64,000 nt of DNA from Macrostomum hystrix (GCA_950097015.1 CATNEN010000011.1:4216001-4280000), one strand, 5' to 3'. Positions 1-64,000 are shown, numbered from the stretch's first letter. Translations and numbers: made by a program. Notes: generated from the letters alone by a model not told the origin.

Positions 1-860
1 AAAAGATTTCTAAAATAGAAAAAATGAAAAAAAAACGGTAATTTCATTTTAACTTTAGATTTGCTGAATAAACAAAAAGTTTTGTATATTTGTACTGTTA
101 TAGCTAACGTCCTGCTCGCGTAGATCTAATTAAATGATTGGCCACACCAGGTACAGTTCTGTGACGTTTTTACTTTTTACTTTTGTTAACCAGAGCTATA
201 AAAGAAAGTGCTGCGTAACTGACAGGAATAAAACAATATCAGATCGAGAATCCATAAAAAACCATAAATCAAAAAGCACAATTTCCTTATTACATTTGCT
301 TGCGAATTTAAAGTTCTGATAGGCAGTACATATAATAAGATTGCTCTTGAGAGACAAACACAGGTAGCATATATTAATCAGCTGCTAACGCTGTTAAAAA
401 AGCAGTCGCACTGTTGCCTTGACGCTAGCGTGCTTGACCAAAGCGAGGTAGGAGGTCTCTAGGGGGTGGGGTCAGAGAATAATAGGAAGTAGTGGATAGG
501 GTAGGTCCAGTGTGTTGGCCCGTACTAATGCACGCCCACTTCAGGCAAAGGCAGAGGGTGCAGCCATGAAGCTCATAGAGACACCTTTTGTCGCCATATA
601 TCTATTATATTTCTATCAATATGCTTTAATGCGAAGGTTTGCAAGCAGCCTCTTATTTTCAAATTGAGACGGGCTAGGCTAGTGGAAGAAGACACAAAAC
701 CATCTTAGAGAGGCAGACAGAAAAGATTCTTAGATAGAGAGGGCGACGCGCACAAATTTATTCACTGACACTAAAAGAGCAAGCAAGCTGAACACGCTGT
801 TTTGCGTATTTTTTGGCCTTAAACTGCTCCTGGTCTAGTCACTCGATTTGAGACCGCGAC

Positions 861-3800
861 ATGTCGGTAAGATTTGCTGAGTAGCTTATTAATCGACACT
901 ATTGCCCCAGTCGGTATAGATGCAGTTACTCCTTTAAAATCTGCAATCTGCGAAATTTTCTGACCCTCACAAAAACAGGATGCCGGGGAAGGCAATGCCG
1001 AGGTGCTCGAACTAACACCGGAAGAGGAGAAAGGTAAGTAGCTGTATCAGCCGACCAAGCTTCCATCGACAAGAGCAGATCGAAAGTCTGATGCTTTGGT
1101 CACAGTTGATGGTATTTTAATTAGAGATTAAATTAGATTGTGCTTTGAAATAAAATTATAGGAAATAGAGATTTTCAATTTCACCTTTTCAGTGTTTCGC
1201 GAGACATACAACGCGTTGAACAAGGGCCGTGGCGACCTCCCAGTGAATCTCATTGGTCAGGCCCTGCGCATGAACAACCAGTGCCCAACGGAGGCAGAGC
1301 TGCAGAAGATCATCGAGGATCATCGCGATGAGGAAGCCATCGATCCAGGTGAGAATTTGGGGACAATGGTCCCTGACTCGCTCAGAAATTTACATGCGCT
1401 CTGACTCGCTTATCATCAGGCATGCACGACTTACTCGACAAACTGTTTTCATTCTTATTCTTAATTGCCATTCAATACTAGTCTAGAAGTCCGTGGCTCA
1501 ACTATTTTGCTGACATTCTTTACGCGAATAAATACTATTTACATCTTCAGACGAGATGCCCAAGATTGACTTTGAAGAGTTCTGTGCCATCATGAAGGAG
1601 AATTGGAAGACACGCGACCAGCTCGAGGACCAACTCAAGGCAGCATTCGCAACCTTCGACAAGGCGGAAAGTGGAATCATCGAGGCCGAGGACCTGAAGA
1701 ACTGGATGATGACCCTTGGCGAGGCGTTGGAGGAGAACGAAGTGAACGAACTGCTGAAGGACGCTGGCACACTGGATGGCAAGGTGCCATATGACCGTGA
1801 GTTTAGCAAACGATGAAAAGATACGTCTCGGTAATTAAAAAATGGTCATAATGAACATCTTATAACAATAAGAACACTGCTTAGATGCGTCTGTTCAAAG
1901 CTGTCAAAGGCACACCAAAAGGCTGCAATGTACTGCTGTTCAGTCCATGGACTAAACGCCGCCACACCAACCAAAGACCGCCAGTGGTACATTAGTAGTA
2001 GTCTACTTTCGCAGTCATTGATTTTAGCTCCAGCTAATCCGGGTTCCCATTTTACATCTGGGTGAACTGAAGCAGTTGGGGAATCAATATTTGTTAATAC
2101 ATTCATTTCAATAGTACTGTTCCTTCAAGGTTATTATTCTTCCTAGAAAAATATGCACACGAAATATGAAGAACCCAAGCTGAAACGTACTCGATCCTCG
2201 TAACATCGCGAGCTGCCTGACCGAAAATTCGCTACGAGAGCACAAGCTGTACAATTAGTGCCAAATAGAAGTGGTAGATGAGGTCCAATCATTATTTAAA
2301 TGCGGTTGTTAAAAGTATAGACCACCCGTTCAAACTCGAAAATAGTAAATTTGGAGAATAAACTCCGACTTTAAGTCACATTTTACTAAAATTTTACTCA
2401 AACTACGAGTTGAACAAACAAACAAACAAACTCGTAGTTGATGTTGTGATTGACAATGCTTGCGCATATGCTTGAAAACTGACAATGAACTATTGACCAT
2501 ATTGAATGCGTGCGTGGGCGCATACTGCACTCAGGCTAGAGTGAGTAGGATTGCGTATTGATTTGTCAACGTGCATTATTAAGCAACGTGCAAGTAGGAG
2601 ATGAACTCTATAAATATAATGTGAGCGAGACTGGTGTCTCTGAGCGTGAAACTTCAATCAACAAAACTCTTGTGTCAATTAGAACACAACAGTTGAATTG
2701 CACAAAATGACAGGAAGCTACGAAATAACTGGCAAAGTAACAGAAATGACGTCATTGCGAGAATATCTGACCTGAGGCTAAACCAATTTACCAAGAGGAC
2801 CAGTGCAGTGAAATATATTGGTGAATTTTTATATCTTTTTTAAGTAGCCATGCTGGCAAAAACGCCATTTAAATTACCTAATTGCAAAATCTTAAAATAT
2901 ATCAAAGGTAGCTCGTAGCATTCAATTTAGCTATTGCGTTTATATTAGAACTACGGCGCGTATAACCGTAATGCCGTAATGCAAAGAAAAAATATTTTCG
3001 GGAAAATGCGAGATGAATGTTAAGCTGAATCTGTAATTGCAAAGCCTTGATACAATTTGATCCTCGTAACATAGTACACGTTGATCCCTATAATCGCGTG
3101 TTCTCAGGGTTTGACTTTTTCTGCATCCTAATCGGACCATCGCAGACAAAAATGGCACGATCCGGGACTGTATCAACTGTTTGCTGTACCATGTGGGCCG
3201 ATGACTTGGCAAACATTTTGTGTGTGTTTGAACACTGCGTGGTCAGACCAGCCACTCAGCTCAACATGCACTTACTCGGTATAAAAACCTATTTCCATAA
3301 CGTTTAGACGTTATAAAAGTATTATTCACTGATGGAACTAAATACATTATCATCTTCACTTGGTGCAAAAACTCAAATCAGTTGATCGATAGGTCACGCC
3401 ACGCTTTGGATAGCTGTACTTTAGAGGCTAGATAATTAATTAGCATTGCAACTATGCTCTCACAGACAACGCCTTTAGCATCCACATTGCGAGAGCCTGT
3501 AGTCCAAAGGTTTTAGCTTGGGAAATGTGAGAGAAAAAAAATTTGCTGCATCTCCCCAGTCCGTGGACTGGTCAAGTGTAGCAGCATTGCGGGTGAACAT
3601 CCAGCCCAACTCGACTCTTTACTGTGTCGTTTTTTATACGGCATGAACTTATTACATATTTAACTAAGCCATCTTCACATTGTGGTTATCAGTACTTACT
3701 CACAAGCCATCAAACAATCAACAATACTCAACCCTACATCTGTACAGAGTTCATTCCTCACCTCCTGGACGCATTCGGCCGGCCAGCCTCCAAGAAGCCG

Positions 3801-3866
3801 AAGGGTTCAGCGAAGAAAGGAGGCGGCAAAAAGTCTGCGGCCGCATCCAGCAAGAGGAAGAAATGA
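861..3866 (+). CDS. Calmodulin-like EF-hand protein (~193 aa) with Lys-rich C-terminal tail; exons 861-866, 979-1033, 1193-1348, 1551-1796, 3748-3866
   Basis: All four introns are GT-AG with matching phases (ATGTCG|gtaag, AAAG|gtaag, CCAG|gtgag, GACC|gtgag). Spliced product: MSDAGEGNAEVLELTPEEEKVFRETYNALNK...CPTEAELQKII...IDFEEFCAIM...AFATFDKAESGIIEAEDLKNWMMTLGEALEENEVNELL...DGKVPYDQFIPHLL, matching the calmodulin/myosin-light-chain pattern, then KKPKGSAKKGGGKKSAAASSKRKK. Confidence 0.85.
1921..1968 (+). repeat. Short dispersed repeat with palindromic core AGTCCATGGACT (also at 15218-15264 and, inverted, at 3552-3570)
   Basis: GGCTGC..TACTGCTGTTCAGTCCATGGACT..CGCCACACC recurs at 15218; CTCCCCAGTCCGTGGACTG at 3552 is the reverse complement of the 15.2-kb copy with one mismatch. 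Confidence 0.5.
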
Positions 3867-4345
3867 GCGACCATGTGGGGTTCTGAGCAGAGTATCATCC
3901 AGAGCTGCTCTAACCTTTGTGCATACGAAATACCATTAAAAATATATTGTTTTGTTACTCGTATTTATAATATACGGTACTCGCTTATAATTATGTGTAT
4001 TCATCGTTTAATACGAGCTATAACTTCTTACTGTTTCTAATTGATCTTTACACTCAACAAGGAAATAATTTGTGGCTGGCACAGATTTCACGAGTCGAGA
4101 AGGGAAGTCCGTGTTCTGATTGGGTCTGCTGCGGTTCAAATCTGGTCAGTCGAGGCCAACTGGTACTCGTACGTGATGAAAAGCCGACTCATTAATCATG
4201 CTCACTTATGTTTAACGACTAAATTCGAGGAATATTACATGGGACTCTCGGATACTCGATTCAATTCTAGAGTAGTCAGAAAACGTTCTTGAATTTCGAG
4301 GTTCAAGCTTACATTCAAGGAGGTACTTCTGATCGAACATAAACA

Positions 4346-5329
4346 ATGGCGCTAGCAGACCACCTCCGCATCGCCCTTATGGCCGTCCTGGGCTTGTCAA
4401 TCGTGTTTAACGCTCTCTTCCTAGTATTCACAGTTCGAAGGAAGATTGGAACTCGACTGTGTACAATTCTGCTGCGCTGTCAGGCGGTCGTCGACCTGCT
4501 GCTTGTGACTGCCAACTTGATATTCCTGCAGTTCAAAGCTTTCATGCCAGAACTGAGCCAGTCCGCCTCAGACATGGCCTGGTACATCTACTGCAAGATT
4601 TATCCGAGCCAGGTTGTCTACTGGAGTCTAGTCTGCATGAGTGTGTACAGCATCATCTGTGTCTCTGTTGAGCGCTGCATCTGCCTTTGTTATCCGTTCT
4701 GGTATCGACTGAACAGGAGAAAACTGCTGTTTGCCTTCTATGCAGTTATCGCTGTTTCACCGTTTCTTGTGGAAGCACCTTTCTGTCTAATCTCAAGAAA
4801 TATTGTATTTAACACCAGCGGCAACGGAACAGTTAGAAAGTTCTGCTTGTATACATTCAATGGCCACCAAGCTGAGAAGGTGGTCAGCATCGCTTATGTG
4901 ACCCTCTTCTGGTTATTACCATTCAGCCTGATCGTGATTCTGTACCTGTGCATAATTTGCCGCATTCGAAAATCGGCTGGCATGCGAGCAATGTCTGCAG
5001 CAACCAGGGATGGGTCAATCAGCGCAGCTGCCAGGAAGCTGACTCTAACGACAGGCGTCACCGCGGCTGCGTTTGTACTTTTATTTGCGTTGGACAGTGT
5101 CACTCTTCTGCTAGGAAATCTCAACATAACCGTTAAAGTTTCCATGTTTTTTGATGAACTGGACTCATTCTTAGTGAGCATGAACAGCGTGGTAAATCCC
5201 CTTATATTCCTCATTTTTATGCCAGACTTTCGGCACTTTCTTTTTTGTCGAGAACATCAAGGTCTGGAAGGACGTAAGATTAGCCACTCCGGTGCGGCTT
5301 TTGAGATGCTTCAGGCTTCAGCTAACTAA
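4346..5329 (+). CDS. Class A (rhodopsin-like) GPCR, intronless, paralog 1 (327 aa)
   Basis: Seven hydrophobic segments; TM1 Asn (FNAL), TM2 AVVD, TM3 SVERC (DRY variant), TM5 LPF..Y, TM7 MNSVVNPLIF. Confidence 0.92.
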   Translation: MALADHLRIALMAVLGLSIVFNALFLVFTVRRKIGTRLCTILLRCQAVVDLLLVTANLIFLQFKAFMPELSQSASDMAWYIYCKIYPSQVVYWSLVCMSVYSIICVSVERCICLCYPFWYRLNRRKLLFAFYAVIAVSPFLVEAPFCLISRNIVFNTSGNGTVRKFCLYTFNGHQAEKVVSIAYVTLFWLLPFSLIVILYLCIICRIRKSAGMRAMSAATRDGSISAAARKLTLTTGVTAAAFVLLFALDSVTLLLGNLNITVKVSMFFDELDSFLVSMNSVVNPLIFLIFMPDFRHFLFCREHQGLEGRKISHSGAAFEMLQASAN

Positions 5330-6067
5330 AGAGTGTAACCGGACTGTGCAAAAGAATAACTAATTCACAAGTCGTAATGGGCATTGAAAAGGCGTATCTC
5401 ATACAATGGATTAAGTAAAACCAAATTTCGACATCTAGCGAGAAACCATGTGCGACGTCAACTGTTTATCTTACTCCGTGTTTTTGAATAAATAAATGAA
5501 GCAATTAATGATATCCCATTATTTCAGAGTCTATGAAAATCTGAACTCAGAATTTATTTTTGGTTGAAAAAAATCAATTTGCCACAAGATACAAATACGA
5601 GCGTATATTCTAATCAAGTATCATTCTAGCTCATCAAGGCGAAGCTGATGATTGGAAGTCGATTTAAGTTTAAAACAATGATGAGTGTCAAAAGGCCTGC
5701 AGGCTTCAAAGACCGTTTAGATTCATGTGATCATGCCTTCAATCGATCATCTTAAGGACATTTCTTGTGCTTTTGGCAGTTCAAAGTTTATCAAAGACAG
5801 ATCAATCGAACATCAAACACATCTCTTAGTTTTCTTCCGTCACTAAATGCACCAGGACGACAAAGAATAAATTGATTTAGACACAAATTTATTCCTAATT
5901 GTGTCCATGCCACGGTAAATAAAATAGAAGTAGCGAACAGCAGTTATTGATTTATCGAATTTCTGGAGGAGCTTGAACAGGACACACAAAGAAGATAAAA
6001 AAATACATAAGGACAAGTCGCACAAGCCGTGCTATCACGCAACCATCAAGTCTCATTTGCCATTCTT

Positions 6068-7066
6068 ATGGCGCTCGCAGATGACTTTCGCATCGCCCTC
6101 ATCGCCATCCTGGGCGTCTCAATCGTATTCAACGCTCTATTCGTAGCTTTCACAGTGAAACGCAAGATTGGAACCCGCCTGTGTACAGTTCTACTGCGCT
6201 GTCAGGCAGTCATCGATCTGCTGCTTATGACTGCTAATATGTTGGTCATGCAGTTCCGCACGTATGTACCTGAGCCTAGCCAGTCTGCGTCAGACATCGC
6301 TTGGCAAATCTACTGCAAGCTATATCCCAGCCAGGTACTCTACTGGAGCCTAGTGTGCATGAGTGTTTACAACATTGTCTGCGTCTCTGTTGAGCGCTGC
6401 ATCTGCCTGTGTTTTCCCTTCTGGTATCGTTTGAACAAGCGCAGATTGCTGTTCGTTTTGGCCATTGTAATCGGTTTGTCACCGTTCCTAGTGGAGGCAC
6501 CCTATTGTCTGATGGCTCGAAATGTCATTTATCGCGATACAGGAAACGGTACAATTAGAAAGGTGTGCCTTTACACATATCATGATGCGGAGGGCGAGAA
6601 AATTATAGGTATATCTTACGTAACCCTGTTCTGGATATTTCCCTTCTTTCTTATCGTTCTGCTCTACCTGTGCATTATCTGTCGCATTCGCCAGTCGGCA
6701 AACATGCGTCAGACTTCGGCAGGTGGTGCTGGCACTGGCGGTGGCAGCGGTGGGATCAGTGCTGCGGCTAAGAAACTGACGTTGACTACAGGAGCCACAG
6801 CTGCGTCATTTGTCCTACTATTTGCAATGGATAGCATCACCTTTCTTTTAGGAAATTTGGAAATAGAAGTTAATCTGTCACCGTTTTTCGATCAACTCGA
6901 CTCTTTCCTGGTGAGCATGAACAGCGCGGTGAATCCATTGATTTATCTGATTTTTATGTCCGAGTTTCGCTCCTTCCTTCTGTGCCGCGGTCGTTCAGCC
7001 GATGGTGGTACTAAAAAGGTCAATTCTGCATCTGGCACTGAAATGACTCAGGTATCTGCCGGTTGA
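6068..7066 (+). CDS. Class A GPCR, intronless, paralog 2 (332 aa from ATG 6068)
   Basis: MALADDFRIALIAILG aligns with the paralog 1 start; SVERC, NPLIY; Gly-rich insertion in ICL3. Confidence 0.92.
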   Translation: MALADDFRIALIAILGVSIVFNALFVAFTVKRKIGTRLCTVLLRCQAVIDLLLMTANMLVMQFRTYVPEPSQSASDIAWQIYCKLYPSQVLYWSLVCMSVYNIVCVSVERCICLCFPFWYRLNKRRLLFVLAIVIGLSPFLVEAPYCLMARNVIYRDTGNGTIRKVCLYTYHDAEGEKIIGISYVTLFWIFPFFLIVLLYLCIICRIRQSANMRQTSAGGAGTGGGSGGISAAAKKLTLTTGATAASFVLLFAMDSITFLLGNLEIEVNLSPFFDQLDSFLVSMNSAVNPLIYLIFMSEFRSFLLCRGRSADGGTKKVNSASGTEMTQVSAG

Positions 7067-9712
7067 CAGGAGTCAAGTTTAGATTTTTAATCAAGACGTT
7101 CTTGACCTTGTCGATAGACGAGCGTAGATACCTGATTAGTCAAAAGTCACTAACTGACATCAAGCGAGTATAATGCCTCATTTAGAAATGTGCACACTGG
7201 ACTTAATTAGTTGTTAACATCAATTCACATCGAATAGCCGATTGAATAAATTATCATGTAAAAATGGAATATATACATAAAATACTTTAGATAGATCTTA
7301 AATCATTTAAATACACAAATGCACTGTACTAATTTTTTGTAACTTTTCTATTATTTAACGTATTGATTTAAAGAAACGGAGAGTATGTTGTTGAAAACGA
7401 TTTGAAGTCTTTACTGCATTTCCTTAAATTTAATATTTTATGTACTGAGGCATGGAGACATAGAAGTTTCATCTGAAATATGCTGTATGGCATATGCAAA
7501 CCGAGAAAAGGAGAACAACGATCCAAATCTAAAAGCATTAGGAATAAGTCGATAATTCGCATATCATGCTTAAACTTCGGTGAAAGTTTTCTCCTCGCTT
7601 CTCTCTTCTCCTTTATCTAGATATGCGAATGCATATATATCATTCCGTACACAGAAATGCTACAAAATACAATTGCTGCTCGCCATTAATTCCGATTAAT
7701 GCCTGAAGTGCGAGAAAATGGGCCGAGAAAATGCTAGCCATTTGCTTATTGTTGGATACTCGTGCCGCTGCTGAAAGCAGAAAGCTCAGAGATAAGAGTG
7801 AAATTAGCGAGACATGTTTTACTGCTCTGTTAGATCTTATCGCATAAACTTTTACTACTGATTACTTGACTATTTACAATAAGTGAAATTGTGTCGCTGC
7901 TTTGATATACAAGTACGAGTACTTCAAAATTTCTAGAAATCGAAGTTAAAACTTAAAATCCAGGACGAGAATTCGACATTGGCCGAATTGAATGACGATA
8001 CTGACCTCGATGTCAAATGACACATAAAATTTAATTTTACTTTACCTCATTGGTGACTAAAATGTTGATTTTGCATGCCCAATGCGTTGAAAAGAAGAAT
8101 AATTGTTACTTTCTTGCTACTTTCGTTCAACAGTTTTATTTTTCTTCTTGCTGCAAATGGAAGTAGTGTGCAGTATAATCATAAAAGTATAATTAGTATA
8201 ATCTGGCCTTTATCTAGATGGAGCTACATGGAAGGCACCTGCTTACTATACACACTCATTTGCAAATTTCTTCAATGCGTTCATTAAGACTGAAAAGTAC
8301 TTTTGTGGTCAGTATCAATAACAGCAGTCTTTTTTTCGATCCAATATGACTTGACCTCTCGGTCGTCAATGCCGGTTTTTGTGGCTAAATTCAGGCACAG
8401 GGAAAGTATAAGTTTCTTTTGTCAGAGAATCACTTTTAGTACTACAATGGGAGGAAAAACCGCTTGCGGCTTCAATTAAAAATCGAGGAAACCCTATTAG
8501 CATTTAAAATTTCAGTTTGTATCTACACAAATAGGAATGGAACACAAATGTGGACACAGTTGAAAATAGTGTAACATTGTAAATGAATTGATGGTGAGGA
8601 TCGATAGTTTGGCTGACATCAACTTAGCAAACAGAGTCTACTTTAACATGAACCAGAAAGATGTTAGGCACTGTTTGCTGGTGGTTCCTGTGACTTTATT
8701 TGCTCCGGGAGTTTCAAGGCTGTACTTATTGAATTAACTGAAACCAAATTCAACTAGAGAATCAGCTGAATTGAAGAGTTGGATGTATGCAATGCTTCTC
8801 AATGTATGCAATCGATGAGCTTTTAAATTTTTTTCATGAGAACGGACTTGAAAGAATAGAGGCTGTTGCTAGGACTTCTGTATAATTAATTTATTTGAAG
8901 GTACAAAAAAAGTCATTAGCGCCCGCTATCTCTAAGACGAGATCAGCAACAATCTGATCCTATCCCGTGATCCCGTGATCCTAGGTGGGCAGGAGGTCAA
9001 CCGACCTGCCAAAGAGGCAGCTGGCACCACCCGCAGTCGTTCACAAGCCTGTGCTCTACGTTCCAAGTCAGGCACCGTATTTGCAACCCGGAGCACATCT
9101 TTAAACTAAATCTCAGTGAATCAATACTTGAGCCGAGACAACTCGGGACGTTTACCGCCTCACAGCAATAAAAGAGCGACAAAACAAGACAATCAAATTT
9201 TACGTGACATTATTTTACTGTCTAAGTTGTGCCTGAACTGGGAGCTTCCAACATTTTTGGTGCTTTCTTACGATTTATTTGTCCCTTGTGTCAACGTTCA
9301 AAATGTCTCTACAGCATGTTTGTGCTTCTAAAAGTACAAAAGTTAAAAAACATTTTTTAACTAACTGCTTGTAAGTAAATGTAAGTCGCCAGGTTGCGCT
9401 GATAATATGATTGATCTCTCTCAGAGACATCATAGTTATGAGCGTAAAATTGCATTTGTATCTGTGACAATCCTGCTCTATCTCCAGCACCAATCTCGAA
9501 TCAATCTCGCATTGTCTTCAATACCTTTGCATTGGTCAGTCAGCCAGCAGCTCATTGACTGTACAATACCATTGCAAGCATTCCAGCAAATGAAATTTCA
9601 CCTAGATATAAGCGCGAGAAACTGGGCTTCCCTCGTATTTTATTCATCCCTCAGCATCATTAAAGCTCGTTGTTTTTCCACTTTATTTTTTATCTATCGG
9701 AAAAATATACAG

Positions 9713-10705
9713 ATGACAATCTCTGACAATTTTCGAGTTGCCCTCGTTACAATGCTAGGTGCGTCAATCATTCTCAACCTGCTGTTCGTTGCCTTCACGC
9801 TGCGTCACAAGGTTGGCACTCGTCCATGCACAGTACTGTTACGCTGTCAAGCCGTCATTGACCTGATGCTCATAACTGCCAATATTTTGGTCATGCAGTT
9901 CCGAGCTTTCATGCCAGAACTGAGCCAGAGCGCTTCGGACATTGCTTGGCATGCCTACTGCAAACTTTACCACAGCCAGGTACTCTACTGGAGTCTAGTC
10001 TCCATGAGTGTGTACAGCATTGTCTGCGTCTCTGTTGAGCGCTGCCTCTGCCTGTGCTGCCCGTTCTGGTATCGATCCAACAAACGCAAACTTCTCTTCG
10101 CTTTTGCCTTCGTCATTGCTTTGTCGCCGTGTCTTGCTGAGGGGCCCTTCTGCCTCCTGTCAAGAAATGTTGTACTCAAAGAAATTGAGAATGGTACGAT
10201 TTGGAAGGAATGCTTGTACACAATCTCGGGCCTTGAAGTTGAGACGGCCTTCAGTATAGCCTATGTGACACTGTTTTGGATTGTTCCGTTTGCACTAATT
10301 GTGTCCCTTTACCTGTGCATCATATGCCGCATCAAGCGGTCGATGAATTTAAGAGGAAATTCTGCCAGCAGGCACCGTGAGGGAATCAGCTCTGCGGCCA
10401 AGAAGCTAACGCTGACCACAGGTCTCACTGCAGCAGCTTTCGTGCTGCTTTTTGCGATGGACAGCGTCACATTTCTGCTGAGCACGTTAAAAATATTTGT
10501 ATTTGTATCGCCCTTCTTTGATGAGCTAGATTCTTTCTTGGTCAGCATGAACAGTGCCGCCAACCCGCTCATCTTCTTGATTTTCATGCCGCAATTTCGA
10601 CACTTTCTTCTCTGCCGCCGTGGATGCGGTAGGCAGGAAGGAAATGGCAGGTCAATGACCGCTTCTGGAGTTGCAGTTGAAATGGCGCAGCTTCCTGCCA
10701 GATGA
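9713..10705 (+). CDS. Class A GPCR, intronless CDS, paralog 3 (330 aa from ATG 9713)
   Basis: MTISDNFRVALVTMLG aligns with paralogs 1 and 2; SVERC, NPLIF. The ATG directly follows a T-rich tract ending in CAG, so an upstream non-coding exon is likely. Confidence 0.9.
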   Translation: MTISDNFRVALVTMLGASIILNLLFVAFTLRHKVGTRPCTVLLRCQAVIDLMLITANILVMQFRAFMPELSQSASDIAWHAYCKLYHSQVLYWSLVSMSVYSIVCVSVERCLCLCCPFWYRSNKRKLLFAFAFVIALSPCLAEGPFCLLSRNVVLKEIENGTIWKECLYTISGLEVETAFSIAYVTLFWIVPFALIVSLYLCIICRIKRSMNLRGNSASRHREGISSAAKKLTLTTGLTAAAFVLLFAMDSVTFLLSTLKIFVFVSPFFDELDSFLVSMNSAANPLIFLIFMPQFRHFLLCRRGCGRQEGNGRSMTASGVAVEMAQLPAR

Positions 10706-11084
10706 TGCGGAGTACAAATATTTCGCTAAACATATTTTCCCCACTTACATCGTTTTAGTTTTTCTGCAGACAAGCGATTACCAGAAAATTCACTGGGATA
10801 CTTGACTTGAAAATCACTGTAATAAGAGTGAATTGAAGCTCATAGCAAGTCGAGTGCCAACCTCGTTGAAATATAATCAAATTATAGGCAAGTCGTTTTT
10901 TGCAGCGATAGAGCTTGTAAAATTCTGGCTGTTGAACATCGAGCTAATAGCAATCAATATAATTTCCATTTTTGGACTTCCATTTTACAGTAGCAACAGT
11001 ATATTTTCGGTTGCTAAGAATACCAGGAAGATAGCAAACTTTTAGGCAAAAAAAGCGGGTCTCTTTGACTGTAGGAATATGAGA

Positions 11085-11165
11085 AAGGAGAGAGATAAGA
11101 CAGGAGGAGATGAGACAGGAGAGATGAGACAGGGGAGATATAAGAATGGGGAAATATGAGACAGG
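11085..11165 (+). repeat. Purine-rich low-complexity repeat (GAGACAGGAGAT-like)
   Basis: Several imperfect GAGACAGGA(G)GAT units are visible. Confidence 0.6.
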
Positions 11166-11191
11166 ATACTATAGGTGTTGGAAGGGGCAAC

Positions 11192-11255
11192 GGGCCGTAT
11201 TTGGAAGCGTCGAGGGCCGCATCTGGCCAGCGGGCCGGAGTTTGCTGGCCCCATG
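11192..11255. mobile_element. Possible terminal remnant of a hAT-type DNA transposon/MITE
   Basis: GGGCCGCATCTGGCCAGCGGGCCGGAGTTTG..CCCCATG resembles, from memory, the GGGCCG..GGCCCGCGGGCC..AGTTTG..CCCCTG ends of hAT MITEs. The partner terminus was not found. Confidence 0.3.
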
Positions 11256-11734
11256 CCATAGTCGGTAAAGAACAAATGTGTTTTTATGTAGCTTTGTTAC
11301 TCGTATTTAGCAAATAAACTTCCTGATAGATTATAGATATAGTAAAACAAGCAACAAGGAATGTGCCTGAATATGCAGACAAGTTTATGAGCTAAATCTA
11401 CGTCTGAACGTATATCTTTTTCTCGATTGAAGCTAATAGTACACAAAAATACTAATCCCAGTTTCCTTTTAAGGTAGTTAAACAAAAAAAGCAAAACTAG
11501 CTTTACTATACACAATGTTCTATTTTCTTGAAGAAAGGGTTTTAAGCGTCGGAAACAAGGCTCTGATATGGAGGCCGAGTAGTTATCGAGCTCTATCAAA
11601 TGCTCCTCGCGCCACGCTGGGAATATTGGAACTGATCCTGATGCTGCCGATAATCTGGGAATTTCTCGACACCACTGAAAGTGATTTACGCACAAGAAAT
11701 CACTCTGTTTCATTAGGAACTAAGTGAAAGAAAA

Positions 11735-13962
11735 TCAAAGTCTGAACATACACGGGAAGTCTTCCTGGCTAATGTCTCGTCCCGCAGCAATGTAACCAGC
11801 GATTTGAATTGACGCATCACAGAGTCGGTTCATCGAAGCCGAATCGTTGTAGCTACACAAAAATAGTACCAGCTGAAAATCATGTTTGGAAACATTTTCA
11901 AAGCTGTGCCGAGCTGATGAGCAATAAAAGTCGAACGTGATTTCGATCTCATCACCAATTAGTTTGCACCTGTCAGTGTCAGACAACGCCACTTTTTCAG
12001 TGCAAATATACCAGCAGCCTAAAGCGTTCGGGAACTCGAAGTTAGCCTCAATTAGTTTTGCTTCGTTCGATATGTACTTGCGTTGAAGCTTGGCGCTAAT
12101 GATCCTAATGCTGCAAGACCTAGCTAGCGCTCTGGTGCACAGGTTTTCAACATCATCGAGAGCGTTCTCGGCCAGCCGATTTTTTTCCTCAGCCGATGGC
12201 GCAGCGGCAATCATTGCGGCGTCGTCCTCTTTGTGGCTCGCAGCAGTCGTGGCCTTCAGTGCTTCCGCAGTGACCCTGGCAGTTCTGAGATCCTCGAATT
12301 CCATGGCAGACTGCAGCTTTCGAATCTGCTCACTGAGCTTTGCTTCTGGGATCGCAGGAGACAGCTCCTCCTTAAAACGACTGCGAAGTCCTTCAAGAAG
12401 CTGGATCCGATCGCTGAGTAGTTCATCCCATTCTTTTCGCAGCTCTTCTTTCCTCTTCATCTGCACAGCGAGTTCCTCAGCTGACGCTAGAATCTCCTTC
12501 CATTCGGCCTGGAACATCGGGCGATGCAAAATTTTGTTCTAGAACTCCTGATGCAGAGACCGCAACGCTTTAAATCCTTAAAAAGTTTTGAAGGCCACTT
12601 TTCTAAATTATTTATCGTGGACTTCTTAAGTTAGTAGGCCGAGTGATTTCAACTTTAAACGGATGCATGTAGAAAGCTAATTTTTATGTTGACCTTCTAA
12701 ATTTTGTTTTAAATTCGTAAATAATAGCATTCGCGGTTTATTTATACATACAGTATGGCTATAAACAAGAGCTAGAGTTCAACGTATAACTGGGTATGCT
12801 ATCTTGGTGTATGCAGAAGATACAAACGCGAAATAGCCGTTTAAACTATGTTAATACCGGAAGTTTTTTATAACTGCTACGGCATGTTTACGACTTGACT
12901 TGAGAAATGCAGAAAATGTTAGTAGCTGTGCTAGTTTTCTATGCGCTAATTCGGTAACAAGCATACCTCAAGCTTTAATCGATAAGAGCTGAAGTGTAGC
13001 GCGCAGAAGTTTTTGTCGCACATATTGGACAGGTCGCAGGCTGCTCTGGGACATGGGTTGCCTCCATCATCAGCCTGACAAGTTCCTCTATGAAGAGTCG
13101 AAGAACGAGTAATCAATAGGCTTTTTCTTTCTTCGACTTTGTTTCGCAGCAGTTCGTTTTCGACTGGTCGAGTCATTTTGTCTTGGCAAAGCGGGCAATT
13201 AGCTCTGCTCGAGCCAGCCGAAGACGATAGTCTTGTGTAGCAGGCTCTGCATAGTGAGTGGTGATTACTGCACACAAAGAGTGGGTCGGCGTACAACTCC
13301 AGACATACCGGGCAACTCAAATCGAACTCGCAAAAGTCTGAATTTGTGCCACCTAAAGATAGGTGCAAATTATTTTGTTAGAGTAGAAAATACAGTAGAA
13401 ATGTAAGAAAGCCTAGCCCAGTCAGTGGCACAGCAGCAGCTGGGTGTCACATCCACAGGCAGATGTTGCAAGAAACGAACTCAGACCTCTCAGTGAGTAA
13501 TCCGAAGCGCTAACCACTGGGCTGCAAGCTACCCAAACCTCATTGATAACCCCGATGTGTAGCTGGATAGCGGGTTATTGCTCTTCGCCAAACTTCTCCC
13601 TAAACTTCGACCTGACCAGTTAACCATATCTTTGATCTGAAATGCCATGCCTAAAACTCTAAAACACTGCACAAACCGAAATAATATAAATAATATTTTC
13701 AGGAGGCCTGTAGGCACTATGTTAATACCGAAGCTCTGGGACATGATTTCGTCCGGGCTGACACCAATTTTGCTTGGTGTCAGCGAGAAGGCAATCGATC
13801 TATTTCGCTGACTCCTGAGCACACACGCACTTATAGGTTGGCCCTCGAGAGCGTAAAGCGCACGACAAGCCCCGAAGTCTTCTCTTCCTCGACTGCAAGG
13901 AAAACTAATGGTGTAGTCGAGCTGATGGACTTACCTGTAGTTGGCCTGTCTGTATTGCTCAT
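11735..13962 (-). CDS. TRIM/RBCC-like protein 1 (RING-HC + B-box-like + coiled coil + unrecognised C-terminal domain), ~405 aa; exons 13962-13935, 13352-12967, 12538-11735
   Basis: ATGAGCAATACAGACAGGCCAACTACAG|gtaagt gives a phase-1 join to ttag|GTGGCACA. RING CPVC-x10-CSNHHSLCRAC..CPLC; B-box-like CPRAACDLSNMCDKNFCALHF; GAG|gtatgc gives a phase-0 join to tctag|AAC; then a heptad-rich helix. Exon lengths sum to 1218 nt, in frame. Confidence 0.8.
13460..13530 (-). repeat. Degenerate tRNA-derived (SINE-like) head in TRIM-like intron 1
   Basis: Minus strand reads CAGTGGTTAGCGC (A-box-like) ... GAGTTCGTTTC (B-box-like); no complete cloverleaf. Confidence 0.4.
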
Positions 13963-14605
13963 TAGACTTTAAAATCGTTGTGTGAAACAAAATAAAAAAG
14001 CACCTAATGAACGTATTTAATCTTTATCTGCAGTTGTTTGTGACAATGAACACACATTGCTGCACTGCTCTGTCTATTTAAATATTTTCGACTTGCGTAC
14101 AAAAGGAAAAATTGCTAAAGCACGCTTGTAATTGTTCCATTTTTGGAAAGCTTGCACTGAGAGTACTTTTAATAGCCCTGGACAGACAGATATTAAACGG
14201 CAGACAGAAATTCATCCTTAAAAATAGAAGCGAGACCCTTGTGTTTTCGCAATTGAAGCACGTATCCTGTTTGTTATTAAAAGAAGCGAAATTTTATGAA
14301 ACATCCAGGATGAAATCAGTGCATAGACGGTGAGAGCATACTTATTGAATTAAAAGCTCATTTATTCTGCTCTTACTTCTTGGACAGAAGGCGCGGATGT
14401 GGGTGGCGAGGAAGGCGAGAGGCGGGCGAAAGGAGCCCGCTTGTCATGTTCGAGGCAATTTGTGTATTTTTAGCGATATAAAAGCAAAAAATGATTTGAA
14501 GAAACAAATTATTATCAAGTAGATCAAGTAGAAGAGCAGGTGGTAAAAAAGAAAAAAAATTACAAGCGAAGGGCAGAGCACTATGGCACACGCGCTAAAA
14601 AAGCC

Positions 14606-14857
14606 GGCCGCCACCCGCCACCCCACACACCCGCCACCCCAAAAACCCGCCAGCCCACACACCCGCCACCCCACACACCCGCCACCCCAAACACCCGCCA
14701 GCCCACACGCCGGCCACCCCACACACCCGCCACCCCAAACACCCGCCAGCCCAAACATCCGCCAGCCCACACACCCGCCACCCCAAACACCCGCCAGCCC
14801 ACACACCCGCCACCCCACACACCTGCCACGCCACACACCCGCCACCCCACACACCCG
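14606..14857. repeat. 16-bp minisatellite (CCCCACACACCCGCCA) with 48-bp trimer periodicity, ~16 units
   Basis: Direct reading; the repetitive ORFs on both strands have a 16-aa period. Confidence 0.9.
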
Positions 14858-15580
14858 GTAGAAAAATCAAGCAGGCACTTATCCTTGCTTGTAATTGGAA
14901 TTGCATGTAACAGTACTTCAAGTACTTTTTGCTTTCAAGCGTTATGTTGTTTGGACATGTTTTAGCATAACAGCTACGAGTTATGCTCGCATTTAAATGA
15001 CTAAAAATAGCTTAGAAAGCGCAGTCATCAGTGACATAAGTGGACGTAATCTAGGATCTCAAACCATTTAAGCATACTTCATAATTAGCGAGCACTCGCA
15101 TCAGTTTTTCTTAATCTAAAAGACAATTGAGAATTTCATTTCAATAGTCGTATGTAATTTATATTTATTCATTTTTTATCTACTAGGATTCTCGTTGAAG
15201 CGATGTGAAGGATGAGAGGCTGCGTACGGCTGCTCAGTCCATGGACTGGGGAGACGCCACACCCACCTTCAATTACTCGCTTAAGCGAGTGACGTCCTAA
15301 TCGATTTAATATTTTATTAACTGCAATTATTAAGATTTAAAAAGAAAAGCAAAATAAAAAAATGGAAAACTGGGTGCAGAGCGGATCGGCTGGAAAAGTG
15401 TGCTCCCGCCGGCGGAGGGGTGGGTGCAACACGCGCTGCGGGGGTCTATGGTGCTGGGTTTTTCGACTTACGCGCGAAGTCTGGCTGTAGACTAATCTTT
15501 TCCGTGGGACTTTACTAAATAACATTGCAGGCTACTGGGGGAATGGAGGAGAGATGTGGGGTGGGTGAGAGGAGAAGGGA

Positions 15581-15670
15581 TGGGGAAGAGGAACAACTGC
15601 AGGGAAGAGGAACAACTGGGGAAGAGGAACAACTGGGGAAGAGGAACAAGTGGGGAAGAGAAACAACTGG
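15581..15670. repeat. 17-bp tandem repeat (TGGGGAAGAGGAACAAC) x5
   Basis: Direct reading. Confidence 0.85.
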
Positions 15671-16319
15671 CTTCAGGCAGGCCAGACTATCCCAAGCTAT
15701 GCTTAAACCAGGCTCAATTCAGATTCATTGTTCTTCGGGAAAGGCAAGGCAAAACAACCTGCTGCTGCGAGTAGCGCCATGCGCGAATGACTCCTAGCAT
15801 TGGTAGCATTGGGCGAAACAGTCTAGGCTCTTGTCAGGGGAATGCGGATGATTCTGGAGTAGCGCGACCAACCAGTATTTAGAAACCTGGGTCCTCGGAG
15901 CTTATAGCGCCTAGTTTTTCACATAGTTCTTGTTTAGGCAGCAAATGGGCAATGGTGCAACTTCCGCTATAGATCGGGACTTCATTCCTGAATTCGTTAC
16001 GTGGGTCTTAGTTAAGTGCTATTTATCTCTTTTATGTTCCTGCCAACTTTTTCGTAACCTTCCTCCCTTATTCCCCCTTTCGAAGCTGTTCACTTTTGGT
16101 AGGAAAATATATAAAAATATAGCCCAAACACCAGAAATTCTAGTCTACTTAAGGTAAAAAAATGTAAGAATCGCATGAATTCTGAAATCTGTTTAAAATT
16201 AGCACACAAATTATGGACTTTAATAATCACATTCGTCACTTTTGGATTGTGTGAAGGACCTAAGTCACTTGCGGCGCAAAGAACCTTACGAATTTTATTT
16301 CGCTGCCATCGATGCATAG

Positions 16320-17262
16320 TTAAATGTAGCTCTTAAAAAGTCTTCCCGCAGCAATGATCCAGCGACGAACTCGAAGATACATATTGCGCAGCATTACAAT
16401 TATTGGTCTGGGAGCTAAAGCCTCTTGGTATCGAAGCTCCATCGACTTTACGGTGTCCAACACCTCAAGCTTCATCGCTCTGCGATCCGCACGCGATGGT
16501 GGCGATCCGATCTTTTGCTGACAAACCTTCTGATTGAAATCAACGCCATTCATGGACTGCTTAAGCTTTTGATAGGCTTTCTTTGCCGCACCCATGTCGC
16601 CAGCGCTCAGAAACATTTGGAGTTCGCAAAGTTGCTCTCTAAGACTCGTTGCCCGCGTCTGGTCCGCTTCAGGACGGAGATTTCGTCGCTGCTGCAGCAG
16701 CTCGATGCATTCATCAATAAGTGCGCTCCAGGAATCCTGGAGAGTTGCCTTGCCCTCCGCCTCAGCAGCTTCCGCCTCTCCAAGTGCCATCAGTCTGTAA
16801 CACTCATTCTACAAAGGCGTTGGTATGAAGTCTGTCAAATTGTATTATACGAGCCGTACGTCGACTATTTAATGAAAATGACGCACCATGAAGTTAATCT
16901 CATCAAGAATGAAGTGGACGTTGCAAAGCTTTCTGCTGCAATGATTGCAGTGATTGGTTGCGGGCTCGCTGCACAAGTATAATTTGCCTTCGTTGAGAAT
17001 TTTCTGCTGAAATTGAATCCCGAGATACGAATCCGAGATGCCTGCGCGCTGCAATCAGGCTCCGCATGTGGGAGTTTTCTATCGGTCGCGTAAGCGGCTC
17101 GCGGCACTCCGGACACCGTTTGTTGTTGTCTCGATTGCGCGACACGAGTTTCCGGTGGCATTTGCGGCACAGAGTGTGATGGTTTGGACACACGAAGCAG
17201 GGATCAGTGAATACCTCCAGGCACATCGGACAGCTGATGTCTGCCTCTGGGTTTTGATTCAT
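16320..17262 (-). pseudogene. TRIM/RBCC-like protein 2 with a +1 frameshift between RING and B-box (or an assembly error); exons 17262-16887 and 16808-16320
   Basis: RING CPMC..CPNHHTLCRKC..CPEC lies in one frame and the B-box CSEPATNHCNHCSRKLCNVHF in the next frame. ATG|gtgcgt donor and ttgtag|AAT acceptor define a 78-nt intron at the same phase and position as in paralog 1; the coiled-coil exon is homologous to paralog 1. Confidence 0.75.
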
Positions 17263-20200
17263 AATTTCCGCTCGTCCCTAATGTTGCTCGACACTTAATA
17301 AACTGTTAGCGCTTGCTGATAACAGTAAAATGAGATTCTGGGTGAGATGATTAGGAAAGAATAAATACCTTTCTTCTGCTCAAATGATTCGTTTCTACGA
17401 GCGTATAATTCAGTTATACTTTCTATTGAACAATTTATTTGTCTCTGCCTCTTGTATAGGCCAGCGAGTACACTGCAAAAAAGCTTAAAGGTACTTGAAA
17501 TTTCCAAGAAATTTTATAAATTTTATAGAATAGAGAAAGAGGCTAGATTTCTCGAAAGTTCTTGGAAATCATGGCAATCGGGAAACCGCTTAGTATAAGA
17601 CTTAGAAATCTGAAAAGAACTTGAGAGAAAACTTTCGCCTAGAGGTCAAGCAACTAAGAATAGACAGATTAGATAAACACTCGCCCCGAGTTTTCACTTT
17701 CATTCCAGCGCAACACAGCACGGCCCGGCCTAATCTGACCTGATCCTGCCCGACGTCGGTCCAACGCGACCTGGACCGGCCTGGACTTACCCGAACGGGC
17801 ACGGCCTGACACGACCCGGCTCGGCCCTGCTGGCAACATCGGAGCCAGCCTGGGCCCTATCTGGAGAAGAAACCTGGAGAAGACCGGGACTACACAAGAA
17901 GACCTGATAGACGGAGGGACAGCAACAACAAACACTAGATAAAGGGGACTCCATAGAAACGGGAGCTTTTCCTAACTCAACCAATGCGTTTAGGCTTTTG
18001 ACCCACCCTCCGTAGGACAGGGGTTGGCGTGCCTGCCAACCAAGTAGCCTAATACTTCGCGCTGTTTAAACTCGGGGCTGCGACCCCACTCGATTCATTA
18101 TCACTAAAAACTGTTGATAAAGTTTTACCACCTCCCCAAGGGAGGGATTTTCGATCAATACACGACCCGACGTCACACGGATTTCACACGGAAATCGAAG
18201 CGGAGCGCGGGAAAATAGTCCGTCGCTGATTTTAGTTAGAGAGTCATCTCTGAGCTCTATTAAGTTAGCAATTTAAAACAACTTACGGCGTTTGAGTTCT
18301 ATCTTCATTGAATCCCGAGATACGAATCCGGGAGAGATGACATCAGTCAGCCGAGATACTGAGAGCGATAGTCGTTAGGAGTTATAGCCTTCAAGACAAC
18401 AGACTGCAACAAACCTCTAGACTAGCTTTAAGAAACATTGAAATCCGAGAACAAAACTTAAAGCGCTATACTTAGATTTCAGTCTTTGATACGTATATAC
18501 CAATGCATTTGTTTCTTTAGCAAAGCACTTTATTGGCTTGCTTTATTTCTAACTAAATTATAATAATAGTACACAGAATTGGGCTTTCGTCCCAAAAATG
18601 TGGTCTCTATAAAGGTCTTCTTTTAGCCACACATTTCTGCTCTGATTGGATAGCAAGTCTTCCCATGTGATCCAAACTTTTCTATAAAACTTCTTGATTT
18701 CAGAATATTTAATTGTCTTTAAGGAGGCTTAAGGATTAGTAAAGAAGAAATGCAAATATTAGCAGATTAATCTATAACCTTGAGCCTGTGTGTAACATTC
18801 TGCCCTGAAATCCCGCCCATGTCAAGGCGTCATCTTTAAGATGGCTTGTCACGACAGTTAAAGTTTGCACAGCATCGTGAAGTAACTAAAAAAATAAAAT
18901 AACCTTTGAAGGCTTGTAAAGCATATAAAGCACCTTATCGCCTAATAAAACTAATTAAAAAGCAACATTTTTTGCCGACTCAATCGTAAACACACGCTCA
19001 AATGAAAGTTGGGAGAAGTTTTCACGCAAAATCAAGTCAAGTCGGGTTGCAATACAGATTGGGGTGTGACTAGTCAGTTGAACGGCGGTGGCAATGGTAG
19101 GTGAACAGATTGTAGCAGGAAGATTAACCGATAGGGGCAGTGGTAGGTCAATAGTAAGTGGCAGTAGTGGGTTAATCAGATAGTGGCAGAACAGACCGGC
19201 AGGTAGTGAGCCAGGCAGGGCAGGGAGCGGCAGTGGAGGGGCGCACTGGAGCGGGGTGCGGCGATCAATAGGCTGGCGCAAAGATTTACATAATTTATGC
19301 GGGATAGACTAGAAAATGAACTGGCAGTTGACATTCGCATATGAGCGTGGACGCGCGCGATTGGCTGAGAGGCAAATCGTAATTACGGGTGGCGCAAGGG
19401 GTTCGAATGTACGCTGAAGTCTACTTACGATACGATACGAGTAGCAATCTAGGAAATATACGGAATTGCAAAGGTGGTGACAGCGTAATTACATTTTATA
19501 AAACGGCCTAACTCAGGCCCACATTAATTAAAATTTCATAGCGCCTTCTTCAGAAAGTGACAAGTCACAATAGTTTTACAAAGTTACGCGCATAAGAAAC
19601 AGCAGCTAAAGGTAGTTGCATTTGTTTGAATCAGAAAAAATGTAGCTTTTACACCGCTTAGCCTGCAACAAGTGTTTTAAAGACCTAATACTCGGAAAGA
19701 GTATTAAAGTCTAGTCACCACAACTTGTAAGACTATGATCATGTCCGGGGTGAGTGGCAGAACGCTCTAACGCGCTTGCTTCTGGACCAAGATCCCTAAG
19801 CTTTCACTAAAACGGTATTCATTTTGGGCACTGCCGCGGAAAGAAGGCTTTGTTGGGGTTTTCGTGCAATGTCTGCCATTAAGGGCCAACCACCAAGACA
19901 CAGTAAAAGTGTAGCCCGTACACTGCCTGGCGACGAGAAAGTCATGGCAGATGGACACATCTGTGTGAGTGTGTGCTCAGGAGTCAGCGAAATCGGTAGA
20001 ATTCCCCACCTTGCTGGCTCCTGGTCTAGTGTCACCAATGATGGTTTATTGTTCTAAGCCCTCCTGCAAATATTGTTATTAATTTTAAGATCATGTTCAG
20101 ACTTTCTACGATTTCCTGCTTGACTTGGCAAGTTAGTTTCGGTTAAACGCTTTTAATATTGTTTCGCCTCTCGGTTTTAACACTTAAACTGAGTGTCACT

Positions 20201-21518
20201 GTTCAATGCTCCACTAATTAATTTGCCTCGTATAGACTAGCTATCCATAGACACCAACCAAAGAATTCCTCTGAATAATTTATTGACTTACAGAAAATGT
20301 CACAAAACGATCATCAACGATTTACATATACGCTCGTTGATGTAAGCCACAATAGGGATAATTTTTTCATACCTTTAATATTTTGCTTAATCCCTCTTCA
20401 AATAATTACTCGTGTTTTACTTGTCTCTCCACCGCTGCAGCACTAAATTTTATTATCTAGAGTCATGCGCATTTGTTTTCAAATCTTAAACGCGAGTTCA
20501 AACGCAAATCCAAACTATAGAACGTTAGTGACCTTGTTACGCCATGCAAATTTAAACATTCACTTCAGAATCCTTAATTTCTGTGACGCATTTTACACAC
20601 ATTGAATATTAAAGCATCTTTAACAGTTCTTTAACAAGTCAATTCACCTGCATATTAACTACCTCGCTACCAAGTTTTTCTCTGACCGGTTGTTGCCGTC
20701 AGTTGGTTTACACAAGTGCCCAAGCAAGCCGCGCAAACTGTTTGCTCAGGTTTAGCCCAGGTAAGAGTTTCACATGCGCCTGTTTGCTCAGTTTTTACCT
20801 GCGTGAATATTTTGCCAGAAGTTTTACTAGTCGTGTGGTCCAAACTTGTCGTAAGTCGCAATTAAAAATGCATGGAAACCATGTATGTTCCTTCTCAATT
20901 CTAAAACAGAAAATTCCATTCACTTTGTATAGGCCTACTCAATACCAGATGCGTTCGGGAGAAAACGGAAGGAAAAGGTGTCGCGTTTCACGCCAAAGGA
21001 ATACGAAGCTTAACAGCTTCTGTAGCACTGCTGGCATCGCACCGGCAACGGTTCCCTTGTATTCCACCTTAAGGTAGTTCCAGTTTTAGAATCATTTTGC
21101 GCCAGAGAAGTGTTGCATGCTTCAGCGTGAAAGCCTTGTTTGTAATCACATTTTTTCGTATTTTTCATATTTCTTGTTCCATGAGCAGTGCGTCAGAAGC
21201 CTCCTAAACAAGAATAGAACCATAATTCATATGCATAAGAATTAGCCAGATGATTTTACTACATATAAATGTATTTTATATTCTTATTGTAGAGAAAGAT
21301 TAAAAAAGTGGCGGCTCTTCTTCAGACAATTGTTTGGTGGAGGTGCGTATCGATTCTTAAAAAGTCACACTTTAAACTCTTATACTCGTAGAATATTCTC
21401 AGTAGTTTATAAGCCATTACCGCATTGAAGTACTCTTTTGAGGAAAGGACTCAATAGTTTAAGATATGCTCGATTGGAGTTTCACACTAGAAACTAATGT
21501 TTCGCAAGAGTATCGTCA

Positions 21519-22412
21519 TCACCGAACCAGAATAGCCAAGTAGTCAGCTACTCGACGGTGGTCTTGCCACGTGACGTTGACTCCGGTGGTGTACATGATG
21601 GTTGGTACAGCCGTAAAATTGAAAAAATCGCACAAATCACTTGCCAGATCGATGACCACAAGGGAGCCAGTGTCGTTGGCGCAATAATATGAGTAATAGG
21701 TGATGTAGAACCGTCTCTGGTATTGGGAGTCAGAGATGCCCTCAATGCGAAAATTATTGAACTGTTTCAACTTCAGGTCAACAATCGGATAGCTATCGAC
21801 GAGTCTGTCTTGGCTAAACCAGTTTGTTTTGTTCACTCTCTCAGAAAATAAGCCAACATCGAATGTGAGCCTCATCACAACTGTAGAGTTCTTGTACAGC
21901 TGCACAATGAACTGCTTGTAGATTAGGCTGGAGATTAGGCGCTGGATATTGTCTAGCACAGTCGAACTGAACGCGCTAGGAAGCGTGGCTGCATCCGGGT
22001 GATCTGGCTGGAGCACATAGTCAGAGTTGAGAGTAGCCGAATTTATCAGATCCCAAATCCGGGTGCCGCAGCCAGTCTTGATGCTCAGGACAATGTGCTG
22101 GAGCGCTACCAGGCTGGAAGGCATGAGCACGATGAAGCTGCAGTCGACTGCGCACAGCCGATAGCGGGGACACATGGCAGCAGTTGTCAGACAAAGGCTG
22201 CTGTTTTTGGCAAGGATTGCCGCCGATGCATTCGCGGACATTGAAGCCGCAATCGAGCACCTAAGCCTGTCCCCTGTGCTCAGAGTGGCAGTCACTGTGC
22301 AGTTGGGAAAGAAGCCATACTGCTTAAATTCGACTCGCTTACTCAGGCATTTTAATGTGCAGGTCACGGGCGCGATTAAGACCAGCGCGAGAGTCAGCAC
22401 AAACAGGTGCAT
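21519..22412 (-). CDS. Secreted uncharacterised protein, family copy A (intact, 297 aa): signal peptide + small Cys domain + C-terminal NWF..RRF..C..D.G domain
   Basis: Single-exon ORF with signal peptide MHLFVLTLALVLIAPVTC; full-length colinear similarity to the copies at 25.9 kb and 31-38 kb (CPRY, HPDA..LP.AF, LI..L.YKQ.IVQLY.N.T.V.RL.FDV, NWF, RRF). Confidence 0.85.
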   Translation of the reverse strand: MHLFVLTLALVLIAPVTCTLKCLSKRVEFKQYGFFPNCTVTATLSTGDRLRCSIAASMSANASAAILAKNSSLCLTTAAMCPRYRLCAVDCSFIVLMPSSLVALQHIVLSIKTGCGTRIWDLINSATLNSDYVLQPDHPDAATLPSAFSSTVLDNIQRLISSLIYKQFIVQLYKNSTVVMRLTFDVGLFSERVNKTNWFSQDRLVDSYPIVDLKLKQFNNFRIEGISDSQYQRRFYITYYSYYCANDTGSLVVIDLASDLCDFFNFTAVPTIMYTTGVNVTWQDHRRVADYLAILVR

Positions 22413-22797
22413 TTTCAACTGGGAACTAGCAAAGTCAGTTTGCTGGTCCATCTAAAACAGCCGAGCACTTTGCTGCGAGTTTATAAGCCGATCCTCTTCA
22501 ACTTTCAATGTGAGAAACTTGCGTTTTGGTCGGGGAACCAATAGGAGGCCGACAAACATTTCTAGCGATTCATCAGCCTCTTTGTCTGTCAAATTGTTCA
22601 GTTTTTTAGGCGCTAAACTGTGAAAAATTGTATAACGATAACCGGGCTCCATTACCACCTGCTAGCAATTCCTACCTATTAAGCATTAAGCAAGAAAGAG
22701 GAAGCAAGGAAACAGAAAAATTTTCACACGCAGCGCGAAGAGACAAGGCTGGGCAGCACGCGGGCGCCGGCTGAAATACAACCCAGCTCAAGGCGGA

Positions 22798-22876
22798 GGG
22801 GTGGGTGCCTGGGGTGGGTGCCTGGGGAGGGTGTTTGGGGTGGGTGCCTGGGGTGGGTGCCTGGGATGGGTATTTA
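22798..22876. repeat. 13-bp G-rich tandem repeat (GGGGTGGGTGCCT) x6
   Basis: Direct reading. Confidence 0.85.
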
Positions 22877-25851
22877 CATCCAATCAGCGAGCGCCGATTG
22901 GACAAATTGATATTTTCCAATCCAAATAAGAAAGATACACTTACTTCGGTAACAGCAACCAAGCTTTACAATATTCTACTTCATGAAATTTGTATGCAGT
23001 AGTATTTCTGGAGAATTTTGCCTGAATGGTGCAAATTTTCTATTATGTCCATTCATGGTAACAAAAATTTCACAGAAATATTGCACTGTAAACAAAATTA
23101 TACTGAAGCTGAATAAACTTCCTTGTCACGGTAGCGTCGGTTGTCACTAATTAGTGCAGACAACCGCTACTGCTGAGTCTCACATTCTCACAAAAAGGTA
23201 TGTTTCTATCTGTCCGCTACTCTTTAAAAATTTTCCACACCAATCAATTTTATTATTTAGTTCAACTGCTCTGGAGCGGTGTCCGTGCAGCGAGAAAAGT
23301 CTGGAGTTGGTTTCAGTAAGCTGGCCAGCCTCATCCCCTGTTTGAGTATTAATGTACGTATTCTCCACTTTTAGCATAACTCAATAAAAACGTAACAACC
23401 CTGCTACTGTTCTGTCACAAGCTCCTGTTTCCCGATAAAACCCTGCCGTGATGTGGAGTGTACTACGAGAATCGAGTGAGGGTGTGAGCCAGCCAATTTT
23501 TTCGAAACTTTAAGCAATTAATAATCGCGACCCATGACTAGCAGCTGGCCACAAAAGCAAGATCATTAATCTTAGGGCCGGGTTTGGGGCGGCGGTGAAT
23601 TAAGTAGCCATCGATCCCCTCTCCCTGGATCTGTCTTGACCCCTGTAGGAATGACTGATCACTTTACTTTATTGTTACTTTAAGTAAAGTATTAATTTAT
23701 TGTATGAGCTAGTTTAGATCACAATTCCCATCGAAACCGCGATCAGATATCGGGAATCACTCGGGCATTATGAGTGATCAATAATTCATTATGTCCCCAC
23801 TTCTTTAGTGTAATCCGAGCCCAGCTCGATTATATGACCTTTCCCCTTTAGATACATGTAATGTCACTGTCGGCAGGTCGGCGCCTGCGCTTCCCATTGT
23901 CCTGGCGGAGTAGCAATTATTGGCCGACTGCCGGCCAAGCTGTAGCAGTGGCTGCTCGTAAAGGAGCATCTGTCGTTTCTCGCCGCTGGTTCATTGGGTA
24001 ATCGGGGTGGCCCATCGCCGCTCCGATTCCTCGTTGACAGGCCGGCGAGGATGTGGGATATTTTGATGAATGTCGAGGTTGGCGTGGGCTGCAGGACTAT
24101 TTAAGCAAGCGCGCTGCGCTGCTCCCCCAAAAACCCCGGAAACCGAAGCCTCCGGACTCGCCCTCCGACCGGACTCTCCCGTTCCGGAACCTTCTCCCGG
24201 GGACCTAGCTCCCTTGAAGCCTACGCGGACTCCTGAAGCCGAGTCCCTTTACCTACTTCGGAGTCTAACTCCACCAACTTAAGGCTTAGACGCTAGAGCT
24301 TTAAGCTCAACTAGCGCTTACAGGCCCATTGCCTGTCTATAAGCCCCGAATAGGGCAAGCCACCTTTTTAGGTGAGCTCTCAAATTGCGCTTTGCGCCCG
24401 CCAGTGTGTTGGCCCCTGCCAGCCCACAGTTAGCTTTCCCCTTTCCCTTCCCTCGCTGATCTTGCCCTGCCCTTCCTCGAGAACTACAGGCCTGCAGCAC
24501 GCGACCGGCATTTCAGATAAGTAATCTGCGTAGCGGCTTTTTAATTGTTATTCCTAAGGGACCGATTTGCTAGTTAGGCGGCACAATAGCGGGAAGCGGG
24601 CATTGGGATTCTTGGCTTAATAAACGAATCAGCGTTAGCCACTAATTAAACTTAGGCCAATTTTTAAGTACAATTTAACTCCTCTCCTTGTTTGTTTCTC
24701 TACTTTTTATTTGTCATAGACAGCCCTCAGTTATGAGTGGCTAATTCACTAGGGGGTGGGCTCTGGCGAGGCCGAGCTGAAGGCTGTGGCAGGAAGACAA
24801 CTGTGAGCGCGCACGAGAGTAAATAAGGAGCTAGGGATTCGCGAGCAGATGCGGAGCGTAGCATGTGCATATCTGCTGGGGTGGGGGATTCCTTGGCGGG
24901 TTTTCCTCTCTTCCTGGTGGGTCAAAGGGTACGTGCCAAACTCCCTTGCCAATGGAGCTTCCCTTCTGTCCCCCTCCTCTCGCAACTGCGGCCACGGGAG
25001 CGAGAGTGATGATCTAATAATCTTCCGCTTGCATAATCACTCAGCCAGTTGTTCTGCTTAATCTCTCCAGCCTCTGTTTTCCTCAACTCACACAGACTCA
25101 TCACACAGATGTGTTATGAGTAGGATTCTGGCTATGGATTCTCATTCAAGTTCTTAGTACTCGTACCACCTTTCTAGACCCCTGTAGCGCAAACTCAGGA
25201 ATCCCCTTTTGAGGCGTGTCTCGATCCATTCTGGGGCTCTCACCCCAGTCTAAAACGGAAGTTGCAGTAATGCCCTATTTTCGGCTTGTCTAGATCTGCG
25301 TGATAAACTAGGAGCTGTGTACTCCGGGGACCCAAGTTCCCAAATGCCTGCGGTGGCAACGTAGGCGCATTGGGTGGTGGCGCTACCCTAGAACATCTAT
25401 CCGCTTTGCCGATAGCCTTTCCGCAGTTCTGTGGCAAAAGCCTAGACCGGTTCGACCACCGCTACCAAGGCTAGGAGTCAGTGGCGCACCGCGCTACTGA
25501 CGACAGTAGGCTACCTAGCCCTGTCTTGTCCGATTCCGGATAATCCGACGCCCCCGTTAGACTTTTCGCCGGTTTCGAGCACAGCTTGGGGTAGGCACGG
25601 CAGTCATGCCTGTGGCCTATGGGACGAGTGGGACTGGCCAGCCTGAGGCCAATAAGACCACTCCCTGCATCCATTGAACCTCCTCATCTCTTCTCCCCTC
25701 CCTCTCTCCGCGGCATCTCGCGAGTATATAGGCAGATAGACAATCGACTCTATCGCCCGTCTCCAAGCTCCCACCCTTCCGAGGGCAGGTCAGTGGCTTC
25801 AAAAACTCCCAACCATTTCAGCCGTTCTTATACCAACTGTATCTTGTCGTC

Positions 25852-26770
25852 ATGGAGCTCATTTCACTTCTGGGCTCGCTTTCTTTGCTAATTCTGTTCG
25901 AAATTCAGCTGACCGAAGCAGCAACCTGCCCTTCGAAGAGACACTCTTATCAGAACTACGCTTTTCTGCCCAACTGTTCTCGCTCTCTGACCTTGAGCAC
26001 AGAACTCAGTCCCCGAATGCGTCATCGTGGCGGCCATGCGGCCCAACCCATCTGCCGCTGTAATTTCCGTGCCTGACGCCCACTGCTATCTGACGGCCAC
26101 TCTCTGTCCTCGTTACACGCTGTGCCTTCATGATTGTCCCTACAATGTGCTGATGCCAGCCAGCATTCTGAGCACTCTGGAACATCTGATTATGAGCATC
26201 AAGAGCGGCAGCGGTCAGCTAGTTTGGAATCTGATGACTCAGAGTGCTACGAATTCTGACTTTGTAGTGCAGCCAGCTCACCCGGATGCTACCATACTTC
26301 CCAGCGCATTCCGCTCGGCTCTGATGGACAACATGCAAAAACTGATCTCTGGCCTCATCTACAAGCAGCTCATTGTGCAGCTGTACCAGAACTCCACCGT
26401 TGTCGTGAGGCTCGTGTTTGATGTTGGCTCTTCCATTGCCAACCTGAACAGTTTAAACTGGTTCTCTAAGCAACGAATAGTCCAGAGCTGGCCAGTGACT
26501 AATCTCGCTTCAATGCCAACAAACTTCTTCAGCATTGAAGGTGCCACAGACAGTACCAATCTAAGGCGGTTCTTCATCAACATTGACTACCGGGGCTACC
26601 GGTGCGCCACTGACCACGGCTTTATGGTTGTTCTAGACACGCAGAATGATGTCTGCTCTATGTACCGGTATTCGCAGCCCATTCCGCGAATAATGTACAG
26701 CCCGGATCCAACACAGAGCATGAGCTCGAGTCACCGCTATGCTGAATACATGGCTATCTTTGCCCGCTAA
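25852..26770 (+). pseudogene. Secreted family copy B, full length but with a single +1 frameshift near 26001-26003 (pseudogene or sequence error)
   Basis: ORF 25852 (signal peptide, YAFLPNC) and ORF 26027-26770 join as ...LST-NSVPECVIVAAM... if one base is removed, which restores the exact spacing seen in copy A. Confidence 0.8.
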
Positions 26771-28046
26771 GATTTGCCCGAGCTACATATCGCCATGATT
26801 GGAACTTTAAATTGGGAAATTTTCGAGGGCTTGTTTCAGTTTTAAGCGAATAAGTTGCATTCGCGCTGACAGTTCGCGTATAGGTAGCGCAGTTTGTTGA
26901 GGTAATCTTTTTTTCAGACACTAAAGGTAAAAGATTTCGTTTTCGTACAGTACTTGTGCAGTGACTCCCTGAACACTTAGCAGTTTTCTTTGCAAGTTTT
27001 GCACTTGAAAAATGACTGTAAATCGCTTGTATTTTTATAGTGGTTACAGTGCGATGATACGACTCTATAACTTTTACGTGCACCTTCTGTAACGCATGTA
27101 GTTGGATTAACAATGTTCCATCGAAGCCGGGTTTCCTAAGCAGAATCTATTTTTCTTTAGCTAAAATTAGACGAACACGTTATTTGACGGAAAAAAAATT
27201 ACTTATGAGAAATGTCGAATTCGATCCTGCCAGTTTCAGTGCAAAAGCTCTTAAGAATTTAGAGTGACTTCAATGAACTTTTTAAAAGTTCTTTTAACTG
27301 TTGCACGGCCTATAATGATTCAATTTTAAACTCTCACCATATTTGTTTTCATACTCATAAATTAAATAGAACCACTTATGAGGACGATAAGTCGATAAGT
27401 AAGATTTTTTCTAGGATTCACGTAAAATTAGCTTTAAAGTAAATCAAAATTCTTTGTTAAAACAATTATTTTTTTAACATTCAACGGCATATAGCAGAAG
27501 ATCCGGACTTTTGTTTCTTACCTATCCCTCATTGCATGTCCGTATCAGTTCTGTCGGGAGCTGCTAACTCAACATGCACTCAGTGGGCAAAGCACTTATG
27601 CTATTGTCGCGAGTGTTTCACAGTTTGCTCAGATCAATCAATATACCTTTGTCAATTCTGGTAGTTTGAGTTGGAGTTAGAATATACTTGAGAGAGGCCT
27701 TGAAGGTCATGTATGTGGGAAATTGTTGGCCCTCTTAACTACAGCCATGTGTAGCACAAGGTGGAATATCGACTCAAAAGAGAAAAGTGGAGAAAAAGAC
27801 GATAATGAGGTATCTGAATAGCACTTTAAGTCTTCAATAAAAAATATCTCTCATTTGATTGAACTGAGTGAGACTTTGACCTCAAATGAACTAACTGCGA
27901 TGGAAACAGCGGAATAATCTTAATATTTTAGAATAATTTAGACTGTACTGCGCTAGATTTTGAAACCAAATAAGAGGATCTAAGTCTCCTTTGTCAAATA
28001 CCCAATTATATATGGCTGTATAATTGATGACAGCAGTCTCTCAGCC

Positions 28047-28400
28047 ATGCTGAGCACAATGGTATTGTGCTTTGTTTGGTTGGCCCTAATAGGTGTGAAC
28101 TCTTTGACAAGCCGGCAAGAATTCTCTACGCGGCTGCAACACAAACGAATGTGGCCTCGCCGCGGATTCGAGCCCTGGGGCATTGTTGTGAGAGTCGAAA
28201 GAACTATTGCTCCGCTCCTTTCTGGCTCCTCGTCGACTGTCGCCTGACTGTGACCTCAGCCTAATGCAAAAAATAATGATAGTAAAAGTTTTGCTCATGA
28301 AATGTGAAGCTGCTGTCAGGACTAGAGACTGCGTTTTTATCATGCCTCCCAGCATCACACAATTTGAACAGATCGATTACAACATTGAACGAAAAAAATG
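28047..28400 (+). pseudogene. Degraded secreted family copy E (N-terminal part only)
   Basis: Signal-like MLSTMVLCFVWLALIGVNS; in another frame DCVFIMPPSITQFEQI matches DCSFIVLMPSSLVALQHI of copy A; multiple frameshifts. Confidence 0.45.
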
Positions 28401-28899
28401 TAAATTAACAGCAACCTTTGGTGTTGCTAGTTTCATAAAATACACGATTCGAAATCCATTATACGCTATATCTTATGCATTCGTGGCATGGACTTTCCTT
28501 GTACATTTGCGAATACGTTCGTGCTATTGTCGGGATTTAATAAAAGGAAGAGTACCTTTGATATTTCTAACAGATTATTATAAGTCGGCATTAAAATTAA
28601 TAATTATTATTATTGAGGTGCGCACGCCGATTGTGTGCTGATTTTTTTGTTCATTTTATGTTTGAGGCTGAACAATTCGACTTTAAAAAATGAAGGCGAT
28701 AGAAAAACAGTAGCATGCATAAGATTAAGTTTAGGTGAATATAAAATATTTGAAATAAACAAATATTTGAAATAAACAAAGGCATTAAAACAAAAAATGC
28801 AATATTGAAATTTAAAACGAAAATTAAAACGGTGTCTGAAATCACTTCGCTCCCGAAAGGAGTAGCTATTGTGTTTTTGTATTTTAACTATGGGCCCCA

Positions 28900-29420
28900 G
28901 GGCAGTGGCTTTTTTTATCTTGCTTTAGGTATGCTTTCTATGAAGTCCACAAAACTTTCTGTTAATTCTGCGCTTTCCTGTGTCATTAAATACACAATTT
29001 TGTCATCAGCTGTTAGGCTTTCGATATTTCGAACAGTACCTGCTACATTCTCAATGAATTTATTTCTAATTGGAACATAAACGGACCAATCGCATCTAAA
29101 GAGAATATGAGTTTCGTTCTCTACCTCGACTCTACATTTTGGACATGTTCTGTTTTCATAGGCGATTTTCGGTCTTACAGTGCGCAATGTCTCACAGGCC
29201 AGTTTGTGGTTTCCTAGACTAAATCAGGGAATTGTGCGCCTTTGTTCTGGGTTAGAGATTATTAATTTGTAAGGTACTTTTCTCTGGAGAAATCTTTCTT
29301 AAATTTGTAATAGAAGTGGCTGAGCTTGGCAGATTTTCCCATCCTCTGAGTCCAGTGTCTTCGGAACTCTGACTCAAAGTTCCCCGTGCGTTTTGATGGA
29401 CTTCGTTTTTCTAGTCTGTT
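28900..29420 (-). mobile_element. Decayed 3' end of a non-LTR retrotransposon ORF2 (CR1/L2-like C-terminus)
   Basis: Minus strand gives KLSHFYYKFKKDFSREKYL ... RRTIP*FSLGNHKLACET..ENRTCPKCRVEVENETHILFRC, the typical LINE C-terminal H.L..E..R...R.C..C...E.E.H.L..C motif, with stops. Confidence 0.7.
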
Positions 29421-30060
29421 GACAATTCCGCATTACTTCACTATTCATTTTTCCCCAATGCCAACATCGCTGTATTCTGTATCTGCCACCAATTTCGCAA
29501 TGATGGAGTCTGGTCGGCTCCGAACTGAGGACCAGTATTGAAGGCTTCTTTTTTGAATACTATATAATAGTGGTAGTCTTCCTAATTCGGACCGAGCAAG
29601 AATGTAAGAACATAAGAACGAGATCAGTTTGTTGTGTTGTGCTCAGTTTTAATTTCAAGTCAAGCAGAAGGTTTTTATCTCGGTTAGTATAAACAAGCTT
29701 ATAGTCTGGTTAGTTTCAGCAAAAGTGTTACTCGACAAAAAGTGCAATACAGGCAATAATAGCGCTCTCCTAGAAATTTTTATTAATGTTTCTGAAAATT
29801 TTACGTAGCTTTTACCCGTTCTGATAGAGATTAAGTGGCGGGGTGGTCAACGCGTTTGCCTGAGCTCGATTCTGCCGCAAGGCTACATTCATTTGAGGCA
29901 CAGCTGCGGAGAGAAGGCTTTGGGGACTTGTTGTGCAATTTAGGGAGCCTTTGTGAAAAAACCTCCTAAGCACAGTGAAAGTTTACACAGCCTGAAGATG
30001 AGAAAGTCGGAGAAGATGTACACACCTGTGTGATCGTGTGCCTGTGTATCGCATCTACAC

Positions 30061-30704
30061 TTGACTTACTTTGACTTAGCGGCAGGGAGCCTCCATGACG
30101 GACGCAGCGAGGAGGCGGCAGATGCCGCCCATATCGCTAACCCCTAGCAGCCAGACGGCCTCCAGCGAGGCGGTGCCGCTCAGGGTGGTCCATCGGTCGA
30201 ATCCGCCACGCGATCTTCCTCGCCATAGGCTGGGAAGAACTCAGCTCGGCCGGTGTCCCGGAGGAAGTGGGCGAGCTGTGGAATGTTTTCGGGCGAGCAG
30301 GCTTCGACAAGGGTCGGCGCCGGCCCGAGATGCTTTAGCCTAGCCCGGGTGAAGGCCGGGCAGTGGCAGATAAAGTGCTCGGCGTTTTCACGTCCGGAGC
30401 AGCAGAAGGGACACATTTCCTCAGGCACGTGGCCTTGGAGGTAGCGGTGTCTGGTGAAGCAGCCATGTCCCGAGAGGGCCATGGTGACTACTCTCAGGTC
30501 TCTCCGATTTAGCCTAAGCAAGGCTTTACGCAGATTACTAGAGGGGGTTGGCACTGCAGCCCTGGACTGGCGACAGTTCAGGGTGCTAGACCACCTCCTC
30601 CGGTGTTGGGTCTCCATCCAGCGGTTGATGCTGGAGTTGACCACAGAGGCGGGGATCGGGGCCTCCGGGCCCGGGCCCATCAGGGAGCTGGCTGCGCCAG
30701 CCTG
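30061..30704 (-). mobile_element. 5'-truncated LOA/Lian-like LINE (post-RNase H region, CCHC knuckle, 3' UTR, AAGTC-type tail)
   Basis: ORF 30180-30680 is colinear with the C-terminus of the ORF2 ending at 37483 ([33 protein letters not shown]). Tail AAGTCAAAGTAAGTCAAG. Imperfect 10-bp TSD GCATCT(A/T)CAC at 30051-30060 and 30705-30714. Confidence 0.85.
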
Positions 30705-30714
30705 GCATCTTCAC

Positions 30715-30920
30715 AACGGAGTACAATCGAAAGAGCACAGCCGGTATAGCGCGGACATAGAGCGTCAGTAATTTGACACGAGTCTTCAATTTGCCGCGCA
30801 GAGAGCTCGGTAGCATGGCAGCAGCGATAGCGCAACTCTTTCCATCAGTCGCTTACAATACCTTGGTGATCAAACACATCCGCTTGAAGAAATGCGCTCT
30901 GTGCTGAAGTCTCTTCTTCG
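30715..30920 (-). pseudogene. Degraded secreted family copy D (N-terminal Cys domain), interrupted by the truncated LINE
   Basis: Minus strand gives DGKSCAIAAAMLP and, in a shifted frame, CQITDALCPRYTGCALSIVL, matching CSIAASMS and CLTTAAMCPRY of copy A. In-frame stop at 30853-30855. A possible continuation (ESSSGKRV) lies near 29850-29880. Confidence 0.6.
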
Positions 30921-31781
30921 AGCAACTCTTTAATGCAGGGGCGCAAGAATGTGAGCTGAAGCGTGCCTTCAACTGGCCTGCCGGTCCAATTGTTCACCTC
31001 CTAACAATACCCTCCTAACATACATCTGTCGTACGGTCGTCAAATGTGACATCAGGCTGATCCAGCACAGCCATGAAGCCAAAGTCTGAATGACAGCCAC
31101 CATAAAAGTAGTTGATAAAGAAGCGTCGGTTATGGACCTCCCGAACATGTCCTTCGATGGCGAAAAAGTTAGTTATTCGAGACTGCAGGTTTGTCACGGG
31201 CCAGCTCTCCACTAGCCTCTCCTTGGCGAACCAGTTTAGCTTGGTAACATAATGTTCCAACGAGCCTTCGAGCGTACATCGAACACAAGCCTCACAACGA
31301 TTGTTGTATTCTTGTACAACTGTACAATGAGCTGCTTGTACAGCAGACCAGAAATCAGGCTTTGAATGTCGTCAAGAAGGCTTGAACGGAAGGCAGTCGG
31401 CAGAAGTCTGGCATCAGGGTGAATGGGCTGCACAATGTAATTAGCGCCTTCTGTGCTCTGCGTCATCAGGTCCCATACGCGACGTCCACTGCTGCTCGCA
31501 CCGGCGGGACACAGCGCCTGTGAGGTATGAGTCAGTCCAGGCCCACGGGCTAAGGTCTGCGATGCCTCACATCTGCAGTCGCTTTTTGAGCAGGCCTGGC
31601 AGGAAGGAGCCCTGTACCTTCGGGTGCAGGAATCCCTCCACGCTGTCCCGTCAGCTGACCCATGGGTACACGTCCCGCGAGTGTTCAAGGCTGACCCTAG
31701 GGCAGCCGGACAGAACGGGCAACAGCGCTGGATGACCCATCCAGGGCCTCCGGCCAAACTGGGTACCTCTAGCCCTGGCTG

Positions 31782-32122
31782 GAGGGAAAGGTGTCACCCT
31801 TTGACCTTAACAGGGTATGCGGCCAGTCCGCAGCGTTCGTGCACCTGTGCGTGATCAGGTACCTATGGCTACGGCTCTGAGGGAAAGGTGTCACCCTTTG
31901 ACCTTAACAGGGTATGCGGCCAGTCCGCAGCGTTCGTGCACCTGTGCGTGATCAGGTACCTCTGGCTACGGCTCTGAGGGACAGGTGTCACCCTTTGACC
32001 CTAACAGGGTATGCGGCCAGTCCGCAGCGTTCGTGCACCTGTGCGTGATCAGGTACCTCTGGCTACGGCTCTGAGGGTAAGGTGTCACCCTTTGACCTCA
32101 ACAGGGTATGCGGCCAGTCTGC
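31782..32122 (+). repeat. 97-bp tandem monomers (3.5 copies) in the LINE 5' UTR
   Basis: GAGGGAAAGGTGTCACCC-like starts at 31782, 31879, 31976 and 32073; the units are almost identical. Confidence 0.92.
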
Positions 32123-32258
32123 GGGCCTGGCACTGCTTTAGGTGTCCTCTTATGCCTAAGGTCTCACCGCGCTGAGGGGCTGAAAGGTCCGGGGAGTCTA
32201 TCCGGCCATTAGCGGTTTTTATTATTATTATTTTTTCTTTCTCTCTTTCCAGCGACCT

Positions 32259-33677
32259 ATGGAGTCCCACTATAGCTCCAGCACGTCCCAGGACCCTGCT
32301 GAAACGCTGACCCCGGCCGGCGACGCAGATCCTCAGGACCAGCGCCAGGGCGACACCGGTTCCACCGGCGCCCAAAATCCATCCTGCTCCTCCGCCACTC
32401 AGGAAAACACCAGAGCGGCTGGATCAAAGAGCAAACGCTCCCCTTCCACGCAAGCCCGCAGCTTCGCCCGCCTCCAGGAATTTCGGCGGCGAAAACAGGA
32501 AGCACGGTTGGCTGCGAAATCTGCGCCAACCACCGCCTCCGAGGAGGGGGCCGGAAACTCTGCGAACATCGCGGAGGAACCGGCACCCAACAAGGAGGCG
32601 GACTCCTCGCGCCGTCCGAGAAACCCGGAAGCGCGGAAAAGTGCCGCCCAGGCCTCTGGGGAGTCCGGTTCCTCTCGCGGCGGAACCTCTCACAGTCATC
32701 CGGAAACTCCGACGACTGCTGGGGGGCCCGTTGCGGGAGGCGCCGGCCAAACCACAAGGCCAAAGCGCACTTACGCTGCTATGGCAAAGAGGCAGCCGGC
32801 CTTGGTTATCCGAGGCCAGGAGACGCCCCTCTCAACAGCGCAACTCGACCAGATCTGGCGCAGATTGGACTCCCATCTGGTCAAACTGGCACTGAGCGGC
32901 ACTGTACTGCACGTCCTGAAGACCGACATCCAGGACCAAGCCCTCATTGTCCAGCCTGCTGACAACCAGTCCGGACAGCAACTCCTCGAGATGCTGAAAT
33001 CCTTCGACTGGGGCACGGAAATGGGCAACCTGTTTATCTACAGGGAGGACGAGCGCCCCCAGACACACCGTCATCGTGTTTGGATCCCAGCTCGCAGCGC
33101 CATCACCAACGCCGGAGAACTGCGCCGCCTGCTGTTGGCAATCCACCCGGATCTGCCAGCAAACGGTGTCGTGGTTCATGAAACCATCACCAGACCTGGT
33201 GGAGACGGTTTCACGGCCATCCTAGGATTGTCGGACAGCTGGATGCTCCGCTGCCCAGACATGTCCTACATCAGTGCAGGCCTCACTCGAATGCAGATTT
33301 TCAGCTTCGAGTCCGACGCCACTCGCCCGCCGCCCCCGGAAAAGCGGAAACGGACGAACCAGAGCTCTGCCGGGCCCCTGCGCCCTGGAACACAGACTCC
33401 TGATCGTCACGACCACTCCGAGGATGCGGACCCTATCAGGGGCAAAGCCGCGCGAGCCGCAACGACAGGCGGACGTGGTAAGGGCCGGAAACCCGCCCGC
33501 AACACCATCCGTACTGGCCTGACTCAGCGAGCCAGACAGCTGTCGGACCCCAACAGTGGACGCCACCGCAGCACCACCCGGCCCAATGTTTCATCGGAAC
33601 CCCCGGCGGAAAACCGGGCTGAGGATACGGACGCCGCTGTTGCGGCAGCCCCGGCCTCAGCTCTGGATCCGATTTAG
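32259..33677 (+). CDS. LINE ORF1 protein (472 aa) with a central DUF4780-like domain typical of LOA-clade ORF1
   Basis: Low-complexity termini around a globular core (LVIRG..IW..L...ALIV.PAD..S...L...W...RVWIP..LRRLL..HPDLP), recalled as DUF4780-like; not searched. Confidence 0.75.
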   Translation: MESHYSSSTSQDPAETLTPAGDADPQDQRQGDTGSTGAQNPSCSSATQENTRAAGSKSKRSPSTQARSFARLQEFRRRKQEARLAAKSAPTTASEEGAGNSANIAEEPAPNKEADSSRRPRNPEARKSAAQASGESGSSRGGTSHSHPETPTTAGGPVAGGAGQTTRPKRTYAAMAKRQPALVIRGQETPLSTAQLDQIWRRLDSHLVKLALSGTVLHVLKTDIQDQALIVQPADNQSGQQLLEMLKSFDWGTEMGNLFIYREDERPQTHRHRVWIPARSAITNAGELRRLLLAIHPDLPANGVVVHETITRPGGDGFTAILGLSDSWMLRCPDMSYISAGLTRMQIFSFESDATRPPPPEKRKRTNQSSAGPLRPGTQTPDRHDHSEDADPIRGKAARAATTGGRGKGRKPARNTIRTGLTQRARQLSDPNSGRHRSTTRPNVSSEPPAENRAEDTDAAVAAAPASALDPI

Positions 33678-33781
33678 GAGGAACCGATGGAGCTCGGGCA
33701 AAACACCGGCGAGGACGAGGAATCGCTCCTGAACAGCTCGCCGTAGGCCAGCAGATAGCCGCACGGACCGCCCCTCCTGGG

Positions 33782-36700
33782 GTGAGCTTCCTGCAGCTGA
33801 ACCTGCACCACTGCATCGCGGCCTCGACCAACCTGGCGCGTGTGGTGGACTTCGAAAAACCGGGCATCATCCTCCTCCAAGAGCCCTGGACGAAGAAAGG
33901 TAAGATTCCGAACATTCCTGCAGGTTTTGACTGTTTTTTCATGCCCCAAAACCCCAGGGCTGCTGTGTTCGCGACTACCGATCTCAAAGCTTGGTATAGA
34001 CCTGACCTCTCTGACAAAGACCTCTGTGTCATCCAAACCAACCACATTCTCTTGAACCGCACCGTCATCATCGCCTCTATCTACATTCCTGGTGACGGTC
34101 CTGCGGTTCCGCCCAGTCTCACTTCCCTCGTGGACTACTGCTCAGACCGCGACTTTAAGCTGCTGGTGGCAGGCGACATTAATGCCCACCACACAGTGGC
34201 AGTGTTACTTCAAACTGCAGAGGCGAGGATCTCCTTGCCTACATCTGCACCACCAATATTGAGTTCTGCAACTCGGGTGGCACACCCACCTTTGACAATG
34301 GGCGATGGACGGAGGTCCTTGACGCCACCCTCGCCTCTCAGGGCCTGATCCCTCTGATCAGGAACTGGCAGGTGTGGGACGAAGAGGAATCTCTGTCTGA
34401 CCATCGCTTCATTCGTTTCCGGTTGCAAAACTCCTACTCCAAGCCTGGTATTCTGTGGAAAAGGAACGCCCGGAATACTGACTGGACGGCCTTTGCGGAA
34501 TCCGTGAAGCGCCAGACCAACCAGTTAGAATCCGTTGTTCCTGCCACCTGTCAAGAAGTGGACGATCTGGCTGATCTACTCAGCATGACCATCTTGACAG
34601 CTCATGAAACCTCTTGCCCCCTTAAAGCCTACAAAGGCAAAAAATCCGCTCCCTGGTGGAACCCAGCGCTTGGAACCCTCCGGCGCAAGGCCAAATCCCT
34701 CCAGCGGATTGCGCGGAAAAGCAAGGACCCAGCTGACCTGACCGCCTACCAGAATGCGATTCGTGACTTTAAGCGTGACACCAGGAAAGCGAAGTCCGAA
34801 AAGTGGCGCCAATACTGCTCCGAGCTGGAGGGCGCCCGCCCAACTTCTCGCGTTGTAAAAGCGCTCACTCTTGACAAAATGTCGAAGCTCTCAGTGATCA
34901 AAAGACCGGACGGCCGGCTTGCTGAGAATCCTGGCGAATCGCTGGACATCATGCTCGCCAGCGCTTTCCCCCAGACTGCGCCGCTTCAGGACCCGCCGGA
35001 CCACACTCCGGGTGGACACATTCTTGCGACAACTATTATCACTAGAGAACGGACAGCTCGCGCTGCTAATTCCTTCTCGCCTTTTAAGTCGCCTGGACCT
35101 GACAACATGTACCCCGCCTTCCTTCACGAAGCGGTGAAAAATGACAGGTTCCTCGGCCTCCTTTGCAACCTGTTCAAGGCCTGTATCACCCTCGGGTACG
35201 TACCCAGGTCTTGGCAGGAAGCCACTATCGTCTTCATCCCCAAAACCTGGGAAGGGAGACTACCACTCCGCCAAAGCCTTCCGCCCCATCAGCTTAACAT
35301 CTTTCTTTCTTAAGCTGCTTGAAAGGCTTGTTCTTTGGCGCCTCCTTCACGTTGAGCTGAGGAACTCCCCGCTCTCCGCCAACCAGCACGCTTTTCGATC
35401 CGGACGTTCCATCGAAAGTGCTCTGCATGCCATTGTCGACAAGCTGGAGCGCGCCGTGCTTGGCACCGGTTTTGCTCTCTCGCTTTTCCTCGACATTGAT
35501 GGTGCCTTCGACAATGTGCTTTTCGGAGCCTTTAGGCGAGCCCTGGAACGCCGGGCTACGCACGAGCACCTCACCCGCTGGATCATGTATATGACCTCTC
35601 ACCGAACTGCCACCTCGCACCTGCTTGGCCACTCCCGTTCTGTGAATGTCCAGAAGGGAGGCCCGCAGGGTGGCGTTCTCAGTCCGATCCTTTGGAACCT
35701 TGTCATGGACGAGCTGCTCTGCAGCCCTGACCCGGACCCGGTCCAAAAAATCGGCTATGCTGACGACGTCACCGCCACCGTGGCCGGACCGTCTCCCCCG
35801 GTCCTTAGAGACCTTTTGCAAGCTTTCATCCACCGTGCCGAGCGCTGGGCCCATAGCTGCGGCCTCAAACTCTATGAGTCCAAGACCGTCGCCATTATGT
35901 TCACCAGCAAACGGAACTGGAGGATTGAGCTTCTCCTTCTCTATGACAAACCCATCGCCATGGAGAAGCAAACCAGATGCTTAGGTGTCATCCTCGACCA
36001 CAGGTTGAGCTGGACACCTCACGTCAAATTCAAAACCCGTAAAGCTCTTGCGACGCTCGCGCAGATCCGCAGAGCCTTCGGCGCCACCTGGGGCCTCACC
36101 CCCCGCCGTCTCTGGTGGATTTACACTACCATTGTAAGACCGGCCATCTCTTTTGCCGGCTTCATCTGGAATAGTGCCCTGGAGACCAAAGGGGTTCTGG
36201 AGGCCCTAAACAAGGTGCAGGGCCGTGCTTGTCGAGCCATCATGAGTGCGGCACCCTCCAGTCCCTTCGCTGGCATGAATGCCTTCCTGGACCTTCCCCC
36301 TTTAGATCTTTTTATCAAGGGGGAAGCGATGAAGACGGCTCGTCCTCTTCTGGACGCGGGCATCTCCATCCGGAAGCAACTTGCCTTCAGCAAGCGGAAC
36401 CTCCAGCCCCATGGCGACCTCAGCCTACGGGACCTGGACGCAGCAGGAGGTCTCAAAATTCTCTCCGACGGAATCCCGTCAACGCTGTGCCCACCGCAAA
36501 AATTCAAAACCAGCATTCCGCCTCGCCAGGAAGTACGTGACCACGGCCAACCCCGTGAAATTCACTGCTTCACCGACGGATCGCAAATCAACTCAGTCTC
36601 TGGTTTCGGCTACTGCATTATGTCCGGAGGGAAAACTGTGGCGACCTTCTCCCAGCACACCGGCATAAACTCTACCGTTTTCCAGAACGAAGTTCTCGCC

Positions 36701-37483
36701 ATCAGCTCCTGCGCCCTGGAGCTGATCAACCAAAACGTCCACGGAGCAGAAATCTTCCTCCACTCGGACAGCCAGGCGGCGATCCATGCCCTTGGACGCA
36801 CGCACACCTGCTCGCGCACAGTCCTCGACTGCGTCGCGCAACTCAACTGCTTAGGGACCCACAACAAGGTGTCCCTAAGGTGGATTCCAGGGCACTCTGG
36901 CCACCCCGGTAACGAATTGGCCGACAGCCTCGCCAAGGCCGGTTCGACGGGTTCGCTTTTTGGCCCCGTGCCTGCGGTCTCCACCCCTACCGCCGTCGTC
37001 AACACTCGGATTAACCAGTGGGTGACCTCAAAGCACAAGGACAGATGGATCAATACCGCCGATTGTCGGCAGTCTCGCGCTGCTGTCCCTTGTCCCTCCA
37101 CTGCCCTTCGCAAAGCCTTGCTTGGACTGAACCGCAAGGACATCAGGGCAGTTACCATGGCCCTCTCTGGCCATGGCTGTTTCGCCAGGCACCGCTTTCT
37201 GCAAGGCAAAATCCGCAGTGAGGAATGCCCCTTCTGCCTCTCCTATGTTGAGGATGCAGAGCATTTTATTTGCGACTGCCCCGCCTTCACTCAGGACAGG
37301 CTCACCTATCTCGGCCCAAACCCGGATCTCCCCGACGTTTTCAGGCCTGAGAACATCTGCCAGCTTGTCCGATACCTGAGGGCCACCGGGCGAGCAACCC
37401 TCCACCTCCTGGACTCTCCGGAGGAGGACCGCGCTGCGGACGCCGGCACCACCGGATCCCCCTGCGCGACACCGCAGCTTTAG
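33782..37483 (+). pseudogene. LINE ORF2 (AP endonuclease, reverse transcriptase, RNase H, CCHC) with two frameshifts (~34198 and ~35243)
   Basis: FLQLNLHHC, LLQEPW, GDINAHH, SDHRFI (APE); [27 protein letters not shown] (RT); FTDGS, EVLAI, SDSQAA, WIPGHSG..GNELAD (RNase H); CPFC..EH..C. One frameshift is an extra A in CAAAACC, the other a 2-nt loss at HTV(W)GS. Confidence 0.92.
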
Positions 37484-39874
37484 TTGCCCGTGGTCGCCAG
37501 GGGCTAGCGGAATGGGCGGCAACGCCTCCCCGCTGCATCCGGAAGATGCCCCCTGCAGCTAAGTCAAGTAAAGACGTCCACTGCCGCTTTTGAAACTCAA
37601 AACTAGATGCTCGAGAGATGTCAGGCCTACTGGCATCAGGACGCTCTCGGCGCAACCAGCTGAGCGCAGACGGTATCGTGGACATAAGCCGGCAGTCAGT
37701 TCACACTTCAGCCCGTCATCAGAGAGTGATAGAACCGCGGCAGATTCAGTTGATGACATTGCGGTGGCTAGTGCGCAGCTACGCTTTTCCACTCTTAGCA
37801 GCGACATTGTAACAGGACAGAGCGGGTAGAATGAGTATCGCCTGAGCATGATTCTTGTCTTCGAGAAATTCAGTGGTGCACCTGGGTGGAGTAAGAATAA
37901 ATAAGTTAAAATGGAGACTGAACATTTGCGGAAACCTGCCATTACTAAGAATTTTTCTCTGTGATGGTTTCTTTTTCTTACGTATTTGTCAGAAGGCTTT
38001 CACATTTTATCCTAAATTTAGAGAAACACATCGTTTCATTTTTTGTTCATAACTTTCACTACTAAAACTTGTACCGCAGAACCTAATGGCTGGTCAAATT
38101 TGGATTATGGAACCAGCGCAACTGGCATGACAATTCAGGCAAGAATAGCGAAAGTTGGGAAATGCTTTTTACTTACCTTTTAACGCTATATTTGGAATTT
38201 TCGGCTTAAATTCGGGATTTGTGATTGCTTCCTAGTAATTGCGCCGCTTATAAGATAACTTCTTTGTTTAAAATGACTTTATCGACACTGGCCCGTTTAG
38301 TGAAAGTCAGAAAGTTACTTGTTGACACAAAAGAATGCACGAAGCTGCAAGCGAAGATACAGAGCAACTGTCCCTGGCTGTAGAATGTTGGGATCATATC
38401 GATACTTTTTTCAACTTTATAGAGAAAACTAAGCAAGCTTTAAGAAACCCTTTAGAGAATGCCCAGCCCTATTATTCTATCTTCATCGTTCAAAAAATCA
38501 AACATTCATACTACTTTGAATTTATCCTGCTTGCTTTACAACTACTGTATGGCTGGTTTAAAGTGACAGTAAATAGGCTGTTTATTTATTTAATTTGTGA
38601 AATAAGTGAAATAATAAAACGCGCACGCCATCTACGGGTGCTGATTTTTTCTTTTATAAATTTTCTGACAATAGTTTACGCGACAAAAAACATTAAAAAA
38701 GCGAAGTTTTGTAATAATCAACTATTGAGCTGGGAAGAGAAAAGCTAAGGTGTTAAAAATAAGAGCAGCAAAAGCACAAGGGACACCATGAATAAAAAAA
38801 TGAATGCATATCGTTAAATTTTAATAGCTTTAGGGCAGCTGTTCCCTTATTTTAGAGATTTCTATGATGTACATAGTGTGACGTTGTCACTTTGCATAGA
38901 AAGTCCATTTGCCTCCGTTCCCTGCGTTTTCGCCGTTGATGAGACCCAGTGAGTCGTACTGCGACTCTTCCCGGTCATTATGGCCAAGGTGGTGCCGTAA
39001 CTCGCTCAGTGTCTCCTTGCATATCTATATGTATATACTCGTATATTGCTGATTTCACGCCTTTACGTTTCTAGCAGTTGAGTTACTATATTGTTACTGT
39101 CAGTAGACGTCGACGTACATCATGCTGCCCCTAAGATGTTTTCTCAATTTTATCAATGTTATTCTCCCTCAGCCAATGAGCGTGCGAGCTCTCTGTTTGC
39201 TCAATTTATCGATCACCCTCGTTTTCCGTCGGCATAGCCTATTTAACTAGGCCCCCTGAGCCCGCCCGCGCTCCGCCGCGCCTCCTCACCTCCGCACCGC
39301 CTCCCCTCCGCGCTGCCTTTCCACTGTCCTGCCGTTCCGTTCAGTTTTGTGCCGTTCTGTTTCCAGTGCTGTTCTATTCCTATTTTTGGGGTGCCCCGCC
39401 GTGCCACCTGGTCTTTACTTGCCTCACCATCAGCACTACTTAGTTTGTTCGTCGGTTGTCAGAGCTCGTGCACCTGCCTTTATTATTCCCGAATTTTCGT
39501 GCGCCCCAGTGAATCAAATAAATAGTCAAGTGCTACCGCTACACTATATTGGATAACTTAGGATTCGTTATTCGCCTTAATAACGTCACAATAGCTAAAG
39601 CTTCAGTGGTTTCCCTATCGTCTTGTGCCATGATGTAGTTTTCAAATGAGCATTGCAGCTCTTAACGTCTTGCCAGCTATTCCTTGGTTTCGATTGTCGT
39701 GGACATGAATGCAGGCAGTAGCAGAGAGAAAGATGACAAAGCTTATCTGCTGCCCTCAAAGCGTTAAGCTAAAATTTGCGTTTTTAGCTCGTCTATGACG
39801 CGATTCTGACATTCCTAGAAGATGCTGCATCGCAATGCTGAAATCAAGTTGAAATAATTTTTCATAGGAGCTCA

Positions 39875-40264
39875 TTACAGTTTGGGTGATTTTCTTAACG
39901 TCTCAATGGTGTCTGCAACATTTCTCGTCTCTTCATAAGTTGGTGCCGCTCCATAAAAATGTGTACCCATTTTTGATGGGGCAGCCGACTTCAAGCGATT
40001 GTACAAGATTCGAGCTTCACGCAGGTTGCCCGACCTGAGAGCCGTTTTGAGCGCGGCTGACTCCTGCCTTCGGACCGGAGCGGAGATTAGAAATTCCGTA
40101 ACAAGCTTTTTTGAGCGAAGCAGCCCATTCAAAATTTCCCTTTCTCTGTCGAGGCAGCTTATGAGCTCACTGATGATCCCATTCCACTGCTGCAGCCTCG
40201 GAATCATCTGTTCCGTTCGATGCACCTCCTCTAGTGTAGTTATAGTAAGTGCTGCACACTTCTC
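39875..40264 (-). pseudogene. Orphan coiled-coil exon of a third TRIM-like paralog
   Basis: A phase-0 acceptor ttttag|GAG opens EKCAAL..LQQWNG..LKTALRSGNLREARILYNRLKS..APTYEE, aligning with NECYRL..LQDSW..LQMFLSAGDMGAAKKAYQKLK..PPS of paralog 2. No RING exon was found upstream in the window. Confidence 0.55.
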
Positions 40265-41644
40265 CTAAAATTTTTAATAAAATTGTAGAAAAAAGACTTA
40301 GCTGAATGACATAATTATCTCTGGGTCTAATTTTACTTGTGAGGCAGTGTATAAATTAGGATTTTTATCATTTTTAATTTCCGCCACTTTTCCTCACGCG
40401 CTAGCTAAATGTCGTTATTTCACGCAGTGCTCTTTGTTCGTAATATTCGCTCTCAAGTGGAAACATGCACCCACCCCAATTTCTTTGCATATATACGAGT
40501 ATATAGAGGAAAATATAAATGCGATCTTGACCTTGCTCAACTTGGCTCACCCTTGCGCACCCCCGCTCAACCTGCTCAACCTGCTCCCTCGCTCCCCAGT
40601 CATACCAATAACACTGGTTAAACTTACTATACGTTCTCGACGAAATATAAGCGATTAAACTTCCTAACTCTTTTCCTGTTTCGCTATTAAATAGACCGAG
40701 TTCCTTAGTTATTTTCCTAAAAAAGGAAAACAGTTATAGATACCTTTGCCTTCCCAATCCTCTCCCAAAGATCTCTCGTCGGCCTTCTTTACCCAAATCC
40801 ACCCTATTATATGATCCCTTTGAAATCCCAATATACCGTCCTAAAATCCCGTCCAAAAGTCCATCTGAAGTCTATCTGAAGTCCACCTAAAAGTTCCCTA
40901 AATACCCCCCTGAAGTCCCTAAACTCCGCCTTTATCCCTCATGAGACTGTACTAATCCCGGACCCCATAGAGGAAAGTAAGTGAGAGCGCGAAGGACGTT
41001 CACCAGGCAACTTCAATCCATCCTGATACGCCCCACGGACTGTGTGCCCCAGATCAGTGACCTTAGCCCTCGTGCCAGCAGCAGTAAATTCCGCTCCCAT
41101 TGTTAGTAGCTAGTGTCTTGCCGCTCGGGCATTAGCGCTACCTTAGGTATAACACGAACAGCGTGAAAAATACCTATTCTCACCCTCATAAATTACGCTA
41201 CCATCCCCCCCAAATACTCAGCTCACCAATCCCAAATCCAACAAATAGAGAGAGAGCTGAGAGGTCTGCTACACTTGAGAACTCTAATTGCTGACAGTTC
41301 GTCATGGGATAATTTTCGCGAGATTTGCATCTAGGAGCTCACTACACTTTTATGGAGATTTAAGCCTCATCTCACTATTCAACCTTTTTCTGTCATGGTC
41401 TTCATTATGACGGAACGATGGATGGATGGTGTTAGATTGAAAGAACACAGGGGGCATTTCAAATACCCCATTTTTCTTTTTTTCTGTATCTACCTAGTTG
41501 AAATTTATCCCCCAGTAATTATTACTTATTATTTCATTATTTAATTGATTTTAATCATTTTAATTATGCAAAATAAGTCAGACAATTCAGATTCACTTGA
41601 GTTCATAGAATCATTTAGATGAGCTACAGTTCAATGCCGCATCA

Positions 41645-41710
41645 ATCCCCCAGTTGACAGTAATCCCCATTTGATGATGATCACCCAGTTGACAATGACC
41701 CCCAGTTGAA
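41645..41710. repeat. Short remnant (~4 units) of the 17/18-bp satellite seen at 54.5-59.5 kb
   Basis: CCCCCAGTTGACAGTAATCCCCATTTGATGATGATCACCCAGTTGACAATGACCCCCAGTTG. Confidence 0.85.
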
Positions 41711-41886
41711 TTTTTATATTAGCTGCTTATGTAGAAAATTGAGAAGAACAACAATTAATGAATATTAGGCAAAATTATTATCATACAAATATATCATTAT
41801 GACGTTATAAGATAACAAAACCAAAATGTAGAGGATTCAATTCAATGACAAAAGAAAATTTCTGCCATGATTGAAACTCTGGTGGG

Positions 41887-42037
41887 TGTAATAACTAAGG
41901 CCGAGGCTATTTTTAGTGAGCAGACAAAACTCTCAATCTTGACTGCCACGCTGAGTGCGCGTCCATATATTATTTGCTAGAACTGGGGTGGCGACACCCA
42001 CCCCACTCCGCAACCAATCAAACGACCCAGATGTACA
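41887..42037 (-). mobile_element. LTR-like segment (TG...CA, ~150 bp) related to the LTRs of the nested Gypsy
   Basis: Minus strand TGTACA..GATTGG..GGGGTGGGTGTCGCCACCCCAG..AAATAATATA..TTACA parallels GATTGGGGGGTGGGTACGCCCACCCCAG..AAATATAATA..TTACA. No TSD or PPT. Confidence 0.55.
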
Positions 42038-42451
42038 CCTGGCGTCCGCTCGCTGCTTCATCGCGGCCTTGGCGCTCGCATCCATCTCTCGCAGCCGCTG
42101 CTCGTTGATGGGGACGCGCTGGGATGGCCGGGCGGCGGGGATGACATCGTTTGGTCGCCGGCCCATCAGCAGCTCGGCTGGCGCGCGGCCCGTGGCTGTG
42201 TGCGGCGTGTTCCTGTAGGCCAGCAGCCACTCGTCCAGAGCAGCCCTCCAGTCGCGCCGCTCCTCGATTGCCGCCCGCACGACCTTGTTGATTGAGCGGT
42301 TCAGCCGCTCTGTCATGCCGTTGGCGGCTGGGTAGTAAGGCGTGATGAGGCGGTATTTAATGCCGTAGCTTTCTAGGAAACGGCCAAACTCCTTGGATGA
42401 AAATGGCGGCCCGTTGTCAGTTACGAGCTCCTGCGGGATGCCAAATCGCGC

Positions 42452-42651
42452 TGTTAGCAGCTTAGAGTTCGCGGCCCGCAGTGTACACTGCGGGGGGTAG
42501 AGCGTACACGCCTGCGTGCGTGCTTGCGTGGCGTGATTGGGGGGTGGGTACGCCCACCCCAGTGTTTCTGGCCAAATATAATAGTGCTAGCGAGCCGGTA
42601 TGGCTCTTCGCGTATTTGTGTGCATGCTACCTGACAAACCAGCGTCTTACA
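42452..42651 (+). repeat. 5' LTR (200 bp)
   Basis: TGTTAGCAGC...CGTCTTACA; matches 47173-47372 with no difference seen. Confidence 0.96.
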
Positions 42652-42652
42652 C

Positions 42653-42665
42653 TGGTGGCAGCGGT
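42653..42665 (+). promoter_or_regulatory. Primer-binding site complementary to tRNA-Leu 3' end
   Basis: TGGTGGCAGCGGT is the reverse complement of ACCGCTGCCACCA, the 3' end of animal tRNA-Leu (AAG/UAG type). Confidence 0.85.
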
Positions 42666-42671
42666 CTCAGC

Positions 42672-43466
42672 ATGACTAAGCAAGAATCTTTACTGCCGCA
42701 AAAGTTCAGCGGCGCCGGCAGTGACTCAAATGTCAGAATGTGGCTAAGCATGTTTGAAGACTTCGCCGATGACAGCGACTGGGACGATAAGAAGAAGGCG
42801 AAGAAGTTGAAGTTGCTGCTGTCTGGAGAGGCACAGATCTTTGTGTGGGAACTTCCAGACGAAAAGAAAGTGAGCTACGAGCAGCTTAAGGTGGAGCTCA
42901 TCGGGCACTTCGGCGACAGCCTGAGCAGCTACCGGGCGATGGAGGAGTTTGAGGAACGCAAACGTCGGCCAAATGAGTCTTTGAGAGAGCTGGCGTACAA
43001 CCTCAAGCTGCTGCACCTCCGGGCTCGGCCAGACGACTCTGTGGACGCCAGGGAGAAGGACGTGAAGTTCCGCTTGATGCGCCTCCTCCCAGCAGCTGTA
43101 AGAGATACGCTGCTCAAAGACCAGGACGCGGACTCCTGTCCGTTGACAGTCCTGATTGACCGGGCGGCCCGCATTGAGTTGGTGAGTCGCCAGTCATCAG
43201 CGACGTCAGCAGCCGTGACGGCGGAGGACAGTCGGATCAGCCGTCTGGAGCAGCAGGTTCAGCAGCTGGCTGCAGGTGTGCGAACGGGAGCCGCAGGCAA
43301 GGAAAGCCGTCAAAGGGCCATCAAGTGCTTCAGCTGCGGGGAAGTTGGCCACATCGCGAGGCAGTGCCCGAGAGCGGCAGGAGCCCGCTGCAGCAGGTGC
43401 TCAGGCAAGGGGCACACGGCGGCGGTCTGCCCGACACCAGCTGCACAGCCGCAGGGAAACTGCTGA
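42672..43466 (+). CDS. gag: Gypsy Gag (264 aa) with two CCHC zinc knuckles
   Basis: PQKFSG..WL..FE..A..W..K..L...L.GEA capsid-like region; CFSCGEVGHIARQC and CSRCSGKGHTAAVC. Confidence 0.93.
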   Translation: MTKQESLLPQKFSGAGSDSNVRMWLSMFEDFADDSDWDDKKKAKKLKLLLSGEAQIFVWELPDEKKVSYEQLKVELIGHFGDSLSSYRAMEEFEERKRRPNESLRELAYNLKLLHLRARPDDSVDAREKDVKFRLMRLLPAAVRDTLLKDQDADSCPLTVLIDRAARIELVSRQSSATSAAVTAEDSRISRLEQQVQQLAAGVRTGAAGKESRQRAIKCFSCGEVGHIARQCPRAAGARCSRCSGKGHTAAVCPTPAAQPQGNC

Positions 43467-46400
43467 GGGTCGGCAGCCTGGGGCCAGCGCCGACCCCCTC
43501 TCAAGGGGCCCACAGATCAGCGTCGTCCATCTTTGTGCCAGTGCGTTTCGGCAGGCACAGCTCGCCCGCCCTGCTGGACACGGGCGCGCAGATTTCGCTG
43601 ATGGACAAGTCACTGTACGACAAGCTTGACTGCCGGCTCGACTGCAGCGACATCAGCGTCATGCCGACCTCTGTCGACGGCTCGCGGCTGCGCTGCCTTG
43701 GCCTGACGACGGCGGAGGTTGCGATCGGCAGCGCGATTCGAGCGCGGCACAGTTTTACCGTGGTGGACGGCATCCAGCCTAGACTGATTCTCGGCATGGA
43801 CTTCATCGGCCGGGTGTCGCAGACGGTGACCATCGACATGAAGGAAGGCGTCGTCCGGTTCGACAGCGATACGGTGGCTTTCAGCAGCGAGCAGCCGCGG
43901 GCCAGTTGCCGCCTGGTGCCAAGCGTTCTGGTGGCGCGCGTGGCGGTCAACACGGAGCTGCCGGCGCGGAGTGAGAAGGTCGTATGGCTCCGGGTGGACT
44001 CCAGCCGTGAGCAGGGGGTGTTCGAGCCCTGCGAGGACTTCGTAGCAGCCACGGCGGTGCTTTCGGCGCGCGTGCTGACTATCTCGGACGACGGCCGAAT
44101 CCCCGTCAAGATGTGCAACCTGGCCGAGGAGCCCGTGCTGCTGTACGCCAATAAAGCCGTCGGGACGTTCGAGGGTGCGATGGCCGGGGGGAGGAGCGAC
44201 TATCTCCAGGAGGACCCCCTCGGCTGGAACATCAACCCGGAGCTGTCCGAGGCGGATGCGGAGAAGCTGCGCCAGCTGCTGGAGCAAAACGAGGACCTTT
44301 TCGCAAGGCACGAGTACGACCTGGGCACGACGGAGCTGCTGCAGCACAGGATAGATCTGGAGCCCGGAACGCGGCCGCACAGGCAGGTTCAGCGACGTCT
44401 GCCTCTGTCCGTGCGGGACCAGGTAGACAAGAAGATCGGCCAGATGCTGGACAGCGGCATCATCGAGCCGTCCATGTCTCCTTGGGCCAGCAACCTCCTG
44501 GTGGTGCGCAAGAAGAACGGCGACATCAGGCTCTGCACCGACTGGCGACAGCTGAACGCCTGCACAGTCAAGGACGCCTACCCGCTGCCGCATCTGCAGC
44601 AAGCCATGGACGCACTGGTCGGCTGTTCCTGGTTCTCCACCATCGATTGCCGGCAGGGTTATCACCAGGTGGAGGTGGCAGAGGAAGACCGGCCAAAGAC
44701 TGCCTTCTACTCCACCCGCGGCCTGATGCAGTTCCGCAAGATGGGCTTCGGGATGTGCAACGCCCCAGCGACATTTCAGCGCCTTATGGAGCTCGTCATG
44801 TCCGGCTTATCCTGGGAGGTGGTGCTGACCTACATCGATGACATCATCGTCTTCAGCAGAACCTTCAACGAGCATCTGGCGCGGCTAGCACAGGTCCTTC
44901 AGCGGCTTCGAGGGGCCGGGCTCAAGCTGCACAGGGCGAAGAGTGTCTTCGGCCACCGCCAGGTGCTGTACCTGGGGCACCGGGTCAGCGAGCAGGGCAT
45001 CGCGCCAGACCCGAGCAAGGTGGACGCCATCCGCAGCATGCCCAGCCCGACGACAGCAGAGGAGGTGAAGCGGTTCCTCGGCATGCTAGGCTTCTATCGC
45101 CGCTTCATCCAGGACTTCAGCCAGACTGCGAGGGTGCTGCACGACGTCAGCCAGACAGCGAGAGACTTTAGATGGAGCAGCAGTTGCGAGCGGGCGTTCA
45201 ACGAGCTGAAGGACAAGTTGACGACTGCCCCGGTGCTGCGGCTGCCCGACTTCAGCAAGCAGTTCGTTTTGAGCTGCGACAGCAGCCAGTTCGCAGTGGG
45301 CGCCGTGCTCAGCCAGTTGCACGGGGACGCTGAGCTGCCTGTGGCTTTCGCATCGCGCACGCTCAACAAGGCGGAGCGAAATTACTCGGCGACAGACCGG
45401 GAGCTGCTGGCGCTGGTGTGGAGCTTGAAGCACTTCAGAACGTACTTGCTCAGTGTTCCCAGCTTCACCGTCTACTCCGACCATCGGCCGCTTCAGGGAC
45501 TGCTGGCGACCAAGGACCCGGAAGGCAGGCTGGCGCGGTGGCTGTCTACGCTGCAGCAGTTCTCCTTCTCGCTGCTGTACCGGCCAGGCCGGGAGAACGT
45601 TGTGCCGGACGCACTGAGCCGGGTGGCCGGCACGCGCCTGCAGCCCCGCTGGGAGGCCGCGCGCCTGCATGAGGAGCAGCGGCAGGACACGCTACTGAGC
45701 AAGGCGTTCCAGGCGCTAGCGACAGGAATCGACAATCTGTCTGACACCTGGGCGGCGCAGGTTCGCGAGCTGCTGGACGGGGCATCAATAAGTACGGCGG
45801 GCGTCCTGCTGTTCCACGGCAAGCCGGTCATTCCCAGCCACCTGCGGCCGCACTTCCTGCAGGAGGCGCATTCTAGCGACCAGAGCGCCCACCTCGGTGT
45901 TGACAGGACGGTGGCGAGGCTGGCGGAGCGCTGCTGGTGGCCGGGCCTGCGGCGGGACGTGGAGAACTGGGTGGCGAGCTGCGCCGTCTGCCTAACCAAG
46001 AAGAGTCCGACCAGGCCGCAGCGGGCACCGCTGCAGACGACAGGCCAGCCGACAGCGCCTTGGCAGCAGGTGCAGATCGATATTAAAGGCCCGCTGCCGC
46101 GCACGACAGACGGCAACGCCTACATCCTCAGCATGTGCGACACCTTCTCCAAGTGGATGGAGACATCGGCGCTGGCGACGATCGACGCCGTGACGGTGGC
46201 GGATGCGCTGCTCAGAGCCGTTGTGCTGCGGCACGGTGCCCCACAAGTGCTGCACAGCGACCAAGGACGGCAGTTTGAGAGCGACGTCTTCGTCCGGCTC
46301 TGCGAGCAGCTGGGCATCGAGAAAACTCGCACATCGCCATTCCACCCAAGCGGCAACGGCGTCGTGGAGCGCGGCAACCGGACACTGGGCGACATGCTGG

Positions 46401-47146
46401 CGACGGTCGTGTCGGAGAGCCAGCAGGACTGGGACCGGAAGCTGCACTACGTTACCTGGGCCTATAACACCTCTGTGCACAGCACCACCGGCCTCAGCCC
46501 GTACCAGGTCCTGCATGGCTGGCCGCCGCGGCTGGCGCTCGACAGCTGGCTGGTGGACGGCGACAAGGCGGCGAGCGGCAGCCCGCACGACTTTCTGCAG
46601 CAGACGCAAGCGAACCTGCAGGGCGCCTTTGACGCGGTGCACGGCCGGCTGCGGGACGCCCAGGCGGCGCGCAACCAGCGAGTCAACCAGGGTGCCAGAT
46701 TCGTGCCGTTTGAAGAGGGCCAGCTGGTAATGCTGCGCAACTCCGTCGTCAAGCGCGGCCAGACGCGGTGCCTCAGCGACAAATGGAAGGGGCCGTATCG
46801 GATCCTGCGGCGCCTCGGCGAGGTGAACTACCGCATCCAGGACCAGGCAGGCCGCCGGCGCAAGCTGGTGGTGCACCACGACCGGCTCCGACTCTTCATT
46901 CAGCGGCGGCCGTCGCTGGAGCTGCCTGCTGCCGCCGATGCCGACACGAACGCCAACGGCCTCGCCGTGCGACCGCCCAGTCCAGCGGCTGACCCGGGTG
47001 GCGATGCGGTGGTCGGCTGGCCGGAACCGGACCAAAACGTGCAGCCCGATGATCCGCCGGCGGCCCCGCCCGAGCCGGCCGAGGCTCTCCGACGCTCGGC
47101 GAGAGAACGCCGGCCTCCTGACTTTTACATGGCTGGCTTTGCTTGA
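43325..47146 (+). CDS. pol: Gypsy Pol (protease-RT-RNase H-integrase), uninterrupted; expressed as a Gag-Pol fusion
   Basis: LLDTGA, ILGMDF, PWASN, KTAF, YIDD, CDSS..AVGAVL, DHRPL, H..H..C..C, IDIKGP, HSDQGRQF, GVVER, WKGPYRI, VVHHDRL; the domain order is Ty3/Gypsy. Confidence 0.96.
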   Translation: MLQLRGSWPHREAVPESGRSPLQQVLRQGAHGGGLPDTSCTAAGKLLRVGSLGPAPTPSQGAHRSASSIFVPVRFGRHSSPALLDTGAQISLMDKSLYDKLDCRLDCSDISVMPTSVDGSRLRCLGLTTAEVAIGSAIRARHSFTVVDGIQPRLILGMDFIGRVSQTVTIDMKEGVVRFDSDTVAFSSEQPRASCRLVPSVLVARVAVNTELPARSEKVVWLRVDSSREQGVFEPCEDFVAATAVLSARVLTISDDGRIPVKMCNLAEEPVLLYANKAVGTFEGAMAGGRSDYLQEDPLGWNINPELSEADAEKLRQLLEQNEDLFARHEYDLGTTELLQHRIDLEPGTRPHRQVQRRLPLSVRDQVDKKIGQMLDSGIIEPSMSPWASNLLVVRKKNGDIRLCTDWRQLNACTVKDAYPLPHLQQAMDALVGCSWFSTIDCRQGYHQVEVAEEDRPKTAFYSTRGLMQFRKMGFGMCNAPATFQRLMELVMSGLSWEVVLTYIDDIIVFSRTFNEHLARLAQVLQRLRGAGLKLHRAKSVFGHRQVLYLGHRVSEQGIAPDPSKVDAIRSMPSPTTAEEVKRFLGMLGFYRRFIQDFSQTARVLHDVSQTARDFRWSSSCERAFNELKDKLTTAPVLRLPDFSKQFVLSCDSSQFAVGAVLSQLHGDAELPVAFASRTLNKAERNYSATDRELLALVWSLKHFRTYLLSVPSFTVYSDHRPLQGLLATKDPEGRLARWLSTLQQFSFSLLYRPGRENVVPDALSRVAGTRLQPRWEAARLHEEQRQDTLLSKAFQALATGIDNLSDTWAAQVRELLDGASISTAGVLLFHGKPVIPSHLRPHFLQEAHSSDQSAHLGVDRTVARLAERCWWPGLRRDVENWVASCAVCLTKKSPTRPQRAPLQTTGQPTAPWQQVQIDIKGPLPRTTDGNAYILSMCDTFSKWMETSALATIDAVTVADALLRAVVLRHGAPQVLHSDQGRQFESDVFVRLCEQLGIEKTRTSPFHPSGNGVVERGNRTLGDMLATVVSESQQDWDRKLHYVTWAYNTSVHSTTGLSPYQVLHGWPPRLALDSWLVDGDKAASGSPHDFLQQTQANLQGAFDAVHGRLRDAQAARNQRVNQGARFVPFEEGQLVMLRNSVVKRGQTRCLSDKWKGPYRILRRLGEVNYRIQDQAGRRRKLVVHHDRLRLFIQRRPSLELPAAADADTNANGLAVRPPSPAADPGGDAVVGWPEPDQNVQPDDPPAAPPEPAEALRRSARERRPPDFYMAGFA
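43454..43510 (+). promoter_or_regulatory. -1 programmed ribosomal frameshift signal (G GGA AAC + downstream hairpin/pseudoknot)
   Basis: Heptamer GGGAAAC at 43454-43460 in the correct gag phase; 6-nt spacer; 8-bp stem GGGTCGGC (43467-43474) / GCCGACCC (43489-43496); pol is in the -1 frame. Confidence 0.85.
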
Positions 47147-47172
47147 CTGAACTGCTTCTAGGGGGAAAGTAG

Positions 47173-47372
47173 TGTTAGCAGCTTAGAGTTCGCGGCCCGC
47201 AGTGTACACTGCGGGGGGTAGAGCGTACACGCCTGCGTGCGTGCTTGCGTGGCGTGATTGGGGGGTGGGTACGCCCACCCCAGTGTTTCTGGCCAAATAT
47301 AATAGTGCTAGCGAGCCGGTATGGCTCTTCGCGTATTTGTGTGCATGCTACCTGACAAACCAGCGTCTTACA
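47173..47372 (+). repeat. 3' LTR (200 bp), preceded by polypurine tract AGGGGGAAAGTAG (47160-47172)
   Basis: Same sequence as the 5' LTR; purine tract immediately upstream. Confidence 0.96.
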
Positions 47373-48531
47373 GCGCGAACATTTCTCGCAGGCGCGGGAC
47401 CAGTGCCTCGGCCGTCGTTGTCTGCATGAGCTGCACCTCTGGGAATCTCGAGTATCTGTCCACGCACACCAGCAGCATGTTGTTGTTGATCGGGCCTACA
47501 AAGTCAGCCCCAATCGACAACCAGGCGCCCTTAGGGATAGGCGTCGGCTGTAGAGGCGTAGCCCGAACGGCTGGCGTGTGAGACGTGATGGCACAGCTGC
47601 GGCACCGACTGACGAACTCCTCCGCTTGTGTTGCCATTCTCGGCCACCAGACCTTGCTGCTGAGCCTTGCGGTCGTCTTCTGCGAGCACTGGTGTCCTTG
47701 GTGCGCCAGCTCGAGCATCTGCTGCCGTAGAGCTGCTGGCACGACAATCCGCTGATGCCGAAGAAGAACTCCGTCTACCGCCGACAGCTCCTCTCGCAGC
47801 ACGTGGAGTGACCGCATCTCAGCGCTAGAGCGGTCCCATTGGCCGCCTTGCATCGCTGCTATCGCTGCCCGGATAACTGGGTCGCTGGCTGAGCTCTTGC
47901 GGATGTCTTCGAGCGTGAGCGCCTTCGGGACAGCCGCCTGCGCTACCTCGTTTATGTAGGCCTCTCTCAGCTGCTCGCTGGTCCTACTTCCTTCAGCGTT
48001 TAGAGGCTGCCTGCTGAGTATGTCTGCAGCATTGGACGCTCCTGGCTGGTATTCGACCTTGAATACCTGGATGCTGGATACGCAGCGCCATACTCTCGAC
48101 TCGTGGAGGCGGCCGTGACCCTGGCGCATACATGGCTGTCAGCGGCTTGTGGTCGGAGATCACCGTGAATTCGGGCGATACATACAAGTAGTACTCGAAC
48201 TTCAGGCAGCCGAACTTCACGGCGAGCGCCTCTTTTTCGGTCTGCGAATATCGCCGCTCGACGTCGGAGAAAATCCGGCTCGCGTATGCGACTGGCCGCG
48301 AACTGCCGTCGTGCTGTACTTGCGCCAGGATTCCGCCGAGTCCGGTTGGTCCCGCGTCCACAATCAGCTGTGTCCGTAGCCGCTTGTCGTAGAATGCCAG
48401 CGTTGTCGGCTCCGCAATGCTGCGCTTTAGCTGCGCAAAGGCGCTGGCCTGGTCGGCGCCCCACTGCCAGTTGGTGTTCTTCCGGGTCAGGCGTCGCAGC
48501 GGCTCCGCCACCTTGCCCAGCTGTGGCGTGA

Positions 48532-49030
48532 GGGATTCTAGTTTTACAGATAGGATTCTAGCTAGACAGATGGGATTCTAGTTTTACAGATAGGATTCTA
48601 GCTAGACAGATGGGATTCTAGTTTTACAGATGGGATTCTAGTTTTACAGATGGGATTCTAGTTTTACAGATGGGATTCTAGTTTTACAGATGGGATTCTA
48701 GCTAGACAGATGGGATTCTAGTTATACAGATGGGATTCTAGTTAGACAGATGGGATTCTAGATATACAGATGGGATTCTAGTCATACAGATGGGATTCTA
48801 GTTATACAGATGGGATTCTAGTTATACAGATGGGATTCTAGTCATACAGATGGGATTCTAGTTAGACAGATGGGATTCTAGCTAGACAGATGGGATTCTA
48901 GTTAGACAGATGGGGTTCTAGTTTTACAGATGGGATTCTAGTTAGACAGATGGAATTCTAGTTCGAAAAATGGGATTCTAGTTCAGAAAATGGGATTCTA
49001 GTTCAAAAAATGGGATTCTAGTTCGAAAAT
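48532..49030. repeat. 20-bp minisatellite (GGGATTCTAGTTTTACAGAT), ~25 units
   Basis: Direct reading; units drift toward GGGATTCTAGTTCAAAAAAT at the right end. Confidence 0.97.
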
Positions 49031-49835
49031 CTGTGCGAGCATCTTTTCAGTGTACGGTATCAGTATGAGAGTGTGCTCAGGAGTCAGCGGAATGGGTAGA
49101 ATTGTAAAAACGCTATGTGCTATTGCCCGCGGCCTGGCTGAGCATGACTCATTGTGAGACCCCACTCATGCAGACCCTTCAAAATCCTGTCCCTCCGCTC
49201 TCTATTATTATTCGGGTTGATTGGAACTTGAAAGTGATTTTTCGATCACGATTCGGAATGTGCGATTCAATTGAATGTATGTCGATCACGTACAGAAATT
49301 TGGGGCGTCAATTATTGCTTGACTGCACTAAAATCGTTTCTTCTATTCTGGCTCATCGTTCCATATACATGACAAATTGAGTTTTCTATGGCTTACTTTC
49401 AAACGCTAGGCCTTAGATTCCATAGGCCGTTCCGTTTTGCATGTCCACTGTTTCACATAGCGCGACAAAAGCAATGCAATAATTATGTGTTAGAGAGAAA
49501 CTCCAAAAAGTCAGAAAGTTTTCTAATAGTACAAACCGAAAAGTTCATCTCGGAAAAGTCAAGCATGCAGGCAAAAAGCAAAGTAAAGCTGAAATTTGAC
49601 ATAGACAAAAGGCGTGTACCCCTGTGTCAGCCAGCGCTGCCATAGACCGAGCCAGCTCGGACCTGTATTTTCTGCAGCATTTAGAAGGGGCAGCGGCCCG
49701 AAAAGAAGAATGAAATCCAAAAACAGACAACCCTCGACTAAACATTGGCCAATTCTACTCAGCCGTTGCAAATTGGATCAAGAATTGACTGCAATTCAAC
49801 TGCCACCTGCCAGCTAATCGACCAAATCTAACTGC

Positions 49836-51558
49836 ATGGGCCGTTCGGAATCGAAGCTGGCAATCATGACGACTATGGAGCTGGTTATTGTTGGCGTGTT
49901 ACTTGCAGTTGGAGACATTCAGCTGGCTGATTGCATTAAATGTATCTCGTCGAGGTTGCCACAATCAGTCGAAACATATATGAATGACAATAGTTCTACT
50001 ACTTGCACTCGTCGCACAGTCACCAAGTGTAAAGTGGAATATTATAAAAACATCAATGTGGTGAGCGACCGAATGAAATAAACTAAGTAAATTAGCATAT
50101 CAGTTCGAATTCATAAAGTAACAGTTTGCACGCGGAAACCCTTTTTAGAATCTGGAATATGGTTGCGGCGCCTGTCCCGCTACGCAGGACGCTAAACATT
50201 TTTGCAAAGACTGCACAGGTGATGACTGCAATAAAGCGAGTGCATTAAACGTGACCGATGATCTAGTAGAATGCCTCGAATACATACTTGCGGGTCAGTT
50301 CTTTATCAACGGAAACGGTAAACCAATAGGGCCAAATAAAATTTTTTGTCTACCATCGGAAAAGTGCTTCAAATATGAAATTTTTCCTGGAACAAAATAC
50401 CATGAGATCTACATCGGCTGTAAGACGATGGTCGAAATGTATCATCAAGTCGTGTTGGGATTTTATAGCTATTCTCAAGTTGCTCGGAACTTTAAACCTT
50501 ACGAATGTACACCAAACGAAAACTATTCTGATTGTATTTCAATAACCACGACTGCTCGGTTAGCAACCGTGACTGCTTCGGGTGCAGCCACGACTGGTGC
50601 TGGTGCAGCCACGACTGGTGCTGGTGCAGCCACGACTGGTGCTGGTGCAGCCACGACTGCTGCTGGTGCAGCCACGACTGGTGCTGGTGCAGCCACGACT
50701 GGTGCTGGTGCAGCCACGACTGCTGCTGGTGCAGCCACGACTGGTGCTGGTGCAGCCACGACTGGTGCTGGTGCAGCCACGACTGCTGCTGGTGCAGCCA
50801 CGACTGGTGCTGGTGCAGCAACGACTGCTGCTGGTGCAGCCACGACTGCTGCTGGTGCAGCCACGACTGCTGCTGGTGCAGCAACGACTGGTGCTGGTGC
50901 AGCAACGACTGCTGCTGGTGCAGCCACGACTGCTGCTGGTGCAGCCACGACTGGTGCTGGTGCAGCAACGACTGCTGCTGGTGCAGCCACGACTGCTGCT
51001 GGTGCAGCCACGACTGCTGCTGGTGCAGCCACGACTGGTGCTGGTGCAGCCACGACTGCTGCTGGTGCAGCCACGACTGGTGCTGGTGCAGCCACGACTG
51101 CTGCTGGTGCAGCCACGACTGCTGCTGGTGCAGCCACGACTGGTGCTGGTGCAGCCACGACTGGTGCTGGTGCAGCCACGACTGGTGCTGGTGCAGCCAC
51201 GACTGCTGCTGGTGCAGCCACGACTGGTGCTGGTGCAGCCACGACTGCTTCGGGTGCAGCCACGACTGGTGCTGGTGCAGCCACGACTGGTGCTGGTGCA
51301 GCCACGACTGCTGCTGGTGCAGCCACGACTGGTGCTGGTGCAGCCACGACTGGTGCTGGTGCAGCCACGACTGCTCGGCCTGCAGCAAGGACTGCTGCTG
51401 GTGCAGCCACGACTGCTGGGCCTGCAGCCACGACTGCTGCTGATCCAGCCAGGACTGCTGCGGGTGCTTCAAGCCGGACTTCGCCGTCCGGATCCGTACT
51501 GCTGGGCTGCACGATGCTGCTAGCGATGCTGCTGCCTGTGCTGTTGACTTTGCCCTGA
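49836..51558 (+). CDS. Predicted GPI-anchored three-finger (Ly6/uPAR-like) mucin-stalk surface protein, copy 1 (~544 aa); exons 49836-50060 and 50149-51558
   Basis: Signal peptide; phase-0 88-nt GT-AG intron (GTG|gtgagc..tttttag|AAT); 8-Cys domain ending [17 protein letters not shown]; second 6-Cys domain; ~38 TT(G/A)AGAA heptads; small-residue region (GASS) then a hydrophobic tail [20 protein letters not shown] with no cytoplasmic domain. Confidence 0.85.
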
Positions 51559-51982
51559 TATTTTTTGCATGTTTCGTTCGATGTGCTGATTTTGGAATTT
51601 ATTAAAAGTTAATTTATTAATTGATCATATTGATGTTCTGAAAGTTCTGTCAGAAAATGCACTGAAAAATCAAAGTGCTAAAAGTCTCTTCTCAATAACA
51701 AAAACTGACTGGTTCTCGTTGCAAATCTCAAGCAGGCCAAGTTTGTAATATTTTACAACTAAATATATTTCTGTCTGAACTAAATAGTTATTCAATACTC
51801 AAGCTGATAAGCTGCACTGATCAGTTAATACTGGCTTGTCGTTTAAAAGTTTTAAGTGCTTAAAAATTGACGCTCAATTAGTATCACAATTAGCTAATTT
51901 TATTCCAGTATTTAAATATCTTAAATAAAATCAGAACTGTAAATATTACCTACGATGAGAAAACGAATGCAACATTCAATCG

Positions 51983-53447
51983 ATGTGAACAGCCACCTTC
52001 AGTCCATCTGAATAGCCACCTTCAGTCCATCTGAATAGCCACCTTCAGTCCATGTGAACAGCCACTTTCAGTCCATGTGAATAGCCACCTTCAGTCCATG
52101 TGAATAGCCACCTTCAGTCCATGTGAATTGTCACCTTCAGTCCATGTGAATATAGCCACCTTCAGTCCATCTGAACAGCCACCTTCAGTCCATGTGAATA
52201 GCCACCTTCAGTCCATCTGAATAGCCACCTTCAGTCCATCTGAACAGCCACCTTCAGTCCATCTGAACAGCCACCTTCAGTCCATCTGAATATAGCCACC
52301 TTCAGTCTATCTGAACAGCCACCTTCAGTCCATGTGAACAGCCACCTTCAGTCCATCTGAACAGCCATCTTCAGTCCATGTGAATAGCCACCTTCAGTCC
52401 ATGTGAATAGCCACCTTCAGTCCATGTGAATATAGCCACCTTCAGTCCATGTGAATAGTCACCTTCAGTCCATGTGAATAGCCACCTTTAGTCCATGTGA
52501 ATAGCCACCTTCAGTCCATGTGAATTGTCACCTTCAGTCCATGTGAATATAGCCACCTTCAGTCCATCTGAACAGCCACCTTCAGTCCATGTGAATAGCC
52601 ACCTTCAGTCCATGTGAATAGCCACCTTCAGTCCATGTGAATAGCCACCTTCAGTCCATCTGAACAGCCACCTTCATTCCATGTGAATAGCCACCTTCAG
52701 TCCATGTGAATAGCCACCTTCAGTCCATCTGAACAGCCACCTTCAGTCCATCTGAACAGCCACCTTCAGTCCATGTGAATATAGCCACCTTCAGTCCATC
52801 TGAACAGCCACCTTCAGTCCATCTGAACAGCCACCTTCAGTCCATGTGAATATAGCCACCTTCAGTCCATGTGAATAGCCACCTTCAGTCCATGTGAATA
52901 GCCACCTTCAGTCCATGTGAATTGTCACCTTCAGTCCATGTGAATAGCCACCTTCAGTCCATGTGAATTGTCACCTTCAGTCCATGTGAATAGCTACCTT
53001 CAGTCCATGTGAATTGTCACCTTCAGTCCATGTGAATAGCCACCTTCAGTCCATGTGAATTGTCACCTTCAGTCCATGTGAACAGCCACCTTCAGTCCAT
53101 CTGAATAGCCACCTTCAGTCCATCTGAACAGCCACCTTCAGTCCATCTGAACAGCCACCTTCAGTCCATCTGAACAGCCACCTTCAGTCCATGTGAATAT
53201 AGCCACCTTCAGTCTATCTGAACAGCCACCTTCAGTCCATGTGAACAGCCACCTTCAGTCTATGTGAATAGCCACCTTCAGTCCATGTGAATAGCCACCT
53301 TCAGTCCATGTGAACAGCCACCTTCAGTCTATGTGAATAGCCACCTTCAGTCCATGTGAACAGCCACCTTCAGTCCATGTGAATAGCCACCTTCAGTCCA
53401 TGTGAATAGCCACCTTCAGTCCATGTGAATAGCCACCTTCAGTTCAT
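51983..53447. repeat. 23-bp satellite (GAATAGCCACCTTCAGTCCATGT), ~60 units
   Basis: Direct reading; variants include AAC/AAT, CT/GT, +AT and TTGTC. Confidence 0.97.
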
Positions 53448-54526
53448 CAGAATGACCAGATGGCCAGATCGCAGCTGCGAAGCTCGCTGGATCATTTACA
53501 TCGTTTGGATGGACTGGAGGAGATGACACAGTGTCAGGAATACCTTGACCTTGGAGAATTGTAAGGTTGTGAATGGCTGTCGATTTGACTCATCGGAATG
53601 TGAGCTAATGCGAAGCTTTTTGACGGATGGATCTCGGGGAAGTGAGTGCTGTGCGTAAATTGGTGTCGTCCTTTCACTACAAGAAGCGATCAATGTGCTA
53701 GGACTTGTGTGAGCAATGAGAGGCCAGTGGCTTTAGAGCGGATGCGGAACTCACGATCGGAGCCCCATGATGGAGATTGATACGATGATTGGATTAGGAC
53801 CTAGATTTAGGTTCGTCGTCGGAGCGGTACCCGATGGAGTCGTTTCTGTCTTCATAAAAGTTAACAAGATAGGAGTTGAAGGCCGGAAGCCCTTGTTGAG
53901 AAGTTATAGGAGACTTGCAAGGTTGGAGATGGGATATTGGTTTTACTGCTCAACGGTTTCAGTAAGCTAGCCAAAGACTTTGATTCAGAAAAAATAGAGC
54001 CCGCCATTGAATAGCGAAAATTATAAATCTAACACAACTTAAAATATGATGTTATTTTGTCGTCGATTCTATCAGCAAAATAGACATCGTGTTTTGTTTA
54101 TGTTAAGCAAATCTCGGAATATTAGCGGCAATCTGAAAGCTTAGATGATAAAAATAATTATTGAAGACTGTCTACATCATGTCATATTGTAATAAGGTTA
54201 TTTATTGTCAGTAAAAAGGCTTTGTCTACGCTTTGCTTTGTATAATATTAAATTTGTGGTAGGGCCTTAAGTCGTTAAGTCGTTAATAGATTCGTAATTT
54301 CGTGTGATTACAATCTGCACTTCACTGTTGACTCTAGTCTTGAGTTGCTGGCTATGACTTATGTTATGAGAATGAAGCAGTCAGAGCAGCGAAACACTGA
54401 AGCCGTATAGCTAGCAAAACTTTAGAAGTATTACTAGCAAGTTTTGCCCTCCTTCGGGGAGCAGAAATATTTTTAATTCGTCTAGTATATACTTTTTTGC
54501 AGCAGTATTTTCAGCTTTTCTAAGCT

Positions 54527-57500
54527 ACAATGATCCCCAGTGGATGATGATCACCTAGTTGGCAATGATCACCCAGTTGACAATGATCCCCAGTTGACAA
54601 TGATCCCCAGTTGATGATGATCACCCAGTTGACAATGATCCCCAGTTGACAATGATCCCCAGTTGATGATGATCACCTAGTTGGCAATGATCACCCAGTT
54701 GACAATGATCCCCAGTTGACAATGATCCCCAGTTGACAATGATCCCCCAGTTGACAATGTTCCCCAGTTGACAATGATCCCCCAGTTGACAATGATCCCC
54801 AATTGACAATGATCCCCCAGTTGACAATGATCCCCAATTGACAATGATCCCCCAGTTGACAATGATCCCCAGTTGACAATGATCCCCCAGTGGATGATGA
54901 TCACCTAGTTGGCAATGATCACCCAGTTGACAATGATCCCCAGTTGACAATGATCCCCAGTTGACAATGATCCCCCAGTTGACAATGATCCCCAGTTGAC
55001 AATGATCCCCCAGTTGACAATGATCCCCAATTGACAATGATCCCCCAGTTGACAATGATCCCCCAGTTGATGATGATCAAGCAGTTGACAATGATCCCCC
55101 AGTTGACAATGATCCTCAGTTGACAATGATCCCCCAGTTGACAATGATCCCCAGTTGATGATGATCAAGCAGTTGACAATGATCCCCCAGTTGACAATGA
55201 TCCCCCAGTTGACAATGATCACAAAGTTGACAATGATCCCCCAGTTAACAATGATCACCCAGTTGACAATGATCACCCAGTTGACAATGATCCCCCAGTT
55301 AACAATGATCGCCCAGTTGACAATGATCCCTCAGTTGACCATGATCCCCCATTTGATGATGACTCCCCATTGATAATGATCCCCAGTTGACAATGTTCCC
55401 CCAGTCGACAATGATCCCCCAGTTGATGATAATCAAGCAGTTGACAATGATCACCCAGTTGACAATGATCACCCAGTTGACAATGATCACCCAGTTGACA
55501 ATGATCCCCCAGTTAACAATGATCGCCCAGTTGACAATGATCCCTCAGTTGACCATGATCCCCCATTTGATGATGACTCCCCATTGATAATGATCCCCAG
55601 TTGACAATGTTCCCCCAGTCGACAATGATCCCCCAGTTGATGATAATCAAGCAGTTGACAATGATCACCCAGTTGACAATGATCCCCCAGTTGACCATGA
55701 TCCCCCAGTTGACAATGATTCCCCAGTTGATGATGATCACCCAGTTGACCATGATCATCCATTTGATGATGATCACCCAGTTGACCATGATCATCCATTT
55801 GATGATGATCACCCAGTTGACCATGATCATCCATTTGATGATGATCACCCAGTTGACCATGATCATCCATTTGATGATGATCACCCAGTTGACAATGTTC
55901 GCCCCAGTTGACAATGATCCCCCAGTTGATGATGATCCCCCAGTTGACCATGATCATCCATTTGATGATGATCACCCAGTTGACCGTGAACCCCCATTTG
56001 ATGATGATCACCCAGTTGACAATGATCCCCAGTTGACCATGATCCCATATTTGATGATGACTCCACATTGATGATGATCCCCCAGTTGACAATGATCCCC
56101 CAGTTGACAATGATCCCCCAGTTGACAATGATCACAAAGTTGACAATGATCCCCCAGTTGACAATGATCACAAAGTTGACAATGATCCCCCAGTTGACAA
56201 TGATCACCCAGTTGACAATGATCCCCCAGTTAACAATGATCGCCCAGTTGACAATGATCCCTCAGTTGACCATGATCCCCCATTTGATGATGACTCCCCA
56301 TTGATAATGATCCCCAGTTGACAATGTTCCCCCAGTCGACAATGATCCCCCAGTTGATGATAATCAAGCAGTTGACAATGATCACCCAGTTGACAATGAT
56401 CACCCAGTTGACAATGATCACCCAGTTAACAATGATCGCCCAGTTGACAATGATCCCTCAGTTGACCATGATCCCCCATTTCATGATGACTCCCCATTGA
56501 TAATGATCCCCAGTTGACAATGTTCCCCCAGTCGACAATGATCCCCCAGTTGATGATAATCAAGCAGTTGACAATGATCACCCAGTTGACAATGATCCCC
56601 CAGTTGACAATGATCGCCCAGTTGACAATGATCCCTCAGTTGACCATGATCCCCCATTTGATGATGACTCCCCATTGATAATGATCCCCAGTTGACAATG
56701 TTCCCCCAGTCGACAATGATCCCCCAGTTGATGATAATCAAGCAGTTGACAATGATCACCCAGTTGACAATGATCCCCCAGTTGACCATGATCCCCCAGT
56801 TGATGATGATCACCCAGTTGACCATGATCATCCATTTGATGATGATCACCCAGTTGACCATGATCATCCATTTGATGATGATCACCCAGTTGACCATGAT
56901 CATCCATTTGATGATGATCACCCAGTTGACAATGTTCGCCCCAGTTGACAATGATCCCCCAGTTGATGATGATCCCCCAGTTGACCATGATCATCCATTT
57001 GATGATGATCACCCAGTTGACAATGATCCCCAGTTGACAATGATCCCCCAGTTGACAATGTTCCCCAGTTGACAATGATCCCCCAGTTGACAATGATCCC
57101 CAATTGACAATGATCCCCCAGTTGACAATGATCCCCAATTGACAATGATCCCCCAGTTGACAATGATCCCCAGTTGACAATGATCCCCCAGTGGATGATG
57201 ATCACCTAGTTGGCAATGATCACCCAGTTGACAATGATCCCCAGTTGACAATGATCCCCAGTTGACAATGATCCCCCAGTTGACAATGATCCCCAGTTGA
57301 CAATGATCCCCCAGTTGACAATGATCCCCAATTGACAATGATCCCCCAGTTGACAATGATCCCCCAGTTGATGATGATCAAGCAGTTGACAATGATCCCC
57401 CAGTTGACAATGATCCTCAGTTGACAATGATCCCCCAGTTGACAATGATCCCCAGTTGATGATGATCAAGCAGTTGACAATGATCCCCCAGTTGACAATG

Positions 57501-59460
57501 ATCCCCCAGTTGACAATGATCACAAAGTTGACAATGATCCCCCAGTTAACAATGATCACCCAGTTGACAATGATCACCCAGTTGACAATGATCCCCCAGT
57601 TAACAATGATCGCCCAGTTGACAATGATCCCTCAGTTGACCATGATCCCCCATTTGATGATGACTCCCCATTGATAATGATCCCCAGTTGACAATGTTCC
57701 CCCAGTCGACAATGATCCCCCAGTTGATGATAATCAAGCAGTTGACAATGATCACCCAGTTGACAATGATCACCCAGTTGACAATGATCACCCAGTTGAC
57801 AATGATCCCCCAGTTAACAATGATCGCCCAGTTGACAATGATCCCTCAGTTGACCATGATCCCCCATTTGATGATGACTCCCCATTGATAATGATCCCCA
57901 GTTGACAATGTTCCCCCAGTCGACAATGATCCCCCAGTTGATGATAATCAAGCAGTTGACAATGATCACCCAGTTGACAATGATCCCCCAGTTGACCATG
58001 ATCCCCCAGTTGACAATGATTCCCCAGTTGATGATGATCACCCAGTTGACCATGATCATCCATTTGATGATGATCACCCAGTTGACCATGATCATCCATT
58101 TGATGATGATCACCCAGTTGACCATGATCATCCATTTGATGATGATCACCCAGTTGACCATGATCATCCATTTGATGATGATCACCCAGTTGACAATGTT
58201 CGCCCCAGTTGACAATGATCCCCCAGTTGATGATGATCCCCCAGTTGACCATGATCATCCATTTGATGATGATCACCCAGTTGACCGTGAACCCCCATTT
58301 GATGATGATCACCCAGTTGACAATGATCCCCAGTTGACCATGATCCCATATTTGATGATGACTCCACATTGATGATGATCCCCCAGTTGACAATGATCCC
58401 CCAGTTGACAATGATCCCCCAGTTGACAATGATCACAAAGTTGACAATGATCCCCCAGTTGACAATGATCACAAAGTTGACAATGATCCCCCAGTTGACA
58501 ATGATCACCCAGTTGACAATGATCCCCCAGTTAACAATGATCGCCCAGTTGACAATGATCCCTCAGTTGACCATGATCCCCCATTTGATGATGACTCCCC
58601 ATTGATAATGATCCCCAGTTGACAATGTTCCCCCAGTCGACAATGATCCCCCAGTTGATGATAATCAAGCAGTTGACAATGATCACCCAGTTGACAATGA
58701 TCACCCAGTTGACAATGATCACCCAGTTAACAATGATCGCCCAGTTGACAATGATCCCTCAGTTGACCATGATCCCCCATTTGATGATGACTCCCCATTG
58801 ATAATGATCCCCAGTTGACAATGTTCCCCCAGTCGACAATGATCCCCCAGTTGATGATAATCAAGCAGTTGACAATGATCACCCAGTTGACAATGATCCC
58901 CCAGTTGACAATGATCGCCCAGTTGACAATGATCCCTCAGTTGACCATGATCCCCCATTTGATGATGACTCCGCATTGATAATGATCCCCAGTTGACAAT
59001 GTTCCCCCAGTCGACAATGATCCCCCAGTTGATGATAATCAAGCAGTTGACAATGATCACCCAGTTGACAATGATCCCCCAGTTGACCATGATCCCCCAG
59101 TTGATGATGATCACCCAGTTGACCATGATCATCCATTTGATGATGATCACCCAGTTGACCATGATCATCCATTTGATGATGATCACCCAGTTGACCATGA
59201 TCATCCATTTGATGATGATCACCCAGTTGACAATGTTCGCCCCAGTTGACAATGATCCCCCAGTTGATGATGATCCCCCAGTTGACCATGATCATCCATT
59301 TGATGATGATCACCCAGTTGACAATGTTCGCCCCAGTTGACAATGATCCCCCAGTTGATGATGATCCCCCAGTTGACCATGATCATCCATTTGATGATGA
59401 TCACCCAGTTGACAATGATCCCCAGTTGACCATGATCCCATATTTGATGATCAAATATGA
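54527..59460. repeat. 17/18-bp satellite (CAGTTGACAATGATCCCC) with a 2301-bp higher-order repeat
   Basis: Identical ORF-track translations recur at +2301 (54905/57206, 55155/57456, 55487/57788, 56230/58531). Confidence 0.97.
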
Positions 59461-59486
59461 TCATCAAAATTGATTGGGCGTGATTG

Positions 59487-60767
59487 GGCGTGATTGGGGG
59501 GTGGGTACGCCCACCCCAGTGTTTCTGGCCAAATATAATAGTGCTAGCGAGCCGGTATGGCTCTTCGCGTATTTGTGTGCATGCTACCTGACAAACCAGC
59601 GTCTTACAGCGCGAACATTTCTCGCAGGCGCGGGACCAGTGCCTCGGCCGTCGTTGTCTGCATGAGCTGCACCTCTGGGAATCTCGAGTATCTGTCCACG
59701 CACACCAGCAGCATGTTGTTGTTGATCGGGCCTACAAAGTCAGCCCCAATCGACAACCAGGCGCCCTTAGGGATAGGCGTCGGCTGTAGAGGCGTAGCCC
59801 GAACGGCTGGCGTGTGAGACGTGATGGCACAGCTGCGGCACCGACTGACGAACTCCTCCGCTTGTGTTGCCATTCTCGGCCACCAGACCTTGCTGCTGAG
59901 CCTTGCGGTCGTCTTCTGCGAGCACTGGTGTCCTTGGTGCGCCAGCTCGAGCATCTGCTGCCGTAGAGCTGCTGGCACGACAATCCGCTGATGCCGAAGA
60001 AGAACTCCGTCTACCGCCGACAGCTCCTCTCGCAGCACGTGGAGTGACCGCATCTCAGCGCTAGAGCGGTCCCATTGGCCGCCTTGCATCGCTGCTATCG
60101 CTGCCCGGATAACTGGGTCGCTGGCTGAGCTCTTGCGGATGTCTTCGAGCGTGAGCGCCTTCGGGACAGCCGCCTGCGCTACCTCGTTTATGTAGGCCTC
60201 TCTCAGCTGCTCGCTGGTCCTACTTCCTTCAGCGTTTAGAGGCTGCCTGCTGAGTATGTCTGCAGCATTGGACGCTCCTGGCTGGTATTCGACCTTGAAT
60301 ACCTGGATGCTGGATACGCAGCGCCATACTCTCGACTCGTGGAGGCGGCCGTGACCCTGGCGCATACATGGCTGTCAGCGGCTTGTGGTCGGAGATCACC
60401 GTGAATTCGGGCGATACATACAAGTAGTACTCGAACTTCAGGCAGCCGAACTTCACGGCGAGCGCCTCTTTTTCGGTCTGCGAATATCGCCGCTCGACGT
60501 CGGAGAAAATCCGGCTCGCGTATGCGACTGGCCGCGAACTGCCGTCGTGCTGTACTTGCGCCAGGATTCCGCCGAGTCCGGTTGGTCCCGCGTCCACAAT
60601 CAGCTGTGTCCGTAGCCGCTTGTCGTAGAATGCCAGCGTTGTCGGCTCCGCAATGCTGCGCTTTAGCTGCGCAAAGGCGCTGGCCTGGTCGGCGCCCCAC
60701 TGCCAGTTGGTGTTCTTCCGGGTCAGGCGTCGCAGCGGCTCCGCCACCTTGCCCAGCTGTGGCGTGA
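59487..60767 (-). mobile_element. Duplicated partial LTR (59487-59608, + strand) and older Gypsy RNase H/integrase fragment (- strand)
   Basis: All ORF-track translations are identical to those at 47.3-48.5 kb. Confidence 0.95.
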
Positions 60768-61306
60768 GGGATTCTAGTTTTACAGATAGGATTCTAGCTA
60801 GACAGATGGGATTCTAGTTTTACAGATAGGATTCTAGCTAGACAGATGGGATTCTAGTTTTACAGATGGGATTCTAGTTTTACAGATGGGATTCTAGTTT
60901 TACAGATGGGATTCTAGTTTTACAGATGGGATTCTAGTTTTACAGATGGGATTCTAGCTAGACAGATGGGATTCTAGTTATACAGATGGGATTCTAGTTA
61001 GACAGATGGGATTCTAGATATACAGATGGGATTCTAGTCATACAGATGGGATTCTAGTTATACAGATGGGATTCTAGTCATACAGATGGGATTCTAGTTA
61101 TACAGATGGGATTCTAGTCATACAGATGGGATTCTAGTTAGACAGATGGGATTCTAGCTAGACAGATGGGATTCTAGTTAGACAGATGGGGTTCTAGTTT
61201 TACAGATGGGATTCTAGTTAGACAGATGGAATTCTAGTTCGAAAAATGGGATTCTAGTTCAGAAAATGGGATTCTAGTTCAAAAAATGGGATTCTAGTTC
61301 GAAAAT
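60768..61306. repeat. 20-bp minisatellite, second copy, ~27 units
   Basis: 40 bp longer than the first copy. Confidence 0.97.
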
Positions 61307-62154
61307 CTGTGCGAGCATCTTTTCAGTGTACGGTATCAGTATGAGAGTGTGCTCAGGAGTCAGCGGAATGGGTAGAATTGTAAAAACGCTATGTGCTATT
61401 GCCCGCGGCCTGGCTGAGCATGACTCATTGTGAGACCCCACTCATGCAGACCCTTCAAAATCCTGTCCCTCCGCTCTCTATTATTATTCGGGTTGATTGG
61501 AACTTGAAAGTGATTTTTCGATCACGATTCGGAATGTGCGATTCAATTGAATGTATGTCGATCACGTACAGAAATTTGGGGCGTCAATTATTGCTTAACT
61601 GATCAACCGAAAGACAACAAAAGCGTCTTGTTGTCGCTGTGATAAACTAAAATCGTTTCTTCTATTCTGGCTCATCGTTCCATATACATGACAAATTGAG
61701 TTTTCTATGGCTTACTTTCAAACGCTAGGCCTTAGATTCCATAGGCCGTTCCGTTTTGCATGTCCACTGTTTCACATAGCGCGACAAAAGCAATGCAATA
61801 ATTATGTGTTAGAGAGAAACTCCAAAAAGCCAGAAAGTTTTCTAATAGTACAAACCGAAAAGTTCATCTCGGAAAAGTCAAGCATGCAGGCAAAAAGCAA
61901 AGTAAAGCTGAAATTTGACATAGACAAAAGGCGTGTACCCCTGTGTCAGCCAGCGCTGCCATAGACCGAGCCAGCTCGGACCTGTATTTTCTGCAGCATT
62001 TAGAAGGGGCAGCGGCCCGAAAAGAAGAATGAAATCCAAAAACAGACAACCCTCGACTAAACATTGGCCAATTCTACTCAGCCGTTGCAAATTGGATCAA
62101 GAATTGACTGCAATTCAACTGCCACCTGCCAGCTAATCGACCAAATCTAACTGC

Positions 62155-64000
62155 ATGGGCCGTTCGGAATCGAAGCTGGCAATCATGACGACTATGGAGC
62201 TGGTTATTGTTGGCGTGTTACTTGCAGTTGGAGACATCCAGCTGGTTGATTGCATTAAATGTATCTCGTCGAGGTCGCCACAATCAGTCGAAACATATAT
62301 GAATGACAATAGTTCTACTACTTGCACTCGTCGCACAGTCACCAAGTGTAAAGTGGAATATGATAAAACCATCAAAGTGGTGAGCGACCGAATGAAATAA
62401 ACTAAGTAAATTAGCATATCAGTTCGAATTCATAAAGTAACAGTTTGCACGCGGAAACCCTTTTTAGAATCTGAAATATGGTTGCGGCGCCTGTCCCGCT
62501 ACGCAGGATGCAAACATTTTTTGCAAAGACTGCACAGGTGATGACTGCAATAAAGCGAGTGCATTAAACGTGACCGATGATCTAGTAGAATGCCTCGAAT
62601 ACGTACTTGCGGGTCAGTTCTTTAAGAACGGAAACGTTACACCAGCAGGGCCAAATAAACTTTTTTGTCTACCATCGGAAAAGTGCTTCAAATATGAAAT
62701 TCTTCCTGGAACAAAATACCATGAGATCTACATCGGCTGCAAATCGGATGTCGAACTCTATCGTCAAGGCGCGTTGCGGCTCCATAACTATTCTCAAGTT
62801 GCTCGGAACTTTAAACCTTACGAATGTACACCAAACAAAAACTATTCTGATTGTATTTCAATAACCACGACTGCTCGGTTAGCAACCGTGACTGCTTCAG
62901 GTGCAGCCACGACTGGTGCTGGTGCAGCCACGACTGGTGCTGGTGCAGCCACGACTGGTGCTGGTGCAGCCACGGCTGCTGCTGGTGCAGCCACGACTGG
63001 TGCTGGTGCAGCCACGACTGGTGCTGGTGCAGCCACGACTGGTGCTGGTGCAGCCACGACTGGTGCTGGTGCAGCCACGACTGGTGCTGGTGCAGCCACG
63101 ACTGGTGCTGGTGCAGCCACGACTGCTGCTGGTGCAGCCACGACTGGTGCTGGTGCAGCCACGACTGGTGCTGGTGCAGCCACGACTGGTGCTGGTGCAG
63201 CCACGACTAGTGCTGGTGCAGCCACGACTGGTGCTGGTGCAGCCACGACTGCTGCTGGTGCGGCCACGACTGGTGCTGGTGCAGCCACGACTGGTGCTGG
63301 TGCAGCCACGGCTGGTGCTGGTGCAGCCACGACTGCTGCTGGTGCAGCCACGACTGGTGCTGGTGCAGCCACGACTGCTGCTGGTGCAGCTACGACTGCT
63401 GCTGGTGCAGCCACGACTGGTGCTGGTGCAGCCACGACTGCTGCTGGTGCAGCCACGACTGGTGCTGGTGCAGCCACGACTGGTGCTGGTGCAGCCACGA
63501 CTGCTGCTGGTGCGGCCACGACTGGTGCTGGTGCAGCCACGACTGCTGCTGGTGCAGCCACGACTGGTGCTGGTGCAGCCACGACTGGTGCTGGTGCAGC
63601 CACGACTGGTGCTGGTGCAGCCACGACTGGTGCTGGTGCAGCCACGACTGGTGCTGGTGCAGCCACGACTGCTGCTGGTGCAGCCACGACTGGTGCTGGT
63701 GCAGCCACGACTGGTGCTGGTGCAGCCACGACTGGTGCTGGTGCAGCCACGACTAGTGCTGGTGCAGCCACGACTGCTGCTGGTGCGGCCACGACTGGTG
63801 CTGGTGCAGCCACGACTGGTGCTGGTGCAGCCACGGCTGGTGCTGGTGCAGCCACGACTGCTGCTGGTGCAGCCACGACTGGTGCTGGTGCAGCCACGAC
63901 TGCTGCTGGTGCGGCCACGACTGGTGCTGGTGCAGCCACGACTGCTGCTGGTGCAGCCACGACTGGTGCTGGTGCAGCCACGACTGCTGCTGGTGCAGCC
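62155..64000 (+). CDS. Three-finger mucin-stalk surface protein, copy 2 (3' end beyond window); exons 62155-62379 and 62468->64000
   Basis: Same exon structure and Cys pattern as copy 1; open frame through at least ~52 heptads to the window edge. Confidence 0.85.

Follow-up and report, generated by a model that had tools for sequence, protein, structure and literature searches.

A 64,000-nt stretch of the Macrostomum hystrix genome (hereafter the window) carries two tandem copies of a gene that belongs to a previously undescribed family, and the exons of these two copies differ at ~6% of positions, while their unique non-coding flanks differ at only 0.35%. The twins are probably intact and very young tandem duplicates of one family member. 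We favor, with somewhat better than even confidence, an explanation in which their variable blocks came to differ through exchange with paralogs or alleles together with small indels, selection on the encoded loops being either relaxed or in favor of diversity.

Gene Models and Predicted Proteins

The features of the locus are listed in Table 1. Both copies were predicted to have a 225-nt first exon starting at an upstream ATG (49836 and 62155 respectively), followed by an in-frame second exon. The actual start codon is likely the ATG at 49866 and 62185, because copy 3 and every sequenced paralog on contig C39 lack an ATG at the position equivalent to 49836. Both ORFs are intact; copy 2 overruns the window, and in the genome sequence it stays open to a stop at window-equivalent 64633. 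The predicted protein begins with a hydrophobic N-terminus and consists, in order, of a signal peptide, two Cys modules, a mucin-type stalk of Thr/Ala/Gly heptads, and a hydrophobic GPI-like tail, and the family products are probably lipid-anchored surface proteins. The first four Cys of module 1 are encoded by the variable block of exon 1 (V1). The ectodomain contains 15 conserved Cys, all invariant (nine in module 1 and six in module 2), so that the Cys conservation claimed by an earlier note on this DNA stands, and its count of 14 in the mature domain does not. The stalk has 43 heptads in copy 1 and ~79 in copy 2, and its length is very variable between genes of the family.

Table 1. Features of the duplicated locus, with positions counted from the first nucleotide of the window.
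Feature	Position	Strand	Remarks
Gypsy-type LTR retrotransposon, full length	42452..47372	+	LTRs 42452-42651 and 47173-47372
Duplication unit 1, 12.2 kb	47251..59486	+	From self-BLAST; left breakpoint within 3' LTR
Gypsy pol remnant, older	47368..48511	-	RNase H and integrase zinc-finger fragments
20-nt minisatellite	48532..49023	.	24.6 copies; twin at 60768-61299 with 26.6 copies
Copy 1 promoter and 5'UTR constant block	49368..49865	+	Last 300 nt identical to copy 2
Copy 1 exon 1	49866..50060	+	Signal peptide 49866-49931, then V1 49932-50060
Copy 1 intron	50061..50148	+	88 nt, GT..AG, phase 0; within central constant block
Copy 1 exon 2 constant framework	50149..50274	+	End of module 1 (C-x2-C-x4-C-N motif) and linker
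Copy 1 V2 (Cys module 2)	50275..50535	+	6 Cys, predicted LU-like fold
Copy 1 stalk	50571..51467	+	21-nt repeat, 42.7 copies, Thr/Ala/Gly heptads
Copy 1 C-terminal tail	51468..51558	+	Small residues, then ~20 hydrophobic residues to stop; GPI-signal-like
23-nt minisatellite	51975..53447	.	3' of copy 1; likewise after copies 2, 3, and 4
18-nt minisatellite	54527..59439	.	275 copies; closes unit 1
Duplication unit 2	59487..64000	+	Extends beyond window to ~window-equivalent 68994
43-nt segment	61602..61645	.	Present in copies 2 and 3, missing from copy 1
Copy 2 exon 1	62185..62379	+	Upstream ATG at 62155
Copy 2 intron	62380..62467	+	88 nt, GT..AG
Copy 2 exon 2	62468..64000	+	Ectodomain to ~62889, stalk from 62900

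A Probably Young Tandem Duplication

The gypsy-type element in which unit 1 begins encodes protease, RT, RNase H, and integrase domains in its gag and pol ORFs, and its two 200-bp LTRs are identical at 200/200 positions. It provides a reference for dating the duplication. As the duplication postdates the insertion of an element whose LTRs are still identical, the exon divergence would have been imported or generated afterwards. At the left of the two units, 47251-49325 and 59487-61601 align over ~2075 nt with a single substitution and a length difference of two 20-nt repeat units, and 49327-51467 pairs with 61646-63786 in self-BLAST. The older pol remnant is duplicated at 59604-60747, with identical ORF translations. 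In the 509 nt upstream of the ATG there are three substitutions and one 43-nt indel, while the tail and 3' flank differ at 2/496 positions and the spacer between the arrays at 9/1101. A short motif is repeated at 59470-59500, at the unit junction, and the 18-nt array is 4.9 kb long in unit 1 vs. ~1.3 kb in unit 2. Alternatively, the duplication may have arisen by unequal exchange between two alleles that were already divergent.

Divergence Between the Twins

Over 210 codons with 39 nt differences, we obtained 26 replacement and 5 silent-only codons, exactly the figures from which the earlier note had argued, and the identical intron (0/88), the near-identical upstream duplication, the patchiness of the changes, and the two extra sequons of copy 2 (NVT and NYS) that it described were all recovered. 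The comparison of exon, intron, and flank that it proposed gave 39/645, 0/88, and 15/4269 differences respectively (Poisson p 4e-34, exons vs. flanks). V2, the variable block of exon 2, contains 27 of the 39 differences. They are clustered, with 18 neighboring pairs no more than 3 nt apart vs. 6.5 expected (p 1e-4), and inspection of the alignment revealed paired 1-nt indels beneath two multi-nucleotide patches (KH/NI at 50193-50198 and ATG/GAT at 50428-50430). Transitions and transversions are about equally frequent (20 and 19), and all bases are involved.

The positive selection that had been read from the 26:5 ratio was not borne out. The NG86 dN/dS of the pair is 1.14, and silent sites are raised as well, to ~16 times the flank divergence (~7.7 silent changes seen vs. 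0.5 expected; p 8e-7). The ratio is therefore no evidence of positive selection, and the raised silent sites largely rule out new point mutations under selection as the explanation. More generally, a high replacement-to-silent codon count does not count as evidence for positive selection where silent sites are raised too.

Constant and Variable Blocks Across the Family

In the M. hystrix assembly (220 Mb, 42 contigs), we found at least 50 profile matches to the family, 46-47 of them open and most on contig C39. The larger, hidden repertoire that had been postulated from the two copies thus exists, and the variation between positions of a conserved Cys scaffold was seen across the family. Of the three constant blocks, one comprises promoter, 5'UTR, and signal peptide, another the intron together with ~130 nt at the start of exon 2, and the last the tail with the 3'UTR. 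Between sister genes they differ by 1-2% (98-99% identity), coding or non-coding alike, which points to recent common descent or homogenization rather than to constraint at the protein level. Family-wide, the promoter/5'UTR block is 88-95% conserved, and intron identity is ~94% within C39 and 86% between subfamilies; the introns of copies 1 and 3 differ at 1/88 positions. V1 and V2, which encode loops between the fixed Cys and carry indels, differ by 4-5% between sisters at silent and replacement sites alike, several-fold faster than the constant blocks.

In ten independent sister pairs, non-coding divergence was 1.08% in the intron and 1.0% in the upstream 150 nt, and the V regions had a pS of 3.9% and a pN of 5.3%, each exceeding the non-coding value (p 1e-6 and 2e-20 respectively). 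The dN/dS of these pairs was 1.34 and not significant (p 0.12), and tree-based estimates were 1.36 for V1 (p 0.015, uncorrected) and 1.07 for V2. No alignment column had a replacement excess that survived correction, in a test weakened by recombination and by the indel-rich alignment. With dN/dS not significantly above 1, diversifying selection is statistically unsupported. Transitions and transversions numbered 76:120 (0.63) in the V regions vs. 74:64 (1.16) in the flanks (p 0.008), and such an abundance of transversions agrees better with indel-type events and with sequence that is old or was exchanged than with fresh point mutations.

The twin pattern recurs on C39, where the genes L027 and L028 are almost identical over 3.4 kb (0-7 mismatches per 100 nt), apart from a replaced V2 segment of ~60-100 nt.

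Evidence for Exchange and the Search for Donors

The patchwise exchange that had been suggested next to positive selection is strongly supported. Among the four copies on C11, all three incompatible site partitions occur within ~100 nt. The fourth copy was essential here, and a mosaic reading based on copies 1-3 was dropped, since three taxa cannot reveal incompatibility. The PHI test was significant within the C39 cluster (p<=0.001) and only there, with p 0.12 over all 28 sequences. Further, V1 and V2 each reject the tree of the other (AU p 3e-39 and 1e-44; delta lnL 147 and 333).

The private patches of the twins have no exact donor in the M. hystrix assembly, and only four copies exceed 85% identity in V2 of the C11 subfamily. 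The cassettes of L027 and L028 likewise lack one, their closest counterparts in the rest of the genome being 84% and 91% identical. A recent conversion with a surviving paralog as donor is thus undemonstrated, and donors would have to have been lost, or to have been allelic and absent from the inbred line. Although 81% of the variant states are common to other paralogs, we consider this uninformative because bases are shared by chance at hypervariable columns. The intron is identical, yet the twins differ within 4 nt and within 7 nt of its two ends, a pattern that simple conversion tracts do not easily explain unless the donors had this intron too. Because short reads were used to polish the assembly and haplotigs were purged from it (PMC10468722), the fine-scale phase of the mosaic could be partly artefactual.

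Based on these observations, ectopic gene conversion or unequal recombination would have moved V blocks between paralogs or between alleles, with small indels, including compensated frameshift pairs, adding further change; selection on the loops may be relaxed or may favor diversity, while the Cys scaffold is kept. The gene anatomy, the contrast in rates, the existence of the family, and the signal of recombination are direct results, whereas we infer the direction and source of exchange and the selection regime, as well as the surface location and binding function of the proteins.

Alternative Explanations

An assembly artefact, with haplotypes or collapsed paralogs placed in tandem or variants mixed by polishing, would turn the pair into alleles or make its mosaic spurious. 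The pipeline (Canu, Arrow, and Pilon, with haplotig purging needed even in the line used; PMC10468722) and the abundance of kilobase-scale minisatellites in the region would be compatible with this, but we consider it improbable. The line is inbred (predicted F ~0.998), and the junction at 59440-59500 is a unique sequence, where the 18-nt array ends and mid-LTR sequence follows with neither a gap nor a repeat collapse. The units also differ from each other in stalk repeats, in the 43-nt indel, and in the length of the 18-nt array, and we judge a simple stitching of haplotypes unlikely. The recurrence of the pattern on C39 argues in the same direction, and polishing is able to swap variants between copies but unable to invent them.

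About as improbable is an old duplication whose flanks, introns, and constant exon parts have been homogenized while balancing or diversifying selection shielded the V blocks, for which the contrast between introns and peptide-binding exons in the MHC is a parallel. Such concerted evolution overlaps with the exchange that we favor, suits the C39 cluster well, and is in line with constant blocks that are conserved in DNA whatever their coding status. However, the duplicated unit begins in the LTR of an element with two identical LTRs, and transposon debris and kilobases of spacer are also 99.6-99.95% identical. A recent duplication is simpler than a homogenization of every one of these parts.

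Local germline hypermutation aimed at the variable exon blocks, through error-prone repair or a conotoxin-type mutator, is in our view quite improbable. It would explain why silent and replacement sites rise together with omega near 1, why changes are clustered and include compensated 1-nt indel pairs, why exact donors were not found, and why intron and promoter are spared, and it agrees with the lower Ts:Tv ratio of the V regions. Low Ts:Tv is, however, also expected for old or misaligned sequence, we see neither a mechanism nor an associated enzyme at the locus, and both the conflicting V1 and V2 genealogies and the shared cassette types show an exchange of pre-existing sequence.

Mutagenesis of the diversity-generating retroelement (DGR) type was rejected because the twin changes involve all bases rather than being adenine-specific. 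No template copy for such an element was found within the duplication unit, and the neighboring RT is that of an ordinary LTR retrotransposon.

Positive selection acting on point mutations that arose after the duplication, to which the location of most replacements outside the conserved Cys scaffold, the tree-based dN/dS of V1, and the two sequons gained by copy 2 could be ascribed, is already disfavored and very improbable in view of the excess of silent changes, the dN/dS values of the twins and the ten pairs, the several patches that are multi-nucleotide or indel events, and the variants that the twins share with copies 3 and 4 in incompatible combinations.

Homology and Fold

A word-index search of public protein sets with exon 2 (region 1-140) and a search of 1.84 billion representative proteins with an HMM profile of 26 members (E<=0.001) both returned 0 matches. 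We therefore treat the family as lineage-specific; among the data searched, it appears detectable only in the Macrostomum genome analyzed. In Pfam, hmmscan with exons 1 and 2 of both copies, with module 1 as intron-split halves, gave no family at E<=1, and the 26 members gave single insignificant rows at E<=10 (cobra-type toxin, 0.68; DUF753, 2.1). There was no significant profile match to the LU clan (PF00021 UPAR_LY6, Toxin_TOLIP, and Activin_recp), and a profile search of PDB sequences was likewise without a relevant match.

For structural searches we used two AlphaFold models of module 2, one with pLDDT 70-87 in the domain and the other with a mean of 76.8. In a wide VIA-align search, LU proteins made up ~20 of the top 24 rows for the first model and all of the top five for the second, covering whole domains in both cases but with low scores (Z only 2.9-4.3 over both models). 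In the ESM Atlas, rows 1-4 and 6 were UPAR_LY6 clusters (TM 0.37-0.42), and Foldseek against the PDB gave nothing at E<=0.001 for either model. The Ly6/uPAR identity that had been proposed for the proteins thus has no backing in Pfam or PDB sequences, and the low-scoring yet consistently top-ranked matches of the predicted folds weakly suggest it.

LU proteins (e.g., CD59, GPIHBP1, TEX101, CD177, and Bouncer) share with the M. hystrix family the combination of signal peptide, Cys-rich module, and GPI-like tail. Canonical LU domains have 8-10 Cys and end in CC-x4-5-CN. Module 1, with nine Cys, starts with C-x2-C like LU domains and ends in C-x2-C-x4-C-N, a variant of the LU end motif in which two residues separate the members of the CC pair; the CN motif is missing from module 2. 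The family differs from LU proteins in having no sequence match in Pfam or the PDB, in its weak fold scores (Z at most 4.3, TM at most 0.44), in its unusual Cys counts of 9 + 6, in a predicted helix in loop 3, and in its long repeat stalk. Its ~50 genes in one genome also contrast with the only ~12 LU proteins per flatworm genome in a 2026 survey (LU sources: PMC4839075, 10.1101/354688, PMC13719153).

Comparison with Other Hypervariable Families

The pheromone PMF is similar in being a multigene family, whose isoforms number more than 30 and combine a Cys scaffold with a three-finger-type fold, and in pairing a hypervariable coding sequence with unusually conserved non-coding parts of the transcript. 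PMF is, however, a small secreted single-domain protein with demonstrated positive selection, whereas the M. hystrix proteins carry two modules on a mucin-type stalk with a GPI-like tail, show no sequence homology to PMF, and have a dN/dS not significantly above 1. In snake three-finger toxins and conotoxins, mature peptides evolve at an accelerated rate while signal peptide, UTRs, and introns are conserved (in part from PMC3847720). As in our family, signal peptide and intron are conserved and inter-Cys loops hypervariable, with variation mainly on exposed residues. These toxins are secreted as part of the venom, and their omega clearly exceeds 1; in the M. hystrix family omega is ~1.1-1.4, silent sites are raised, and block shuffling is evident.

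The Sp185/333 (SpTransformer) genes are an immune family of sea urchins, consisting of clustered two-exon genes flanked by microsatellites. Their layout, with conserved leader, intron, and flanks and a mature region that is a recombination-shuffled mosaic of elements, was found here as well, in the conserved flanks and intron and the variable exon of shuffled elements. The two families are not homologous, and the sea urchin proteins, unlike ours, are poor in Cys and intrinsically disordered; they are induced in immune responses.

We tentatively raise the possibility, which we regard as unlikely, that the family is a germline repertoire of ~50 LU-like receptors, diversified by cassette exchange and possibly targeted mutation and selected to recognize variable partners. 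Microbes, sperm or eggs, and conspecific tissue are candidates for such partners. If so, the repertoire would be the flatworm counterpart of Sp185/333-type or variable-receptor-type systems; to our knowledge, no diversified recognition repertoire has been described for flatworms. The family also provides testable material, with ~50 intact genes, sharply delimited constant and variable blocks, and very young twin pairs caught in the course of diversifying, in a model genus for which RNA interference, in situ hybridization, and inbred lines are available.

Fungal adhesins of the Als/Flo type consist of an N-terminal binding domain, a Thr-rich tandem-repeat stalk, and a GPI signal, and are prone to recombination. 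The M. hystrix proteins resemble them in a stalk of fast-changing repeat number followed by a GPI-like signal, an analogy of design alone between unrelated folds and kingdoms.

Twin genes and their tandem duplication

The twin genes of the window (copies 1 and 2) consist of two exons and one 88-nt GT..AG phase-0 intron, and encode, from the N- to the C-terminus, a signal peptide, a 15-Cys ectodomain (an earlier note had counted 14 mature-domain Cys), a Thr/Ala/Gly heptad stalk, and a tail in which ~20 hydrophobic residues, preceded by small ones, run to the stop codon. The heptads are encoded by a 21-nt repeat present in 43 copies in copy 1 vs. ~79 in copy 2, which extends beyond the window and is intact when read from the genome. 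The start codons are probably the ATGs at 49866 and 62185 rather than those proposed previously (49836 and 62155): copy 3 and every sequenced paralog on contig C39 keep the former and have no ATG at the latter.

Self-comparison of the window, which covers C11:4216001-4280000, revealed a tandemly repeated 12.2-kb unit. It opens with the 3' 122 nt of a gypsy LTR, followed by an older, minus-strand gypsy pol remnant, a 20-nt minisatellite, and a unique stretch of ~800 nt; next comes the gene, and downstream of it lie first a 23-nt minisatellite, then a 1.1-kb spacer, and finally an 18-nt minisatellite. All three minisatellites changed in copy number between the twin units. Because the left end of the unit (47251) falls inside the 3' LTR of a full-length gypsy-type retrotransposon with identical LTRs, the duplication is judged to be young, postdating a very recent insertion, which argues against old duplicates with merely homogenised flanks.

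Coordinates of features in the window and of family members elsewhere in the assembly
Feature	Position	Strand	Remarks
Seven-helix receptor-like ORFs	4346-5329, 6029-7066, 9407-10705	+
Sequon-bearing ORFs	21519-22451, 26027-26770, 31236-31757	-, +, -
Non-LTR retrotransposon fragment	30068-30680
Non-LTR retrotransposon	32259-37483	+
Gypsy-type LTR retrotransposon	42452-47372		two 200-bp LTRs, 100% identical; gag and pol frames open
Tandem unit 1	47251-59486
20-nt minisatellite	48532-49023		unit 1
Patch 1	50193-50198		twin 62512-62517
Patch 2	50428-50430		twin 62747-62749
23-nt minisatellite	51975-53447		unit 1
18-nt minisatellite	54527-59439		unit 1
Duplication junction	59440-59500		unique sequence carrying a short repeated motif
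Tandem unit 2	from 59487 on
Copy 3 (L003)	C11:2.42 Mb		intact
Copy 4 (L024, L033)	C11:4707411-4707647		truncated (C11:4.707 Mb)
Concatenated member (L034, L035, L004)	C39:4408072-4422777	-

The exons of the twins differ at 39 of 630 nt, and the count of 26 replacement and 5 silent-only codons in the earlier note proved exact, as did its claim of an identical intron (0/88 differences). Elsewhere in the unit there is 1 difference in ~2075 nt (47251-49325 against its twin), 3 differences plus one 43-nt indel in the 509 nt preceding the ATG, 2/496 differences in the tail and 3' flank, and 9/1101 in the spacer. The contrast between exons and surroundings is greater than could be seen previously: the pooled flanks diverge by 0.35%, which predicts 2.3 exonic differences instead of the 39 observed (p 4e-34). 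The exonic differences are clustered (p 1e-4), and the absence of intron differences has a probability of 0.007 under an even spread. Two of the patches of change described before resemble multi-base substitutions but, upon inspection of the alignment, are better read as a 1-nt deletion with a nearby 1-nt insertion. On this reading each is a compensated frameshift, recoding two codons in patch 1 and one in patch 2.

A genomic repertoire of constant and variable blocks

The divergence between the twins is real, and is more general than first described. A larger hidden repertoire had been postulated, and we found it: across 220,453,370 bp in 42 contigs (42 contigs and ~220 Mb are also reported for the published assembly of inbred line SR1; PMC10468722), a protein profile of exon 2 gave 50 matches, 46-47 of them open. 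DNA searches of the genome recovered copy 3 (91% identity), copy 4 (without promoter, exon 1, intron, and half of exon 2), and more than 40 copies on contig C39 plus one on C38 (72-80% identity). Gene models of 28 loci all follow one plan, with stalks ranging from none to several hundred residues, and tails that are hydrophobic or, in some members, end in an early frame stop.

Within the C39 cluster, identity is 95% in the 150 nt upstream, 97% in the signal peptide, 94% in the intron, and 93% in the first 90 nt of exon 2, vs. 80% with indels in the mature part of exon 1 (V1); Cys module 2 (V2, in exon 2) is hypervariable, with indels between invariant cysteines. Among ten independent sister pairs, divergence is 1.08% in the intron, 1.0% in the upstream 150 nt, pS 2.0% and pN 1.5% in constant coding sequence, and pS 3.9% and pN 5.3% in the V regions, the latter two both above non-coding divergence (p 1e-6 and 2e-20, respectively). 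Since the constant blocks diverge little in coding and non-coding parts alike, they are conserved as DNA, irrespective of what is encoded.

Several members depart in structure. Copy 3 carries a tRNA-derived SINE-like insertion of ~570-600 nt in its upstream spacer, which is absent in copies 1 and 2. In copy 4, the upstream spacer matches 49031-49367 at 99% identity and leads, across ~240 nt of unrelated sequence, into exon 2 (second half only), the stalk, and the 23-nt array; one stretch of this copy shares variants with copy 1, and the next stretch with copy 2. In the concatenated member on C39, each exon contains module 2 and a stalk, flanked by the end of one module 1 and the beginning of the next, before running into the conserved intron donor, and one exon is a 4902-aa open frame, mostly Thr/Ala/Gly stalk. 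From its layout, this member looks like a giant multi-unit mucin-like form of the family.

Tests for positive selection and for exchange among copies

Positive selection had been argued from the 26:5 codon count, and this argument fails as stated. The twin exons offer 3.6 replacement sites for every silent one, so that the count corresponds to a dN/dS of only 1.14 (dN 0.066, dS 0.058). Silent divergence is raised as well, to ~16 times flank divergence (7.7 silent changes vs. 0.5 expected; p 8e-7), which selection on new point mutations cannot do; it reflects either imported diverged sequence or locally high mutation input. In the V regions of the sister pairs pN/pS is 1.34 (p 0.12), and tree-based counts gave dN/dS of 1.36 for V1 (p 0.015, uncorrected) and 1.07 for V2. 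A mean omega near or above 1 in blocks that contain invariant Cys would be compatible with a positively selected subset of loop sites.

Gene conversion from a repertoire, the other half of the previous interpretation, fared better. Judged from sequence patterns, exchange of pre-existing sequence is well supported at the family level: the four C11 copies present all three two-by-two partitions within ~100 nt of V2, PHI is significant for the C39 genes (p<=0.001), V1 and V2 each reject the maximum-likelihood tree of the other (delta lnL 147 and 333; AU p 3e-39 and 1e-44), and recognisable cassette types recur in differing combinations. A second twin pair (L027/L028, 15.6 kb apart) has 0-7 mismatches per 100 nt across 3.4 kb, with the exception of one replaced V2 segment of ~60-100 nt.

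The donors are the part that was not recovered. The best matches of the L027/L028 cassettes elsewhere in the genome reach only 84% and 91%, and a DNA search of the genome returned no exact donor for those patches that are private to copy 1 or copy 2, so that whatever directly gave rise to the youngest differences is absent from this inbred genome. That source may be lost paralogs, alleles from an outbred ancestor (including duplication via unequal exchange between two divergent alleles), or local mutation. Transversions make up a larger share of the differences in V than of those in the flanks (76:120 vs. 74:64, p 0.008), which agrees with old or exchanged sequence, with indel-type events, and with special mutational input, and separates none of them.

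The assembly itself (Canu, polished with Arrow and Pilon, haplotigs purged) also bears on this reading, as paralog phase errors could have inflated fine-scale mosaicism. A haplotype laid in tandem, instead of true paralogs, keeps a small residual probability; the inbreeding coefficient of ~0.998, the unique junction sequence, the structural differences between the twin units, and the recurrence of the twin pattern elsewhere in the genome speak against such an artefact.

Predicted fold of the ectodomain

The proteins had been likened to GPI-anchored Ly6/uPAR proteins. Neither exon matches a Pfam family, the profile found nothing among PDB sequences or 1.84 billion representative proteins, and a word search was likewise empty. 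AlphaFold models of module 2 alone (copy 1 and one C39 member) show, with moderate confidence, a four-stranded sheet followed by helices, and Foldseek gave no significant match for either. An exhaustive structure aligner, however, placed Ly6/uPAR three-finger (LU) proteins at the head of the list for both, covering whole domains at Z of only 2.9-4.3 (among the top matches alpha-neurotoxin, GPIHBP1, irditoxin, SLURP-2, TEX101, Prod1, CD59, Lynx1, uPAR, and CD177), and in an ESM Atlas shape search Bouncer-like, Ly6H, and other UPAR_LY6 clusters rank first (TM ~0.4). Module 1, which spans the intron, starts with C-x2-C and ends with C-x2-C-x4-C-N, near the LU end motif. An LU-like fold of module 2 seems fairly likely from the models; membership of the LU family is putative.

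In the predicted model, 14/18 module 2 residues differing between copies 1 and 2 map to the helix region or to the tips of fingers 1 and 2. Across the family, entropy peaks at 2.35 bits in the predicted helix segment and falls from 1.56 in the loops to 1.31 in the strands and 0.49 in the constant part.

Cys-framework families of surface or secreted proteins that combine conserved non-coding parts with hypervariable, shuffled loops have precedents among toxins, pheromones, and sea-urchin immune genes. This family, its design of two modules, stalk, and GPI-like tail, and its occurrence in a free-living flatworm appear to be undescribed.

Other elements in the window

Three tandem intronless paralogs (~77-80% DNA identity) encode a seven-helix receptor-like ORF. 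Three further ORFs, one of which has a signal-peptide-like start, form a separate small family in which the C-terminal region is conserved and bears several N-glycosylation sequons. The GC-rich non-LTR retrotransposon contains ORF1, endonuclease, reverse transcriptase, and RNase H-like ORFs, and a related fragment lies upstream of it.
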